Part shown: piece by piece, positions 1-64,000 of the stretch
Numbering within the stretch: the first letter of the stretch is position 1
How the letters are laid out: every line of letters begins with the position of its first letter
NCBI GenBank assembly: GCA_963713545.1
Contig: CAVQME010000003.1
Coordinates: 6,446 to 70,445, forward strand
Direction: 5' to 3'
DNA: 64,000 bases
DNA from: an uncultured Actinomycetes bacterium
Lineage (GTDB): Bacteria; Actinomycetota; Thermoleophilia; RBG-16-64-13
Program-made: the position numbers and the translations under genes
Notes under the pieces: model-generated
Seen by the model: the letters and a program-made list of their open reading frames with translations, nothing else
Told to the model about the DNA's origin: nothing
Databases searched by the model: none

Positions 1-2169
1 GCCAGCTTGCCCACCTCGAGCGAACCGATCTCGTCCTCCTTGAAGATGGCCTTCGCGCCGTTGATCGTGAAGGATTCGATCATCTGCTCCACCGTCACGC
101 ACTCGGCCGGCCACAGGGCGGTCTCGTAGTCGGGATCGACGTAGATCTCAGAACCCTCCGGTACCGTGCGCGTGATGCCGAGCTCGATAGCCAGCATCGG
201 GATCGGGCGGCCAGGAGACCGGGTAGTCGCTGGCCGAGGCCACGGTCACGCCGGCGTCGAAGAAGCTCTTCATCGGATACTGCTTGTCGGCGCGCTCCTG
301 GCCAACATAATCGACCGCCTGGTGGTAGTAGGTGTCGATCACGAACCAGTAAGGCTGCGGCGCCGCGATCACGCCCAGATCGGCGAAGCGGGCGATGTCG
401 GCCTCGTTCACCAGTTGCAGGTGGGTGATCATGTTGCGGGCGTCGCGCGCCCCGTTCTGCTGACGGGCGTAGGCGAAGCCGTCCAGGGTGAGGCGGGTGG
501 CGGCGTCACCGATGGAGTGGACGTGGATCTGGATGCCGGCCTTGTCCAGGGCGGCGCACATCTCGTCGTAGGCTTGCGGGTCCCAGAGCAACTCACCCCG
601 GTAGTCGGGACGGATGTCGTAGGGCTCTTCCAGGTAGGCGGTAACGCCCTCGAGCACCCCATCCATGAAGATCTTGGCCGCGACGATCTCGTAGTTGCCG
701 CCCGCTTCCGCGGCCTTGGTGGCGACGATGTCATCCACGCGCGAGACGTCGTCCTCAGGATCGACGTTCATGGCGGTCGGGAAGCGTATGGTCATCTCCC
801 CCGAGGCATCGAAGTCGTGCAGCGCCTCCAGCCCGGCCGTGTCTCCGCTCGGCAGGCTAGGGATGTAGACCGTGGTCAGGCCCAAGGAATGGGCGAAATC
901 CTGGAAGTAGGTGAGACCTTCCACCAGCTGTTCCGGGGTATAGGGCGGGATCACGTCCGCTATCAACTCTATGGCGTTCTCCCGGAGGGTGCCCGTCGGA
1001 TTGCCGTCGGCGTCCCGTTCGATCACTCCTCCTGCCACGTCCGGAGTGTCGGCGGTGATCCCAGCCAGCTCCAGGGTCTTGGTGTTGACCCAGACGGAGT
1101 GGTAGTCCTCGGAGTTCAGCACCGCCGGGATGTCCGGGCAGACTTCGTCCAGCATGGCGGCCGTGGGGCCGTGCTCTCCGAAGACGGAGTTGATCCAACC
1201 CGCACCTTGCAGAGCCGTGAGACCAGGCGTGGCGGCGACGAAGTCCGCGATCGTCTGCTGGTACTCATCCACCGAGCCGATCCCGTAGAGCGGCACCTCG
1301 TAGATATCCGAGACGCCCGACGTGGCGTGGGCGTGGCTGTCGATCAGGCCGGGCAGGACCAGCTTGCCGTCCAAATCGACGACTTCGGTGTGCTCACCGA
1401 CCCACTCCTCGGCCTCGGACGCGCTGCCCACGAAGACGATGCTGTCGCCCCGGATGGCTATCGCCTCGGCGACCGTGCGCTCATCGTCCACTGTGTAGAC
1501 CACGCCGTTTGTGAATACCTTGTCGGCCCTTCCGGTCCTATCAAAGAGCTGCCACAATATCTCGGCCGCTTCACCGCGGGTGGCGTTCTTAGTCGTGTCC
1601 CAGGTGGCCAGATCGACGATGCCGGCCAGCAGACCGTTGAACTCAGCCTTCTTGATGTTGGCGCCATGGAATGGATTGGAGTAGTCGAGGACCCCGGTGT
1701 AGTCCACTGGCGGTTCCGCCAGGGCATCGCCGGCTGCACGTACAGCGACGCTGATGGCCTGTTGCCGCGTGACATTGTCGGCGAAGCCGAAGTTGCCGTT
1801 CAGGTAGCCGTGCATGATGCCCTTGGCCGCCGCGACCGCAGCGTAGCTGCCGGGATAGAGCGGATTGTTCACAGGGTCGTAGGGGTCCGGTGTGTCCTTG
1901 AACGTGGACTGATCGGCTGCCGTGACTTCGTAGTCCAACGTGAGGTCCGCCATCTTGGCGAACTGCTGGCGCAGCAAGGGATCATCGGGTCTAAAAGTGC
2001 CGTCTGCGTATCCGCCGGTGAACCCGCGTGTCGCAATGTTCAGGATACTGGCTTCGTATGGGTGGCCGTCAATATCCGTGAACTCAGCGGCCGTCAAGGC
2101 GGGGACCGTCATCGCAAGTAGCAGGACCACCGCCACCAGCAGTCCGAGAACGACTCGCATTCTTCTCAT
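1..2169 (-). CDS. Secreted SLH-domain + amidohydrolase-3 (YtcJ-like) fusion; 1-nt frameshift at ~198-201; runs off the window edge
   Basis: Signal peptide, SLH repeats (FTDIDGHPY, GYADGTFRP, TRGEAA), PGLIDSHAH, KIFMDG, HSIGD, SDYP motifs. The expected C-terminus (MLAIELGITR...FTINGAKAIFKEDEIGSLEVGKLA) continues in a shifted frame from 197 to 1. Confidence 0.85.
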
Positions 2170-2330
2170 TCCTACTCCTTCCTAACGATCCTGCTTTGTC
2201 GTGCTCCCTCATAACTCACGAACGCGACGCCTGGCGGACACTCGCCTGAATCGAGCGCTCCACCTCCCTTCGCGTAAGCAACGATGGCCTTCACGCTGAC
2301 GCCGGCTACGGCTTCAGCGCAACAGGACTC

Positions 2331-3956
2331 CTACTCGGCGTCCTTCGTCATGCTGAAGGTGACCGTGATCGGGCTGACGCGATCCTCCGCCCTCAGGTAG
2401 GCGTGATCGACCCATCCGTGGGCGAAATCGGAGTTCGGCCAGATTGTGAGCAACTGCTGCGACGGGACCTGATGAAACCAGGCGTCGAGCATCATGGTGC
2501 TCGAGAGGGTCATCCCAGTGGGCAGCCCGGACGCCGTATCCAGGTTGTACTCGCCGGTGGCCAGGATCGTCGTGCCCACGTTGAGGTCCATGATCCACGG
2601 TGTGTTGCCCGGCGGCACATCGTGGCCGAGCAGGGGTAGAAACGGCTTCATGTCGAAGCGCAGGGGAATGTCGATGTTGGTGACCGCCAAGTCGAAGCCG
2701 AGATCCGCCACCCCAGAAGCAAACGACAGATAGTCGCTCTGGATGTCGACATCCATGGTCTTCTTGCCGAGACTCGTGTAGTAGGTCTTCTGGATGTCCA
2801 GGTGGTCGCCGGGCTTCGCAAGCTGGCCCGCGTAGGGCAGCATCAGTGCCGACGTGAACGGGGTGAGAAACGTGGCCAACTCTGCCACCATAGTCTGGCC
2901 GAGGGCCTGCTCCGGCTTGCCCTTGGTAGCGTAGGAGATGCCGAGCACCGTGCCCTGGTCGTCTAGACTGAGGAGCACGTACGCGGGTAGGATCTCAGCA
3001 ATGGTGTCCTCAGCGTCTTCCGTGTTGTCGGTCAGAGTGAGCGCGTCGATGGCCAACTTGATGGTGGTCTCACCATTGCCCACTGCCAGGATCTGCATGT
3101 TCACATGGCCCGTGATCGTGCTGGCGGGAAGAGTCTTCGGCCAGATACCGTCATCCTCATGTTCCGCGGCCCAGATGATCGGCGTGTTGATCGTGAACGT
3201 GAACCCTGTGGGGCCGGCCGGCTCAAGATCAGCGAACATCGGTAGGGCCGGGTCGGCCAGACTGAGCAGATTCCAAAGCAGCTGGGCGCATTCCCCGCGG
3301 CTGGCCGGAGCGCCGAAGTTGAATCCAGGACCCACCCCCTGCAACCCGGCAAGGAGTCCCGCCGAGGCGGCCTTCCGGGCGTTGGCGAAGTGCTCGCCAG
3401 TCCCGAACTGCCCGACGGTGAAGCCTGGGTCGAATTGGGCCGGGGCGTCGGGAAGATCAGCGGACCGGGCCACCATAGTGATGAGCTGCTCCCGGCTGAT
3501 GTTGGCGTAGGGAGCAAACGTCGATGGGGTCTTCCCGACGGTTATGCGCTCGGCGGCGCAAACCGCCACATACTTGGCCGGATAGAGAGGATCGTTGGGG
3601 TTCGGCGTGGCGTCGACGTCGGTGAAGGGGCAAGTCGCGGTGGCTGGGACCTCGTAGCCCAGAGTCAGCACGATCATCTTTGCGAATTGCTGCCGGATAA
3701 CGGGGTCATTCGGCTTGAAGACGTCTCCCGGGAAACCATTGATAATGTGGCGAGCGGCCAACTCGTCGATGGCCGTCGCATACGGGTTACCTACCGTGTC
3801 GGTGAATGCCAGCGCCAGACCCGAGCCGGCCAGGACCAAGATGATCGCCGTCCCGAGGATTGCAGCGAGAAGCAACGGCCGTCGACGCGACCGCTCCCGC
3901 CCCCCGCCACTTCGGGACTCCCGAGTCACGTTCGGACACGGTTCGTGCCTGCCCAT
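2331..3956 (-). CDS. SLH-domain surface protein with uncharacterised C-terminal beta-rich domain
   Basis: ATG at 3956 preceded by GGAGGAGG; hydrophobic signal; SLH motifs (FTDTVGNPY, RQQFAKM, SRGECAQ). Confidence 0.8.
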   Translation of the reverse strand: MGRHEPCPNVTRESRSGGGRERSRRRPLLLAAILGTAIILVLAGSGLALAFTDTVGNPYATAIDELAARHIINGFPGDVFKPNDPVIRQQFAKMIVLTLGYEVPATATCPFTDVDATPNPNDPLYPAKYVAVCAAERITVGKTPSTFAPYANISREQLITMVARSADLPDAPAQFDPGFTVGQFGTGEHFANARKAASAGLLAGLQGVGPGFNFGAPASRGECAQLLWNLLSLADPALPMFADLEPAGPTGFTFTINTPIIWAAEHEDDGIWPKTLPASTITGHVNMQILAVGNGETTIKLAIDALTLTDNTEDAEDTIAEILPAYVLLSLDDQGTVLGISYATKGKPEQALGQTMVAELATFLTPFTSALMLPYAGQLAKPGDHLDIQKTYYTSLGKKTMDVDIQSDYLSFASGVADLGFDLAVTNIDIPLRFDMKPFLPLLGHDVPPGNTPWIMDLNVGTTILATGEYNLDTASGLPTGMTLSSTMMLDAWFHQVPSQQLLTIWPNSDFAHGWVDHAYLRAEDRVSPITVTFSMTKDAE

Positions 3957-4104
3957 CGTTCCTCCTCCCCCGACACCACTCGACTCCACAATACTCCGCC
4001 TGGCGGCGAAGCTCGTCAAGACCTACGCGCCTGCCTTGGCGCCCACATGATGCCGCGTGTCCAACGCGGTGGACGGAAGGGACTATGGAGGAAGCTCTGC
4101 CGTA

Positions 4105-7005
4105 TTAGGGAGCCGCGCTCTCGAGCGCCTGCAGCGCGGCGATGACATCACCGAGCCGCTGGATCTTCTCTCCATAGGTAGCCCAATCGTCGAGACGCTG
4201 GGCGGCCCGCGCTTCTTGGTAGAGCTGCTCGGCCAGATCCAGGAGGGCCCCGCGATCGGTCGGAAGCTCCCCTGAGATCGTGGTTGTGGTCGTGATCGGC
4301 GCGGTTGTCGTGGTCGCAGAGGGGATCGTCGTAGTGGTGGCCCCGGGAACCGTAGTGGTTGGGCCGGAAGGCACCGTGGTGGTCGGACCGGTGGGTGTTC
4401 CGGAGAAGATGGTGTCGAGCGCCGAGGGAAGGTCTTTCTCCATCACCACAACATCGCCGTACGCGACGATCACCCGCGTCAACTCCGGGATGGCACCGCT
4501 CTCAGACTGCAGATACAAAGGCTCCACATAGATGAGCGAATCCTCCACCGGTATGACCAGGAGATTTCCCCGTATCACCTCACTCCCCGCCTGGTCCCAC
4601 AAGGTGAGTTGCGACGAGATGACAGGATCGTTGTTGATACGAGCTTCCACTTGGGCGGGGCCGAACACCAGCTTGTCCTTGGGGAAGGCGATGACGATCA
4701 ACTCGCCGTACTTGTCGCCGTCCATGCGGGCGGCCATCCAGGAGACCATGTTCTGCTTGGTCCGGGGGGTGAAGGGCTGCAGGAGCACGAACTCTTCCTC
4801 GCCCACGCCGGGCAGGGCCATCACCAGGTAGTAGGGCTCGACGATTGTCTCGTCCTCCCCGGACATCTCCGTGGCGATCTGCCACACGTCTTCCTTGTTG
4901 TAGAAGATCTGTGGCTCCGTCATATGGTAGACGGACAGAGTCTCCGCCTGGACACTGAAGAGGTCCTCCGGATAGCGCAGGTGCCGGCGGATATCATCCG
5001 GCATCTCTGCGCCCGGCGTGAAGAGCCCGGGATAGACCTTTCCCCAGGCGCTGGCGAGCGCATCATCGGGATCCATCTGGTAGAAGGTGACGTCGCCGTT
5101 GTAGGCGTCGATAACCACCTTGATGGAGTTGCGGATGTAGTTGAGGCCACTCGGACTCGGCTGCGAATTCGGAAAGCGATCGGTACTGGTGTAGGCGTCC
5201 CATATCCACGCAAGGCTGCCATCGTCACGGATCACGACGTAAGGATCGCGGTCGTAGTCCAGGAACGGGGCGATAGTCTGCACCCGCTCGGTGAGGGAAC
5301 GCCGGTACAAGATGCGAGAGTCGGACCGCAGGTAGTCAGAGACCAGCAACTTGATCGTGGCGAAGCGCACGCTGAAGATGAGCTGGCGCGGGAAGCTACC
5401 GATGTCCACACCACCGGTCCCTTTGTACTCGGCGAACACATTCTCGTCGCCCATGGGATAGTCGAACTCTTTAGCGGTCGTGTTGGCCAAGACAAAGGAG
5501 TCAGGAACTTCCCCAAAATAGATCTCGGGACGCGTGACGCTCAGGGATGTCTCGCTTTGGGGGGGTATGTCGCGCACAAAGAGCTGGGGCAGCCCCTGCT
5601 CGGTCGCCTCGCTCACCGGGCTGACCACCACCCCGTATCCATGCGTGTAGGTAAGGTGCTGGTTGACCCAGGTCTGGGCCTGACCAGTCAGCTTCGAGGA
5701 GTCGAACTCCCGGGCCGCCAGAAGGACCTGCCGGTACATCTCATCGATGACGTAGCGGTCCACATCCACATCGGTGAAGGTGTAATAGGTGCGTATCTCC
5801 TGGATCTGCCGGTAGGTGTCTAGCGCCGGGGTCGGATCCCACACCCTGACGTTATCAAGGGTAGCGGCGTTGGCCTCGATGGAGTCCGCATCCAGATTGG
5901 TGTTCGCCTCGAACGGGAACGTCCTCACCTCGTTCAACCCGAAGGCCCAGCGCGTCGAGTTGATGTTGTTGGCGATATAAGGTGTCTCTTTCTCGATCTC
6001 GGTAGGCGACACCCGGTACTGTTGCACTATGGCTGGGTAGATCTGTCCGGCAAAGAGCCAGGTGACGAACAGTAGCCCGATAGCCAGGGCAGGCAGGCGC
6101 CAGCCCTTGAAATAGATGTTGATGAGGAAGAGCACGGCAGCGATCGCCGCCACGATGGCCAGGAAGCGCAAGACCGGTATCTGGACCTGCACGTCGGTGT
6201 AGCTCGGGCCGAAGGCAACACCCCGCTCCGAGTAAGCAAGACCCCACACACCCAGGAGGTAGTCCACAGCCTTGCCCACCATCGCCACGGCCAGGATGAT
6301 CGATAGGTGAGCCTTGACGTGCGGGGCTGCGCGCAAGCTGCGTCCTTCCACGCGTATCGCTCGATGGGAGATGTAGATGCCCAGAGCTCCGACAAAGCTG
6401 AAGAAGAAGCAGAGCATCACGAAGGTCAAGACCAGGCGGGCAAGGGGCAGGGTGAACACGAAGAAGGCTGCATCGCGGCCGAACACCGGCGCACTGAAGC
6501 CGAAGTCGACCTGCCGGAAGAAGAGCCATATCCGCTCCCAAGATCCGCCGTAGCCGACGGCGAATATCACTCCCAAGACGATGGAGATCGCGAGGAAGAG
6601 GCGACGGCCTCGCCGTGTCTGGGTGTCTACAAGTTCGTAGACCTCACCCTCGGCATCACCAGCCGGTGTCACCTTGGGTAAGAAGTGCCGGGCGAGCCGT
6701 AGATTGCCGTAGAAGATGGCGAAGAACACGACGCCGGCGGCCACGCCGACCGCGAGCGGCGCCCAGATCCTGGTCCAGAAGACGGTGGTGAAGCCCACCT
6801 CCTGGAACCAGAGATAGTCGGTGAAGAATCGGGAGATCACCCACACTAGAACGACGAGAACGATGATCCCCAGCGGGACGAGAACGGCGGTCCGGCCCTT
6901 CCAGCTCGCGCCACGCCACCAACGCCCCAGGCCTTGCAGTTGATCCACCGGGGTCTTGGGTCCCGCGCCGCTCTCTGCTCCGCCATTCTCGCGACCGGTA
7001 ACCAT
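4105..7005 (-). CDS. UPF0182 family membrane protein
   Basis: TDYLWFQEVGF, DVDVDRY, WVNQHLTYTHGYG, NYIRNSIK, YVEPLY motifs; ATG at 7005 with AGGAGG; Thr-rich segment near C-terminus. Confidence 0.92.
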   Translation of the reverse strand: MVTGRENGGAESGAGPKTPVDQLQGLGRWWRGASWKGRTAVLVPLGIIVLVVLVWVISRFFTDYLWFQEVGFTTVFWTRIWAPLAVGVAAGVVFFAIFYGNLRLARHFLPKVTPAGDAEGEVYELVDTQTRRGRRLFLAISIVLGVIFAVGYGGSWERIWLFFRQVDFGFSAPVFGRDAAFFVFTLPLARLVLTFVMLCFFFSFVGALGIYISHRAIRVEGRSLRAAPHVKAHLSIILAVAMVGKAVDYLLGVWGLAYSERGVAFGPSYTDVQVQIPVLRFLAIVAAIAAVLFLINIYFKGWRLPALAIGLLFVTWLFAGQIYPAIVQQYRVSPTEIEKETPYIANNINSTRWAFGLNEVRTFPFEANTNLDADSIEANAATLDNVRVWDPTPALDTYRQIQEIRTYYTFTDVDVDRYVIDEMYRQVLLAAREFDSSKLTGQAQTWVNQHLTYTHGYGVVVSPVSEATEQGLPQLFVRDIPPQSETSLSVTRPEIYFGEVPDSFVLANTTAKEFDYPMGDENVFAEYKGTGGVDIGSFPRQLIFSVRFATIKLLVSDYLRSDSRILYRRSLTERVQTIAPFLDYDRDPYVVIRDDGSLAWIWDAYTSTDRFPNSQPSPSGLNYIRNSIKVVIDAYNGDVTFYQMDPDDALASAWGKVYPGLFTPGAEMPDDIRRHLRYPEDLFSVQAETLSVYHMTEPQIFYNKEDVWQIATEMSGEDETIVEPYYLVMALPGVGEEEFVLLQPFTPRTKQNMVSWMAARMDGDKYGELIVIAFPKDKLVFGPAQVEARINNDPVISSQLTLWDQAGSEVIRGNLLVIPVEDSLIYVEPLYLQSESGAIPELTRVIVAYGDVVVMEKDLPSALDTIFSGTPTGPTTTVPSGPTTTVPGATTTTIPSATTTTAPITTTTTISGELPTDRGALLDLAEQLYQEARAAQRLDDWATYGEKIQRLGDVIAALQALESAAP

Positions 7006-7170
7006 GAGGCCTCCTAGGTCGAGTACTCCGCTTCGACCACGATGGATCCCCAGGGGCTCCACCGCCTCGCGCGTCCGCCAGGCACTCTGCGCGCCTGGCC
7101 TTGGCAATCTACCACATTGGCAGGATTCACCTTGACCTGGGGCGTCGCGCGAGATTCTTTGTTACCGCCC

Positions 7171-7680
7171 CTACTGCCCTCGACCGCCCCTATTCCTGAC
7201 GAGAAGCCAGGGAAGCGCGAGCAGGACAACGGCGGCCGCACAGCCGACGAGGGTTCCCGCAAGAACGCCCGGGACCCGAAAGCTGGTGGCGGTCAGGGCG
7301 ATGAACCCAAGCAAGGCGCCGGCGAGAGCGGTCAGCCCCACGTTCCGCAGCCACACTCCTACGACACGGGCATCGACGAAGGCCGAGGACGGCAGTTGCC
7401 CCAGCCAGAGGATGACTTCTATCAAGACCACCAGACCGGCGGCGTACGCGATCATCGAGAAGGTGCCCGCCCGGCCGGTTGCCTCGACCACGACATATTC
7501 GGCTGCCAGGCTGAAGAGGGCAGGGCCTGCGAAGTGCACGCGGAAGAACAGAGCGAGCAGCGTGGAAAGCAGGCCAACGGCTCCGAGCGCCGTCACGGCC
7601 GGGAGTAGACTGCCGGCGCGCACGATGGGATAGGCGACGAGAGCACCGGCGATGACGATGGCCGCTGCCCCCAGGCCTAT
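7171..7680 (-). CDS. Hypothetical multi-pass membrane protein (start uncertain)
   Basis: About 5 hydrophobic segments, last gene of the MoxR/DUF58 cluster. The ORF-track TTG at 7821 overlaps DUF58 by 145 nt; ATA at 7680 overlaps the DUF58 stop. Confidence 0.6.
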   Translation of the reverse strand: MGLGAAAIVIAGALVAYPIVRAGSLLPAVTALGAVGLLSTLLALFFRVHFAGPALFSLAAEYVVVEATGRAGTFSMIAYAAGLVVLIEVILWLGQLPSSAFVDARVVGVWLRNVGLTALAGALLGFIALTATSFRVPGVLAGTLVGCAAAVVLLALPWLLVRNRGGRGQ

Positions 7681-8945
7681 GCGGAGGCGTATCGCGCGAA
7701 ACGACGGAATGCTGTCACCTCCTCCACCACAGCCGCGAGAGGGGCACGGCCGTCCCACTCGATGACCGCGACCCCCAACTGCTCGAAGCGAAAGCGCATG
7801 GCATCTCGCCAGAGACGCCAAAACCGGGCGGCGAGAACATCGAGAGAGTCTGTACTGCCGCCGACATAAGCCAGCGGCGAGATCTCGATGACCACCAGGT
7901 CGAAACCCCGCCGGCGCAGGTTGAGCAGCGCGTGCAGGCCCCGCTCGTCCAGCAAGGGGGTGAGAGCGATGACCAGAGCTTGCGGCGTTAGACTGCGGGA
8001 AGGCAGCGCGTCGATGTCCTTCCAGGCGAACGAGAAGGCGATCTCTGTCTCGAGCAGAGCCTCGATAATCCGATAGTGCTGGATGCTACCGCTGCTCGGG
8101 GTGAGCCAGCGCACCAGGCCGCCGAAGCTGACGAATCCGACACGGTCGCGTACCGACAGGTAGTGGCTTGCCAGCGAGGTGGCGGCCCGCACGGCCAGAT
8201 CGAGGGTGCTCCCATCCTGGCTTCTAGCCTCCGCAAAGCTATCCACGAAGATGATGACATCGCTGTTGCGCTCGGGATGCTGCTCGTTCACATGCAGGGT
8301 CTGATGCAGGGAGGAGGCCCGCCAGTTGATGTGACGCAGGCGGTCACCAGGCACATAGGGCCTGATGTCGGCGAACTCGATGCCCTCGCCGCGGGCTCGG
8401 GCCAGCCTGTTGCCGGCAAAGGGCTGCGTCTCAAAGGGCTTCACCAGGGACCACAGTCGCTCGGTCCGCGGGTAGACCTGGAGGACCGAGTGGCCGCGCA
8501 CGCGGGCGTCCATAAAACGGAGGCCGGCTACGTCACTCACACGCCAGATGGCATCACCGAGCTTGTAGGCACCCCAGCGGTCGCAGGTGAGGCGAAGGGG
8601 CACCCGCCGCTCCTCTTCAGCCTCCAGCCCGAGCAGGAACGCGGCCTCTCCCTCGGCGAGCCTCACACCGTCGGGGAGGGAGAAAGAAAGGTAGAGGACC
8701 GGGGTCCTGGACGGAGCGCGGGCAACCAGCTCTGCCTCTACCTCGTCACCTTCGAGCACGCGCTCCCTCTTGACCTCGAGCGCTGTTCTAACCATGCCCG
8801 GCCGGGGCGACGCAAGACCGAGGATAAGGACGAGGGCGAACGGCGCGGCCAACGCGGCTAACTCGGGGCGGCCGAGCGCGAGGGCCAGAAGAAAGACGAA
8901 CGCGGCAAAGGCGCCATAGACGACCAGCTTAGGGGAGCGCTTCAT
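7677..8945 (-). CDS. DUF58 domain protein (MoxR partner)
   Basis: EFADIRPYVPGDRLRHINWRAS motif; N-terminal TM segments; ATG overlaps MoxR stop. Confidence 0.9.
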   Translation of the reverse strand: MKRSPKLVVYGAFAAFVFLLALALGRPELAALAAPFALVLILGLASPRPGMVRTALEVKRERVLEGDEVEAELVARAPSRTPVLYLSFSLPDGVRLAEGEAAFLLGLEAEEERRVPLRLTCDRWGAYKLGDAIWRVSDVAGLRFMDARVRGHSVLQVYPRTERLWSLVKPFETQPFAGNRLARARGEGIEFADIRPYVPGDRLRHINWRASSLHQTLHVNEQHPERNSDVIIFVDSFAEARSQDGSTLDLAVRAATSLASHYLSVRDRVGFVSFGGLVRWLTPSSGSIQHYRIIEALLETEIAFSFAWKDIDALPSRSLTPQALVIALTPLLDERGLHALLNLRRRGFDLVVIEISPLAYVGGSTDSLDVLAARFWRLWRDAMRFRFEQLGVAVIEWDGRAPLAAVVEEVTAFRRFARYASA

Positions 8946-9922
8946 CCGCGCGCCGGTTCCGCTTCGCTGGATGACGGGGCGGGAACGGTGTCGAGCACTT
9001 CCCGGACGATCTCTTCCGTCCTCACCCGCTGCACCCATAGCTCCGGCCGCAGGGTCAGGCGGTGGGCCAACGCTGGTACGGCAACGTCCTTCACATCCTC
9101 GGGAGTGACGAAGTCCCGCTCCTGAAGAACGGCTCGGGCCCGCGCAAGGGTGTACAGAGCCAGGGAGCCCCGAGGGCTCGATCCCACCTGGACGCGGCGG
9201 TTCTCCCGTGTATGCCGGACGAGGTCGACCATGTAGAGCCGGATGCTCTCCGAGACGTGAACTCTCTCGATGGTTCGTTGCATAGCCAGCATCGTGGCCG
9301 GGTCGATCACCGGGTCGAGCTCGATGCGCTCCTGCCGACGCTCGCCTCGCCTCTCCAGTACGAGCGCTTCATCTGCGCGCTCCGGATAACCGACGGACAT
9401 GCGGAGCAGGAAGCGATCAAGCTGCGCTTCGGGCAGGGGATAGGTGCCTTCATATTCGATGGGGTTCTGCGTGGCGAGCACCAGGAAGGGCCGGTCCAGC
9501 CGATGAGTGGTGCCTTCGATGGTGACTTGCCGCTCCTGCATCGCCTCCAGGAGGGCGGCCTGGGTCTTCGCCGGGGCGCGGTTGATCTCGTCGGCAAGGA
9601 GCAGGTTGGTGAACACAGGTCCGGGATGGAACTCGAACTCGCCCCGTTTCTGGCTGTAGATGGAGGCGCCGGTCACATCGGAGGGCATCAGGTCGGGGGT
9701 GAACTGGATGCGCCGGAACACCAGCGACGTCGCCTGTGCGAACGAGCGGGCAATAAGCGTCTTGGCTAGCCCCGGAAGATCCTCGATCAACACGTGGCCA
9801 TCGGCGAGCAGGCCGAGCAGGACCAGCTCGAGTACGGCTCGCTTGCCCACGACTGCGCGCTCGACTTCACGCAGGATCGCCTCCCCCAGCAAAGCGACCC
9901 GCTCGAACGGCAATTCTTCCAT
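8942..9922 (-). CDS. moxR: MoxR family AAA+ ATPase
   Basis: GHVLIEDLPGLAKT, RIQFTPDLMPSD, DEINRAPAKTQAALLEAMQE, ATQNPIEYEGTYPLPEAQLDRF. Confidence 0.95.
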   Translation of the reverse strand: MEELPFERVALLGEAILREVERAVVGKRAVLELVLLGLLADGHVLIEDLPGLAKTLIARSFAQATSLVFRRIQFTPDLMPSDVTGASIYSQKRGEFEFHPGPVFTNLLLADEINRAPAKTQAALLEAMQERQVTIEGTTHRLDRPFLVLATQNPIEYEGTYPLPEAQLDRFLLRMSVGYPERADEALVLERRGERRQERIELDPVIDPATMLAMQRTIERVHVSESIRLYMVDLVRHTRENRRVQVGSSPRGSLALYTLARARAVLQERDFVTPEDVKDVAVPALAHRLTLRPELWVQRVRTEEIVREVLDTVPAPSSSEAEPARG

Positions 9923-10431
9923 CACAGTTTCTCCAGTTCCTCGACGAGTTGCTCGACTTCGTGCTCCGACCAGCCCGGGGCAGACCGGTCTGAGCCCGAG
10001 CTGCAGTCCGGCCGCACGAGTTCCCACGCGCGCCCCTGCCCGAGGATGGCTGCCGCTCGGTCGGGCTCACGCTCTAGATCGACGCCGTAGCTCCGGGAGA
10101 GACGTGCCGAGACGATGTCGCGCACCGGGGTCCGCAGCCGGAAGTAGAGGTCCGACCGGCTGTAGCGGGCGATCGCGACCCAGAGTCTCACCGTCTCGAA
10201 CTGCTCCACGTGCGTCTCGGGCACGGCGGCCGGGGGCAGCATCCTACGAAACTCCACGGCCAGGGGCAACACGCGCCGGAGCCGGCCGATGAGCACGGCG
10301 AGCAGCAGCGCCACCAGTAAGATCACGTATGCGAGCAAGACCAAGCCGTGCGCCACCCCTGTGAGCATGAGGGCGACGACGAGGGCGACAGTTGCAGCGA
10401 GTCCGAGCAAGGCTGCCTTCCAAATCTTCAT
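9922..10431 (-). CDS. Hypothetical membrane protein of the MoxR cluster
   Basis: Two N-terminal TM helices; translationally coupled to both neighbours. Confidence 0.75.
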   Translation of the reverse strand: MKIWKAALLGLAATVALVVALMLTGVAHGLVLLAYVILLVALLLAVLIGRLRRVLPLAVEFRRMLPPAAVPETHVEQFETVRLWVAIARYSRSDLYFRLRTPVRDIVSARLSRSYGVDLEREPDRAAAILGQGRAWELVRPDCSSGSDRSAPGWSEHEVEQLVEELEKL

Positions 10432-11336
10432 CCCGCCTCCTCCCCCAGCTCGTGTCGAAGCGTGAGGAGAGCTGTGGTCGCCTCTTGCTTCATGTCCTCA
10501 TCGATCAAGTGAAGACTGAACCGGGCCCTCTCGTACAGTCGGGTGAGAGCCTCGGCCGGCGAGCGGCTGACACGGACCGCGCTCGTCCAGCGGGCCAGAT
10601 ACTCAAGGGGAGCCTCAGACGGTCTCCGGGCCAGCCCGTGCCGCGACAATGCCTGTTCCATGCACGCATAAGCGCCGATGACGGCTTTCCGTGGGTCGGG
10701 ATCGTCTTCCAGTTCCTCCAGGGATGCTTCGACCGCAGCCAACAGCTCTTCGCGCTCTGACGGTGCGCTCTCAGCTTCGGTCTCAAGGCGACGGCGACGA
10801 CGGCGCCACATGATTGTCAGCAGCAGGCCGGTCAGTCCGAACAGCGCCAGCCCCAAGAGGATCCACCAGTGGATGACGAAGGTCTGGCCTGTGGACCGAT
10901 CACTTCCCAGAGGGGGCAGGCTGATCGGCGGAGTGAAGCCGAGCGGGGTCGTCGGGCCATCACCTTCGTTCCGAGCGGCGACCCCGATGAACAGCGCAAA
11001 CAGCATCAGCGCTGCGAGGCTGGCAAGAAGCCTCTGACCCCAGGAACTGGGAGCACGCTCCTCGTCTTCGTCAACTCCTGATCTCCGCTTGCGGAGATGC
11101 GACACCCATACGTAGACCAGCAGGCAAAACTCCGCGACCAGGACTGTGCCCAGGATCACGAGGAGATCACCAAGGACAACGCGGGCATCGAGCAACGTGC
11201 GAGAGGGAGAAACGTTCGCGAACGACCTGCGACTGCCGAGCGCTACCAGGAAGACCAGGGTGGCAACGAGGACTGTCAACCACGCCTGCCTCGACACAGA
11301 AGATCCACGAGGTCCCGGCTGAGCGGTCCGTGACAC
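10428..11336 (-). CDS. DUF4129 domain membrane protein
   Basis: C-terminal DPRKAVIGAYACME...RRPSEAPLEYL...LTRLYERARFS; GTG at 11336 with AGGAGG. Confidence 0.85.
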   Translation of the reverse strand: MSRTAQPGPRGSSVSRQAWLTVLVATLVFLVALGSRRSFANVSPSRTLLDARVVLGDLLVILGTVLVAEFCLLVYVWVSHLRKRRSGVDEDEERAPSSWGQRLLASLAALMLFALFIGVAARNEGDGPTTPLGFTPPISLPPLGSDRSTGQTFVIHWWILLGLALFGLTGLLLTIMWRRRRRRLETEAESAPSEREELLAAVEASLEELEDDPDPRKAVIGAYACMEQALSRHGLARRPSEAPLEYLARWTSAVRVSRSPAEALTRLYERARFSLHLIDEDMKQEATTALLTLRHELGEEAG

Positions 11337-11548
11337 TGCCTGCAAACCTCCTGGTCCGGCGTATGTTGTCGACGCCTCTACTGACCGGCTCCGAGAGACC
11401 ACCACCACAATGGGACAAAACGGTGCCCCTGTCCAGAGGGTCGTGCTTGCCGTGACCGACGCTCTCGTTCCAGGACGCGAGGACCCTGTATAATCCCCGG
11501 TCCTACCGGCACCGCCGGCTACCGAGAGAAAGGTCCCCGAGCTCGAAC

Positions 11549-13390
11549 ATGTCGCTTTCGGCTGCACACATACGGAACGTGGCGATCATCGCCCACATCG
11601 ACCACGGCAAGACGACACTGATCGACTCGATCTTTCGGGCCGCGCACGTCTTTCGCGAGAACGCGCGCGTGGAGGAGCGGGTGATGGACTCTTACGATCT
11701 GGAGCGCGAGCGCGGTATCACGATCCGCTCAAAGCACTGCACGGTGGACTGGAAGGGGTACCGCATCAACCTGGTCGATACCCCGGGCCACGCCGATTTC
11801 TCGGGCGAGGTGGAGCGAGTGCTGTCGATGGTCGACTCGGTGCTCCTGCTGGTCGACGCCAACGAAGGCCCGATGCCGCAGACCCGCTATGTGCTCAGCC
11901 GCTCGCTGCGCCTTGGTTACCGCCCCATCGTTATCGTGAACAAGGTAGACCGCCCTCATGCCGATCCCCAGCGCGCCCTCGAGGAGACGTTCGACCTCTT
12001 CCTCGAGCTCGGCGCCACCGACGAGCAGGCGGACTTCCCCGTGCTCTATGGCTCGGGGCTCGACGGTTGGTTGGTCAAGGATCTTGAAGGCGCCCGCAGG
12101 GAGGGCATGGACGACCTTTTCGAGGCCGTCATAGAGAGCGTCCCCGCGCCTCACGTCGACCGGAGCAAACCTTTTCGTATGCAGGTGTCGACGCTGGCTT
12201 GGAGCGACTACCTCGGGCGCATCGGCTGCGGTCGCGCTCTCTCGGGCACCCACCGGCTCGGAGAGGAGATCGTCGTGACGAGCCCGTCGTTGGACACCGT
12301 CGTGACTCGCAGTTCGCGTCTTTTCGCCACCCGTGGCTTGGAGCGCGCGGAGGTGGCGGAGATCGGCGCCGGCGACATCGTCTGGATCGTGGGGCCCGAA
12401 GAACTGCACATCGGCGACACCATCAGCTCTCCAGAATTCATCGATCCTGCCCTGCCGCCGCTCGAGATCGAGGAGCCGACGGTATCCATGTTCTTCCTGG
12501 TCAATACCGGTCCGTTCGCCGGCGAAGAAGGTAGGGCGGTGACACTCCGCCAGATCAAGGACCGCCTGGAGCGCGAGGCCAGGGTGAATGTCGCGCTTCG
12601 TGTGGAGGACCTGGGCCGGTCCGACGGGGTGAAGGTGTCGGGACGGGGAGAGCTTCACCTGGCCATCCTCATCGAGGAGATGCGGCGGGAGGGGGTCGAG
12701 CTGTGCGTCTCGAAGCCCGAGGTCATCACGCGCCGGAACGCGGACGGCGACCTTCTCGAGCCCTACGAGGACCTCGTCGTCGAGGTGCCCGAGGAGTTCC
12801 AGGGTGTGGTCATTGAGACACTTGCCCGGCGCAAGGGTGAGCTTATAGGGATGCACGCAGGAGGCACGGGCGTCGTTCGGCTCGACTTCGCCATCCCTAC
12901 CCGCGGCCTGATCGGCTACCGCACGGAGTTCCTGACCGAAACGAGAGGCAACGGCGTGATGAGCTCGCAGGTCAGCGGCTATCGGCCGTGGGCCGGAGAG
13001 GTGGTGGCGCGCGACCGCGGCTCGCTCATCAGCATCGAGGCAGGCATCGCTACCGGCTACCAGCTGGAGAGCCTGCAGGCTCGCGGCACGCTCTTCATCT
13101 CGCCCGGCGATCGCGTTTACAAAGGCATGATCGTGGGCGAGCACTCCCGGCCGGAGGATCTGGTCTGCAACCCGACCAAGACCAAGAAGCTGGGCAACTA
13201 CCGCTCCGAAACGAAGGACATCGACGTGGGCCTCAAGGTCCCGCGCAAGCCGAGCCTCGACCAGGCCTTGGAGTGGATAGCCGGGGACGAGCTGGTGGAG
13301 GCCACTCCCGGCTCGGTTCGTCTCCGCAAGGCCGTTCTGGACGCTGAACAGCGCAAGCGTGAGAATCGCCGGGCGGCAGATGACCGATGA
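11549..13390 (+). CDS. typA: Translational GTPase TypA/BipA
   Basis: [57 protein letters not shown]. Confidence 0.95.
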
Positions 13391-13558
13391 GGAGAGGGAG
13401 GCACTGACCGCCTTGGCGACTTCTCGTGGGGCCGTTCTTTTGTACCCTGAAGTGCCCGCGTAAACAGCATGCTACGATTTCAGGTGTCGCGAGACAGTGC
13501 GGGCATCGCCTATTCTTGAACCAGGGCAGCGCGGTAGTCGTATGGGGGACAAAGGTCA

Positions 13559-13906
13559 ATGAGAGTGAAGCAATATCTGTTGTATTTGTTGCGCTGGCAG
13601 TGCTCTACTCCCATATTAGCCCTTGTGATATGGCTTCTGCCGTTTGGCTCCATCTCAGAAGCGATCATAGCTAATCTGATAGGTGGACTTATATTTTATT
13701 GGATAGATAGACGGATATTCGGACAAGTGAACTTGTATATTTGGTGGGAGAAGAAATCGGGGACCTGTGTGGACTGTGGCAAAGAAGCCACTGTGATGCG
13801 AGTGATCAAGGCGGGAAAGTACAACAAGGAAGATGACCCTTCGCCGCAGTACAGGTGCAAGGAATGTGCCAACAAGAAGCTACAAGAGGTGCTAGAACGG
13901 GCCTAG
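13559..13906 (+). CDS. Small hypothetical protein: two TM helices + C-terminal CxxC...CxxC Zn-finger; AT-rich
   Basis: Hydrophobic N-half, CVDC and CKEC; base composition visibly lower in GC than flanks. Confidence 0.75.
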   Translation: MRVKQYLLYLLRWQCSTPILALVIWLLPFGSISEAIIANLIGGLIFYWIDRRIFGQVNLYIWWEKKSGTCVDCGKEATVMRVIKAGKYNKEDDPSPQYRCKECANKKLQEVLERA

Positions 13907-14049
13907 AGTAGGCAGCCCCCTCACCTGGCGTCACGGCTGAAGACGGCTCTCTCGGACGTCTGCTCCGGAGGCTGGCTGGTTCAAGTCCTGACCCAATAAT
14001 CTTGGGCGCGGGGGCTGGAATGTGTCGAACTAAAAGAATGCTCGCGCGC

Positions 14050-14076
14050 TAAAGCCATCCTTGAGAACGCCGATAC
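14050..14076 (+). promoter_or_regulatory. Sigma-28 (FliA/SigD/WhiG)-type promoter
   Basis: TAAA-N15-GCCGATAC versus consensus TAAA-N15-GCCGATAA, 70 nt upstream of the pilin start. Confidence 0.75.
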
Positions 14077-14146
14077 GTGAACCAACGGCCACAGAGGCCG
14101 ACTAGCCGCGAAGGTTCGTGGGATCGATCGGCTAAACAAGGCGGAA

Positions 14147-14608
14147 ATGATGCTGGGTGTGGATCGCACGCGGATAAAGGGCAGAGAAGGCTTCAGTCTG
14201 ATCGAGCTACTGGTGGTGATCGCGATCGTCGCCATCCTTGCAGCGATCTCGGTCCCGGTCTACCTCGGCCAGCGCGAGAAGGCTGAAGACTCGGCTGCCA
14301 AGTCCGCGGTCCGTCAGGCCATGATGGCCGTCGAATCGATGTATGCCGACACCCGCGACTTCACGGCGATCGGGGACGTGGATCTGATGGGCATCGAGCC
14401 GTCAATCGTCTTCATTGAAGCTGCGAATGCCGCGACGGCTCCGACGGCCGACTCGGGAGTGAACCAGGTGAACTGGCAGGGCACCGATGCAAGCACTTAC
14501 GAGGTCGGAAGTGTTTCGCGATCCGGCAAGACGTTCGGCGTGGTGGTCGAGAAGGATGCAGCCGGCGGCAACACCTTCTACGTCGACGGAGCGGTCAAAG
14601 GCTGGTAG
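14147..14608 (+). CDS. Type IV pilin-like protein
   Basis: Class III signal peptide G|FSLIELLVVIAIVAILAAISVPVY. Confidence 0.92.
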   Translation: MMLGVDRTRIKGREGFSLIELLVVIAIVAILAAISVPVYLGQREKAEDSAAKSAVRQAMMAVESMYADTRDFTAIGDVDLMGIEPSIVFIEAANAATAPTADSGVNQVNWQGTDASTYEVGSVSRSGKTFGVVVEKDAAGGNTFYVDGAVKGW

Positions 14609-14615
14609 ACACGGA

Positions 14616-14640
14616 GGGCCCCGGCCGTCGGCCGGGGCCC
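14616..14640. terminator. GC-rich hairpin between convergent genes
   Basis: GGGCCCCGGCC-gtc-GGCCGGGGCCC perfect 11-bp stem; no U-tract. Confidence 0.55.
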
Positions 14641-14741
14641 CGACTTACAGCTTCGCTGGAGCATGTGATCTACCGATAGATCCTGTCCTCAGCCACGTAC
14701 TTGGGCGGGCCCCACCGGTATGGATGACGTGGTTGCCTTTC

Positions 14742-15296
14742 TCAGTCGACGTAGTTGACGGCACCCTTCGGCTCGCGCTCGCTCGCTCGGAACTTGGTCT
14801 CATCGGCGATGTAGCCGAAGACGACCGCGCATTGGACTCTGTAATCATCAGGTATGCCGACCTCTTGCGCCAGAGCCTTGTTCTGCTCCGCGTTCAGCGT
14901 GAAGGACGGCGTTAGAAGGAAGCACGATCCCAGTCCCAGTTCGGTTGCCTGGAGCAGCATGTTTTCGGCAGCCGTGGCCACGTTGAAGTGGTTGAGAGGG
15001 TAGTCGGCCGGCGCGGACAGAGCGATCAGCGCCGGGGCGCCGTAGAGCGGCCGGTATCCGGGCAAAGACGCCCTGCTGATCAAGAAATCGTCGCCCGAGG
15101 CGAGCATGGCCTGATAGGTCGCCTCGTCCAGCCGCCCGAGCAGGTCCGCGTTGCGGATGACCGACATGTTGAAGTCTCCGTGGTTGGGAGCCCACCGGCC
15201 GGCCTCGACTATCTTAGCCACGTTCTCGGCCGGCACCTTCTTGTCCAGGTACGACCGGATACTTTTCCTCTGCGCGATCACTTCCTCGACGGTCAT
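14742..15296 (-). CDS. Nitroreductase family protein
   Basis: RKSIRSY, AGRWAPN, AAENMLLQATELGLGSC. Confidence 0.9.
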   Translation of the reverse strand: MTVEEVIAQRKSIRSYLDKKVPAENVAKIVEAGRWAPNHGDFNMSVIRNADLLGRLDEATYQAMLASGDDFLISRASLPGYRPLYGAPALIALSAPADYPLNHFNVATAAENMLLQATELGLGSCFLLTPSFTLNAEQNKALAQEVGIPDDYRVQCAVVFGYIADETKFRASEREPKGAVNYVD

Positions 15297-15392
15297 GTTC
15301 GTCTCCCTGTTCGGCGGTTTGCCTGCTCTTGAACTCTCGAGACTATAGCGCGGAAGGGCGGCCGCGGAGTGGCGATGCACACGGCAGCTGCC

Positions 15393-15875
15393 TCACGCGG
15401 CCGGCTGGAGTGTCTTCACAATCCCGGCCAGGTCGTAGCCCACGTCGGCAACGGATCCGAGCAGCCGGGTGTAAAGTGCCTCGTCCATCTGGGGAGTGCG
15501 GCTAAGGATCCACAGATACTTCCGGCTCGGATGGCCTACGACGGCCCACTGGTATTCCTCGTCGAGCCCGATGATCCAATACGCGCCCCAGAACGGCCAG
15601 AAGAAGGTGACCTTGAGCTTGGAGTTGGTGGCCTTGTCGACGACCCGGGCCTTGCCACGCGCCTGGCGGAGCTTGCCGTCCAGTGTGCCCTCAAGGCAGG
15701 TGTTGACGACCTGGATGTCCCCCTTCTTGCGAAGCGTGTATTCTGCCGTCACCCCAACGCAGCCCTTCTGAAAACGCTGGGGGATGGTGGCGATCTCGTA
15801 CCACTTCCCGAGGTACCTCTGTAGGTCGACGTAGGCTACGGCCTCGAGCGGCTTCTTCGCTGCGGTATCCTTCAT
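15393..15875 (-). CDS. blc: Bacterial lipocalin (Blc-like), no signal peptide
   Basis: VDLQRYLGKWYEIA, KLKVTFFWPF, YLWILSRTP. Confidence 0.9.
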   Translation of the reverse strand: MKDTAAKKPLEAVAYVDLQRYLGKWYEIATIPQRFQKGCVGVTAEYTLRKKGDIQVVNTCLEGTLDGKLRQARGKARVVDKATNSKLKVTFFWPFWGAYWIIGLDEEYQWAVVGHPSRKYLWILSRTPQMDEALYTRLLGSVADVGYDLAGIVKTLQPAA

Positions 15876-15879
15876 AGCC

Positions 15880-16710
15880 CTACGCTTTCCAGAGTACGAT
15901 GTCGCCCAGGTTCTGGTCTTTCTGGGTGGCGTCGATGGGACCCAGCTTCTGGGTCAAGTAGCCCGCTTTCTCGATGGTCAGGGTGTAGGTGCCGTCCGCA
16001 AGGCCCTTCAGCCAGAAGTCGCCGTAGTTGTCGGTTACGGTAGAGACCGTCTCCCCCGTCTCCCGGTTCTTCGCGGTGACCGTGGCCCCTTCGGTGCACT
16101 CGTCGGCTTCGGAGTCGTAGACGGCGCCGGCTATCCACTTCTTAGGTAGGTTGAGGTAGTAGACCCGGGGACGGGTGGGGAGTTCGGGCTTTAAGAGCTC
16201 GGCTTTAGCGAGGAGGTCCTTTATCTTGGGATCGTCTTCCTCCCCGAAGGTGAAGGCCCCGGTGGGGCAGGCGTCCGAACAGCGGGTCTCGGTCCAGCCC
16301 TGGTCTAAGAGATGGGCGCAGAAGGTGCACTTCTGGGCGATGTTCAAGTCGTCGTTAAAGTAGATGACGTTCTCATAGGGGCAGGCTTCCAGACAGAGCT
16401 GGTTACCCCGGCACTCGTGCGGGTCGATGATGACGATGCCGTCGGGGCGGCGGTAGATGGCCCCGGCCGGGCAGGCTTCGATACAGGGGGCCTCCTCGCA
16501 GTGCTGGCAGATGGTGTGGTGGTAGGTCACCTGCACTTTGGGCACCGTGCCCCGTTCTAGGTTGATCACCTTGTTCCAGAACTGGCCGGTATCCGGTTGG
16601 GGTTTGGCGATGGGGGTCCAGTCGTTGGCCACGTGCTCGTCTTTACAGCTCACTTGGCAGTTGTGGCAGCCGTTACAGATGGCGAGATCGATGACGAGGA
16701 CCTTGCCCAT
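15880..16710 (-). CDS. 4Fe-4S beta subunit of Mo enzyme, pyrogallol transhydroxylase beta-like, with C-terminal beta-sandwich domain
   Basis: CNGCHNC..C, CQHCEEAPC..C, KCTFCAH, TRPRVYY, TDNYGDF; ATG overlaps alpha-subunit stop. Confidence 0.88.
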   Translation of the reverse strand: MGKVLVIDLAICNGCHNCQVSCKDEHVANDWTPIAKPQPDTGQFWNKVINLERGTVPKVQVTYHHTICQHCEEAPCIEACPAGAIYRRPDGIVIIDPHECRGNQLCLEACPYENVIYFNDDLNIAQKCTFCAHLLDQGWTETRCSDACPTGAFTFGEEDDPKIKDLLAKAELLKPELPTRPRVYYLNLPKKWIAGAVYDSEADECTEGATVTAKNRETGETVSTVTDNYGDFWLKGLADGTYTLTIEKAGYLTQKLGPIDATQKDQNLGDIVLWKA

Positions 16711-19340
16711 CACTCCACCCCCTCCATCATCACGCCCGCGAGACAGGGACCAGCAGTCGGGTGGCACTCACGCTCGAACGCTTCCGGGTATTTGCGTCTC
16801 ATCTCTTCCAGGTCCGTCTTCTCCACTTCCACCAGGAAGCCGGAGACGGCCATCCCCACCGTGTTCTTGGAGGTCGTGTTGCGGGGCACGATGGTGTTGA
16901 TCACCCCGCCCCGGTCGATCTCGCCCGGCACGATCGGGTCGTATTTGGCCCCGTGGTCGATCCCGACCGCGCCCGGAATGATCCGCTCGGTGACGTAGGC
17001 TCCCGCGAGGACCGTGCCCCGCTCGTTGAAGATGCTGACCACGTCTCCATGCTTTATGCCCCGCGACTTGGCGTCCACCGGGCTCATCCACAGGGGATGG
17101 TACTGATACCCGTCCGGCCCCTTGACCTTGCACGTATCGATCTCCCGGAACCAGGTGATGTCGTCGTGCTGGGAGTGCACTCCCCAGCGGGGGTGGTTGC
17201 TCATCACGAGCAGCGGATACTTCTTGCTCCTCTCCGTCCCGATGGTCTCCTGGTGGGATTCACCCTCCGGGATCCACTTGGGCACCGGCGGCCGCTCCTC
17301 GTCATCGGGGAAGTGCTCGGCAAGACCGGTGGCGTAGAACTCCAGCTTGCCGGTCGGCGTCGAGAGCGGGTGCTTCTCCGGATCCTCGTAGAACTCGATG
17401 AGGCCGGCCGGGATCTTCTCCCAGTCCGGGTCGGTGGGGATCACGTAGTAGCCCTTCTCGTTCAGTTCCTCCCAGCTGATCTTGTCCGCGGACCCGGAGT
17501 GTTCCCAGCCCAGCTTGATGATCTCGGGGATGGTCAGTCCACCGGTGTACTCCTCCAGCATCCCCAGGCGTTCGGCGATCTTGCAGACGACCTCGTAGTC
17601 GCTGCACGACTCGCCCAACGACTCCATGCAGGGGGGCTCGGGGAAGAGCATGTCCATCTGCCCGCTGAAGATGTCGCTGCCGATGTCGTCCTCTTCCAAC
17701 TTGGTGTCGACCGGTAGTATGACGTCAGCGAACAGAGCGTCGTTCTCGATCCACGGGTGCTGGCAGAAGATGAACTCGATGTCGGGGTGACGCAGGGCCC
17801 GGATGAACATGTTTCCGTCGTTCCAGCAGGTGATCCAGGAGGGCGAGTCGGTCCAGATCATATGGATCTTGGAGGCGCCGTCGGCCGGGTACTTGTACTG
17901 GATGAACTGGTCCTCTCGGTCGCTGCGCATGCCGTATTTGTTGCCGTACCAGGTGCCCTGGCCGTCGAGGATCAGCTTGGGCACGAGCGTCTTGGGGATG
18001 AGGGAGTCGCGGCCGTACTCAGACGGCATGTCGCCCCGGTAGGCGGCATACAGGTCGGTGATCACCGTCGGCTTGGGTGCCGCCTGGTTCTCCGGGTCGG
18101 CAGCGAGGGCCCACTCGATCATCTTGGCCTGGTTGCAGCCGGGCTTGCCCAGCCCCTGCATGGCCAGACACAGCACCTGCAGCCGGGCTGGCTCCGTGGA
18201 ATAGGGCCCGCGGATGCCGGGCCCCCCATTGCCGATGACGACGGTGGTGCGCTTGGATGCCCATTCGTCGGCCAGAGCCTTGATGATGCGGGTGGGCACC
18301 CCCGTGATAGGGGCCGCCCACTCGGGGCTCTTGGGCACGCCGTCTTCCTCGCCCATCACGTAGACCTCGAACTGTTCCACGCCATACGCGTGGGTCGCCA
18401 GGTAGGCTTTGTCGTAGGTGCCCCGAGTGAACCAGCGGTGGGCGATGGCCAGATAGAGAGCAGCGTCGGTGTTGGGCCGGATAGGGATCCACTTGTCCGC
18501 ATGCACTGCGCTCGCGTAGTTGCAGTCCGGCGCGATGTAGACCTGCTTGATGCCTAGCTCCGTCCACCAGTAACTCAGTCGGCTGGGAAGCTGTCCCCCC
18601 CAGCCCCAGGTGGTGGTTTCCTGGTCGCAGCCCCAGAAGAGCAGGAGTTCCGCGTTCTTAGAGATGTCATAGAGCAGGTTCTTCTGCGGCAGTTGCTGGC
18701 CGATCGGCTCGCAACCCCACACGTGCTTGGCCCCCCAGTACCAGCCCTCCCAGCTATCGGCGTTGCGGACCTGGTGGGTGTAGCCGCCGAACAGGTCGAG
18801 CAGCTTGCGGCCGCAACCATGAGGTCCGTGCACGGTCTTGTTCTCGCCGTGTTGGTCGTTCTGGTAGAGGATGGCGGTGGGGCCGTAGGTCTCCTTGACG
18901 CGCAGCATCTCACCGGTGACTATGTCAAGCGCTTCGTTCCACGAGATCCTTTCGTACTTGCTTACCCCCCGGTTCTGAATGTTGCGCCCGCCCGGGCCGA
19001 CCGAGCCTGGGGCCCCGGCCGGATCGAAATCCACCCGCTTCATCGGGTAGCGGATGCGGGCCGGGGAGAAGACCCGCTTCTTATAGGCGATGCTGTAGGG
19101 AGGGGGGAGCGTCTTGTCCCCCGGCTCGAAGGTCTTGCCCCGGGCGTGCATCACCCAGGGCTTGACCTCTTCCTTGGTGTACTTGTCGTAGAAGCGGGCG
19201 GGGCGGATGCGCAGGACCCTGCCGTCCTTGACGTCGATCATGCAGGCGTTGCCCCCCCAGGGGACCCCGATGAAACACATGTCACGGACCATGGTCCTCT
19301 CTCCGGATTCCCCCACTGGACTGTTCGTCGATTCCTGCAC
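16710..19340 (-). CDS. Mo/W-bisPGD (DMSO reductase family) catalytic subunit, pyrogallol transhydroxylase alpha-like, cytoplasmic
   Basis: RIRYPMKR, NADSWEGWYWG (Ser ligand), PIRPNTD, HPRWGVHSQ; no N-terminal 4Fe-4S motif or Tat signal; GTG at 19340 with AAAGGAG. Confidence 0.88.
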   Translation of the reverse strand: MQESTNSPVGESGERTMVRDMCFIGVPWGGNACMIDVKDGRVLRIRPARFYDKYTKEEVKPWVMHARGKTFEPGDKTLPPPYSIAYKKRVFSPARIRYPMKRVDFDPAGAPGSVGPGGRNIQNRGVSKYERISWNEALDIVTGEMLRVKETYGPTAILYQNDQHGENKTVHGPHGCGRKLLDLFGGYTHQVRNADSWEGWYWGAKHVWGCEPIGQQLPQKNLLYDISKNAELLLFWGCDQETTTWGWGGQLPSRLSYWWTELGIKQVYIAPDCNYASAVHADKWIPIRPNTDAALYLAIAHRWFTRGTYDKAYLATHAYGVEQFEVYVMGEEDGVPKSPEWAAPITGVPTRIIKALADEWASKRTTVVIGNGGPGIRGPYSTEPARLQVLCLAMQGLGKPGCNQAKMIEWALAADPENQAAPKPTVITDLYAAYRGDMPSEYGRDSLIPKTLVPKLILDGQGTWYGNKYGMRSDREDQFIQYKYPADGASKIHMIWTDSPSWITCWNDGNMFIRALRHPDIEFIFCQHPWIENDALFADVILPVDTKLEEDDIGSDIFSGQMDMLFPEPPCMESLGESCSDYEVVCKIAERLGMLEEYTGGLTIPEIIKLGWEHSGSADKISWEELNEKGYYVIPTDPDWEKIPAGLIEFYEDPEKHPLSTPTGKLEFYATGLAEHFPDDEERPPVPKWIPEGESHQETIGTERSKKYPLLVMSNHPRWGVHSQHDDITWFREIDTCKVKGPDGYQYHPLWMSPVDAKSRGIKHGDVVSIFNERGTVLAGAYVTERIIPGAVGIDHGAKYDPIVPGEIDRGGVINTIVPRNTTSKNTVGMAVSGFLVEVEKTDLEEMRRKYPEAFERECHPTAGPCLAGVMMEGVE

Positions 19341-19606
19341 GAGTCTCTCCTTTGGATGATGGTGCCCGTGGGCGTTCCCCAATCGGCTTCGAACTTGTCC
19401 CACCATATTACAGGGCTATCCGGCCGCGCCGAAGGCCTGGGGAGCCCACGGTGGACTTCCGGCGGTGTGCTTGCGGCTGCCACCGTCACTTTCGAGTCAA
19501 AGGCTCCCCTTCTGAGGGTTGGGTCGGGCTGCTGATGGGAATAGACCTGTGTTGCGGGGCCAGCGGCCGAAGCCTCCGCTGGCCCGAAACGACAAGGAGG
19601 TCAAGG

Positions 19607-19942
19607 ATGAGCGAAGACACACCGGTTCTCGACACTATCGCCGCAATGACCGCGGCGTCGATCGAGAACACCAGCCTCGGCGATCGCGACGTGATGCTCT
19701 GCCGCATCGCGGCTCTAGCGGCAGTGGGCGCACCTGCTGTGTCATATTTGGCCAACATCGGTGCTGCCGCCGAGTCGGGGGTCACACTGGAGGACGCACG
19801 AGGCGTGCTTACGGCTGTGGCGCCGATCATCGGCGCTCCTCGGACCGTCGTTGCGGCGACCAATATCTCCAGAGCGCTGGGGTTCGTCATCCTGGCGATC
19901 GAAGAAGAGATCCTCGCGGAGCTCGAAGCAGAATCGGAGTAA
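19607..19942 (+). CDS. Carboxymuconolactone decarboxylase (CMD/AhpD-like) family small protein
   Basis: RIAALAAVGAP..SY...AVAPIIGAPR; AAGGAGG SD. Confidence 0.75.
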   Translation: MSEDTPVLDTIAAMTAASIENTSLGDRDVMLCRIAALAAVGAPAVSYLANIGAAAESGVTLEDARGVLTAVAPIIGAPRTVVAATNISRALGFVILAIEEEILAELEAESE

Positions 19943-19949
19943 GCCGCGC

Positions 19950-19990
19950 GGCCGGTTCGGTCGTCCGCCGCGGCGACGACCGAACCGGCC
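19950..19990. terminator. 16-bp hairpin between convergent genes
   Basis: GGCCGGTTCGGTCGTC / GACGACCGAACCGGCC. Confidence 0.6.
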
Positions 19991-20046
19991 TGCTGGTTGC
20001 CGGATCAGTCTCTGAGACGATCCGCGCGTTGGGCGCGAAGGGCAGC

Positions 20047-20901
20047 CTACTCCTCTTCCCGCCAGTGCCAGTCCCGGTCGCCCTTCAGCACGTTCGCGTT
20101 CATCTCTCCGCTCAGGTGCAGGAGGTTCGCTTCCGGGAAGCGTTCGGCAATGGCGTAGTAGAAGCTGGCCACATCGTCCGTCCTCGCCAGTTCTTCTTCG
20201 GTGGCGACCAGGTACCCTCTTGTGAAGTCGAGCGAACTCTTGTCGAACTGCATGCCGGGCTTCTGATGGCCCGGTATGATCACTTCGGCGCCCATCTTCT
20301 CGATCTTGTCGAGTTCCCGGATCCACTGCTCGCGCTCCCCGGGGGTGAGTTCGCAGGTGAACGGGTGGGCCTGGTTGAAGAGGACGTCGCTGGCGTACAG
20401 CGTCTTGATCGACGGTATCCACACCATGGTGTTGTATCTCATGTCGCCGATGACCTTGGAGATTATCTCGAGACGGTGCCCCTCGAGTTCCAGGTACTCC
20501 TCCGTCAGAGACTCGACCTGCACCGTCTCTCTACAAACGTTGTGAGCTCCTATCACGTTCTCCCAGATCTCGATCTTGCCGAAGAACTGCTTGTTGATGA
20601 TGTCGGCCTCCGACGGTATGGCTACTACCCGGGCCTTTGGGAATGCTTCAGCGATCGTGCCCACCCCGAAGTAGTGATCGGGATGCGCGTGGGTCAGGTA
20701 GATCGTGGTCAAGCTCTTTCCCGTTTCCAGGATCTCGGCTATGACCCGGTGGGCGTTCGATAGGGTCCACTGCGCGTCGATCAGGATCGCGTCAGTCTTT
20801 CCCATCACGATGACGGACGCGACCTCAAATCCTGCCTCATCGCTGAAGAACACCTTGGTCGACAATGAGCCTGTCCCGCTGGCGGTCAATCTGATCTCCA
20901 T
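20047..20901 (-). CDS. Metallo-beta-lactamase fold hydrolase
   Basis: THAHPDHYFG, LIDAQW, IIPGH. Confidence 0.9.
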   Translation of the reverse strand: MEIRLTASGTGSLSTKVFFSDEAGFEVASVIVMGKTDAILIDAQWTLSNAHRVIAEILETGKSLTTIYLTHAHPDHYFGVGTIAEAFPKARVVAIPSEADIINKQFFGKIEIWENVIGAHNVCRETVQVESLTEEYLELEGHRLEIISKVIGDMRYNTMVWIPSIKTLYASDVLFNQAHPFTCELTPGEREQWIRELDKIEKMGAEVIIPGHQKPGMQFDKSSLDFTRGYLVATEEELARTDDVASFYYAIAERFPEANLLHLSGEMNANVLKGDRDWHWREEE

Positions 20902-21019
20902 AGAATCATTCTCCAGTGTTGGGTTTCTAGTGAGTCTAGCACCCCTCAGGTCGTGAGCTGTTTGCGGCTGGGGCGGCTAGCGACCACGAGCGCGGACGGC
21001 TCCGTCAGCCTGGGGCGCC

Positions 21020-21745
21020 TCAGCGGCTTTCGGACGCAGTCGACATCGCCAGAGCCTCGCGAAGGGCTACGGTCGCGTGTTCGCGGAACTCAGCTCGCCG
21101 CTCGTCCTTGGAGCGGCCACAGATCGCCTCGGCCTTCCAGTCGGTGGGCCACTCCGCGTCCACGTGGACCGCCCCAGCGACGTGGAAGTGTCGGCACCGG
21201 GGCAGGGCGGCGATGATGCTGCGAGAATTCCCACGACCGTTGCAGGTCGACGGCTCCGCGGTCAGCACGACGGCACTGCACTTGACCAGGGGGGCAGCTT
21301 TCGCCCCCATGCCCTTCCGGTCGACCGGATCCAGCCCCACCCATATGGCAGGCTCTGGGTCGTCGACAGCCGAGAGCAAAGTGGCCAGCCCGCCGGCAGA
21401 AAATCCCATAAGCCCGATCCGCGACAAGTCGATCCGCTGGCTCCAAGGCTCACTCCGGCAGAAGTATGCTCGCAGGTCGGAGACAAACCTGCCGTTGCGG
21501 GCCCCATCCGACCATGCGGGCAGATCCGGCACCACCGTTACGAAGCCCTCCGCCGCTAGATGCCTGCCCCATTCGGACATACTCTGGCGATTTCGCCAGA
21601 ATCCGTGGGCCACGATCACCAGGGGCGCCGGCTCTGCGGTGTCCGGCCGGTAGACATCAACGTGGGCAGTACCTGCAGCCAGTCTCAGCCGCATAGTCTC
21701 GCAGGCCGGCCCCGCGACGAAACGGCTCGCACCAGCCCCGGTCAC
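21020..21745 (-). CDS. Alpha/beta hydrolase (dienelactone hydrolase/chlorophyllase-like)
   Basis: AHGF, GFSAGG nucleophile elbow, GLDPVD, C-terminal His. Confidence 0.8.
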   Translation of the reverse strand: MTGAGASRFVAGPACETMRLRLAAGTAHVDVYRPDTAEPAPLVIVAHGFWRNRQSMSEWGRHLAAEGFVTVVPDLPAWSDGARNGRFVSDLRAYFCRSEPWSQRIDLSRIGLMGFSAGGLATLLSAVDDPEPAIWVGLDPVDRKGMGAKAAPLVKCSAVVLTAEPSTCNGRGNSRSIIAALPRCRHFHVAGAVHVDAEWPTDWKAEAICGRSKDERRAEFREHATVALREALAMSTASESR

Positions 21746-21830
21746 GAGACCCCCACCTCTGCCGCGATCAGGTTGGCGACAAACTGCTGTGTGGGATGTT
21801 GAGTTCTCACAGCAGACCCGGGCTGAGCTG

Positions 21831-22793
21831 CTACACGACTTCGATGGTCGACGGCGGTTTGGGCGCTATGTTGTAGGTGACGCTGACGACGCCGGGCACC
21901 GCGAGGATGATCTCCTCGGCCAGCTGTTCCAGGACCTCGAAGGGTACATGGGTGGGTGTGGCGGTGCGGGCGTCGATGCTGTTCCAGCAGCGCACTTCGA
22001 TCTGCAGACCGAAGTCGCGCTTCCCGTCGCGCATGCCGGTCACCCGGTCTTCGTGGAGGATGGCCATGTACTGGAAGGCGCCGAAGCCCGACAGGTGCCG
22101 CTCGACTACCAGCGTGGCCTGGCGGACCGCGGTGACCCGCTCCGGAGTCACCTCGCCGATCACCCGGGCGGCGAGCGCCGGCCCGGGGAAGGGGATACGG
22201 CGGAAGAGTTCGGCCGGCAGCCCGAGAGCTTCCCCCAGCTTCCTCACGCCGTCTTTGCGAAGTTGGATGAGCGGCTCCAGGATGTGGTAGCCGAAGGCCT
22301 CCTGCGGGTCGATGCCCAACTGCTCGAAAACGTTGTGCTGCCGCTTGATCCCGGCGACGGTCTCATCCACATCTGTGAGGATGGTGCCCTGAAGCAGATG
22401 CTTCGCTCCGCTTTCTTTGACCAGCCGGGCGAAGACGTCGCGGTAGAATGTCTGGGTGATGGCCTCACGCTTCTCCTCAGGATCGGTCACGCCTTTGAGC
22501 GCCGCGAAGAACTCTGCACGCGCGTCGATGACCTCCACCGTCACGCCCAGGTCGCGGAAGAAGCTCGTGACCTGCTCGGCTTCGCCGGCCCGCATGAGGC
22601 CGTTTTCGACGAAGACCGTCTTGAGACGATCGCCCAAGGCGCGATGCCCCAGCATCGTGACCGTCGAGGAATCGACCCCACCGGAGAGCGCGTTTATGGC
22701 CCACCCATCGCCGACACTGCTCCGGATCTCACCCACCTTCTCGGCGATAAAGCTCCCCGTATCGAGTTCCTGCGCGGTGATCTCCTTGATCAT
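21831..22793 (-). CDS. GMP synthase ATP-pyrophosphatase/C-terminal subunit (no glutaminase domain)
   Basis: ALSGGVDSS PP-loop, GVTDPEEKR, LQGT, PFPGPALA, YNIAPKPPSTIE; ATG at 22793 with GGAGGAG. Confidence 0.88.
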   Translation of the reverse strand: MIKEITAQELDTGSFIAEKVGEIRSSVGDGWAINALSGGVDSSTVTMLGHRALGDRLKTVFVENGLMRAGEAEQVTSFFRDLGVTVEVIDARAEFFAALKGVTDPEEKREAITQTFYRDVFARLVKESGAKHLLQGTILTDVDETVAGIKRQHNVFEQLGIDPQEAFGYHILEPLIQLRKDGVRKLGEALGLPAELFRRIPFPGPALAARVIGEVTPERVTAVRQATLVVERHLSGFGAFQYMAILHEDRVTGMRDGKRDFGLQIEVRCWNSIDARTATPTHVPFEVLEQLAEEIILAVPGVVSVTYNIAPKPPSTIEVV

Positions 22794-23037
22794 GCGACCC
22801 TCTCCTCCACTGTGATGAAGACGCCGAGCAACCATGCGGCTGGTAAGACTCGAAAGCCCCTGGTCGTGCCCCCGGCTCGAGACATATGCAGACTCTATAG
22901 GTCGCATGGCTGCCTGTCCAGCGGAGCGCCGGCAGGCCGAGATGATTGACCTGCAAGGGCATCGACCTATACTGGGAATCCGAGCCACCGCGCGGGTCCC
23001 GCGCCGGTGTCGCGTCACCCCGGAAGGAGGAGGAACC

Positions 23038-23640
23038 ATGGTGGCACAACAGCCGGGATGGGAGATCAAAGGCGTCTACAACGAGGCGTGCGCGTCCGAG
23101 GGTCAATGCCCCTACTACTTCGGTAGGGACAAGGAGGGAGGGTGCCGCTACTTCATGGTCTTTCGGATCACGGAGGGCACGGTGAACCGGGTCGACCTGT
23201 CAGGTATCACGGCCATCTACCTGGGCGATCTTCCGCACTCCACCTATGTCGAGGTCGTCGAGAAAGGATCCGAAGGCGCGATCTATGTCAGCGACGGCGC
23301 GACGTCCGAACAGCGCGCCGTCCTCGACACGCTGGTGGTCGAGGCACTTGGTGGCGTACTGATGAAGAGGGTGCTCGGTGTGAACTATGTCCCCATCGGT
23401 GTCGAGGAAGGCGACGGTGCGGTGCACTTCAGAATGCCGGCCGGGGAGATGAAGATGGTGCTGACGAGGAGCCACAACGGCGACCCGGTGCGTCTGGAGA
23501 ACGCGACCCTTCCCTTCCTCTCGGACGTCAAGGCCGCCCACACACTCTTCTGGAACTGGTCGGACTACAGCAGGCACTTCGAGTACCGGGATCGCTGCGG
23601 CACTTGGGCCGACTTCCTGATGCGTTCCGAGCCCGCGTAG
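23038..23640 (+). CDS. DUF1326 domain protein
   Basis: W.IKG.YNEAC...CPYYFG...C..F.I..G....VDLSG, AT.EQRA.L; GGAGGAGG SD. Confidence 0.75.
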   Translation: MVAQQPGWEIKGVYNEACASEGQCPYYFGRDKEGGCRYFMVFRITEGTVNRVDLSGITAIYLGDLPHSTYVEVVEKGSEGAIYVSDGATSEQRAVLDTLVVEALGGVLMKRVLGVNYVPIGVEEGDGAVHFRMPAGEMKMVLTRSHNGDPVRLENATLPFLSDVKAAHTLFWNWSDYSRHFEYRDRCGTWADFLMRSEPA

Positions 23641-23677
23641 CCCGGCGGCGGCCGACCGCCCGCAACTTCTGGCGGGC

Positions 23678-23713
23678 TTGCTTATAACCGTTTATACGGG
23701 TACAATGGCGTAT
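23678..23713 (+). promoter_or_regulatory. Sigma-70-type promoter with overlapping inverted repeats (candidate ArsR operator)
   Basis: TTGCTT-N17-TACAAT; TATAA-N4-TTATA (23683-23696) and ATACG-N10-CGTAT (23694-23713). Confidence 0.6.
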
Positions 23714-23777
23714 GTACTCATGTCGGAGCGTGGGCACATCGCGCCCCATTGTGGCAGGCAGCAGAGGAGGATCGAGG

Positions 23778-24179
23778 ATGACCGACACGGGCGAACGGCA
23801 ACGGCCGGGGCTGGTCATGTGCGTCTGCACCGGCAAGTGTCCGGGCTTCGAGAAGATGGATATCTGGGACTTCATCAACCGGGTGCGGATCGAACTCCCG
23901 GTGGAGTTCGCCTTCATCCATCCACAACTCTGCGAGGAGGACGGCGACCGCTTTCTCGCCGACTTCCTCGAGGCCAAGCGGCCGCTCGTCATCGCCGGCT
24001 GCGCCCCCAACATGCAGTACAAGCTCTTCCGGGACGCCTTCACCGCGAAAGGCATGGACGTGAAGAAGGACATGCTCCCCCTCGATATCCGCGATATGAC
24101 GACCGACGACGCCGTCGAGAAGGTCGCGAGAGCTCTCGACGCGATAGGGGTCGAGAAGACGGCAATCGAGGCGGAATGA
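23778..24179 (+). CDS. Stand-alone HdrA N-terminal-like Fe-S domain protein
   Basis: CVC..KC, HPQLC, VIAGCAP, DIR pattern parallels the HdrA N-terminal domain (CxC...C...AACSP...NIRE). Confidence 0.7.
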   Translation: MTDTGERQRPGLVMCVCTGKCPGFEKMDIWDFINRVRIELPVEFAFIHPQLCEEDGDRFLADFLEAKRPLVIAGCAPNMQYKLFRDAFTAKGMDVKKDMLPLDIRDMTTDDAVEKVARALDAIGVEKTAIEAE

Positions 24180-24454
24180 CCGAGACTTTCATGGGGGTGT
24201 CTCGGGAGAAGATCCCCTGGGCGCCGGTGATCGATTACGCGAAGTGCGATTTTTGCATGGACTGCGACGAGTTTTGTCCCCATAGGGTCTTCGAACGCCG
24301 GGACGAAGAGCCGATCCTGGTGGTAGCCAACCCGAACAACTGTGTGGTCTTCTGCAGGGCGTGCGCCAAGCTCTGCGGCCCCGACGCGCTCTCTTTCCCG
24401 GACAAACCGGAGACGATCGCACTCATCAAGCAACTGCGGGAAGCGGACTCGTGA
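24176..24454 (+). CDS. 2x[4Fe-4S] ferredoxin
   Basis: CDFCMDCDEFCP and CVVFCRACAKLCG; ATGA overlap with upstream gene. Confidence 0.88.
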   Translation: MTETFMGVSREKIPWAPVIDYAKCDFCMDCDEFCPHRVFERRDEEPILVVANPNNCVVFCRACAKLCGPDALSFPDKPETIALIKQLREADS

Positions 24455-25338
24455 AGCACGCCGTTCTCTCCTGCAGCGGCATGGACAAAGCCGAGGGCTC
24501 GCTCGCCCGCGAGGTGGCGATCAGGTTCGCAGAGAGGACGGGAGCGGACATCGTCTGCCCGGTGCTTCTGAATCGGACGGCGGCTCGCTACAAGAAGCTC
24601 CTGGCCGAGGAAGCGCTCGTGATAATCGACGGCTGCGGTACCCGCTGCGCGAGCAAGCTCACCGCCGGTCTGGACGCGAGAACGGAGAGGAAGATCTCGA
24701 TTTCGGATGCTCTCAAGGCTCGGGGGCTCTTGCCGGGAACGTCGCTGCGTCTGGAGCCAGCCGATCTCGCTCTGGTCGAGACTATCGTCGACGACCTGAT
24801 CGCAGGACTCGCAGCTCCGCCGACGCCACCGGCGTCTGCATCTCCCGATGCTCAGCAGGAGGCGGCGTCCAGTTCCAACGTTCGGACCTGGGAACCCCCG
24901 AACGACTTTGCCGTCGTCGTCCACGACAAATACGAGTTCCACATCCCCAAGAATGACTACTTCTTCAACGAGAACGACGTGTGGGCGCGTCCGTTGGGCG
25001 ATCGGGCGCGAGTGGGCATCTCAGACTACATGCAGCAGCGGCTGACCGATGTCAACTACTTCGACCCGCCCGATGTCGGTGCCGAGATCGAGCAATTCGA
25101 TGAAGTGGGCAGCGTCGAGTCGGTCAAGGCGGCGTTCGAGGTGATCTCTCCCGTCAGTGGAAGAGTAGTGGCCGTGAACGAGGCAGTCACAGATAGGCCC
25201 GAGCTTGTGAACGAGGACCCGTATGGTCACGGCTGGCTGGCGGAACTCGAACTGGCCGATTGGCAGGGGGAACGGGAGCTCCTTCTGGACGGGGTCCACT
25301 ACGCGAAGAGCGTGGAGCAGAAGGCGGCTGAGGAATGA
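24451..25338 (+). CDS. DGC-domain / glycine-cleavage-H (lipoyl carrier) fusion protein
   Basis: N-term SCSG..VC..IIDGCGTRCA (DGC); C-term VGISDY, GSVESVKAAFEVISPVSG with lipoyl Lys (codon 25126-25128), VNEDPYGHGW. Confidence 0.85.
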   Translation: MKHAVLSCSGMDKAEGSLAREVAIRFAERTGADIVCPVLLNRTAARYKKLLAEEALVIIDGCGTRCASKLTAGLDARTERKISISDALKARGLLPGTSLRLEPADLALVETIVDDLIAGLAAPPTPPASASPDAQQEAASSSNVRTWEPPNDFAVVVHDKYEFHIPKNDYFFNENDVWARPLGDRARVGISDYMQQRLTDVNYFDPPDVGAEIEQFDEVGSVESVKAAFEVISPVSGRVVAVNEAVTDRPELVNEDPYGHGWLAELELADWQGERELLLDGVHYAKSVEQKAAEE

Positions 25339-25841
25339 CAGGGAGAGAGCCGACGGGGAGCGATCCGGAGAGAGACCGGCAGGGGGTTGGGGGCGCGAGG
25401 GCGGTCGCAAGCGTTGAAGGCGGCGACACCGGACTTCGCTTTCTCGTGATCCCCTGTAGCGGCATCGGCAAGGTGCAAGGACTTCTTGGTCGGGAGGCCA
25501 CCTATCAGCTGGTCGATGAACTTGCACCAGGGGAGGCGGGCACAGTCTGCCTTGCTTTGCTCGTGAGAGAGGACCCCGAAGCTCTCGAGAAAGTGCGCCG
25601 GCATCCTTGCATCGCCGTCGACGGATGCGCCAAAGCCTGCGCTCAGAAGAGCCTTGAGATCGCGGATGGCGACCTGCGAGTCTCCGTACAGGTGGCCGGG
25701 ATACTGAGCAAGCACCGAGGCGCGCAACCGGGGGATGGCTCGGCGCTGACCGACGAAGGTTGGGAAATAGCTAGGGAGATCGCAGAGACGTTGGCCTCGG
25801 AGGCCAGAGGCCTCGAGAGCGGAGGGGAGGCGCCTCAGTGA
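25335..25841 (+). CDS. DGC domain (putative Zn-binding) protein
   Basis: PCSG, TVCL, AVDGCAKACA. Confidence 0.85.
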   Translation: MTGREPTGSDPERDRQGVGGARAVASVEGGDTGLRFLVIPCSGIGKVQGLLGREATYQLVDELAPGEAGTVCLALLVREDPEALEKVRRHPCIAVDGCAKACAQKSLEIADGDLRVSVQVAGILSKHRGAQPGDGSALTDEGWEIAREIAETLASEARGLESGGEAPQ

Positions 25842-26266
25842 GCGATGCTCCGAGCGGCCCCGCCAGCAAGGTGGGCGTGATCTCCTGCAGCGGGGAGGAG
25901 ATAGCGGAAGGCACCATCTCTCGTCTCGCTACCCGGCAGGTCCTGGAATCCCTGCGCCCGGGGGTGACGGTGACCCTTTGTCTCCCCCTGTTCGCGGCGG
26001 GCAACGAGGGGGAAAGGAACTTCGCCCGGACCCACCCGATGATCACCATCGACGGATGCGATAAGCAGTGTGCGAAGTGGGCCACGGAGAAGTACGGGGA
26101 GCGGCCGGTACGACGGGCACTCGTCGTGTCGGACATCCTCGGAGAGGAGGGCGCCGCGTGCCGGCGTTCGCTCCGAGATCAAGGAGAGGCCGACCGAGAG
26201 GCCACGCGGGTGGTGGCGGAGAAGATCGCAACGGAGGTCGACTCAGTGCTGGCGGAAGAGAGGTAA
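25838..26266 (+). CDS. DGC domain (putative Zn-binding) protein
   Basis: SCSG, TLCLP, TIDGCDKQCA. Confidence 0.85.
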   Translation: MSDAPSGPASKVGVISCSGEEIAEGTISRLATRQVLESLRPGVTVTLCLPLFAAGNEGERNFARTHPMITIDGCDKQCAKWATEKYGERPVRRALVVSDILGEEGAACRRSLRDQGEADREATRVVAEKIATEVDSVLAEER

Positions 26267-26282
26267 AGAGAGGTAAGGCCTG

Positions 26283-26681
26283 ATGAGAGAGCTCGCAGAC
26301 ACCTTCAAGGCCCTTTCGGACGAGACCCGCCTGCAGATCGTGACGCTGCTTCTCGACCGCGAGGAGCTGTGCGTCTGCGACTTTGTCGGCGCACTGGGTC
26401 TTACTCAATCGAAGGCTTCGCGGCACCTGCGCTATCTGTACAATGCCGGTCTGGTGGAGGACCGGCGAGAAGGCCTCTGGATGCACTATCGTGTCTCGAC
26501 GCGCCTCTCTGCCGAGCAGCAACTCATCGTCGCCGCCCTGGCACAAGCGATCGGCGAGGAGCGCAGGCAAGAGCTCGGCCGGTCGCTCGAGGACTGGTTC
26601 AAGCGGAAGGCGGCCCAGGCGGAGGGTGACCAGAGCGGGGCCACATCCTGCTGCGGACCGGCTTTGGGCGCCACGCAATGA
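26283..26681 (+). CDS. arsR: ArsR/SmtB family regulator with As(III)-type sites
   Basis: FKALSDETRLQI, ELCVCD, SRHLRYL..AGLV, C-terminal CC. Confidence 0.9.
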   Translation: MRELADTFKALSDETRLQIVTLLLDREELCVCDFVGALGLTQSKASRHLRYLYNAGLVEDRREGLWMHYRVSTRLSAEQQLIVAALAQAIGEERRQELGRSLEDWFKRKAAQAEGDQSGATSCCGPALGATQ

Positions 26682-26965
26682 GCGACCACGACGAGAAGGA
26701 GGGAGTCTTGATCGAGGTGAAGGTGTTCGGCAGCGAGCCTCCGTGCGTGAAGTGCAAGCGGCTGGAGGAGGCGGCGAGGCGGGCCGCGGAGGAGTTCCCC
26801 GGCCAGGTCACTGTGGCCAAGTACTCGGCGCTCTCTCCCGAGGGGAAGGCGCTTGCCCTCGAAGCGACCCCGGCTTTGGTCGTCAACGGCAAGATCGTGT
26901 CTCAGGGCAGGATCCCAGAGCAGGCCGAGCTCATACAGATGTATCAGGCCCAGCTAGGAGGATGA
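26678..26965 (+). CDS. Small thioredoxin-fold redox protein (CVKC)
   Basis: PPCVKC, TPALVVNG. Confidence 0.85.
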   Translation: MSDHDEKEGVLIEVKVFGSEPPCVKCKRLEEAARRAAEEFPGQVTVAKYSALSPEGKALALEATPALVVNGKIVSQGRIPEQAELIQMYQAQLGG

Positions 26966-26966
26966 G

Positions 26967-27242
26967 ATGGCGGTTCTGTTGGAGGTCTTCAGTGGCGATC
27001 CCCCCTGCCCGGGCTGCGTAGCCATCCTCGCCATGGCCGACCGCTATGCCGAGAAGTATCCTGCGGATGAGCTCGCGGTGAAGAGTTACGTCGGCCAGGA
27101 GGCCCTCGAGAAATACGCGGAGTACGACCTGTCTTGCGTGCCGGCGGCCGTCATCAATGGGGTCATCAAGATAGAGGGAACGGCCCCGGACGAGGGCACC
27201 ATGAACAACGCGCTGCGGGAGGGTGGGCTGTGGATCCGATAA
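26967..27242 (+). CDS. Small thioredoxin-fold redox protein (CPGC)
   Basis: PPCPGC, CVPAAVING. Confidence 0.85.
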   Translation: MAVLLEVFSGDPPCPGCVAILAMADRYAEKYPADELAVKSYVGQEALEKYAEYDLSCVPAAVINGVIKIEGTAPDEGTMNNALREGGLWIR

Positions 27243-27493
27243 GAGTGGAGGTCTTCCTCTCCGTACCGGCTTGCTCGGGCGGTGTCGCCGTCAGGCGCCT
27301 GATCGACGAGGTGGCGCAGCGCTACGGCGATCAGATGGACGTCGTGTACCACCAAGGGCGCGACGCCCGCTATGAGGAGTTGAAGCTCTCATCGGCCCCG
27401 GCCATCATCGTGGGCGATCTGGTGCGCTTCATCGGACTCTGCCCTACCAAGGAAGGCCTGATCGGCGCGCTCAGGGAAGCCGGGTTGGAGTAG
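27230..27493 (+). CDS. Small thioredoxin-fold protein (CSGG, monothiol motif)
   Basis: VEVFLSVPACSGG, APAIIVG, GLCP; GTG at 27230; paralogous to preceding gene (ALREGGL/ALREAGL). Confidence 0.75.
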   Translation: MDPIRVEVFLSVPACSGGVAVRRLIDEVAQRYGDQMDVVYHQGRDARYEELKLSSAPAIIVGDLVRFIGLCPTKEGLIGALREAGLE

Positions 27494-27667
27494 CTGCTCG
27501 TCCGTCGGCGCGCCGCGCTTTTGGCACGATCCACGGAAACGACGCCCCCGAAAGCGACTGTCGCTGAAGCGGCGACCTCGCGACCGACCGCCTCGGAGAC
27601 GACTAAGGGGGTGTGGTCAGCCGTGGGAGCCGTCGCTGCCGCGGTGCGCTGGGCGCAAGCCGCAGGA

Positions 27668-28459
27668 TCAGGCTCGTAGCGGTCCGACGAGGGCCCGCAG
27701 CTTTTCCTCCGGTAGCGCCAGCAATCCCGCCAAGGTCATGGCCAAGCTGTCGCCGGCGACCTTGGAGCCCCGATACAATCCAGGGAAAGAACCGGCGAGC
27801 CGGGGTTCTCTAAGGACCGCCAGCGCGACTCTGGGAAGGCTCAGCCTACCCCGGGCGTCGACCATCGAGTCTAGGTCCCACTCGATTTCATCGTTGAGTA
27901 CGTCACTGACGGCCCTTAGACCTAGGAAGGCAATGTTGCGAGCGTGGGCTGCCGCCGCGATAGACGTACTCTCCATCTCAGTTACGGCGGCTGTTGCAGG
28001 CACGAGCGCAGCGAGCATGGCTTTCGACAGCAGTCGGTCCACAGTGACAAACCGAGCGGGCCGAACGCTCATGCCCTCGAGCAGCGCGGCAAGGTCCGGG
28101 CTGGGACTGAACTTGAATCGCACGGGGCAGGTACGGCTCACGTCGTCGTAGACGGCCAGCTCGCGGGCGTACACCGCGTGGCCAAGAGCAAGGTCGGGTG
28201 AGAGGGCGCCGGCGAAGCCCACCGACATGATCAGGTCGGGGAGGGCCTGAGTAACCGTCCCGGCGAAGATGTGCAGAGCGGCGCACTTCGCGGCCAAGTT
28301 GCCCATGCCCGTCTCTACTAGAAGAACTTCAGTCTCTGAAGACTGATGGCGCCAGGTACGGAACGGCCGGCGGGCGAGCGAGCGCCAGCCAGGCATCACT
28401 TTCAAGAGTGGGCCTGTCTCCTGCGGCAGGGCCGCGAAGACCACTACGTGCAGTGCCAT
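27668..28459 (-). CDS. Purine phosphorylase/MTA-SAH nucleosidase family protein (HpnG-like)
   Basis: AALPQE, TGMG, SVGFAGAL, EMES, LRAVSD. Confidence 0.82.
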   Translation of the reverse strand: MALHVVVFAALPQETGPLLKVMPGWRSLARRPFRTWRHQSSETEVLLVETGMGNLAAKCAALHIFAGTVTQALPDLIMSVGFAGALSPDLALGHAVYARELAVYDDVSRTCPVRFKFSPSPDLAALLEGMSVRPARFVTVDRLLSKAMLAALVPATAAVTEMESTSIAAAAHARNIAFLGLRAVSDVLNDEIEWDLDSMVDARGRLSLPRVALAVLREPRLAGSFPGLYRGSKVAGDSLAMTLAGLLALPEEKLRALVGPLRA

Positions 28460-28524
28460 GGGGAAACATTACCAAGACCGTGAGTCGCCGGCGCAGGTCC
28501 GTGTCGACCTGACGCTGCGACGGG

Positions 28525-28842
28525 TCAGTCAAGGGGGATGACGAACTGGATCTCGTTCCTCCGGATGAGAAGGACGTCGTATTCGACGGAGTCTTTGTCG
28601 GGCTGTCTGATGGCTCCTGGCTTGCCGGCCCGTCCGACCTTTGCGATCTCCCCGGGTGTCTCACCCGTCTTGCGGAGAACGACGTCGGTCAGAGCAAGGA
28701 ACTCTTTGCTCTCATTCAAGAGATCGAGGACCCGGCCTTTGTAGCCACCCGGTCTCGGGACGATGAGGTCACCCTCACACCAGAAGTCCCTGGCCTGTAT
28801 TTGAACCCGGACGCTATGGCTCCCCGCTTCCATGCGCAACAT
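28525..28842 (-). CDS. Small hypothetical protein (DUF6812-like)
   Basis: G.L..P....RVLDLLN...FLALTD...LLIRRNEIQFVIP pattern. Confidence 0.65.
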   Translation of the reverse strand: MLRMEAGSHSVRVQIQARDFWCEGDLIVPRPGGYKGRVLDLLNESKEFLALTDVVLRKTGETPGEIAKVGRAGKPGAIRQPDKDSVEYDVLLIRRNEIQFVIPLD

Positions 28843-28872
28843 CCTTGCGAAGAGTTATCGACTCGCTCCCTC

Positions 28873-29109
28873 TTATCGTCTACTTGCACCCACTCCTTTA
28901 AGCGGGGCGAAGTGCCGTGTGGATCTGTGGTGGGGGAGCGCCCGGTGGATCCAAGCCGGCCACGCAAGACCAGCCGTGTCGATCAGCGCCCGGATTCCCG
29001 CGACGAACAAGGGTAGGAAGTTCTGCCTGAGGTTCATTGGCTTCGCCGACTCCAACAGCTCGCCACGCCGGATCTGCGAAATCTCCCACAGCAGTACTCG
29101 GTCCATCAT
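28873..29109 (-). CDS. Possible small hypothetical protein (78 aa)
   Basis: ATGATG with GGGGA SD; fills the gap and is co-oriented with the downstream gene. Confidence 0.35.
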   Translation of the reverse strand: MMDRVLLWEISQIRRGELLESAKPMNLRQNFLPLFVAGIRALIDTAGLAWPAWIHRALPHHRSTRHFAPLKGVGASRR

Positions 29110-29119
29110 CGCTCGTCCC

Positions 29120-29566
29120 CAGATCCTGACTCGCGAGGGTTGGCCCGTGGTGGTCCAGACCCGCTCGCCTCTGATCCTCCGCGAAGCCGATATCCTCAGC
29201 CACGCGCTGGATCTCGAAGTCGGCTTGACGGTCACCACGGCGGCCGACGGCATCCGAAGGCTGTTCGAACCGCAGGCTCCGCCTATCGAGGAGGGGATCA
29301 AGGCCCTGGATGAATTGCATCGTGCCGGCATCAAGACTTTCGCCATGATCGCGCCGTTGCTTCCCGGTGCTGAAGAACTCGCTGGCTTACTCGCGGGCAA
29401 GGTCGCCCACGTGCTCATCGACAGGATGAACTACAACTACGGCGCGTGGGTGTACCGCAAGTACGGGATGAGGGAAAAACTCTGCGAAGACTTCTTCCGA
29501 CAGACCTCGAGCGAACTGGTTTCCACGCTCGAGGCAGCAGGCGTCCCCTGTCGGGTCGTGTACTGA
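29120..29566 (+). pseudogene. C-terminal remnant of radical SAM protein (SplB/Rv2578c-like)
   Basis: QTRSPLILR..D, VGLTVTT, FEP.APP, IAPLLPG present; no CxxxCxxC and no family-like N-terminus in frame. Confidence 0.7.
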
Positions 29567-29644
29567 GGGTCATCGCCGAGCAGATGACCTTGTTCCCGAT
29601 TGCCGGCAAGATCCTAACGGCAGAGGTCCAGGAGGAGCGGCCGA

Positions 29645-31504
29645 CTAGAACCCTGTCGTCGGCGGGCTGGTCGTCGACGTCGGCTTTTCGGTCGTGGCTG
29701 TGGTCGTGGTCGCCGGCTTCTTGGTGGTAGTAGTGGTGGTCTTCCCGGTGCCCACTTCGACCTCTTGCGGGATCATCTTCCACTTGCTGAGAAAGGTGTC
29801 CTTGTGGATGACGGTGCCGTCTTTCGCCTTGACCGTGCGGACGACCTTGATCTCCTTGCCGTCCTGGCCGCTCATCCTGATGTACGTCGTCCCCGGCCCC
29901 AGCCAGGAAGCGTCGTACTTGATCACCTGCATCTTCTCGACGTTATAGAACTGACCGGTCTTGTAGCTCACCGTGCGGCCGTCGTCGGTCCCATAGATGT
30001 TGAACGTGGTGGTGATCCCGTTTGAAGCGCCTCTGATCAGGATGTAGTGGTCGGTGTCGTTGCGGAAGCGCATGTTCGGCGACTCTGCGCTCACCGTGGC
30101 GTCCCTACCCTTGGGATAGTGGTCGATGTAGATGGAGTGGTTCTTGCGCTCCACTATCTCGAGCCCGGCGAAAAAGGCCGCGTTGAAGAGGGTGGTCGAC
30201 ACCTGGCAGATCCCGCCTCCCAGGACGTCTTCCAGCTTGCCGGGGCCGGTGATGCCATGGGCCAGCTTGTAGCCCCGCTTTTCCGTGCGCGGACCTACCT
30301 GCTTGTCGAAATCGTATACTTCGCCGGGGGCCAAGAGCACGTTGTTGGCATATTCAGTGGTGATACGCACATTCACCTGCCGGTCAGGGGTACCCTCCCA
30401 CTCCGTGGTGAAGCCGCCGAGCTTGTCATGGATGCCCAGTGACTCGGCCTCTTCGGTGGTGCGCTCGGGTTGCGTGGCCGTCACCACGGCCTCTGCCGTC
30501 CGCCCGGAGACCTTGAGCGCGGCAGCGGTCAAGGTCTCGGCGGTGGCTTCGGCGTCAAGGGCCCGCCCGTTGACCGCGGCGACCACCCATGCTTGCTGCC
30601 CGTCGCTCGACCAGGTGGCATTCGCGGCCTTACGATTCACCTTGTCGTCGATCTTGTCGAAGTAGGGATCCATCTTCTCCGCCGAGAGGTACGGCACCAG
30701 CGTGGACACCCCGTTCCGGTCCTCAGTGGAGAAATCCATATAGGCGCCGATCTGCTCAGGAGTCAGGGTCCACTTGTTGTCGCCGTCCTTCAGCACGATC
30801 TTGGCGGAGATCATCGTCTTGGCCTGGGCGACCGCTCCCTCGCTGTCCTCGGCCTGGATCTCGGGCTCCTTGAGCACCATCGGAACGGGAAGTCCCGTGG
30901 CGTGCAGAGTGAACAGCAAGGCCTTGAGCTGCTCGCGTACCGAAGCCTGATCTACCACCCGTCCCTTTTGGCCCTCCACGACTCTGACGGTGGTGCCATC
31001 GATCGACAGCCCCGCGTTGACCGGGGGCATGTCGACCTCTTTGGCCACTTCGGCCAGGACTTCGTCCATGAGCGCGCTGTCGACCGTCCCCTGCAGAGGG
31101 ATGTCCTTGTCGTTGAAGAGCAGCCTTACCCGCCGGGCCATATCGACCACGAAGTTGCTCTCGCGCGACGCCTCCATGGCAGACGCGACCGCGCCGGTCA
31201 CGTCGATCTTGGTACCAACATCGCGAGGCATGACGTCCCAGCTCTTTTCACCGCTCGTAAGAGTGATGGGCTCGTCTTGGGCTTGTTTGACCAGCCGGGT
31301 GACGGCGGCGGTGGCCTCGTCGCGGGTCATTCCTCCGACAGGGTGGCCGGAAATCGTGACTCCAGCGTGCACCTTGTTGTAGTAGAGGGCGGAGTCTATT
31401 AGGGCGACGAGCCCGACGAGAGCGATGACACAAGCGACGGCGATAAGGATGCGCAGTCTCCTGCGGCCGCGCCGGCGTTTCTTGCTAGCTGTCTTCTTTG
31501 CCAA
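29645..31504 (-). CDS. VanW family protein with peptidoglycan-binding (YoaR-like) domains and Thr-rich tail
   Basis: GGGICQVSTTLFNA, ERKNHS..YPKGRDATV, FRNDT; N-terminal TM anchor. Confidence 0.92.
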   Translation of the reverse strand: MAKKTASKKRRRGRRRLRILIAVACVIALVGLVALIDSALYYNKVHAGVTISGHPVGGMTRDEATAAVTRLVKQAQDEPITLTSGEKSWDVMPRDVGTKIDVTGAVASAMEASRESNFVVDMARRVRLLFNDKDIPLQGTVDSALMDEVLAEVAKEVDMPPVNAGLSIDGTTVRVVEGQKGRVVDQASVREQLKALLFTLHATGLPVPMVLKEPEIQAEDSEGAVAQAKTMISAKIVLKDGDNKWTLTPEQIGAYMDFSTEDRNGVSTLVPYLSAEKMDPYFDKIDDKVNRKAANATWSSDGQQAWVVAAVNGRALDAEATAETLTAAALKVSGRTAEAVVTATQPERTTEEAESLGIHDKLGGFTTEWEGTPDRQVNVRITTEYANNVLLAPGEVYDFDKQVGPRTEKRGYKLAHGITGPGKLEDVLGGGICQVSTTLFNAAFFAGLEIVERKNHSIYIDHYPKGRDATVSAESPNMRFRNDTDHYILIRGASNGITTTFNIYGTDDGRTVSYKTGQFYNVEKMQVIKYDASWLGPGTTYIRMSGQDGKEIKVVRTVKAKDGTVIHKDTFLSKWKMIPQEVEVGTGKTTTTTTKKPATTTTATTEKPTSTTSPPTTGF

Positions 31505-31648
31505 TAAGGGTCGTGCTCCTCAAATCGCGGATGGTACAAGATAACAGATGCAGGCCATTTCATTGAGGTTCCAGCCCTGCCGTTGAGATCCTCAAACGAA
31601 GCTGCCGTGGCCTTTCAGGCGCGGGCTTTGCAGAAGATCTGGTGCCGC

Positions 31649-31684
31649 TTGACATCGCTGGATTAGAGGTCTAGATTTAAGACC
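31649..31684 (+). promoter_or_regulatory. Sigma-70-type promoter with inverted repeat over the -10 box
   Basis: TTGACA-N17-TAGATT; GGTCT-N7-AGACC at 31668-31684. Confidence 0.7.
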
Positions 31685-31784
31685 AATATACATTCGAGCC
31701 TTGCCCGTGCTACCTGAGACACGCCGGCAAGAAGACGGTTCCTGAACATCTGCCAACCAGCGACGGTGGCGTGACAGTCGGCCC

Positions 31785-31919
31785 AAGGGGGTGATATCCG
31801 CTGAGGGATCTGGGGACGAAACGAAATCTGCATAGTAGTGTCAGGGGCGAGTGACTGCGACCGGCCGGTTCCGGGCCGAGGCGGCTTTGCCGTCGGCCCA
31901 GCGACCGGAGGGGTCAGTC
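31785..31919 (+). promoter_or_regulatory. Structured leader: strong SD, 17-codon CTG-start uORF (31801-31854), long hairpin (31853-31919)
   Basis: AAGGGGGTGAT 5 nt before CTG; stems GACT/AGTC, GACC/GGTC, CCGGT/ACCGG, GGGCCGA/TCGGCCC, CGGC/GCCG. Confidence 0.4.
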
Positions 31920-31938
31920 TGTACGAGGAGTGGGAGAT

Positions 31939-34005
31939 ATGACACAGAGAAGGCGCTTGATCACGATCTCGGTGGCCATGGTCCTGGTGGTGTTGCTGCT
32001 GGTTTCGATAACGGCAGTGGCGACGGCAGGGGCGACTTTCAGCGCCCAGTGCTACGTCAAGAACGTGAGCAAAGTAGTAGCAGCGGGTGAAACTTGGACC
32101 GTTACTCAGACCACCCGCCTGTCGAAACTGACCGTCGCCCCGGGCGGGATAATCGCCGCGCCCGAGGGCATGAGCGTCACGCTGACGGTCAACGGAGTCG
32201 AGACCGGAGGCCTGCTGGTGACGACACCAGGGGTCGAAACGAGAATAGGTCCAGGCACGTACCAGGGTAATGTCGTGCTTACCGTGACCGACGAGAACCT
32301 GGTCAAGTACGAGCAAGCAGGCGGCCCGCCCCCGGGCGGCGGCGGCCCGCCTCCAGGAGCCGCGGCTGTGGAAGCGCAGCAAGACGGCCCGCCTCCCCCA
32401 GCGGCGCCCGTGTTCTTCCCCTTCCGCCAGGCTCTCTACGTGGACGAGAGTGGGGTCGTCCACGAGAAGTCCGTGTGGGCCGCGATCAGCGGGGGACCGG
32501 TGACGGACACCTCCGCGACGAACCTGCGGGTGACATCGACCGGTGAGAACTTCAATGGGGTCTTCGTGACCGATGCTGCCTACACCCTCTGGGGACCCAA
32601 GATCAATCTCACCGGCAACGGCCGTAGCGACTTCGTCGGCTACGGCGCAGCCGTAGTGTCCCGGGGCGAGGATGCGAGAGTGGTGGTCGATGGAGCAAGG
32701 ATCGTGACCGACGGTGTGGTCCGGTCCGCCATCGTGGCCGACACGGGCAGCAACATGATCGTCAAGAACTCCTACATCCAGACGAACGACGGCGTTCTGC
32801 CCGCCGACTACGTGCCCACCATCGACACGACCCAGATGAGGTCGGTGCCCTGGATGTTGAGCCTGTCGGGCAACTGCCGGGCCACCAACCTGCTGGGGAC
32901 CAATACCAAGGCTAGCTACATCAATTCGTACATCGGAGCGGAGGGTTGGGGTGTGCTTTCCACCGACGGTTGCACGACCCCGACGCTCACGGCCATCAAC
33001 AGCACGATAGCCATCACCGGTCCTGACGGGTACGGATCGTACGGTATCGGCGATGCCACCGAGAACTTCCTTGGCTGCACGTTCGACGTCGCCACCTACG
33101 CCACCATCAGCAGAGGCAGCTTCCTCTACTACGGTGACAGCACTCGCGATGCCGTGAAGAAGCTCAATGCCGATCTCGATCTCGGGCTCACGGCAGCCGA
33201 GCTCAGGAAGATCCCGGTCAAAGCGACAGTGGTCAACTCCGACCGCTTCGGCATCATGTGGCATGGCGGCGGCACGGTGGATATCAGCGGCGGCACCATC
33301 TTCAACACCGGGGAGACAACCTTCCTCGACAAAGGCCAGAACATCGCGATCACCGTGGACGGCTCGAAAGGCGCCAAGCTGAACCCGGGCAACGGCGTGA
33401 TCCTGCAGCTGATGGATGACGACGATCCCGGTCCGGTACCCCCGGCCATGACGAACACCGGTATCTGGCACCAGAAGACCGACCCCGTCGCCGTGCAAGA
33501 GGGTCACGACATCTTCGCCGCAGGGGCCACCGACGCGCTCGCTACCTTCAAGAACATCAAGCTGGCTGGTGACTTCTTCAACGGCATGCGCGGCGACATC
33601 GGCGGCATGGGAGGCATGATGCCGCCCAGCCCAAGGAACATGGGTCTTACCTTCCAGGAGTCCGCCATCACCGGACTGATCACCGCATCCACCACCAACA
33701 ACCGTTTCGCCGACACCATCCCCGCAGAGGATTTCAGGTACCTGGGTGAAGTGGACAACACTCCCAGCGAAACCATCAACAACGGCGTGATCGTCGGACT
33801 GGCCAGGTCCACCTGGGTCGTCACCGGCACGTGCTACCTGACCAAGTTGTCGCTCGACTCCAATTCTTCCGTCAGGGCCGCCTTCGGCCACGGGCTGACG
33901 ATGACGGTCGATCCCGACGGCGCAGCTGGGGAAGCCCCCGCAGTCCTGACCCCGATCGTTCCCGGCCAGACTTACACGGGTTACATCGTGTTGACGCTTA
34001 GCTAG
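31939..34005 (+). CDS. Secreted hypothetical protein, probable beta-helix with repeated terminal domains
   Basis: Signal peptide; Gly/Thr/Asn-rich beta-strand periodicity; high-GC codon pattern on this strand. Confidence 0.8.
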   Translation: MTQRRRLITISVAMVLVVLLLVSITAVATAGATFSAQCYVKNVSKVVAAGETWTVTQTTRLSKLTVAPGGIIAAPEGMSVTLTVNGVETGGLLVTTPGVETRIGPGTYQGNVVLTVTDENLVKYEQAGGPPPGGGGPPPGAAAVEAQQDGPPPPAAPVFFPFRQALYVDESGVVHEKSVWAAISGGPVTDTSATNLRVTSTGENFNGVFVTDAAYTLWGPKINLTGNGRSDFVGYGAAVVSRGEDARVVVDGARIVTDGVVRSAIVADTGSNMIVKNSYIQTNDGVLPADYVPTIDTTQMRSVPWMLSLSGNCRATNLLGTNTKASYINSYIGAEGWGVLSTDGCTTPTLTAINSTIAITGPDGYGSYGIGDATENFLGCTFDVATYATISRGSFLYYGDSTRDAVKKLNADLDLGLTAAELRKIPVKATVVNSDRFGIMWHGGGTVDISGGTIFNTGETTFLDKGQNIAITVDGSKGAKLNPGNGVILQLMDDDDPGPVPPAMTNTGIWHQKTDPVAVQEGHDIFAAGATDALATFKNIKLAGDFFNGMRGDIGGMGGMMPPSPRNMGLTFQESAITGLITASTTNNRFADTIPAEDFRYLGEVDNTPSETINNGVIVGLARSTWVVTGTCYLTKLSLDSNSSVRAAFGHGLTMTVDPDGAAGEAPAVLTPIVPGQTYTGYIVLTLS

Positions 34006-34084
34006 ATCAGAAACGACGGCCGATGGCCGAGGGGCAGGGTCGGCGACAGGCGGCCCGAATGCCCGAGCCGGCATTGGAAGGAAC

Positions 34085-34115
34085 GGGGGCCGCGTCACTC
34101 CGTGACGCGGCCCCC
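34085..34115. terminator. 14-bp GC-rich hairpin
   Basis: GGGGGCCGCGTCAC-tcc-GTGACGCGGCCCCC. Confidence 0.55.
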
Positions 34116-34200
34116 CGGCGTCTGCGGGCCCTCACCGCGATCGCGTTCTCCGCGACCTCGCAGTCGCACGCCGACATCTGCGAAGCGCTAACATCTCGGC

Positions 34201-34869
34201 ATGACGGACGCTCTCGTTTTCGACCTCGACGGGACCCTCTGGGATGCCGCGGCCGCCTCGACCCGCGGTTGGAACCGGGCCCTCGACCAGATGGGTGTCT
34301 CTTCGCGAGTCACGGTGGACGACATCAGGTCGGTCTCTGGCCGGCCGTTCGCTCGATGCGTCGAGGTTCTGCTCCCCGAACTCGGTCCCGCGACGGAACA
34401 CACTCTCCGTGTGCTGGAGGAGCACGAACGCATCGAGATCGAGGCCGTGGGCGGACACCTCTACCAAGGCGTGGCCGGCGGCCTCCTGCAACTGGCCGCG
34501 GTTTGCCGGCTGTTCCTGGTCAGCAATTGTCCGGGCTGGTACCTTGACGCGTTCTTCCGGGCCAGCGATCTGCGGGAGTGCTTCACCGGCTGGGACTGCC
34601 ACGGGTCGTCTGGGCTGAGCAAGGCCGCGATGCTGGTGGACCTGAGCAACAGATATGATCTTGGGTGCGCCACGTATGTGGGCGACACCCGAGGCGACCG
34701 GGAAGCGGCGGAGCAAGCCGGTATGGAGTTCGCCTTCGTGCGCTACGGGTTCGGAGACGTGGGGCCGGTGCCGCTCGCGTTCGACAGCTTCGGCGAACTT
34801 GCCAGGTACTACCTCAGCTCCTGTGGCGGCCCGTCCACGGCCGGTCTTGGCCGGGATGGGCAGACCTAG
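34201..34869 (+). CDS. HAD family hydrolase (phosphoglycolate phosphatase-like)
   Basis: FDLDGTL, VSN, K, YVGDTRGD. Confidence 0.9.
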   Translation: MTDALVFDLDGTLWDAAAASTRGWNRALDQMGVSSRVTVDDIRSVSGRPFARCVEVLLPELGPATEHTLRVLEEHERIEIEAVGGHLYQGVAGGLLQLAAVCRLFLVSNCPGWYLDAFFRASDLRECFTGWDCHGSSGLSKAAMLVDLSNRYDLGCATYVGDTRGDREAAEQAGMEFAFVRYGFGDVGPVPLAFDSFGELARYYLSSCGGPSTAGLGRDGQT

Positions 34870-35910
34870 ATGGACTCCCGGGAGCGCGTCCGGACAGCCC
34901 TCGCCGGCGGACGCCCCGACAGAGTGCCCTGCGCTCTTGGCTTCTTCCTCCAGCCACTCTTCGGTGTCGAGGATGCCGACGAGCTGTTTCAGACCGATGT
35001 CAGATTCGTCGGATTCGATCCACCCGTCGAGCAAGACCGTTTATTGGAGTACCTCGAGGCTTTGCCGGCGGACGTGCACGTGGGGAGTGAGGCTCAGCTC
35101 CGCACCTATGAGGAGTGGGGCTATCGACCCGCTGAGGACTCGATCCACCCGCTGGGGCGGCTCCGGTCCACCGCCGAATGGACCCGCGGCCTTCTGCCCG
35201 ACTTCTCCGACCGGCGAAGGCATCAACGCCTCGCAGAGGATGTGCGGCGCCTCCAAGACCGCGGGCTGGCAGTGGCCGCTTCTCCTCCACACCTCGGGGG
35301 AGAGTTGTTCGAGAGCGCTTGGCGTCTACGCGGCTTCGAGCGTTTCATGAGAGATCTTGTGAAGGAACCCGAATTGGTGGGGTACCTGATCGACCAGCTG
35401 GCCGCGTTGGCGACAGAGAGCGCAGTCATCCTTGCGCGTTGCGGGGTCGATATCCTCATCCTCGATGACGATGTGGCCTATTGCGGCGGCCTGCTCATCA
35501 GCCCGTTCATGTGGCGCCGGTTCTTCAAGCCCCGACTCGCCCGGATCATCGAGGCCGCTCGGCGGGTGGCACCGGACCTATTGATCTTCTATCACAGTGA
35601 CGGGGACTTCACCAGGCTTCTCCCAGACCTGGTGGAGCTGGGAGTGAACGTTGTCAACCCGGTAGCGCCGGACTGTATGGACGCCGCGGCCATCCGCCGC
35701 GCCTTCGGCGGGCGCCTGGCGCTGTGGGGGACTGTCGGCACCGCTGTCACCTGGGACCTGGGCACGCCCGCCCAGATCCGCGAAGAAGTGCGGCAGCGGA
35801 CAGCCTCGGTGGGCAGGTCCGGCCTGCTGCTGTCTCCTGCCTACGATCTCGACTTTGCTCCGCGAAGGAACGTGGCCGCGTTCAGCGAGGCCGTGCGCGA
35901 CCTCGGATAG
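34870..35910 (+). CDS. Uroporphyrinogen decarboxylase family (MtaA/CmuA-like) protein
   Basis: SRERVRTAL..PDRVP, LRGFE, DDVA, HSDG, LWGTV. Confidence 0.85.
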   Translation: MDSRERVRTALAGGRPDRVPCALGFFLQPLFGVEDADELFQTDVRFVGFDPPVEQDRLLEYLEALPADVHVGSEAQLRTYEEWGYRPAEDSIHPLGRLRSTAEWTRGLLPDFSDRRRHQRLAEDVRRLQDRGLAVAASPPHLGGELFESAWRLRGFERFMRDLVKEPELVGYLIDQLAALATESAVILARCGVDILILDDDVAYCGGLLISPFMWRRFFKPRLARIIEAARRVAPDLLIFYHSDGDFTRLLPDLVELGVNVVNPVAPDCMDAAAIRRAFGGRLALWGTVGTAVTWDLGTPAQIREEVRQRTASVGRSGLLLSPAYDLDFAPRRNVAAFSEAVRDLG

Positions 35911-35995
35911 CCAGTGGCGCTGCCGCGCGCCGTCGCCCGCTCCACCGGCGGCTGCTTCGCCAGGCGGGCGGGGCCGGCAGGCGGCGAGGCGGGAT

Positions 35996-36391
35996 CTACG
36001 CCACCGCCATGGCCTCGAGCTCGATCATCCAGTCGGGCTGGGCGAGGCGCACGACTTGTACCAGCGTAGATGTGGGCTTGCACCCTGCCGCCTTCAGCCG
36101 CTCCCCGACGACCGGCACAGCTTCCAAAAAAGCAGGAATATCGGTCGTGAAGTAGTTGAGCTGGACCAGATCGGAGAGCTTCAAGCCTGCGTGGCCGAGA
36201 ACGATCTCGAGGTTGTCTAGGGCCGCGTGAAACTGGGCCACCATGTCCCCGGCGTGCAACGTGTTGCCATCCTTGTCCACCGAGAGTTGGCCCGAGACCA
36301 AGACGGTCCGGCGCACGCCCTCGAGCTCGATCGCCTGAGAGAAGTCTAATTGATCCTGCCATGTTCCCGGGTTTATCGCTCTCTTCTGCAT
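35996..36391 (-). CDS. RidA/YjgF family protein
   Basis: FSQA, VSGQ, PTSTLVQV..LA.P..MIELEA. Confidence 0.88.
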   Translation of the reverse strand: MQKRAINPGTWQDQLDFSQAIELEGVRRTVLVSGQLSVDKDGNTLHAGDMVAQFHAALDNLEIVLGHAGLKLSDLVQLNYFTTDIPAFLEAVPVVGERLKAAGCKPTSTLVQVVRLAQPDWMIELEAMAVA

Positions 36392-36540
36392 GTTGCTGAC
36401 CTCCTATCGCTTTGCTGTGCCGGTGATGCCGCACGCGCATCGGCCGCAGGCAGGTCGACCTCGAGGACACGCTTCCCGCTTACGGAATGGCCTGAGGTAC
36501 ACTGCTGCGACCACTAGAGTATAGGGAGAACCGGACCGTG

Positions 36541-37533
36541 ATGAAGATCGATCTCGAGAACCACTTCTGCACCGAGGCGTGGATCCAAGCCCTCCGCGAC
36601 AATCCCGGCTATCCCCGGCTGGAGAACGAGGGCGAGAGACTCTCCCCCGAAGTGTGGAGCTCCATGGCCAAGAAGCGGGAGCTTCTCGATCTGGGTGAGG
36701 GCCGCATCGAGCACATGGATGCCTCCGGTATCGACCTCGCGTACCTTTCTCTTACCTCGCCCGGAGTTGAGGCCTTCGATCCAGCGGTAGGGGTCAAGGT
36801 CGCGGAGAACGCCAACGACCTTCTGGCCGAGGCGGTCGCCCGCCACCCCGACCGCCTCGGCGGCTGGGCCACCATCGCGCCCAAGGATGTCGACCACGCC
36901 GTCAAAGAACTCGAGCGCTGCGTCAAGAAACTGGGCTTCAAGGGATGGGATACTCACTCCAACTTCGGCGACTCGTACCTGGACGACCCCATGTACTGGC
37001 CCATCCTGGCCAAGGTCGAGGAGTTGGACGTGCCGATCTATCTCCATCCGGCCATCCCCATGATCCCGGAACTGCGGACCTTCGGGTTCGTGCTCGCGGG
37101 TCCCACGTTCGGCTTCGGGGTCGAAGTGGCCTACGTGTTCATGCGGATGATCGTGCGGGGCGTCTTCGATCGGTTTCCCCGGCTGAAGATCATCATGGGG
37201 CACTACGGGGAAGCCCTGCCCTTTTTCGTCAACCGGGTCGACTGCGCCTACCGACAGGGCAAAGGAGCGCCGAATCCCGAATTCGGTCCGGGCAGCAAGA
37301 AATGGGCGAGCGAGTACATCCTCAGCAACCTCTGGGTCACCACCAGCGGTAACTACTACCCGCCGGCGTACTACTGCTCCAGGGATGGTCTGGGAGGGGA
37401 CAAGATCCTGCTGGGCTCCGACTTCCCCTACGAGAAGATGAACACGTGCACCGACTTCATCTTGAGTCTCGACCTACCGGAGGATGAGCAGGCCCGGGTG
37501 TTCACGGCGAACGCCCGGGCCCTAGGCTTCTGA
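36541..37533 (+). CDS. Amidohydrolase-2 family (ACMSD/hydroxybenzoate decarboxylase-like)
   Basis: DLENH, MDASGID, IYLHP, GHYGE, TTSG, GSDFP. Confidence 0.88.
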   Translation: MKIDLENHFCTEAWIQALRDNPGYPRLENEGERLSPEVWSSMAKKRELLDLGEGRIEHMDASGIDLAYLSLTSPGVEAFDPAVGVKVAENANDLLAEAVARHPDRLGGWATIAPKDVDHAVKELERCVKKLGFKGWDTHSNFGDSYLDDPMYWPILAKVEELDVPIYLHPAIPMIPELRTFGFVLAGPTFGFGVEVAYVFMRMIVRGVFDRFPRLKIIMGHYGEALPFFVNRVDCAYRQGKGAPNPEFGPGSKKWASEYILSNLWVTTSGNYYPPAYYCSRDGLGGDKILLGSDFPYEKMNTCTDFILSLDLPEDEQARVFTANARALGF

Positions 37534-37551
37534 GATAGCGCACCGGATCGG

Positions 37552-38745
37552 CTAGTACGGGGTGATCGTAAGCTCCTGCACGCTGATCGAGACGAAGAAC
37601 TGCTGGCTCACGGTGCCCTTCTCGTCTGCGTAGACCAGCTTCAGGTCGGTCGCCCCGGGACCCACCACGTCGAAGGTCCAAACGAGCGCGCCCTTGGTCG
37701 ACTTGCCGTAGGGGAAGAACTGCGGGTCCTCCCGCAACTCGACGACCGCGCTGTCGTAGGGATCGAGTCGCCAGATCAGATTGTCCGCGGTGTCGTCGGG
37801 CAAGATCAGCACCAGGGCCGTCGCCGTGGTCGGCACCACCTGGATTTGTCCGTTGGCCTTTGGTCCGATGACGACGGTCCCGTCCGGGATGTCGATCGGC
37901 GGGAAGGGCAGGGTAGTGGTCGTCGTAGGGGGCAACGTGGTCGTCGTCGACGGTGCCTGCGTGGTGGTCGTCGGCGGCTTGGTCGTTGTTGTGGTGGGGG
38001 GCTTGGTAGTCGTAGTCGTCGGCGGCTTGGTGGTGGTGGTCGAAGGCGGTCGGGTCGTTGTTGTCGGCGCCGCCGTTGTTGTGGTGGGGGCGGCAGTCGT
38101 AGTGGTGGTGGCTTCGGTCGTGGTGGTCGTGGCTTCGGTCGTTGTGGTCGTGGCCTCGGTCGTAGTGGTCGACGACGCCGTTGTGGTCGACTCGGCCACC
38201 GTGGTCGTCGTGGACAGATCTTCGGCGGAGACGATGCGTATGGTGCAACTGAAGGACCTGTTCACCTTGCCGCTCAGGCTGACGTTGTCGGCCTTCACCG
38301 TGACGTCCCCCTGATCGAGCGTGAGTCCAGAGTAGGTGTAGATCGCCTTCGGAGTCGGCGCATACGATACGTAGGATATCTGAGGCCCGGGGAATACCTG
38401 CACCAGATCGGCGTTGAGAGCGCTCACGTCCCAGGCCGACCCGTCTTCGGGATTGCCGGTGAGCTGCAGAAGGACAACCCAGCCTGTCCCCACTACTACG
38501 GTGGAGCCGTTCTGCTTCTCGGTGATCGCCACCGTGGGAGCCGGGAGATTGGGAACAGCTGCCCCCGTGGTGCTGGTGGTCGTCGTCGTTTCGGGGGCCG
38601 CAGGCTCATCTTTAGTCGCGCGGCCTACGAAGAAGGCGATCAAGAAGACGACGATGATACCTATCACTATCCACAGCCACCAAAGACGTCGAAAGACGCC
38701 CGACCCGCCCGTACCGCCCTGTCCTGCCATGACTCCCCTCCTCAT
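37552..38745 (-). CDS. Membrane-anchored protein with two chagasin-like (I42 inhibitor) domains and a Thr-rich linker
   Basis: TM helix; TEKQNGSTVVV..LQLTGNPEDGSAW and KANGQI..LILPD..W...WTFDVVGPGATDLKLVY. Confidence 0.7.
   Translation of the reverse strand: MRRGVMAGQGGTGGSGVFRRLWWLWIVIGIIVVFLIAFFVGRATKDEPAAPETTTTTSTTGAAVPNLPAPTVAITEKQNGSTVVVGTGWVVLLQLTGNPEDGSAWDVSALNADLVQVFPGPQISYVSYAPTPKAIYTYSGLTLDQGDVTVKADNVSLSGKVNRSFSCTIRIVSAEDLSTTTTVAESTTTASSTTTTEATTTTTEATTTTTEATTTTTAAPTTTTAAPTTTTRPPSTTTTKPPTTTTTKPPTTTTTKPPTTTTQAPSTTTTLPPTTTTTLPFPPIDIPDGTVVIGPKANGQIQVVPTTATALVLILPDDTADNLIWRLDPYDSAVVELREDPQFFPYGKSTKGALVWTFDVVGPGATDLKLVYADEKGTVSQQFFVSISVQELTITPY
37905..38215 (-). repeat. Coding tandem repeats (EATTTTT, KPPTTTTT) in Thr-rich linker
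   Basis: 21- and 24-nt degenerate units on ACC/ACG/ACA codons. Confidence 0.85.
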
Positions 38746-38837
38746 GTCCCTAGATCAGCTGTCTCCGACGGTGTACTCCCGTTTTCAGTTCCATACGGGC
38801 CTCGTGACTCCTCGTGGGTGGACGACGTCCAAGGTCT

Positions 38838-39851
38838 TCACCGGGCGAAGCCCAACGCGGCGGCGTTCGATTCGCAGACTCGCGCCCTCTCCTCTTCGGC
38901 GATGGGAAGCGCCTTGATGAAATCTATGCCCAGATTCAATTGCTCGAAGGGATAGTCCGTGGCCAGCAGGATCTTCTCAAGCCCGATGGCGTCCCGCGTG
39001 CAGTAATAGGCCTCCGGAAGGTAGTTACCGCTGGTGGTGACCCACATGTTCCTGAGCACGTAGTGACTGGCCAACTCCTTGCTGCCCGGACCTATCTCCG
39101 GGTTCGGCTGTGCGTAACCTTGCCTATAGGCGGTGTCGACCCTGTCGAGCAGGAAGGGGATCGCTTCGCCGAAGTGGCCCAGGATGATCTTGAGACCCGG
39201 GAACTCGTCGAACACACCCCGGTGGATCATGCGCAGGAACACATACACGACCTCGGTGCCGAAACCGAAAGTGGGACCGGCCAGGCAGATGCCAAACGTG
39301 CGGAGTTCGGGGATCATTGGCGCTGTGGGGTGGAGGTAGATGGGAATATCCAGTTCCTCGGCTTTGGCCAGGATAGGCCAGTAACGTTTCTCGTCGAGGT
39401 AGGAGTCGCCGAAGTTCGAGTGCGTGTGCCACCCCTTGAAGCCCAGGTCCTTCACGCAGCGCTCGAGTTCCTTGACGGCTTCGTCCGGATCTTTCGGAGC
39501 GATGGCGGCCATGCCGGCCAAGCGGTCGGGATATGCCGCCACGTATTCCGCCAGCCGGTCGTTGGCGTCGCGCGCGACCTTCGCGGCGACGGCCGGTTCC
39601 AACGATTCCACGCCGGGGGCCGTGAGCGAGAGCACGGCGAAGTCCACCCCGGCTTCGTCCATGGCCTTTATGCGGCCTTCGCCTAGATCGGCGAGCTTGG
39701 GCCCCGCTCCCGTGGCTTCGATCGGTATCCAGGCATCCTCCCAGTAGCCCAGCCCCTTGCCGTCCACCACCCGGGGAGTGGTCGTGTTGGTGCGTAGCGT
39801 CTCCATGTACAGGGGGGTGACGAAGTGGTGCTCGAGGTCGGTTGTCTTCAC
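38838..39851 (-). CDS. Amidohydrolase-2 family, paralog of 36541-37533
   Basis: DLEHH, IYLHP, GHFGE, TTSG, ATDYP; long shared blocks with the paralog. Confidence 0.88.
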   Translation of the reverse strand: MKTTDLEHHFVTPLYMETLRTNTTTPRVVDGKGLGYWEDAWIPIEATGAGPKLADLGEGRIKAMDEAGVDFAVLSLTAPGVESLEPAVAAKVARDANDRLAEYVAAYPDRLAGMAAIAPKDPDEAVKELERCVKDLGFKGWHTHSNFGDSYLDEKRYWPILAKAEELDIPIYLHPTAPMIPELRTFGICLAGPTFGFGTEVVYVFLRMIHRGVFDEFPGLKIILGHFGEAIPFLLDRVDTAYRQGYAQPNPEIGPGSKELASHYVLRNMWVTTSGNYLPEAYYCTRDAIGLEKILLATDYPFEQLNLGIDFIKALPIAEEERARVCESNAAALGFAR

Positions 39852-39862
39852 TGTCTAGCTCC

Positions 39863-40639
39863 TTAGGCTGTGAGATCTCTTATGGTCTTGGCCACGTCTT
39901 CGGGCAGTTCGTAGTGCGCTCCGTGGCCACCGGGAATGGTTGTCGCTTCGGTTCCCAAGCGACCGGCCAGCCATCTGGCGGCTTCCCCAAAGAACGGCGG
40001 GCTTTCCGTACCGTAGAGCACTGCGACCGGCTTCTGCGCGCCGGCCAGCTCGTCGTCCGTCGGACGGTAATACTCGAACACGTTGAACTCGTAGGTGATC
40101 CAGGTGTCGTCGGCCAGCAGGCGATCGCGGTATCCCTGGGAGAAGCTGTTGTAGACGACGTCGCCGGTCAGCATTCGGAGGAAAGGCACTTTGCCGTTCG
40201 CGGTGGCCTCCTTCAAAAAGCCGAGGACCTGCTTGTAGTCACCCATCCCGGCGAAGAGTGGCGGTTCGTGCAGCATCGCCTTGCGGACGGCCTGCGGGTG
40301 GCGCAGGGCGAGGGCTAGCCCGATGATGGCACCTGAGCTGTTGCCCCACAGGTCGACCGGCTCCAAATCGAGAGCGGCAAGCAGCGCCGCCGCATCATCC
40401 GCCTGTTCTTCGACGGTAGTCCCCGCGTAACCGGCTGGGCGGGGGCTGCGAGAAAAGCCGCGGCGGTCGTAGGAGAGGATGGTGAACTGGTCTTCGAGAA
40501 GCGGGGCCACCCGCGCATACTCCTCCGCGTCGCCCTCGGCTCCAGAGATGAGAAGGAGCGCCGGCCCAGATCCGCGCAACTCGTAGTAAAACGTGGCCCC
40601 GTTGGCTTCGACCGTCCCAGTCTGCACCTGCTGTGCCAT
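39863..40639 (-). CDS. Alpha/beta fold hydrolase
   Basis: GSGPALLLISG, YDRRGFSRS, GNSSG, HEPP, PGGH. Confidence 0.88.
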   Translation of the reverse strand: MAQQVQTGTVEANGATFYYELRGSGPALLLISGAEGDAEEYARVAPLLEDQFTILSYDRRGFSRSPRPAGYAGTTVEEQADDAAALLAALDLEPVDLWGNSSGAIIGLALALRHPQAVRKAMLHEPPLFAGMGDYKQVLGFLKEATANGKVPFLRMLTGDVVYNSFSQGYRDRLLADDTWITYEFNVFEYYRPTDDELAGAQKPVAVLYGTESPPFFGEAARWLAGRLGTEATTIPGGHGAHYELPEDVAKTIRDLTA

Positions 40640-40839
40640 GTCGGTTCCTTTCAGGCGGCGGTTCATGGCTGCTGGACTCCATTAGGGGGCTCCGGGCGCA
40701 AGAAGTCAACGACTGCGCGGGACTCGGCCGGTCTCTGCCCGGTCGCTCGTTGAACGCCGGCTCGCCGGCCAGCGGAACGCGGCCGTCGCGTCCTCGAGTA
40801 CCGGCGGGTGGCGATCCTGCGGCGCAGCGCCCGGTGTGA

Positions 40840-40858
40840 TCTATACGGTTTTCTTACA
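40840..40858 (+). promoter_or_regulatory. Candidate KdpE binding site
   Basis: CTATAC/TCTTAC imperfect direct repeat at 11-bp spacing with T-rich linker, upstream of the kdp operon. Confidence 0.35.
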
Positions 40859-40954
40859 GGATGCGCTCCCTCGACGACGCCTTTTGGATGTGGCGGGTGC
40901 TTAGCTATAGGTGGAAGCAATCGTGTGGAAAGAAGAGAGTGGAGGACTGTCGGA

Positions 40955-41035
40955 GTGGATGTCTTGCTGGTGACGATCGCAGTCGCGTTCTTTGCCCTGT
41001 GCTGGGGGCTCGCTTTGGTCTGTCAGCGCCTCTGA
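40955..41035 (+). CDS. 26-aa hydrophobic peptide upstream of kdpF
   Basis: GGAGGA SD + GTG; MDVLLVTIAVAFFALCWGLALVCQRL. Confidence 0.65.
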   Translation: MDVLLVTIAVAFFALCWGLALVCQRL

Positions 41036-41087
41036 CGGCCCGACCCTGGTCACTTGAGCGGAGAGGGCGAGACGTGAGGAGACATCG

Positions 41088-41171
41088 ATGCTGATCGTGA
41101 GCGCCATCATAGCGGCGATTCTGCTGGGATATCTGATCTACGCCCTGGTCCGGCCGGAGAAACTCGGATGA
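41088..41171 (+). CDS. kdpF: K+-transporting ATPase subunit F
   Basis: [27 protein letters not shown] (YL.YAL..PE motif); GAGGAG SD; stop overlaps kdpA ATG. Confidence 0.9.
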   Translation: MLIVSAIIAAILLGYLIYALVRPEKLG

Positions 41172-42925
41172 CCGGCCAAGGCTGGTTTCAGATCGTGCTT
41201 TTTGTCGGGGTCGTGCTGCTCTTGGCGAAGCCGCTCGGTGCCTACATGGCCCGGGTCGTCGAAGGCAGGCGGATCCCCGTGCTGGGTCGAGTGTTCCACC
41301 CGGTGGAGAGGCTGATCTACAAGGTGGGCGGCATCGATCCGGAAGCCGAGATGGGCTGGAAGAGATACGGGGCGAGCGTTCTGGTCTTCAGCCTGGTGGG
41401 TTTCCTCTTCCTCTACTTGCTGCAGCGGATCCAGGGCTGGCTGCCCGGCGGCCCGGACGGCCTCACCGGCGTCGGGCCGGATCTGGCCTTCAACACGGCG
41501 GTCAGCTTCGTCACCAACACCAACTGGCAGGCCTATGGCGGCGAGACCACCATGAAGTACGTCACCCAGATGCTCGGGCTCACTGTTCAGAACTTCGTCT
41601 CCGCCGGGACCGGAATCGCCGTCCTCATCGCTCTCATCCGCGGCTTCTCCCGGCGAAACACCGATCGTCTGGGCAACTTCTGGGCGGATCTGACCCGCGT
41701 CACTTTGTACGTCCTGCTGCCTCTCTCCTTTGTTCTGGCCATCGCTCTCGTGTCTCAGGGGGTCGTGCAGACTCTGGGCTCCTCGCAGGAAGCCCAGTTG
41801 CTGCAACCGTACGTGAACGCCGAGGGTCAGACGGTCTCCACGCAGACGATCGCTGCCGGACCAGTGGCATCACAGGTCGCGATCAAGCAGTTGGGCACCA
41901 ATGGAGGCGGGTTCTTCAACGCGAACTCGGCTCATCCCTTCGAGAATCCCACCCCGCTCACCGGCTTCATGGAGCTGGTCTCGATCCTCCTCATACCCGC
42001 AGCGCTCTGCTTCACCTTCGGACGGATGGTAGGGAACACACGACAAGGATGGGTCGTTCTCGCCGCCATGATGATCATCTTCCTGGGGATGGTCGCCGCC
42101 GCCTACTACTTCGAGCAGCAGGGCGTTCCCCAGGTGGCGCAATTGGGAGCGGATCTGGATCCGGCCGGGGGGACGCTTGCCGGGCAACCGGGGGGCAATA
42201 TGGAAGGCAAGGAGGTCCGCTTCGGGATCGCGGGCTCGGCCGCATGGGCCAGCGCCACCACGAGCGCATCCAATGGGTCCGTCAACAGCATGCACGATTC
42301 GTTCACCCCTCTGGGCGGACTGGTCCCTCTCGTGATGATCCAACTGGGTGAGGTGGTCTTCGGGGGCGTCGGCTCGGGACTGTACGTGATACTCGTGTTC
42401 GCAATAGTGGCCGTGTTCATTGCCGGTCTCATGGTGGGACGCACCCCCGAGTACTTGGGCAAGAAGATCGAGACCTACGAGATGAAGATGGCCTCGCTGG
42501 TGATCCTCATCCCCGTCATCACCATCCTCCTGGGCACTCTGGTCGGGATCACGACCGAGGCAGGCCGCGCGGGCATCAGCAATCCGGGAGCTCACGGGCT
42601 CACCCAGGTCCTGTATGCGTTCACTTCGGCTGCGGGCAACAATGGCAGCGCTTTCGCCGGCCTCTCCTCCAACAGCACGTTCTACAACGTGGTCCTGGGG
42701 ATCTGCATGCTGATCGGGCGGTTCTGGATACTCCTGCCCACGCTTGCTCTGGCGGGATCGCTCGCCGCGAAGCAGCACGTCCCCGCGAGCGCGGGCACGC
42801 TGCGCACGGACGGGCCGATGTTCATGGGCCTGCTCATTGTCGTCGTCATCGTGATAGGTGCTTTGAGCTTCCTGCCGGCCCTGGCCCTTGGGCCCATCGT
42901 CGAACACCTCATGATGGTCGGGTAG
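41168..42925 (+). CDS. kdpA: K+-transporting ATPase subunit A
   Basis: [37 protein letters not shown]. Confidence 0.98.
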
Positions 42926-42941
42926 AACGGAGGGAGATCAG

Positions 42942-45095
42942 ATGGTTGCGCACATCAACGAGATGAACCCCGAGCAAGGGGTCTCCGGGCAGCGCTCTCC
43001 CTCGACGGGCCCCGGGCGTGAGCGCGGCGACGGGACCCACGGTCTTGGCTCCGTCGACTGGAGGCTTCTGAGGGAGGCCGGACTCGATTCGCTTCGGAAG
43101 CTGAACCCCCGCGTCCAACTCCGCAACCCCGTGATGTTCGTCGTCTGGGTGGGGGCGGCCCTGACGTTGATACTGTTCTTCGAGGCTGTGGCCGGACACG
43201 GGGAAGCATCCCCTGGTTTCATCCTGACCATCTCCCTGCTTCTCTGGGCCACGGTGATCTTCGCCAACCTGGCCGAGGCGTTCGCAGAGGGACGGGGAAA
43301 AGCGCAGGCCGACAGTCTCCGCAAGGCCCGCAGGGAGATCGTTGCCGCCAAACTCGCGGAACCGCGTCTCGGTGCAAGGACCGAGCCGGTCTCGTCTTCG
43401 TTGCTCAAACGGGGAGATCTGGTGCTCGTGAAAGCGGGCGAGTCCATTCCCGCCGACGGTGAGGTGGTGGAGGGCGCCGCATCCGTGGACGAGAGCGCCA
43501 TAACCGGCGAGAGCGCCCCGGTCATAAGGGAAAGCGGAGGCGACCGCAGTGCCGTCACCGGCGGTACGAGAGTGCTGTCGGACTGGCTCATCGTAAGGGT
43601 CACGGCGCAGCCTGGGGAGACCTTTCTTGACCGAATGATCGCTATGGTCGAGGGGGCCAAAAGGCAGAAGACCCCCAACGAGATAGCTCTCAATATCCTT
43701 CTGGCCGGTCTGACCATCATCTTCCTCGTCGTCGTGGTCTCCCTGCAGCCGATGTCGCAGTACAGTGTCGATGCCGCCGGGGAAGGGAGCGTGGTCTCGA
43801 TCACGATCCTCGTGGCGCTCCTGGTCTGCTTGGCTCCGACCACTATCGGGGCGCTACTGTCGGCCATAGGGATCGCCGGCATGAGCCGGCTCAGCAAGGC
43901 CAACGTGGTGGCCATGTCCGGTCGGGCGGTAGAGGCTGCCGGCGATGTGGACGTGCTTCTGCTCGACAAGACCGGCACCATCACCCTGGGCAATCGCCAG
44001 GCCACCGAGTTCCTTCCCGCCTCAGGGGTCGACGTCGGCGAACTCGCCGACGCAGCCCAACTGGCGTCCCTGGCTGACGAGACGCCGGAGGGGCGGAGCA
44101 TCGTGATCCTCGCCAAGAAGCAGTACGGACTCCGCGGTCGCGACCTGGAAGAGCTCGGGGCCGTTTTCGCGCCCTTCACGGCCCAGACCAGGATGAGCGG
44201 GGTGGACTTGGACGGCCGGCGCATCCGAAAAGGGGCGACAGACGCCGTGGAGGCCTATGTCAGAGACCAGGGCGGCTCCCTGCCCCGCGAGGTGGTCCAC
44301 TCCGTGGACGCTGTGGCCAAACAGGGAGGCACACCGCTCGTAGTCGCTGACGGAGCCCGGGTGCTGGGGGTCGTCCATCTGAAGGACATCGTCAAGGGAG
44401 GCATCAGGGAGCGGTTCCACGATCTACGCCGCATGGGGATCAAGACGGTCATGATCACCGGCGACAACCCGGTCACAGCCGCCTCGATAGCAGCGGAGGC
44501 GGGGGTGGACGACTTTCTCGCCGAGGCCACTCCCGAGGCCAAGCTCGCTCTGATCCGGCGCTATCAGGCCGAAGGGCACTTGGTGGCCATGACCGGAGAC
44601 GGGACGAACGACGCTCCCGCTCTTGCTCAGGCCGACGTGGCCGTCGCCATGAACACGGGGACGCAGGCTGCGAAGGAGGCCGGCAACATGGTCGACCTCG
44701 ATTCGAACCCCACCAAGCTGCTCGAGATAGTGCACATCGGTAAGCAGACTTTGATGACCAGGGGCTCGCTCACCACCTTCAGTATCGCCAACGATATCGC
44801 CAAGTACTTCGCAATCGTCCCTGCGGCCTTCGCTGCCACGTATCCCCAGCTGGACGCCCTCAATGTGATGAGGCTCTCCACTCCCCAAAGTGCCGTATTG
44901 TCGGCCGTGATCTTCAACGCGCTCATCATCGTGTTTCTTATCCCCCTCGCCCTCCGAGGGGTCAAGTACACGCCGCGACCGGCGACCGAATTGCTGCGCA
45001 ACAATCTGCTTGTCTACGGCCTGGGCGGACTGGTGGTGCCCTTTGTCGGGATCAAGGTCATCGACCTCCTGTTGCAGGCACTGCACCTGGTGTGA
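42942..45095 (+). CDS. kdpB: K+-transporting ATPase subunit B
   Basis: TGES, DKTGTIT, KGA, TGD, GDGTND. Confidence 0.98.
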
Positions 45096-45106
45096 AGGGA
45101 TGTACT

Positions 45107-45688
45107 ATGCTCAAGTTGCTGAGACAGAGCGCTGCGGCTCTCGGGGTGTTGGCGGTGATCGTGGGAGTGATCTATCCGCTTGCGGTGACCGGCGTGGCGC
45201 AGGGATTCTTCTCCCATGAGGCTGAGGGAAGCATGATCGTCGAGAAGGGGCAGGTCCTTGGCTCTGAACTGATCGGCCAACCGTTCAGCGATCCAGGGTA
45301 CTTCTGGTCCCGCCCCTCCGCGACTGCGCCGGTCCCCTACAATGCGGCGGCCTCCTCGGGCTCCAATTTGGGGCCCACCAACCCTGTTCTACTGGAGGCT
45401 GTGGCTGCGCGCATCGCGGCCTTGCGCGCAGCCGATCCCGGCAACACCGCGCCTGTGCCCGCGGATCTCGTCACCTCGTCAGGTAGCGGTCTCGATCCCC
45501 ACATCAGTCCTGCCGCCGCCGAGTACCAGGTGGAACGCGTGGCCAGGGTCAGGGGGCTGGAGGCGGACACGGTGCGCGCTTTGGTCGCGCAGCACACCGA
45601 GGACCGGCAGTGGGGCGTCTTCGGCGAGCCGCGGGTGAACGTTCTAGAGCTCAATGTGGCGCTCGACGCCCTGACCCTCGACGAGTGA
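45107..45688 (+). CDS. kdpC: K+-transporting ATPase subunit C
   Basis: GSELIGQ, YFWSRPSA, SGSGLDPHIS, VNVLELN. Confidence 0.97.
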   Translation: MLKLLRQSAAALGVLAVIVGVIYPLAVTGVAQGFFSHEAEGSMIVEKGQVLGSELIGQPFSDPGYFWSRPSATAPVPYNAAASSGSNLGPTNPVLLEAVAARIAALRAADPGNTAPVPADLVTSSGSGLDPHISPAAAEYQVERVARVRGLEADTVRALVAQHTEDRQWGVFGEPRVNVLELNVALDALTLDE

Positions 45689-45706
45689 TCGGAGTGGTGA
45701 CCACGC

Positions 45707-48439
45707 GTGGATGATCACCTTCCCCATCCTGACGGCCGCCCCGATCCCGACAGGCTCCTGGAGCAGCTCCAGGCCGCCGAGTCACGGGCGGACCGGGGCA
45801 CGCTGAAGGTCTTCTTCGGCTACGTTGCCGGCGTCGGCAAGACCTACGCCATGCTGGAGGCGGCACAGCATCTTGCGGCAGCCGGGGTGGAAGTGGTGGC
45901 GGGGTACGTGGAGCCACATGGGCGACCGGAGACCGAGGTGCTTCTCGAGGGACTGGAGATTCTGCCTCCCCTGCTCCTCGAGTACCGAGGCCTTGATCTT
46001 CAGGAGCTGGATCTCGATGCGGCCCTTGATCGGCACCCCCAACTGCTTCTCGTGGACGAACTCGCGCATGCGAACGCTCCTGGCTCCAGACACGCGAAAC
46101 GATGGCAGGACGTGGAGGAGTTGCTGGGCGCGGGCATCGACGTGTACACGACCCTCAACGTGCAACACCTGGAGAGCCTGAACGACGTGGTCGCTCAGAT
46201 AACCGGCGTGCAGGTGCGGGAAACCGTGCCCGATGCCGTGTTCGACGATGCCGATTCGGTGGAGGTGGTGGACCTGCCTCCGGGAGAACTGGTGGAGCGG
46301 TTGCGTCAGGGGAAGGTGTACGTGCCGGCCCAGGCCGAGCGGGCCGTGCAGGGCTTCTTCACCCGGCCGAATCTGGGAGCTCTGCGGGAGATTGCGCTCA
46401 GGCGCACCGCCGACCGGGTGCATGCTCATTTGGAGACGACGCGCCTGGCGGCCGCCGGGCCGCGCCAGTCGTGGGCGATCACCGACACCCTCCTCGTCTG
46501 CGTGGGTCCCAGCCCGACGTCGGCCAAGGTCATCCGGACTTCCAAGAGAATGGCCGCATCGCTGAACGCCCGCTGGATCGCGGTGGGGGTGGAGCGGTCG
46601 AGGGCAGGCGGTCCTGGAGACGAAAGCCAGAACCGGCTCATGGAGAACATCCACTTGGCCGAGCGGCTGGGAGCCGAGACGGCTACGGTCAGCGGCGACG
46701 ACATCGCCGGAGAGATCGTCAGCTATGCGCGGTCTCAGAGCGTCACCAAGATCGTCATCGGCAAGACAGCTCAGTCCCGCTGGTACCGGTTACTCCGGGG
46801 GAACATCGTGGACGATCTGCTCGAGCGGAGCGGAGAGATGGACGTCTATGTCGTCCAAGGCGCGGAGGAATCGGGAGGACGGCCACCGGCGCGGTTCAGG
46901 CGCGCGGTGTCGTGGAAGGGCTACGTGTGGTCGCTGGCGGCGATAGTCGTGGCCGCACTGGTGGCTTGGGCCTTCCAGGATATGGGTCTGGCCGAGGCTA
47001 ACAAGGCGATCGTCTTTCTGCTCGCCATCGTGCTCGTGGCCGCGCGCTTCGGCCTGGGCCCGGGCGCGTTGGCGACCGTGCTGGGAGTCTTGGTGTTCGA
47101 TTTCTTCTTCGTTCCACCGTACCTGACCTTCGCGGTGGAAGACGCGCAGTACATCATCACCTTCGTCATCATGCTCGTGGTCGCGCTGATCATCAGTACC
47201 CTGGCTGCTCGTCTGCGGCGCCAGGTCCTCACCGCTCGGGCGCGGGAGCGGCGGCTGACGGCTCTCTACAGCCTCAGCCGCGAGCTTTCCGCGGTCTCGG
47301 GGACGCACCAACTGGCGGCCACCGCCCAGCGAGTCGTTACGGGGATGTTCAACAGCGGAGCGTCGATCTACCTTCCTGATGAAGAGGGCAGGTTGGAGCC
47401 GGTCGTATCCAACGCGCGAGACGAGACAGTGGGGTCGAGGGAGACGGCAGTGGCCGTTTGGGCGTTCGAGCACGCACAGCTGGCTGGGAACGGCACCGAT
47501 ACGCTGCCTGATTCTTCCGCGCTCTACATTCCGATGCTCACTCCGCGAGGTACAGCCGGGGTGCTGGGTGTCATCCCACCAGATGGCGAGACCCTCCTTT
47601 CGCCCGACAACAGGCAGCTGCTCGAGACGGTCGCCACCCAGATCGGGACGGCGATCGAGCGGGACGAACTAGCCGACGAGACCAGAAAGGCTCTGCTGCA
47701 GATCGAAAGGGAGCGCCTCCGCAGCTCGCTGCTCAGTTCCGTGTCTCACGATCTGCGGACACCTTTGGCCGTCATCGCGGGTGCGAGTAGCGCCCTTCTT
47801 GAATCCGGTGACTCTGGGGATGCGACTCGCCGGGAAGAGTTGCTCACAGAGGTGGTGGAAGAGTCGAACCGTCTGGCCCGGCTGGTGGACAACCTACTTA
47901 GTATGACGCGGCTCGACGCCGGAGCCATCAGTGTTGAGAAGCAGTGGTTTCCCATCGAGGACGTCATCGGGTCCTCCCTGGGACGGCTGCGAAAGGAGTT
48001 GGACGGCAGAACCGTGAGGAAGGATCTCCCAGCCGACCTGCCCCTTGTGCCCCTTGATGGAGTGCTCATCGAACAGGTGCTGGTCAACCTTCTCGAGAAC
48101 GCCCTCAAATACAGTGAGGCCGGCTCGCCACTCGACGTCGGCGCCCGGTTGGAGAGAGAAGGAGTGGTCGTTTCCGTAGCCGACAGAGGACCCGGTCTAG
48201 CGGAAGGCGAGGAGGAACTGGTATTCGAAAAGCTCTTCCGGGGTTCCGCGTCGGGCTCTTCGGGCGAGAGAGGAGCCGGATTGGGATTGGCCATCTCTCA
48301 GGCCATCGTCGAGGCGCACGGCGGAAGGATCTGGGCGGCGAACCGCGCCGGAGGCGGGGCCTCTTTTCGGTTCCTCCTCCCCTTGGGAGGGTCACCGCCC
48401 GATCAAAGTGCGATTGAGAACGAGGGAGCAGATACGTGA
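45707..48439 (+). CDS. kdpD: Sensor histidine kinase KdpD
   Basis: GVGKTYAML, VDELAH, USP domain, 4 TM helices, SHDLRTPL, GLGLAI. Confidence 0.97.
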   Translation: MDDHLPHPDGRPDPDRLLEQLQAAESRADRGTLKVFFGYVAGVGKTYAMLEAAQHLAAAGVEVVAGYVEPHGRPETEVLLEGLEILPPLLLEYRGLDLQELDLDAALDRHPQLLLVDELAHANAPGSRHAKRWQDVEELLGAGIDVYTTLNVQHLESLNDVVAQITGVQVRETVPDAVFDDADSVEVVDLPPGELVERLRQGKVYVPAQAERAVQGFFTRPNLGALREIALRRTADRVHAHLETTRLAAAGPRQSWAITDTLLVCVGPSPTSAKVIRTSKRMAASLNARWIAVGVERSRAGGPGDESQNRLMENIHLAERLGAETATVSGDDIAGEIVSYARSQSVTKIVIGKTAQSRWYRLLRGNIVDDLLERSGEMDVYVVQGAEESGGRPPARFRRAVSWKGYVWSLAAIVVAALVAWAFQDMGLAEANKAIVFLLAIVLVAARFGLGPGALATVLGVLVFDFFFVPPYLTFAVEDAQYIITFVIMLVVALIISTLAARLRRQVLTARARERRLTALYSLSRELSAVSGTHQLAATAQRVVTGMFNSGASIYLPDEEGRLEPVVSNARDETVGSRETAVAVWAFEHAQLAGNGTDTLPDSSALYIPMLTPRGTAGVLGVIPPDGETLLSPDNRQLLETVATQIGTAIERDELADETRKALLQIERERLRSSLLSSVSHDLRTPLAVIAGASSALLESGDSGDATRREELLTEVVEESNRLARLVDNLLSMTRLDAGAISVEKQWFPIEDVIGSSLGRLRKELDGRTVRKDLPADLPLVPLDGVLIEQVLVNLLENALKYSEAGSPLDVGARLEREGVVVSVADRGPGLAEGEEELVFEKLFRGSASGSSGERGAGLGLAISQAIVEAHGGRIWAANRAGGGASFRFLLPLGGSPPDQSAIENEGADT

Positions 48440-49200
48440 ACGATCGGGCAGCATCGAGCAGGGGCGGGCAGGATGAGACGCATCCCTCAGGCGATCTCTC
48501 AGTGGCGACGCGCATCCTCGTCATTGAGGATGACCGTCCCATCCGGAGGTTTCTGGAAGCTGCTCTAACGGACGCCGGATTCGAAGTGGTCCAGGCCGAG
48601 ACGGGCCGGATGGGGATCACCCACATCCTCACGCGGCTACCTGATCTCATCCTCCTCGATCTTGGACTCCCCGACATGGACGGGATGGAGATCATCTCTC
48701 GGGTGCGTGAATGGTCGCAGGTCCCGATCATCATCGTTTCGGCCCGGGGTAGGGAAGACGAAAAAGTGCAGGCCCTCAACGCCGGGGCGGACGACTATCT
48801 GACCAAGCCATTCGGGGTGTCCGAATTGCTGGCCCGCATCCGGGTGGCCCTTCGCCATGCGGCAGTCATCAGAGCGGGCGGACAGGACGCTGTGTCACGC
48901 TTCGAGGTTGGTGATCTGGTGGTCGACATGGCAAACCGACGGGTGTTCGTGCGCGAGGTCGAGATCCACCTCACCCCGCTCGAGTACAAGCTGCTGACCA
49001 CCCTGGTCAAGAACGCAGGCAAAGTCCTCACTCACCGGTATCTCCTGGAGCAGGTCTGGGGCCCGGGGTATCTGGAGCAGACGCATTACCCTCGTATCTT
49101 CGTGGCCAGCTTGCGGCGCAAGCTGGAAGACGACCCGGCCGAGCCGCGCTATCTGCTGACAGAGCAGGGGGTGGGGTATCGTCTGGTGGAAGAATTCTAG
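48436..49200 (+). CDS. kdpE: Response regulator KdpE
   Basis: LDLGLPDMDG, GADDYLTKPF, LRRKLEDDP, GVGYR. Confidence 0.95.
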   Translation: MNDRAASSRGGQDETHPSGDLSVATRILVIEDDRPIRRFLEAALTDAGFEVVQAETGRMGITHILTRLPDLILLDLGLPDMDGMEIISRVREWSQVPIIIVSARGREDEKVQALNAGADDYLTKPFGVSELLARIRVALRHAAVIRAGGQDAVSRFEVGDLVVDMANRRVFVREVEIHLTPLEYKLLTTLVKNAGKVLTHRYLLEQVWGPGYLEQTHYPRIFVASLRRKLEDDPAEPRYLLTEQGVGYRLVEEF

Positions 49201-49237
49201 CCTGGGGCAACCACGCAACCGGCGAGATCGGGCGCCC

Positions 49238-50476
49238 TCAGCAGCCCGCCTCAAGGTTATCCAGCAGACGGACGGCGAACACTAGGAACGCTCCGGCGAT
49301 CACCGCTACTCCCGTGATGATTATGCCCAGGCTGAATGTATAGGCTTCCCCCATGTAGCCCAGAGCGACCGGGAGCAGGCCACCACCTAGGAGGAACGCC
49401 GAGGGCGGGACCAGACCGGCGACTAGATTGCGCAGGTTGGGTTGGACGATCCTCGAGAGAGCCGCTAATGCCGGCGGGAAGAAGCAGCCTGAGAGGGCGG
49501 AAAGAAGGAACAAGCTCGCCACCACCCAGCCGGAGGACGTGCTCCCGACGGCGATGATGGCCAGGCCCGTGGCGATCATGAACAGCAATATACTGCGCTT
49601 CTCCCCGATCCTGTCGGTCAGCCAGCCTGCGAAGAAGGTAGTGAACAGCGGAGGGATCATGGCGAGGCCGAGGAGCGTATTGGCAGAAGCGGTGGTGAAG
49701 CCTTGTTCCTCCGTGAGATAGAGCGGCATCATGGTGTAAAGACCCGCCTGAGCGCCGATCCCCAGAGCGAACAGTGCGACCATGATCCAGAACGACCGCA
49801 GGCGGATGATCCCCCCGAAGAGCCGAAGGTTGGGAGGAGTGCCGGGGAAGCCTCCGCAATCTCCCCAGAACAAGAAGGCGATACCCGCAGCAGCGGCGAA
49901 CGCCCCCAGGATCGCCAACGATGCCTGCCATGAGAACGCGGCCAGCAGCCCCACTGCCAGGAAGGGCGCGACCGCATAGCTCAGCCGGGGGCCGAGTTGC
50001 TGCACCGAAAGGGCTTTGCCCCAGTCTTCGCGTCTGACCATGGCTGCCACGGTCGCTGTCACCGAGGGCTGGTTGAGACCGGCGCATACCCCGAGCACGA
50101 TCATGGCGATCCGGACGAACCACAACGAATGGGCGAAGTAGCAGATCATCAGTGTCGCCCCAGTGACCAAGGCAGCCAAGATCAGCGTGCCTCGGTGCTT
50201 GAGCCGGGCCGAAACGAATCCAGAGAACAGCGAGCCGCCAAAAACCCCGATGGACGCGACGAGGAAGAGCGAGCCGGCCTGACCTGGGCTCAGACCAACG
50301 TCCTCCCCGATGCTCGGCATCAGAGGCGAGAAGATGAACCGGCTGATGAAGGTAAAGAAGAATAGCAAGGTGACGAAGAGCACCTTGCCGTAGACGTCCT
50401 CGAAGCGTCGGGGTATGGGGCAGAACTTGTCCAGGACTCGCCTCCCACCAGGACGGTACGCTGCCGGTCCGCTCAC
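49238..50476 (-). CDS. MFS transporter
   Basis: 12 hydrophobic segments; G.LTDRIG motif. Confidence 0.88.
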   Translation of the reverse strand: MSGPAAYRPGGRRVLDKFCPIPRRFEDVYGKVLFVTLLFFFTFISRFIFSPLMPSIGEDVGLSPGQAGSLFLVASIGVFGGSLFSGFVSARLKHRGTLILAALVTGATLMICYFAHSLWFVRIAMIVLGVCAGLNQPSVTATVAAMVRREDWGKALSVQQLGPRLSYAVAPFLAVGLLAAFSWQASLAILGAFAAAAGIAFLFWGDCGGFPGTPPNLRLFGGIIRLRSFWIMVALFALGIGAQAGLYTMMPLYLTEEQGFTTASANTLLGLAMIPPLFTTFFAGWLTDRIGEKRSILLFMIATGLAIIAVGSTSSGWVVASLFLLSALSGCFFPPALAALSRIVQPNLRNLVAGLVPPSAFLLGGGLLPVALGYMGEAYTFSLGIIITGVAVIAGAFLVFAVRLLDNLEAGC

Positions 50477-50742
50477 CTGCCGGTCCGCTCACCCGAGCGC
50501 GGCCTTGCCGACGTGGCGGCTCGGCGTCGTGTCGATCGCGAGCAGGATAGCACCCTGCACCCTCCTGCCAAATGTTCCTGAGGTTGGTCCCCGAGAGCCG
50601 AGTGTTGCCCTAGCCGTGAATGAGCGAGGTCAGTTCTGGGAACCAGCCCTATTTGAAAGACATCTGACCGGCTCGGTCCGTATGCTGTCTGTGCCTGTAG
50701 GCGCCTGCGCAAGGGACGGGGGAGAAAGGACACGCGGGAACC

Positions 50743-51804
50743 ATGGCAAAACCCGCCCGCCTGCTACTGCTTGCCGCTCTCACGACGGTGGTGTTGCTCC
50801 TTTCAGCGTCGGCGGCGTTCGCCCACGTACCGCAGCTTCCAGGGAGGGGCTCTACTCTCGAGACTGCGACCGTCGTCGACGACCCGGTCACTTCCTGGGT
50901 GTACTACGGCGCGACCGAAACCCCCGGAGAAGTCTGGTACTACCGGCTGGATCTGCACGCCGGAGATCGTCTGTACCTGCAACTTCTCACACCCGGACCT
51001 GACGGCTTCTGTCCGAGCTTCGCGGTGATGGGTCCCGGGCTGACGCCCGAAGGTCAGCCACCCGGTTTCGTGGAGATGCCCGCAGGGGTCTCCGGAGATG
51101 ACATGTCCACCGTCGTCAAGGAGGGCGATCTGGGCGAAGCGGAGTACGAACCGTTCACGCCCGGCGCCTACTACTACCCGGTAGAGATGGATATGCCTGC
51201 GCCACAGGACGGCGCCTACTACGTCGCCGTGTACGACGAGGAACTGGCGGGACCCTTCGGCCTGGCGGTCGGGTATGAGGAAACATGGACTCTGCCCGGT
51301 TGGATCCGCCTTCCCGCTGACCTGATCTCGATCTATGCCTGGGACCGAGGATGGGCGGTCGCTCTGGCTCCCGGCATCGCGGTTCTGGTGATAGGGGCGG
51401 GGCTGATCCTGCGGAGGCCACGTGCAGGAACGCGCGCGTCGCGGAACAAGCGTAGCTTGTCTGGCTGGTTGGCCCTGGCGGCCGGTCTCTTCTGTCTGAC
51501 CACATCCGGGATCGTTATCACGCAGATGCTGCTTGCGGCCGTTCGGAGCGGTTTCGACCCGATGATGGCGCTGACCGGCTTCTTCATCGCTGCCCCGGCG
51601 GTCGTCGGGGCGCTCCTCATATGGCTGGGATGGCGTGCTCATAGTGTCCCGACGGTCGGCACGAGGATCCTGCTGCTGATCCTTGGTCTCGCCGGCCTGG
51701 CCTTCTGGGCAGGCTACTTCGTCGGCCCGGGCCTGGCCATCGCCGCGGCCGCCGCTCCGCCTTACACTAGGGAGGAGCTCAAGGGGAGCAGCGCGAGCCC
51801 CTGA
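50743..51804 (+). CDS. Exported-domain membrane protein, hypothetical
   Basis: Signal peptide (AFA|HVP), YEPFT motif, C-terminal TM helices. Confidence 0.75.
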   Translation: MAKPARLLLLAALTTVVLLLSASAAFAHVPQLPGRGSTLETATVVDDPVTSWVYYGATETPGEVWYYRLDLHAGDRLYLQLLTPGPDGFCPSFAVMGPGLTPEGQPPGFVEMPAGVSGDDMSTVVKEGDLGEAEYEPFTPGAYYYPVEMDMPAPQDGAYYVAVYDEELAGPFGLAVGYEETWTLPGWIRLPADLISIYAWDRGWAVALAPGIAVLVIGAGLILRRPRAGTRASRNKRSLSGWLALAAGLFCLTTSGIVITQMLLAAVRSGFDPMMALTGFFIAAPAVVGALLIWLGWRAHSVPTVGTRILLLILGLAGLAFWAGYFVGPGLAIAAAAAPPYTREELKGSSASP

Positions 51805-51813
51805 GTCTCAAGA

Positions 51814-51850
51814 GGCGGGGCGGCCCGTGGGCTCCACGGGCCGCCCCGCC
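51814..51850. terminator. 17-bp hairpin between convergent genes
   Basis: GGCGGGGCGGCCCGTGG-gct-CCACGGGCCGCCCCGCC. Confidence 0.65.
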
Positions 51851-51912
51851 GACCGTGTTGTGCCGCTCGCGCGCTCGAAGCCTCTGGGCGCGCGACGCCA
51901 CGCACTGCCGAC

Positions 51913-52284
51913 CTAGACCGTCTGGAACGTCTTGCTCACGATCGTCCAGTCGCCGCCTGTTTTCAGCAGCTGGAAGTAGTTGACGAAGCTCGCCTGTCCG
52001 AAAAACCCGGACTCTTCCACCCTGGCGCTCGCCACTCTGCCGGCCACGTGGATGTCAGCGATATCGGCCTTGTAGGGCGCGCCGGTCTTCGCCATCGATG
52101 GACGGCTGCCGATGTCGGCAAAGAACGACTCCGGGCTCCCTACGATCAGTTCATCGCCCAGATAGCCCGCCATGCGGGCCTCCGGGTGGAACGTGCTTCT
52201 GAGACCTTCCACGTCGGCCCGGTACGTAGCGTCACAGTATCGTTCCAGGACCGCCCTTACGGCCGCCGCATCTTTTTCATCCAA
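51913..52284 (-). CDS. NTF2-like (lumazine-binding) family protein
   Basis: Y..A....D...L...FHP.A, W.IVSK. Confidence 0.8.
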   Translation of the reverse strand: MDEKDAAAVRAVLERYCDATYRADVEGLRSTFHPEARMAGYLGDELIVGSPESFFADIGSRPSMAKTGAPYKADIADIHVAGRVASARVEESGFFGQASFVNYFQLLKTGGDWTIVSKTFQTV

Positions 52285-52351
52285 GACGAGCCCCCTTTGT
52301 TCGTCCTCAGATCAGTGCGATCTGGTCGCGGTCCGCATCGTCGCCCGCGAC

Positions 52352-53791
52352 CTACGCTGTCTCGTCGGTCTGGGCGGCATCTTCCTCGACCGCTTCGAGC
52401 ATGATCCATTTCTTACCCCGTCTGGGGTAGAGATACGCGTAGTAGTAGATGAGAGCGCCCACCGCCGCGCCTACGACGATCACCAGGTCTTTCCACTGCG
52501 ACTGGGTCAGCTTGACCAGCATGTAGATGACCCCGATCAAGGCGATGCACGGCCAGACCGGCCACAGAGGCATCTTGTAGTGCGCGGGCAGATCCTTGAA
52601 CCGCAGCCGCACCGCGATGGCCGACCCGGCGATCAGGATGTAGGTGAAGGCAAGAACCACTCCGGTGAAGGTGATCACGTACGTCTTGGTGGTCGTGGCG
52701 CACAATATGGCCCCTACCACGGCCATGACGATCGCGGCCACCCAGGGAGACTTGAACCGTGGATGTACTTTGGCAAGCCAGGCGCTGACGGGTTCGGGCC
52801 AGACCTTGTCTCGCCCGGAGCCGAAGACGATGCGGCTCATCAATACGACTATGGCCAGGCAGGAGTTGAAGATGGCCACGAACACCAGCAGGCTGATCAC
52901 GGTATTGACCGTCTCGTTGCCCAGGGTCGTCAGTATGTACTGCATGGGCGACGGGGCTGCCATGAACTCCGACAGCGACGGCGCTCCGACTATCGCGGCC
53001 GTGATCGGTATCAACTCGACCAGGACAGTTATCAGGAGGGTCCACAAGATCGCCCGGGCGATGTTCCTCCGGGCGCCCTTTGTCTCTTCCGAGAACACGA
53101 TCGCGCCACCGTATCCGTTGTAGGCGAAGATGGCGAATACCACGGCGCTCATGATCATGCCGAAGGTCACCGCCATCTCCGCGCCCGCCTCGTCGAAGAT
53201 CACGGGATCGAGGAGCACCATGCCGGACTGATGTACCTGGGCGAAGCCAAGGACGGTTATCGCGCCGACGGCGATGAGCTCGATGCCCAGCAGAATGCCC
53301 TGGATGATCGCGTTGGTCTTGATCTGCAGGACCGCAAGTCCGCCGACCGCCAGCATGATGATCGCAGCGATCAGCTTCTGCCACATCGGATCCGCCGCCT
53401 GCTCCCAGATCACCGACAGGTACTGGCTCGCCCCGAGGGCGATGGAGCTCGGGATGACTATGACCGATATGAGCATCAGCACCAGGGACACGAACCCAAG
53501 TGGGCGTCCCAGACAGCGTGACACAAGGGCCCACTCCCCTCCGGTCACCGGGAAGGCGGTGCCCGCTTCGGCGTAAGAGAACGCCATCCCCACGCCGATC
53601 ACCCCGGCGATTATGAAGGCCCAAAACGCGCCTGTCCCCGCGAAAAGGAAGGCTATGGGTGCGATGATGAAGACCGATGCGGTCGGAGCAACGCCCGATA
53701 TGGTCATCATGACGTTGCCGACAACGTGGAGTCCTCGGTCGAGTTCCTGCTTGTAGTGCTTTGCGCGTGGCTGCTGTCTATCTTGTTCCAC
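52352..53791 (-). CDS. APC family amino acid/polyamine permease
   Basis: SGVAPTASVF, YAE.G..FP..GG, FAYNGYG...SEE, VHPRFKSPW. Confidence 0.92.
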   Translation of the reverse strand: MEQDRQQPRAKHYKQELDRGLHVVGNVMMTISGVAPTASVFIIAPIAFLFAGTGAFWAFIIAGVIGVGMAFSYAEAGTAFPVTGGEWALVSRCLGRPLGFVSLVLMLISVIVIPSSIALGASQYLSVIWEQAADPMWQKLIAAIIMLAVGGLAVLQIKTNAIIQGILLGIELIAVGAITVLGFAQVHQSGMVLLDPVIFDEAGAEMAVTFGMIMSAVVFAIFAYNGYGGAIVFSEETKGARRNIARAILWTLLITVLVELIPITAAIVGAPSLSEFMAAPSPMQYILTTLGNETVNTVISLLVFVAIFNSCLAIVVLMSRIVFGSGRDKVWPEPVSAWLAKVHPRFKSPWVAAIVMAVVGAILCATTTKTYVITFTGVVLAFTYILIAGSAIAVRLRFKDLPAHYKMPLWPVWPCIALIGVIYMLVKLTQSQWKDLVIVVGAAVGALIYYYAYLYPRRGKKWIMLEAVEEDAAQTDETA

Positions 53792-53911
53792 TCTTCAGGA
53801 CCTCCCCCGGGTTCGAACGTGTGCAAGCCATCGACCTAGCCCTACTACTCATAGACATCCCCAGCCCTTCCTGTCAGATTCCTCTTCCTAGACTTGCGGC
53901 CTGGCAAAGGA

Positions 53912-55102
53912 TTAGGCCAGAAGGATCCTGTGCTCGGATATGAGCTCGCAAACACGGCCGTGAGGAAGGGCCGGGACCCGATGGTCGTCCTGGCCGATCA
54001 TGTCTTCGTTCGCCACGAGCACGTTGAGCACCGCCTCCTCCACGGCGAAAACGACCGCCGCGAACAGGGGGTCGCACTCTCCCCACGGGATCCACGACTG
54101 CGATTCGCGCGCCTCCGGACGCCCCAGGATGGTTGCGGCGCCGGTGGTCACCGAACCCGGGTTGCCGGTGGAGAAGGCGAGGAAGATGTCGCCCGAGAAG
54201 TGAGAGCTGGTGGTGCCGGTGCGGGCCAGCCCCATGGGTACTCGCCGGGCGAGGGCTTTGCACTGGCCGGGAAGCAGCGGGGCATCGGTCGCCACTATGG
54301 TGATGCAGGAGCCGGTCCCCGGCGGCACGAGCCAGGAAGAGTCCTCCATGGGGTCATGCTCCCTTATGTGCACGCCGACAGGTACTCCCGCGATGGTGAG
54401 CTCGGGTCGCCAGCCGAAGTTGGCCTGCATGAAGACGCCCACGGTGTACGTGGTGCCGCCGAACTCCACCAGGCGTGATGCGGTTCCCGATCCCCCCTTG
54501 AATCCGTAGCAGATCATGCCGGTCCCGCCTCCCACCGAGCCCTCATCTATGGGGCCACTCCGTGCGCCATCGAGGGCCGCGTACGCATGGTCGCTCGTAA
54601 CGTGCTGGCCGTTGGTGTCGTTGAGGTAGCCGTCCCACGTCTCGGCCACCACCGGCAGCGTCCACAGCTTGGCGAGACTGGGGTGACGGGCGGCCAGCCA
54701 GCGGTCGGCTCCCGTGTGAGCGGCGCCCACCGAATGCGTGTTGGTGATGAGTACGGGGGTGGAGAGAAAACCAGTCTCCTCGATCAGGGTGGTGCCGGTC
54801 ATCTCCCCGTTGCCGTTGAACGAGAACCAGCCGGCCTGCACCGGGTCGGCCGTCCCGGCTCGTCCTCTTGGGTGGATCGCGGTGACTCCTGTCCTCACCG
54901 GACCCTGCCCCGGAGCCAGTGGACCTTGTCCCGAGATCAAGGTGGCGTAGCCGATTTCTACACCGGGGACATCGGTGATGGCGTTCCACGCTCCCGGAGT
55001 GCCCTGGAACGGCAGGTGGAGTCCCCGAGCCCGGAGACGGCCGGACGGGGTGTAGGCTAGCGGATCCATCGGAGGTGAGGCTGCCGCACATGGACGAGTC
55101 AT
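53912..55102 (-). CDS. dmpA: P1/S58 family peptidase (DmpA-like)
   Basis: NAITDVPGV, RTGVT, NG.GEMTG, PVVAETWDG, GGGTGM..GFKGG.GTASR, GS cleavage site before VATDAPL. Confidence 0.9.
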   Translation of the reverse strand: MTRPCAAASPPMDPLAYTPSGRLRARGLHLPFQGTPGAWNAITDVPGVEIGYATLISGQGPLAPGQGPVRTGVTAIHPRGRAGTADPVQAGWFSFNGNGEMTGTTLIEETGFLSTPVLITNTHSVGAAHTGADRWLAARHPSLAKLWTLPVVAETWDGYLNDTNGQHVTSDHAYAALDGARSGPIDEGSVGGGTGMICYGFKGGSGTASRLVEFGGTTYTVGVFMQANFGWRPELTIAGVPVGVHIREHDPMEDSSWLVPPGTGSCITIVATDAPLLPGQCKALARRVPMGLARTGTTSSHFSGDIFLAFSTGNPGSVTTGAATILGRPEARESQSWIPWGECDPLFAAVVFAVEEAVLNVLVANEDMIGQDDHRVPALPHGRVCELISEHRILLA

Positions 55103-55203
55103 CGTAGCCGCTCCTCTCGTGCTTGCGGATAGGCACGGAGCGGCTACCATGCGCGAACTCTCACGCTTGCCAGGCCCCCCGTGACCGCGTGACAGGCCAA
55201 TAG

Positions 55204-55224
55204 TTGCAGAATGCTTCCAAAGAA
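55204..55224. promoter_or_regulatory. Candidate TetR operator upstream of dmpA
   Basis: Reverse complement TTCTTTG-N10-GCAA, same pattern as 56006-56026. Confidence 0.4.
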
Positions 55225-55335
55225 TCAAGAAGGCTTTTTCGGCGCCCCAGAAGGTTCGTGACCGTATACCTGGTGCTGAGCTGCGAATGCTTCGCCGGGC
55301 TGATCCCTGTGTGGGTGGGGGCGCCCGCGGCGACT

Positions 55336-55941
55336 CTATTCGGGCAGATCCACTCCGGTGGCCAGGCGGGCGTAGGCCAGCAGCATGCGCCTGCCCTCGG
55401 TGTGGTCCATGGTCGGGTCGTTCTGGACGATACGGATCCCGCAGATGTCCTCAAGCGCTACCAGAGTCTGCGCGATTCTGGACACCTGGTCTTTGAGGTG
55501 GAACGCTCCCGTTGCCACCCCCAACTCCAGGATGTTCTGGTAGAGGAGCTCCTGCTGCTTGTACAGCGTGTTCATAAGGACAGAGAACAGCTCGCTGTCC
55601 CCAGCTAGGCGCTTGCCTTCGCATAGCAGCCGGGTCTCCATGTCGTCCGGACCCGACGCCACTCCGGAGTCGATGGTGGCCACCAGCCTCTTCACGGGAT
55701 CCTCGATGGCGTGGGCCTGGGCCATCCGCTCGGTGCAGAAGCGTTCGATGGCCTTGCGATGGGCCTCCCTGAGGAGCTCATCCACATCGCTGTAGTAGTA
55801 GCGCACCGTGTTGGGCGAGACCCCGGCCTCCAGAGCCACGTGCTCCACCCGTACGGCGCCGGCTCCGTGCTCGGCTATGGCCCGCTGGGCGGCTTCGGTG
55901 AGCTGCTCTCTTCTTGCTGTCTGGTTCTTCTTGCGTGCCAC
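55336..55941 (-). CDS. TetR family regulator (BetI-like C-terminus)
   Basis: HTH: VA.EAGVS...V.YY. Confidence 0.9.
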   Translation of the reverse strand: MARKKNQTARREQLTEAAQRAIAEHGAGAVRVEHVALEAGVSPNTVRYYYSDVDELLREAHRKAIERFCTERMAQAHAIEDPVKRLVATIDSGVASGPDDMETRLLCEGKRLAGDSELFSVLMNTLYKQQELLYQNILELGVATGAFHLKDQVSRIAQTLVALEDICGIRIVQNDPTMDHTEGRRMLLAYARLATGVDLPE

Positions 55942-56005
55942 GCTTGCTCTATCGTTCCTGGCTCCAGAGCCACCGCTCCCTTCAGCGCCCGACTTCGGAG
56001 CTCGT

Positions 56006-56026
56006 TTCTTTGCAGGCGGAGCGCAA
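56006..56026. promoter_or_regulatory. Candidate TetR operator upstream of tetR
   Basis: TTCTTTG-N10-GCAA. Confidence 0.4.
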
Positions 56027-56065
56027 GTATACAGTCGAGCCGCTTATTCCAAGCGGCTGCCTCTG

Positions 56066-56512
56066 CTAGAGGTAGTCGCCCGTGTTCAAACCTATGGCCA
56101 CATTCAGGATGGGCCTGTCGACTCGGAGGAAGTTCATCGGCCCGTGCACCAATCCCCTTGGTACGTATATCAGGCTGCTCGAGACGATCAGAAACCTCTC
56201 CGCGTCTTGCCCTTCTCCCATGAACCACTCGAGCTCGCCCCCCAGGTCGCCGGTGTCTCTGTGATCGGACCCTATGAACAACACGATCTCATCGAAGGGG
56301 TGGACATGAGCTCCCAGCAGGTCGGCCGGCTTGGGGATGTCCCATACCCACATGATGTCGAGCCAGTGACCGGCCTCCTTCAGGATCTCCTTGTCCAGGT
56401 AGACCTCGTCGGGGAACGTGATACCCGATACATCGGTGAAATCGTGATGCGCAAGTTCGGTCGTCAACTTCGGTCTGGTGATCACATACTTGCCGTACTT
56501 GCCCTCAATCAT
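56066..56512 (-). CDS. Cupin-like hypothetical protein
   Basis: HVHPFDE...G, YVPRGLVHGP metal-binding cupin motifs. Confidence 0.78.
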   Translation of the reverse strand: MIEGKYGKYVITRPKLTTELAHHDFTDVSGITFPDEVYLDKEILKEAGHWLDIMWVWDIPKPADLLGAHVHPFDEIVLFIGSDHRDTGDLGGELEWFMGEGQDAERFLIVSSSLIYVPRGLVHGPMNFLRVDRPILNVAIGLNTGDYL

Positions 56513-56665
56513 GGCCACGCCTCTCCTCGCTAGAGACTTCAAGGTACTGTCTTCGGGCGCTCACTCACCGTAGCATAAACGCCCGGGGAGTCTCTCGCCG
56601 CCCGCGTTCGGCGTGATGTACACTGCACTGTGTGCGCTTGACCGTCAGAACTCCGGGAGGGAGAG

Positions 56666-57307
56666 ATGCTCGTCCGCGACCGTATGTCCAAGAACCCCAT
56701 CACCACCTATCCCACCGCCAGCGTGCCCGATGCGCTGCAGGTGATGCGGGGAAGCAGGGTGCGCCAGCTGCCCGTGCTCACCGACAAAGGCGAGCTGGTG
56801 GGCATCGTATCGCTTGACGACTTGCTCAGAGTATCGCCGTCGCCCGCCACCTCCCTCAGCATCTACGAATTGAACTACCTGTTTGAGAAGATCAAGGTGG
56901 AAGACGTGATGACCAAAGACGTCATCACGGTCACCGAGGACATGGCCCTGGAAGAAGCCGGGCGGGTTATGGCTGACAACAAGATCAGCGGTGTGCCTGT
57001 AACGCGTGACGGGGGGCTTGTCGGCATTCTCACCGAGTCGCATCTGTTCAACGTGCTCATCGAACTGTTCGGCGCCCGAGAACCTGGTGTGCGAGTCGTC
57101 TTTACCTTCCCTGAGGTCAAAGGGACGCTCGCGAAGATAACCGGCGCGATCTCGGGCCAAGGCGGCAAGATCGTCGCCATCGGGGAGACATCCGGTCCTC
57201 CCGGCGCGAGAACGGTGACGATGAAGGTGCAGGACGTGGAGCGCGAAGCTGTGCTCGAGGCCATCAGGCCATTTGCGCTGGACATCGAGGACGTGCGCGA
57301 ATCGTAG
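56666..57307 (+). CDS. CBS-pair + ACT domain protein (AcuB-like)
   Basis: VRDRMSKNP, LPV...LVGIV, SPSPATSLSIYE, C-terminal ACT domain. Confidence 0.9.
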   Translation: MLVRDRMSKNPITTYPTASVPDALQVMRGSRVRQLPVLTDKGELVGIVSLDDLLRVSPSPATSLSIYELNYLFEKIKVEDVMTKDVITVTEDMALEEAGRVMADNKISGVPVTRDGGLVGILTESHLFNVLIELFGAREPGVRVVFTFPEVKGTLAKITGAISGQGGKIVAIGETSGPPGARTVTMKVQDVEREAVLEAIRPFALDIEDVRES

Positions 57308-57324
57308 GATCGCAGGTAGTCCAT

Positions 57325-58215
57325 CTGGACGAAGCCATACTTCAACGGGCCCGGGATTGGGGCGCTTCGCTCGCGGGATTTGTCGCGGTCTCGGATCTGG
57401 GATCCGCGCCATCGTTCGTTCTGGCCCCGAGGCTGGGCGAGACGGGCGGCGGGATGGGCGCTCGTCGGAGCACACCTGGACTGGAACCGGGTGAAGTCGC
57501 TTGGCCTGAGGGCGTTCGCAGCCTGCTTGTGATCGCTCTCGAACACCCTGCGAATCAGCCGGAGATGGACTGGTGGTTCGGCCGCTCCGACCCCTCCGGC
57601 AACAGGATCCTCGCAGACATCGTGCAGCGTCTTTGCGACTGGGTCCCAGAGGCCTTCGGTATTCAGACCTTCCATCTGCCTTATCACGTGGAGCGGGGCG
57701 GGGTGTACCTCAAGGATGCGGCGGTCGTCGCCGGCCTGGGATGCATCGGCCGCAACAACCTGTTGATCACTCGCGAGTACGGTCCTCGGGTCAGGCTACG
57801 GGCGCTTACCCTGGGCGCTGATCTGCCCTCGAGCGGGGCTGTGGACCAGGCCGGAGTGGGGGCCCCCGACGACCCGGTGCGATTCGATCCCTGTTCAAGC
57901 TGCGATGCTCCCTGCCTTCGGGCCTGTCCACAGGGCGCGTTCGCCGACCTTATCTCTGATCCGCTGGCCCTGGGACTGGAAGAGCTGCGGGGACGACTGC
58001 CCGGCAAGACCGGCCACTTCTCCCGTGCGGCCTGCACCATCCAGATGGAGGCGGATATCGCGGATGCCGCCGAGTGGCCGATTGCTCAGGCTCCGGCTGC
58101 GGGCTTCGGCCGGCCGTCCGCTTCCGCTGCCGACGTGGTGAAGGTCATCAGATACTGCCGCGCCTGCGAGCTGAGCTGTCCGGTCGGGTCGCCTGGGAGC
58201 CTTGACCAGTGCTGA
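57325..58215 (+). CDS. Epoxyqueuosine reductase (QueG)/RdhA-like cobalamin Fe-S protein; probable CTG start
   Basis: LKDAAVVAGLG.IGRNNLLIT.EYGPRVRL, CSSC..PC...CP, CRACELSCP. Family-like N-terminus (AILQRARDWGASLAG) lies in frame upstream of the first ATG (57454). Confidence 0.8.
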   Translation: MDEAILQRARDWGASLAGFVAVSDLGSAPSFVLAPRLGETGGGMGARRSTPGLEPGEVAWPEGVRSLLVIALEHPANQPEMDWWFGRSDPSGNRILADIVQRLCDWVPEAFGIQTFHLPYHVERGGVYLKDAAVVAGLGCIGRNNLLITREYGPRVRLRALTLGADLPSSGAVDQAGVGAPDDPVRFDPCSSCDAPCLRACPQGAFADLISDPLALGLEELRGRLPGKTGHFSRAACTIQMEADIADAAEWPIAQAPAAGFGRPSASAADVVKVIRYCRACELSCPVGSPGSLDQC

Positions 58216-58387
58216 TCTGGATGCCATTCGAGTCGCGCAGACGGCGGGGCAGTTGCGGGCGAAGTAGCGAAACCAGCGGGTCCGCGATCTCGTCTGATAG
58301 ACGCATCGTATTCAGTCCGTGGCCACGTGCGACACGGACGTTGGAGTGGCGATCTGAGTCGAGCCGAAGGATCAGAAGGGAATCGTT

Positions 58388-59206
58388 ATGGCGCTCTTGC
58401 GTCGTTGTTTGTTGAGCACGATAGGGGTGGTGATGATGATCTTTGGGATAGGTGCGGCGTTGGGCGGCCTCTTCGGGGGCTGTGGCAGTAGTCCGACGGC
58501 GACGGGATCGGAGAGCGTCGCCTCGGGGAAGCTACCGCTCCTGGATCAGGAGGTGCCGGGCTCCCTCCAGACGGCCTCGTTCGCCCTCGGCTGATTCTGG
58601 GGCGCTGAGGCCCAGTTTGGGTGCCTCGACGGAGTCATAAGGACGCGGGTCGGTTACACGGGGGGAACGAAAGACAACCCCACCTACTACAGTCTGGGAG
58701 ATCACACGGAGACCGTGCAACTCGATTTCGACCCCTCTCAGGTGAGCTACGAGCAGCTGGTAGAGACGTTCTTCGCCAGCCACGACGCCTCCCGTGCTTC
58801 GTACAAGGTCCAGTACATGTCGGCGATCTTCTTCCACGATCCAGAGCAGGAACGGATCGCGCGAGAGGTCAAGGCCCGCCTGGAGAAGCAGAGCGGACGG
58901 ACGCTCCAGACCAAGATCGTGGCGGCCTCCACGTTCTACCTGGCTGAGGACTACCACCAGAAATACGCGCTGCAGGGTGACAGGCGGCTATCCGGCGAGT
59001 TCCGGCAGATGTATCCGGACATCTGGGCGATGGTCGATTCGACGGCTGCAACCCGGGTCAACGCCTATCTGTACGGATACGGTTCGGCCGACCAGTTGCG
59101 AGCCGAAGCGGACCGCCTGGGGCTTTCAGCGGAGGGCACGACTCGCCTGCTGGAAACGGCCGGCAGGCTGACGCCGGTGGCCTGTCCGCTGCCGGTCGCG
59201 AACTAA
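58388..59206 (+). CDS. msrA: Selenocysteine-containing peptide methionine sulfoxide reductase A, lipoprotein
   Basis: ORFs 58388-58594 and 58715-59206 are in one frame. TGA at 58592-58594 replaces Cys of GCFWG (GUFWG), followed by RVGYTGG, PTY, DHTE, FYLAEDYHQKY; lipobox-like FGG-C. Confidence 0.9.
58607..58627 (+). promoter_or_regulatory. Candidate bacterial SECIS element
   Basis: GAGG-CCCA-gtt-TGGG-tg-CCTC hairpin; apical loop starts with G 21 nt after the UGA. Confidence 0.6.
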
Positions 59207-60372
59207 GCCTGTTTACGGTCCACTGAGCCGGGATTGCTGAGTCTGGGCCTGAGGGAAAGCTGGTACATCCGGCGAAGGGTAGCCTTCCGGGAAGGGTAGA
59301 GCAGCGCTTTGACGTCGGCCGGCAGATCGACCGGGAGCGGGGGCGGTGCTTCGCTTGGCGAGCGGCGCGGTGCGCCGGCTTCGCCGGCCGCCGCGGCTTC
59401 ACGCGCCTTGCCAACGCGTGAAGCTCCGCCTCCGCCGCGCTCCGCCGGACGCGCCAGGACCCAGAGGACCTCCAGTGCGGCGCCACCGTACGTCGCGACC
59501 TGCTGCATGCTCTCCAGGATCTCGAATCCGTTGTCGAGGAACAGACGGGCCAGGGACGCCCGGGTGAAGAAGTTGATGTGCGTGACCGGATCCGCCTCCA
59601 GTTTCAGACCCGCCCATATCTCTCCGGGTACCTCCACGTAGAGGAGTCCCGAGGGACCGAGGAGGGTGCGGAAGAAGGCCACGAGGCCGCCGAGGTCGCT
59701 CACGTGCTCGAGGACGTGGCTGCAGAGGATGAGGTCGAACACCTCATCTCCGCTGAACTGGCTCATGTCATCGCAGATCTTGGTCACGCCGGGGATCGGG
59801 GTGTCGTTGTAATCCACGAGGTAGCAGGAGTGCCCGTCGGCCACCAACGGTTGCAGCAGCTTGCCGTTCCCACCGCCATAGTCGAGCACCCTGAGCGTGC
59901 CATCGGTGCGTAGACGAGGCGCGCACCTTTCGTAGACGCGGGTCGCCCTCAAGAGATCAGAGCGCAAGGCGCGAGGGTCGTAGCCGGTCTGCCCTCCGAT
60001 ATCGGGCTCCATCTCCTTGAGATAGGCGTATTTGGCGGCGACATCCTGCTCGGTGGGCCGGGGTGAGTAAGCCATGAAGCCGCATTCCCTGCAGCAGACG
60101 GACGTCAGGGTGACCGTGTCTGCGCCCTGGAACCACACGTCGAAGAGGACCTTTCTCCGCAAGTACTGATAGCGGCCGACCCTGCGACTGGTGACCGGCT
60201 TTCTTCTGGGCCGGGCGAGCAGGAGGGTGTAGCCAGTCCTCTTCATCCTGCGCCAGAGAACGGCGACGGGGAACACTCTTCCTCCGAGGCGGTCGGTGCG
60301 ACGGTAGATGAAGGTCTCCACGGGGGACCATTCTTGACTTCCGCATGTGGCGCACGCAAAGTTGTCGAGCAT
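59203..60372 (-). CDS. Class I SAM-dependent methyltransferase with N-terminal Zn-ribbon cysteines
   Basis: CATC...CREC, VLDYGGGNG, FDLILCSHVLEH, YVEVP, HINFF. Confidence 0.88.
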   Translation of the reverse strand: MLDNFACATCGSQEWSPVETFIYRRTDRLGGRVFPVAVLWRRMKRTGYTLLLARPRRKPVTSRRVGRYQYLRRKVLFDVWFQGADTVTLTSVCCRECGFMAYSPRPTEQDVAAKYAYLKEMEPDIGGQTGYDPRALRSDLLRATRVYERCAPRLRTDGTLRVLDYGGGNGKLLQPLVADGHSCYLVDYNDTPIPGVTKICDDMSQFSGDEVFDLILCSHVLEHVSDLGGLVAFFRTLLGPSGLLYVEVPGEIWAGLKLEADPVTHINFFTRASLARLFLDNGFEILESMQQVATYGGAALEVLWVLARPAERGGGGASRVGKAREAAAAGEAGAPRRSPSEAPPPLPVDLPADVKALLYPSRKATLRRMYQLSLRPRLSNPGSVDRKQA

Positions 60373-60428
60373 TTGTGTGGCCGCCCGGTCTATACTCGAT
60401 ACGGCGTGGATACGGACGGGAGCTTCTC

Positions 60429-61892
60429 ATGTGGCGACACAGATTTCCAGGTCTCGTGCTCGGCTTGGCCTTGTTGGGCGCGGTCGTTCTGGCCTCCGGC
60501 GGAGTCGTAGGCATAGAGCCGGCGCTCGCCGCAGCCGACGATGACATCCCCGGGGTGCCGCTGGCGGCGGGAGCGACCGTCACAGAGACCGTGGGGGCAG
60601 GGGACGTCGCGGATGTCTACGCCGTGGCCCTGAGCGAGGGCGAAGAGGTCCATCTCCGCTGCGATCCGGGCAAGAGCGGCAACGCGCAGGGTATCGTCCA
60701 TCTGCTCGTTCCGGGAGCGGCGTCGGTGCACGACCCGATAGGTTACGACGAGGTGGCCTACAACCTCATCGCGGGGACCCCGACCCGTCATTGGGCCGAT
60801 TTCGACTACGTTCCCGCCCGTTCCGGCACCTACTTCTTGTGGGTGGAGTGGACGGCCGGTGCCCTGACCTACGACCTGTCTGCGACGCGCACCTCTCGTC
60901 CGCCGCTCGATCTGGTCGCCGATGCCGACGACATCCCGGGGACCGCAGTCGATTCCGGGATTCTCGAAGGGGTCGTGTCCGCGCTGGCAGACCCGGACGA
61001 CGTCTACGCCGTTGCTCTCACGGCCGGCAAGCCGGTGACACTTCAGCTCCTACCTCTCACCCCGTACGCCAATACGATCTCGACTCTTGCCTACATCACG
61101 CTGCTCGATACGGGCACGGTCACTCTCGCCGACACCAGTGGTCGCATGTTGATCGGGCCGGTCCAGGCCAAGAACAGCAAAGAAGCCTACTCCCGGCAGA
61201 TCGCCGAGATCCGGTACATGCCCGCGAGGACCGGCACCTACTTCATCCGGGTGACGGCAGGCAGTATCCCCTACGGAAGCAACTTCGCCTATCGGCTGCG
61301 CATACTGGGGGATGGCGGCTCTGTGGAGCCTCCGGACTTCTCGGATGTTGCCGGGTCTCCCCACGCTTCGGCCATCTACGAGCTGGCCGCTCGGGGTATC
61401 GTGTCCGGCTACCCGGATGGCACCTTCCGTCCGGGTGACCCTGTCAGCCGCCAGCAGTTCGCCAAGATGATCGTGAAGACGCTGGGGCTGAACGTCAGCG
61501 GCAGCGAGGTCTGTCCGTTCCCGGATGTCGTCGGCGGGATCGACCCCTCCGACCCGTTCTATCCCGACAAGTATGTGGCGGTCTGCGCCGCTTACGGGAT
61601 CACTCAGGGTTTTGCCGACGGGACCTTCGGCCCCTACGACCGCATCTTGCGCCAGCAACTGATAAGCATGGCGGTGCGGGCCGCGGCTCTGCCGGGCCCG
61701 CCCACCGGCTACGCGCCCGTCTTCCTTCCGGGGCAGTTCTATCCGGAAGAGCACTACCTTAACGCCTGCAAGGCCGCCTACGTCGGACTCCTGGACGGGC
61801 TGCCGGGATTGGGCCTCGCCTACGACTTCTACACCCCGTCCACTCGTGGTGAATGCGCTCAGGTCTTGTACAACTTGCTGGAAAGGCAGTAG
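60429..61892 (+). CDS. Secreted protein with two PPC-like domains + C-terminal SLH domains
   Basis: Signal peptide; duplicated DDIPG...DVYAVAL...Y.PAR.GTYF; FSDVAGSP, RQQFAKM, TRGECAQ. Confidence 0.82.
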   Translation: MWRHRFPGLVLGLALLGAVVLASGGVVGIEPALAAADDDIPGVPLAAGATVTETVGAGDVADVYAVALSEGEEVHLRCDPGKSGNAQGIVHLLVPGAASVHDPIGYDEVAYNLIAGTPTRHWADFDYVPARSGTYFLWVEWTAGALTYDLSATRTSRPPLDLVADADDIPGTAVDSGILEGVVSALADPDDVYAVALTAGKPVTLQLLPLTPYANTISTLAYITLLDTGTVTLADTSGRMLIGPVQAKNSKEAYSRQIAEIRYMPARTGTYFIRVTAGSIPYGSNFAYRLRILGDGGSVEPPDFSDVAGSPHASAIYELAARGIVSGYPDGTFRPGDPVSRQQFAKMIVKTLGLNVSGSEVCPFPDVVGGIDPSDPFYPDKYVAVCAAYGITQGFADGTFGPYDRILRQQLISMAVRAAALPGPPTGYAPVFLPGQFYPEEHYLNACKAAYVGLLDGLPGLGLAYDFYTPSTRGECAQVLYNLLERQ

Positions 61893-61954
61893 CCGGACGG
61901 GTCACATCTGCCGGCCCGATCTCTGCGATTGAAACCAAAGGAACGGAGCGTTCG

Positions 61955-63232
61955 ATGACCTTTGAGACCGTGTTCACCATGGATTCCGCGAGCATCAAGT
62001 TCGGGGCGGGATCCACCCGCGAAGTCGGCTTCGATATGAAGGAGTTGGGCGTACACCGGGTGATGCTGGTGACCGACCCCAACCTGGTGGGCTCGGAACC
62101 GGTCGCTATCGCTCTGGAGGCCCTGCGCGCCGAAGGGATCGATACCGTTCTGTTCGACCACGTACGCGTCGAGCCCAACGACGTGTCGTTCAAAGAAGCC
62201 ATCGCCTTCGCCACCGAAGGCCGGTTCGACGGGTACCTGGCCGTAGGGGGCGGTTCCACCATGGATACCGCCAAAGCGGCCAACCTCTACGCCACCTATC
62301 CTGCGGGCTTCCTCGAATACGTGAACGCTCCCATCGGGAGGGCGACGCCCGTGCCCGGTCCGTTGAAGCCGATGGTCGCCATCCCCACGACGGCCGGCAC
62401 CGGCAGCGAGACCACCGGTGTCGCCATCTTCGACTACTCCGAGATGCACGCCAAGACCGGCATCGCCCATCGCGCGCTGCGGCCCCGTCTGGGGATCGTG
62501 GACCCGAACAACACCCGCACTCTCCCCAAGATGGCGGTCGCCTGCACAGCTCTGGACGTATTCAGCCACGCGCTGGAGTCGTTCACCGCGCTGCCGTTCG
62601 ACCGGCGAGAAGCCCCGGAGACCCCGCGCGTGCGGCCGGCCTACCAGGGCGCCAACCCCATCAGCGGCATCTGGGCGGCCAAGGCGGCCGAGATCGGTTC
62701 AAAATACATGATGCGGGCCATGGCAGACCCGGATGATGACGAAGCGCGCACTCAGATGATCCTTGCTTCGACGATAGCCGGCATCGGTTTCGGATCGGCT
62801 GGCGTCACGCTTCCCCACGGGATGTCGTACCCCATCGCCGGGATGGTGCGCGACTACCGGCCGGAGGGCTATCCGCAGGATCATGCTCTCATCCCCCACG
62901 GCATGGCTGTCATCCTGGGTGCTCCCGCCGCGTTCCGATTCATGGGCCCTGGCAATCCGCAGATGTTTCTCCGAGCGGCCGAGTTGATCGGTGTCGACGC
63001 GTCCGATGCTGGGCCGGATGACGCGGGCGAGATCCTTGCCCTGGCTGTCGTCGACGTCATGAAGAAGGCGGGTATCCCCAACGGGCTGCGGGCTGTCGGT
63101 TACACCCCGGACGACGTGGACGCGCTGGTAGAAGGGGTGCTGCCGCAGCAACGGGTCACGAAGCTCTCGCCTCGACCGGCGACCGCCGCCGACTTCCGCC
63201 AGTTGTTCCTCGACTCGATGACCATCTGGTAG
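61955..63232 (+). CDS. Hydroxyacid-oxoacid transhydrogenase (Fe-ADH family, ADHFE1-like)
   Basis: GGGSTMDTAKAANL, YVNAPIG, PTTAGTGSETT, KTGIAH, RPAYQGANP, HGMSYP, PHG. Confidence 0.9.
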   Translation: MTFETVFTMDSASIKFGAGSTREVGFDMKELGVHRVMLVTDPNLVGSEPVAIALEALRAEGIDTVLFDHVRVEPNDVSFKEAIAFATEGRFDGYLAVGGGSTMDTAKAANLYATYPAGFLEYVNAPIGRATPVPGPLKPMVAIPTTAGTGSETTGVAIFDYSEMHAKTGIAHRALRPRLGIVDPNNTRTLPKMAVACTALDVFSHALESFTALPFDRREAPETPRVRPAYQGANPISGIWAAKAAEIGSKYMMRAMADPDDDEARTQMILASTIAGIGFGSAGVTLPHGMSYPIAGMVRDYRPEGYPQDHALIPHGMAVILGAPAAFRFMGPGNPQMFLRAAELIGVDASDAGPDDAGEILALAVVDVMKKAGIPNGLRAVGYTPDDVDALVEGVLPQQRVTKLSPRPATAADFRQLFLDSMTIW

Positions 63233-63291
63233 CCAAACCCAGACTCCGGGACCGAGCCATCCGGGATACCCCGATAGTCTCCGCGTCGCGC

Positions 63292-64000
63292 ATGGCCGCC
63301 GCTCTGGCGGTGCTCGGCGTCGTCCTGGTCGCATTCAATCAGCGACCGGCCGTGGCGAGCGTCCCTCCGGTGCTCGGGGATTTGGGTCTCGGCCTTACGG
63401 CGCAGTCTCTTCTGGTGACCATACCGGTGCTCTGTTTCGGGTTGGGCGCGCTTGCCGGACCGAGAGTCCGTAGGGCCCTGGGCGAGGAGTGGGCGATCTT
63501 CGTCATCGTGGCTGTCCTGGCAGCCGCGATCCTCGTGCGGGCCGTCTTCCTGGGCTGGGTCCTCTTCCCTAGCACGGTCGTCATCGGGCTGGCGATCGCC
63601 CTGCTCAACGTTCTCATGCCCAGCTTCATCAAGCGCCGCTTCCCGGAACGACCAGGCGCGATGACGTCCGCATATGTGGCCTCGGCCACTCTGGGACCTG
63701 CGCTCGCGGCAGGGCTCACTGTCCCTATCTACAGCGCCGCCGGCGACTCGGTGAGTATCGCGCTGGGCGTGTGGGCTCTACCCGCACTGGCGGCCTTGGT
63801 GGCGTGGGTGCCTCAGGTGCGGGAAGCGAGGGCGATCTCGGTGGGCAGAGTCGGCCGCGGCGGCGCTGGCGTTCTTGACGGTGGGCCTGGCGCCGAAGAG
63901 ACGTCCGGCGGCTCGGGAGTCCGCATATGGCGGGTGCCGCTCGCCTGGCAGGTGATGGTATACATGGGGATCGGTTCTCTCGTCTTCTACGGACCGCTGT
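63292..64000 (+). CDS. MFS transporter, CynX/cyanate-permease-like (partial, runs off window)
   Basis: Open frame: VLVAFNQRPAVASVPP, LVTIPVLCFG, NVLMPSFIKRRFP, PLAWQV. Confidence 0.85.
   Translation, partial: MAAALAVLGVVLVAFNQRPAVASVPPVLGDLGLGLTAQSLLVTIPVLCFGLGALAGPRVRRALGEEWAIFVIVAVLAAAILVRAVFLGWVLFPSTVVIGLAIALLNVLMPSFIKRRFPERPGAMTSAYVASATLGPALAAGLTVPIYSAAGDSVSIALGVWALPALAALVAWVPQVREARAISVGRVGRGGAGVLDGGPGAEETSGGSGVRIWRVPLAWQVMVYMGIGSLVFYGPL

Follow-up and report, generated by a model that had tools for sequence, protein, structure and literature searches.

Organization of the gene cluster

The window analyzed here, a stretch of 64,000 nucleotides from an uncultured Actinomycetes bacterium, contains a run of small Cys-rich genes that includes an ArsR-type repressor, and it raises the question of what such a repressor might control when no arsenic pump lies among the genes. 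Nine plus-strand ORFs between 23778 and 27493 (p1 to p9, Table 1) form one operon-like unit behind a single promoter-like site. Five of the eight junctions (p1/p2, p2/p3, p3/p4, p4/p5 and p6/p7) are 4-nt start/stop overlaps, the one between p1 and p2 reading ATGA, p5 and p6 are separated by 16 nt and p7 and p8 by 1 nt, and p8 and p9 overlap by 13 nt if p9 starts at the GTG at 27230. From p1 to p9 the proteins hold 5, 8, 4, 5, 5, 4, 2, 3 and 2 Cys. An initial annotation had described this gene content as one unit under an ArsR-type regulator, and both the ORFs and the Pfam matches bear this out. It was also right that the cluster lacks a pump, ArsC, ArsM, GcvP/T and HdrBC, none of which was found within 23678-27493 among the ORFs or by Pfam and NCBIfam, and no ars structural gene lies next to the cassette in the window itself. 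Other details had to be amended, as position 23678, taken as a gene start, belongs to the -35 hexamer of the promoter-like site, ArsR comes sixth in the operon and not first, and p9 carries CSGG where a CxxC had been proposed.

Table 1. Features of the nine-gene cassette and its left edge (positions in the window)
Feature	Position	Strand	Basis
Terminator-like hairpin, closing the upstream DUF1326 gene; left edge of cassette	23658..23677	+	Consensus scan
Promoter-like site with embedded putative operator	23678..23706	+	Read from sequence
p1, 133-aa Cys5 protein resembling the HdrA N-terminal Fe-S domain	23778..24179	+	PDB match, Foldseek
p2, 92-aa ferredoxin, two Cys4 motifs (2x[4Fe-4S])	24176..24454	+	Pfam Fer4 families
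p3, DGC domain fused to GcvH-like lipoyl carrier	24451..25338	+	PF08859 (DGC) 54.6 bits; PF01597 (GCV_H) 111.3 bits
p4, DGC-domain protein	25335..25841	+	PF08859 54.4 bits
p5, DGC-domain protein	25838..26266	+	PF08859 60.3 bits
p6, ArsR/SmtB repressor	26283..26681	+	PF01022 (HTH_5) 57.9 bits; NF033788 95.1 (cut-off 55)
p7, small thioredoxin-fold protein, CVKC	26678..26965	+	PF13192 (Thioredoxin_3) 51.8 bits
p8, small thioredoxin-fold protein, CPGC	26967..27242	+	PF13192 30.2 bits
p9, small thioredoxin-fold protein, CSGG, single active-site Cys	27230..27493	+	PF13192, below cut-off

The promoter-like site consists of a -35 TTGCTT, followed by ATAACCG-N6-CGGGTA (23684-23702) and a -10 TACAAT, so that the putative operator is placed between the -35 and the -10 and overlaps the promoter. 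This site escaped the automatic promoter scan, since its -35 matches only 3/6. A matching layout aligns 5' of p1 in three other loci (L025, L026 and L068), and among 76 loci four (L019, L025, L026 and L063) have the strict operator motif 5' of p1. The genome to which the window belongs (G000, 3.16 Mb) has a single ATAACCG-N6-CGGNTA, at the cassette, and a similar TAACCG-N6-CGAGTA is found in the arsR/acr3 intergenic region on another contig of that genome (C10).

The left edge of the cassette is marked by a terminator-like hairpin just behind the stop of the DUF1326 gene (23640), and it is at this hairpin that homology to the genome G001 breaks on the left side. Taken alone the hairpin call is weak, because the consensus scan of the region found 2 such sites against 1.9 expected from shuffles. 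In a congener, the same flanks enclose about 350 bp where the window has the 4-kb cassette, which indicates that the cassette moves as a unit. The full p3-type fusion gene was found in only 3 of 40 relatives, and the cassette is an optional add-on within the window's family. Our best reading, which we hold with about even confidence, is that the nine genes make up a mobile cassette that is accessory to arsenic-resistance islands and organized as an ArsR-repressed operon.

Conservation of the five-gene core

A neighborhood conservation search, which the initial annotation had called for, revealed that the genes are indeed strongly co-conserved elsewhere. A p1 relative is encoded in 312 of 389 candidate stretches, corresponding to 312 species genomes. 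Eighty loci were fetched, 73 of which extend at least 2.7 kb beyond the p1 start, and in 72 of these 73 p1 to p5 are all present and in identical order, as they are in the kin loci L011-L014 and L016. The five genes are a fixed module, and their arrangement is far beyond chance. This core recurs in soil bacteria of several phyla, beside arsenic pumps and methylases; no paper on it was found in the literature, and it appears to be undescribed so far.

The first gene product, p1, matched no family in Pfam or NCBIfam. Compared with the PDB by sequence it aligned with residues 7-93 of HdrA (7bkb_A) at a weak E of 0.23, and with its AF2 model (pLDDT 82) the best Foldseek rows were HdrA chains (prob 1.00, TMq 0.57-0.61, E 6.5e-3 to 5e-2). 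By sequence and model, p1 can be said to resemble the HdrA N-domain, a link that is weak by E-value. The earlier label "HdrA-like" thus holds for the N-terminal Fe-S domain of about 90 residues only, as the flavin domain and HdrB/C are absent. Homologues of p1 are stand-alone proteins of 125-145 aa with 71-89% identity across phyla, in which C15, C17, C21, C52 and C75 are invariant (26/26 sequences); no relationship between p1 and the DGC proteins was detected by hhalign. The Pfam matches of p2 are to 4Fe-4S dicluster families (best E 3.3e-5, every match slightly below the gathering score), and its eight Cys are likewise invariant in 26/26 sequences.

Each of the three DGC proteins has four invariant Cys, namely C8, C36, C62 and C66 in p3 (25/25 sequences), C41, C72, C98 and C102 in p4 (17/17) and C17, C48, C74 and C78 in p5 (26/26). 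Homologues of p4 begin about 30 residues later, suggesting that its true start may be downstream. The AF2 model of p5 (pLDDT 86) has a three-layer alpha/beta fold with generic matches only (best VIA Z 9.2; Foldseek E 0.03 or weaker), and in the predicted models of DGC proteins the invariant Cys lie directly after strands 1, 2 and 3. In p3, K226, the lysine of an ESxK motif and the predicted lipoyl site, is also invariant in all 25 sequences. The GcvH domain of p3 exceeds the cut-off of the NCBIfam GcvH subfamily (PRK01202, 124.3 bits against 117), and a gene for an LplA-type ligase (PF21948, 102.9-147.6 bits) lies directly 3' of the core in 29 of the 80 loci, although none is present in the window's own cassette. 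It could be argued from this domain and from the frequent ligase neighbor that the cassette is a spare H-protein and lipoylation kit, induced by arsenic to replace or protect poisoned lipoyl enzymes without any direct arsenic chemistry. We consider this highly improbable, as it would leave unexplained the obligatory DGC fusion, the two further DGC genes, p1, the ferredoxin and the fixed order, and a housekeeping GcvH is already encoded at G000:C2:222129-222482.

The repressor and the small thioredoxin-fold proteins

The repressor p6 carries an ELCVCDF motif of the CVC type and SCCG at its C terminus, and is 56% identical to the ArsR encoded beside acr3 on C10. Three small thioredoxin-fold proteins follow. 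The first of these, p7, reaches 47.5 bits with TIGR00412 (MTH895/ArsE family), under the cut-off of 62. Identity to the counterparts in kin loci is 85-94% for p8 and 88-93% for p9, the latter scoring 21 bits with PF13192 (cut-off 24.8) and 30.6 bits with TIGR00411, also below cut-off. Position 27239 has an ATA codon, which makes the GTG at 27230 the more likely start of p9, and the p9 homologue in L011 begins with MDPIK at the position that matches this GTG.

Arsenic context

In 70 of the 80 loci an ArsR homologue lies no more than 8 kb from the cassette, and in 40 of the 80 this is true of Acr3, ArsM or ArsP. The latter were called at 40% identity or more to reference proteins, those for Acr3 (TIGR00832, 464 > 282.8) and ArsM (NF008823, 342.6 > 263) being over curated cut-offs and that for ArsP scoring 243 bits with PF03773. 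In the DNA examined ArsR was absent from 10 of the 80 loci and Acr3, ArsM and ArsP from 40, several of which are short contigs. The gene order in L011, L012 and L014 is acr3-arsM-(phosphoesterase)-p1..p5, with the cassette directly behind acr3-arsM, and in L089 (Bacteroidota) ArsR, an ArsC::ArsM fusion and Acr3 lie 3' of the cassette. In the window's own genome arsR/acr3-arsM-phosphoesterase, with the similar operator, is located on a separate contig (G000:C10:195237-198360). This is the one Acr3 locus in 3.16 Mb, which by arithmetic puts chance adjacency within 16 kb at about 0.5%. Among 24 relatives within the window's family, 20 have an ArsM and 18 an Acr3 that scores over its cut-off. The link of the cassette to arsenic is supported by this context.

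It was originally suggested that the cassette works instead of export. This is not supported, given the three loci in which it sits behind acr3-arsM and the acr3-arsM locus on C10, and the reading without a pump fails. Trivalent arsenicals are bound tightly by dihydrolipoyl groups, and a pump-independent role, in which As(III)/Sb(III) would be held on the lipoyl and Cys sites, or thiol damage repaired, rather than exported, would fit the absence of a transporter from the window locus and the many Cys3/4 sites that accompany a dithiol cofactor. Such a role nevertheless seems quite unlikely to us, given that kin have the same cassette fused to acr3-arsM operons, that acr3-arsM is accompanied by a similar operator in the genome itself, and that a stoichiometric sink would have no need for a ferredoxin and Fe-S input module.

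The regulator family alone is not proof of arsenic, because ArsR-type repressors also control sHdr-LbpA sulfur oxidation, as stated in the available text of PMC12423496, and it could be asked whether the cassette is a thiol relay for sulfane sulfur, polysulfide or soft metal(loid)s (Sb, Hg, Se) with an ArsR-family sensor, brought into the islands by co-selection. Hdr-like sulfur oxidation needs LbpA and specific ligases, according to the accessible part of PMC6067878; some of the loci carry hgcAB, a heavy-metal ATPase or a chromate transporter, and weak NCBIfam matches to TsoR, TsoC, TsoX, SaoT and HgcB, all below cut-off, point the same way. In the adjacent same-strand ArsR genes, however, CVC was found in 33 of 49 (15 of 49 having GEC[ST]VG in its place in the matched stretch), the cassette sits in one operon behind acr3-arsM, HdrB/C were not found, and no DsrE or TusA was noticed on inspection of individual loci. 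We regard a function that is not specific to arsenic as improbable.

Proposed function

We favor, with roughly even confidence, a role of the cassette as a ferredoxin-fed Fe-S/thiol/lipoyl relay that provides protein-bound dithiols for the handling of arsenicals together with ArsM and Acr3. What is observed is the gene content, the synteny, the arsenic-island context, the type of regulator, the similar operator, the invariant Cys and Lys residues and the presence or absence of the cassette as a unit, and from these we infer each chemical step. As(III) would take ArsR off the operator that overlaps the promoter. The ferredoxin p2 and the Fe-S protein p1 may then be the entry point for low-potential electrons. 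From there the electrons would reach the Cys4 sites in the DGC proteins, and both the disulfide of the lipoyl group on Lys226 of p3 and the CxxC in the ArsE-type thioredoxins might be reduced by them. The resulting dithiols could bind trivalent arsenicals, supply two electrons for arsenic methylation or reduction, or both, with ArsM and Acr3 as presumed partners, adjoining in the relatives and on C10 in the genome of the window.

It is also conceivable, if unlikely, that the cassette is itself a self-contained ferredoxin-dependent reductase of pentavalent arsenicals (arsenate, methylarsonate, dimethylarsinate or thioarsenates), in which the dihydrolipoyl arm of p3 would donate two electrons and be re-reduced via p1, p2 and the DGC proteins. 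G000 (96% complete) yielded no member of either ArsC family, and in the 24 family relatives, among which Acr3 and ArsM are common, LMWPc was present in only 6 and PF03960 in none; furthermore, the electron-input parts p1 and p2 would fit catalysis better than mere binding. Yet the absence of ArsC does not track the cassette, as most cassette-free relatives are also without ArsC and G020 has both, and an LMWPc-type gene lies within the locus in L017 and L089. An LMW-type arsenate reductase did appear in the fold matches of the DGC model (8p6m_A, E 0.03, TM 0.37-0.39), but this weak row is one among many generic alpha/beta matches, and no catalytic motif was identified.

Comparison with known systems

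ArsE has a role in organoarsenical resistance. In Pseudodesulfovibrio mercurii ND132 an ArsR-ArsP-ArsE(PF13192)-DGC(PF08859) operon is up-regulated by arsenic, and in the available text of that study no function is assigned to its DGC protein (bioRxiv 10.1101/2022.10.17.512643). This ArsR5 operon resembles the window in uniting ArsR, a Thioredoxin_3 protein and a DGC protein. The window, however, has three Thioredoxin_3 and three DGC-domain proteins, where the ND132 operon has a single DGC protein plus a permease and, in the description available, no lipoyl carrier, HdrA-N-like protein or ferredoxin.

The sHdr-LbpA system, in the accounts available, combines a GcvH-like lipoate-binding protein outside glycine cleavage with a dedicated ligase, Hdr-related Fe-S proteins and an ArsR-type repressor. 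The parallel, drawn in the initial annotation, proved apt, as the cassette shares the lipoyl carrier p3, the HdrA-N-like p1 and, behind the core in 29/80 loci, the LplA-type gene. It differs in that Pfam and NCBIfam revealed neither CCG-domain proteins of the HdrB/HdrC kind nor the flavin-binding body of HdrA, the carrier is fused to DGC, and the surrounding genes are those of arsenic and not of sulfur oxidation. The N-terminal domain of HdrA binds an Fe-S cluster, as reported in the accessible part of PMC9012536. Compared with this domain and with MvhD-type modules, 4 of the 5 Cys of p1 fall on HdrA Cys positions (7bkb_A), but p1 is a stand-alone protein with an extra fifth invariant Cys, C21, which could stand in for the Cys that HdrA borrows from a partner subunit.

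Some ars operons carry genes for thiol reductants (thioredoxin/thioredoxin reductase pairs, ArsT/ArsX) or for the metallochaperone ArsD. None of the nine proteins matched the ArsT/ArsX or ArsD families in Pfam or NCBIfam, and what the cassette may have in common with them is the idea of an ars operon that brings its own reductant supply or As(III) hand-off protein. Where ArsT/ArsX draw on NADPH and flavin, the cassette would take its input from ferredoxin and Fe-S, and the carrier would be protein-bound lipoate.

Organization of the cassette

The cassette consists of nine forward-strand open reading frames in high-GC DNA (GC 0.61-0.66 across the region), bounded on the left by a terminator-like hairpin and on the right by a convergent gene. 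Five of the eight junctions among the nine genes are 4-nt overlaps, and a family could be assigned through Pfam and NCBIfam to eight of the nine proteins, p1 being the exception. In the initial annotation the cassette was described as ArsR-controlled and was taken to begin at position 23678; what lies there is the -35 hexamer of a promoter-like site rather than the start of a gene, and the ArsR gene, although present, is the sixth in order and does not lead the operon. As an ATA codon lies at 27239, the GTG at 27230 is the more likely start of p9.

Features of the window in and around the cassette
Feature	Position	Strand	Description
Upstream ORF pair	15880-19406	-	898-aa ORF, then 295-aa ORF with CxxCxxC; by eye a molybdopterin-type oxidoreductase pair
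DUF1326 gene	23038-23640		57.4 bits; directly upstream, conserved flank common to related genome G001, outside the cassette
Hairpin	23658-23677		terminator-like, left border
p1	23778-24179	+	no Pfam or NCBIfam family
p2	24176-24454	+	ferredoxin, two Cys4 motifs (Pfam, NCBIfam)
p3	24451-25338	+	DGC domain fused to GcvH-like lipoyl carrier (Pfam, NCBIfam)
p4	25335-25841	+	DGC protein (Pfam, NCBIfam)
p5	25838-26266	+	DGC protein (Pfam, NCBIfam)
p6	26283-26681	+	ArsR/SmtB repressor; ELCVCDF and C-terminal SCCG
p7		+	small Thioredoxin_3 protein; CVKC
p8		+	small Thioredoxin_3 protein; CPGC
p9		+	small Thioredoxin_3 protein; CSGG
Convergent gene	ends 27668		right border

Conservation and distribution of the five-gene core

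A one-genome-per-species scan found a p1 relative in 312 stretches. The best 80 of these 312 loci (L017-L096) are all from metagenome-assembled genomes (MAGs) and belong, by record title, to Acidobacteriota (45), Actinomycetota (25), Bacteroidota (4), Armatimonadota (3) and unlabelled bacteria (3); they may share some places with five kin loci fetched separately (L011-L014 and L016). That the genes belong together, as had been supposed from the window, was borne out for the core by conservation of the gene neighbourhood, since, of the 73 loci that extend at least 2.7 kb past the start of p1, 72 had p1 to p5 complete and in unchanged order. The sole exception carries a duplicated p1-p2 and an insertion ahead of a complete core; this region (L043:8001-12900) reads as p1-p2, about 2.4 kb of other DNA, a partial p1 and complete p2-p5, and looks like an insertion with partial duplication. 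When only single matches of at least 75% length were extracted, p1 was recovered from 79, p2 from 75, p3 from 69, p4 from 40 and p5 from 76 of the 80 loci. In the same loci p1 is 71-89% identical and p3 38-71%, and the far stronger conservation of p1 points to constraint on this protein rather than to recent spread alone.

Several variants were seen. The genes p1-p2-p3 of L029 (5981-7486) and p1-p2 of L078 (8001-8669) read as single ORFs, which could reflect genuine fusion or indels in the assembly, and matches were fragmented in several long-read-style loci. At L017:9931-10629, p5 is longer at its C-terminus by about 90 aa, which contain CxC and more Cys and have no Pfam match; the same extension occurs in L033, L042, L054, L057, L073, L076, L084 and L092, in loci titled Acidobacteriota, Armatimonadota or unlabelled, and is absent from the p5 of the window.

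Closer to the window, the full DGC::GcvH fusion was present in its own genome and in three of 40 relatives, namely G003 and G007 (two places each) and G020. One of the two places in G003 is broken by frame shifts, and a fourth relative, G010, has a split variant. In these loci tblastn recovered the order p1-p5, followed by ArsR and/or three thioredoxins. A second whole-cassette copy in G003 (contig C13; L016:2400-6620), with p1, p3, p8 and p9 split over several frames, adjoins fragmented acr3 and arsM matches and may be decaying, or may reflect assembly indel errors.

It was further found that window positions 20040-23635 and 27663-29120 match a single contig of the congener G001, where about 350 bp of unrelated DNA take the place of the 4.0-kb cassette. 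The p3 of the window is 59% identical to that of its congener G003 and 70% identical to that of L019, and congeners share 79-87% identity in flanking DNA, a pattern that fits independent acquisition. In a quick maximum-likelihood tree of 68 p3 rows of 250-360 aa and the window, L019 p3 is the sister of the window's p3 (SH-aLRT 98), rows tend to group by phylum label (5 changes, minimum 3) and a 39-row Acidobacteriota clade lies among Thermoleophilia-titled rows; as the tree is unrooted, no donor is claimed. Comparison with G001 showed no att-like repeats at the cassette borders by eye, and tblastn against a plasmid collection gave no match to p1.

The proteins of the cassette

Close relatives of p1 fall into more than 1,200 clusters at 90% identity, have no Pfam assignment, are 69-89% identical among the 120 listed, and bear the JGI label "heterodisulfide reductase subunit A-like polyferredoxin". 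An all-against-all HMMER comparison of 1.84 billion representatives gave only 108 proteins at E <= 1e-3 for p1, nearly all of them small and stand-alone, with one 1720-aa protein showing weak repeated matches, and ESM Atlas matches were only to unnamed or "HdrA-like" clusters. The sole suggestive match among PDB sequences was to HdrA (7bkb_A residues 7-93, E 0.23), in an alignment in which the HdrA Cys positions coincide with four of the five p1 Cys. HdrA chains were also the top Foldseek matches of the AF2 model of p1 (pLDDT 82; prob 1.00 and TMq 0.57-0.61, but with E values of only 6.5e-3 to 5e-2). Five Cys are invariant in p1 across the 25 hand-picked diverse loci used for alignment. The available text of one study describes the N-terminal domain of HdrA as holding an Fe-S cluster with its own Cys and one Cys of a partner subunit (PMC9012536), and with this precedent and the five invariant Cys, p1 may be read as a stand-alone Fe-S module. 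A predicted complex of p2, p4 and p5 with p1 scored 0.20 against a mark of 0.32, a result that argues neither way about their association.

The DGC domain (PF08859) scored above the 27-bit cut-off in p3, p4 and p5, with the DGC motif included, and each paralogue has four invariant Cys in the aligned diverse loci. The model of p5 (pLDDT 86) is a three-layer alpha/beta fold with Cys directly after strands 1, 2 and 3. This placement of Cys is the sole likeness between the models of p1 and the DGC proteins; p1 was considered as a diverged DGC domain and rejected, the hhalign probability of 0.3 indicating no relation. A profile search of PDB sequences gave no meaningful relative of DGC, and comparison by fold (Foldseek and VIA) brought up nothing more specific than generic alpha/beta matches: C-terminal domains of transketolase/E1-beta (Z 8.3-9.2), lumazine synthase and flavodoxin-like folds. 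From such model-based matches no function of the DGC domain was drawn. A fourth, canonical DGC protein (PF08859, 93.8 bits) stands in place of the thioredoxin between ArsR and p1 at L017:7327-7716, and that locus also has, after the LplA-like gene, one of the chromate-transporter family.

The GcvH part of p3 scored 111.3 bits with PF01597 and passed PRK01202 (124.3, cut-off 117), but fell short of TIGR00527 (111.5, cut-off 115.85). In 25 of 25 p3 sequences the lipoyl lysine (K226, in ESxK) is retained, and every aligned locus has the GCV_H domain joined to a DGC domain. GcvH itself consists of one domain, about 130 aa long, and works with GcvP and GcvT, whose genes are usually nearby. The cassette shares with it the GCV_H domain and the lipoyl-lysine motif; it differs in the DGC fusion and in having no adjoining GcvP/T, these being absent among the nine genes and immediate flanks by Pfam and the ORF map. 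The genome of the window also holds a separate 138-aa GcvH-like ORF (G000:C2:222129-222482). That the cassette is a spare H-protein kit is one of the less likely readings. Among the thioredoxins, p7 and p8 score above the PF13192 cut-off and p9 below it, and all three are below the cut-off of TIGR00412 (MTH895/ArsE thioredoxin-like family), which is passed by the single upstream thioredoxin of Acidobacteriota-type loci (L055, 85.1, cut-off 62). In p9, CSGG stands where this family has its CxxC active site.

Arsenic context and regulation

An ArsR homologue was found in 70 of the 80 loci, upstream on the same strand in 33 and downstream in 15, and Acr3, ArsM or ArsP (at least 40% identity) in 40. 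A single ArsE-type thioredoxin lies directly upstream in 28 loci and a three-thioredoxin set occurs in nine; an LplA-type ligase, which does not adjoin the cassette in the window, lies directly downstream in 29 and scores below the TIGR00545 cut-off (177.8, cut-off 280). Two layouts could be recognized, ArsR-Trx-p1..p5-LplA (Acidobacteriota type) and (acr3-arsM-)p1..p5-ArsR-Trx x3 (Actinomycetota type). In L011, L012 and L014 acr3 and arsM, whose products pass curated cut-offs, lie directly upstream of the cassette, with a metallophosphoesterase in L011 and L014; a radical-SAM/SPASM gene is also found upstream in all three, and a divergent ArsR in L011. The Bacteroidota locus L089 has, beyond the cassette, ArsR, an ArsC::ArsM fusion, DsbD, HgcA, a ferredoxin and Acr3.

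Other neighbours were also noted. On the upstream side of its divergent ArsR, L011 (3-3561, reverse strand) encodes a radical-SAM/SPASM protein whose N-terminus resembles AbrB/MazE, a DUF5714 protein that matches the metal-binding selenoprotein MbdU below cut-off, and a ligase of LplA type; homologues of the radical-SAM protein occur in nine of the 80 loci. In L089, a Prolixibacteraceae-titled MAG, bona fide hgcA (NF040863, 427 bits, cut-off 275) and a small ferredoxin gene (13111-14434) lie between the ars genes of the cassette and acr3 (14461-15507), placing mercury-methylation genes inside an arsenic island. Small PF04060 "putative Fe-S cluster" proteins were seen near the cassette at L015:11647-13129 and in seven of the 80 loci, one with a CdhD-like part.

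The initial annotation envisaged a thiol relay with no pump. Within the window no arsenic transport or transformation genes adjoin the cassette (ORF map and Pfam); elsewhere in the same genome arsR diverges from acr3-arsM-phosphoesterase (C10:195237-198360), and a pump-free sink, in which the arsenical would be held rather than exported, is less likely than a function alongside ArsM and Acr3. Within the arsM match at G000:C10:195976-196779 there is a single in-frame TGA, which could be a selenocysteine codon, a break in the gene or an edge effect. In the family of the window ArsM was found in 20 and Acr3 in 18 of 24 relatives, but the cassette is rare and so is an optional add-on.

The sequence upstream of the window's p1, TTGCTT-ATAACCG-TTTATA-CGGGTA-CAAT, resembles a promoter, and its layout of -35, inverted repeat and -10 can be aligned in L025, L026 and L068. 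The strict motif precedes p1 in four of 76 loci; each of the four has the Actinomycetota layout, and in one arsM lies just upstream. The operator-like motif occurs once in the genome, and a similar TAACCG-N6-CGAGTA lies in the arsR/acr3 intergenic region of contig C10. An inverted-repeat search with a 6-nt seed found none at 23600-23800, the half-sites being visible only through locus alignment. The p6 protein scores above the PF01022 and NF033788 cut-offs, and its ELCVCDF represents the ELCVCD-type Cys pair of the DNA-binding region; CVC is the As(III) site in R773-type ArsR. Among 49 same-strand cassette-adjacent ArsR proteins, CVC was found in 33 and GEC[ST]VG in 15.

Proposed role

Taken together, the components point to a relay that would carry electrons to dithiols. 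It would be made up of a low-potential ferredoxin, an Fe-S module of HdrA type, three Cys4 proteins, a swinging lipoyl arm and proteins of thioredoxin fold, to which a private ligase is often added. Vicinal dithiols, dihydrolipoate among them, are very tight ligands of trivalent arsenicals, and arsenic methylation needs a thiol reductant. From these parts and properties, together with the precedent of an arsenic-induced operon with ArsE and DGC genes, we infer that the cassette, under ArsR control, may supply and carry protein-bound dithiols for ArsM and Acr3.

The main rival is that it is a self-contained reductase for pentavalent arsenicals. Neither of the ArsC families (PF03960 and PF01451) was found in the window's genome, which is 96% complete; LMWPc, in contrast to the common Acr3 and ArsM, was found in only six of 24 family relatives, and efflux and methylation appear to be what this family depends on. 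The lack of ArsC was discarded as an argument for a reductase because it is a family-wide trait, independent of the presence of the cassette. In its strongest form, which we regard as improbable, the core would be a categorically new arsenic enzyme, a ferredoxin-driven reductase of pentavalent arsenicals with a swinging protein-bound lipoyl arm as catalytic dithiol; its substrates would include methylarsonate and dimethylarsinate, and it would work beside ArsM in anoxic soils. If true, this would be the first role of lipoate in detoxification and a candidate for the methylarsenate reductase of bacteria, which to our knowledge has not been identified.

In wetlands, peat and paddy-type soils, arsenic speciation is governed by the activities of anaerobic and facultative bacteria, and a strictly conserved core occurs in the arsenic islands of members of Acidobacteriota, Actinomycetota, Armatimonadota and Bacteroidota. 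Four of its five proteins come from families without known function, p1 having no family and the three DGC domains being uncharacterised. If the core feeds reductant to, or carries arsenic for, methylation or efflux, as the dithiol-supplier reading would have it, current gene catalogues miss a widespread component, and a first function would be gained for the DGC domain and for a highly conserved orphan Fe-S protein. Lipoate would also gain a second role, after the one in the sulfur-oxidising sHdr-LbpA system, outside 2-oxoacid and glycine metabolism. As the proteins are small and soluble, these hypotheses are directly testable in vitro.

Comparison with known systems

The cassette proteins score far below the cut-offs of the Tso and Sao selenoprotein systems (TsoR 37.4, cut-off 115; TsoX 25.5, cut-off 52; SaoT 21.7, cut-off 65), and the same holds for TsoC of NCBIfam. 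HdrA consists of an N-terminal Fe-S domain, an FAD-binding thioredoxin-reductase domain and two ferredoxin domains, whereas p1, with 133 aa, resembles the N-terminal domain only. The cassette resembles sHdr-LbpA in its logic, combining a lipoate protein and an Hdr-like Fe-S protein with, in some loci, a private ligase; in contrast, neither the HdrB/HdrC CCG-domain subunits nor a flavin-binding HdrA are among the nine cassette proteins. As the available text of one report states, sHdr-LbpA is controlled by ArsR-type repressors (PMC12423496), which favours reading the cassette as a relay for sulfur or another metal; with the arsenic genes described around the core, we consider this less likely than the supply of dithiols. 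Judged by sequence, the cassette is thus not a component of glycine cleavage, an sHdr system, HdrA, or a Tso or Sao system. No description of the five-gene core, or of a lipoyl protein in ars operons, was found in the literature, where supplements or subscription papers could hold one. The only literature found to touch these families concerns an arsenic-induced ArsR-ArsP-ArsE-DGC operon, the DGC protein of which is described, in the available text, as of unknown function (bioRxiv 10.1101/2022.10.17.512643). ArsE-type and DGC genes are thus common to known ars operons and the cassette, and the core is probably a form of ars accessory system, apparently an undescribed one.
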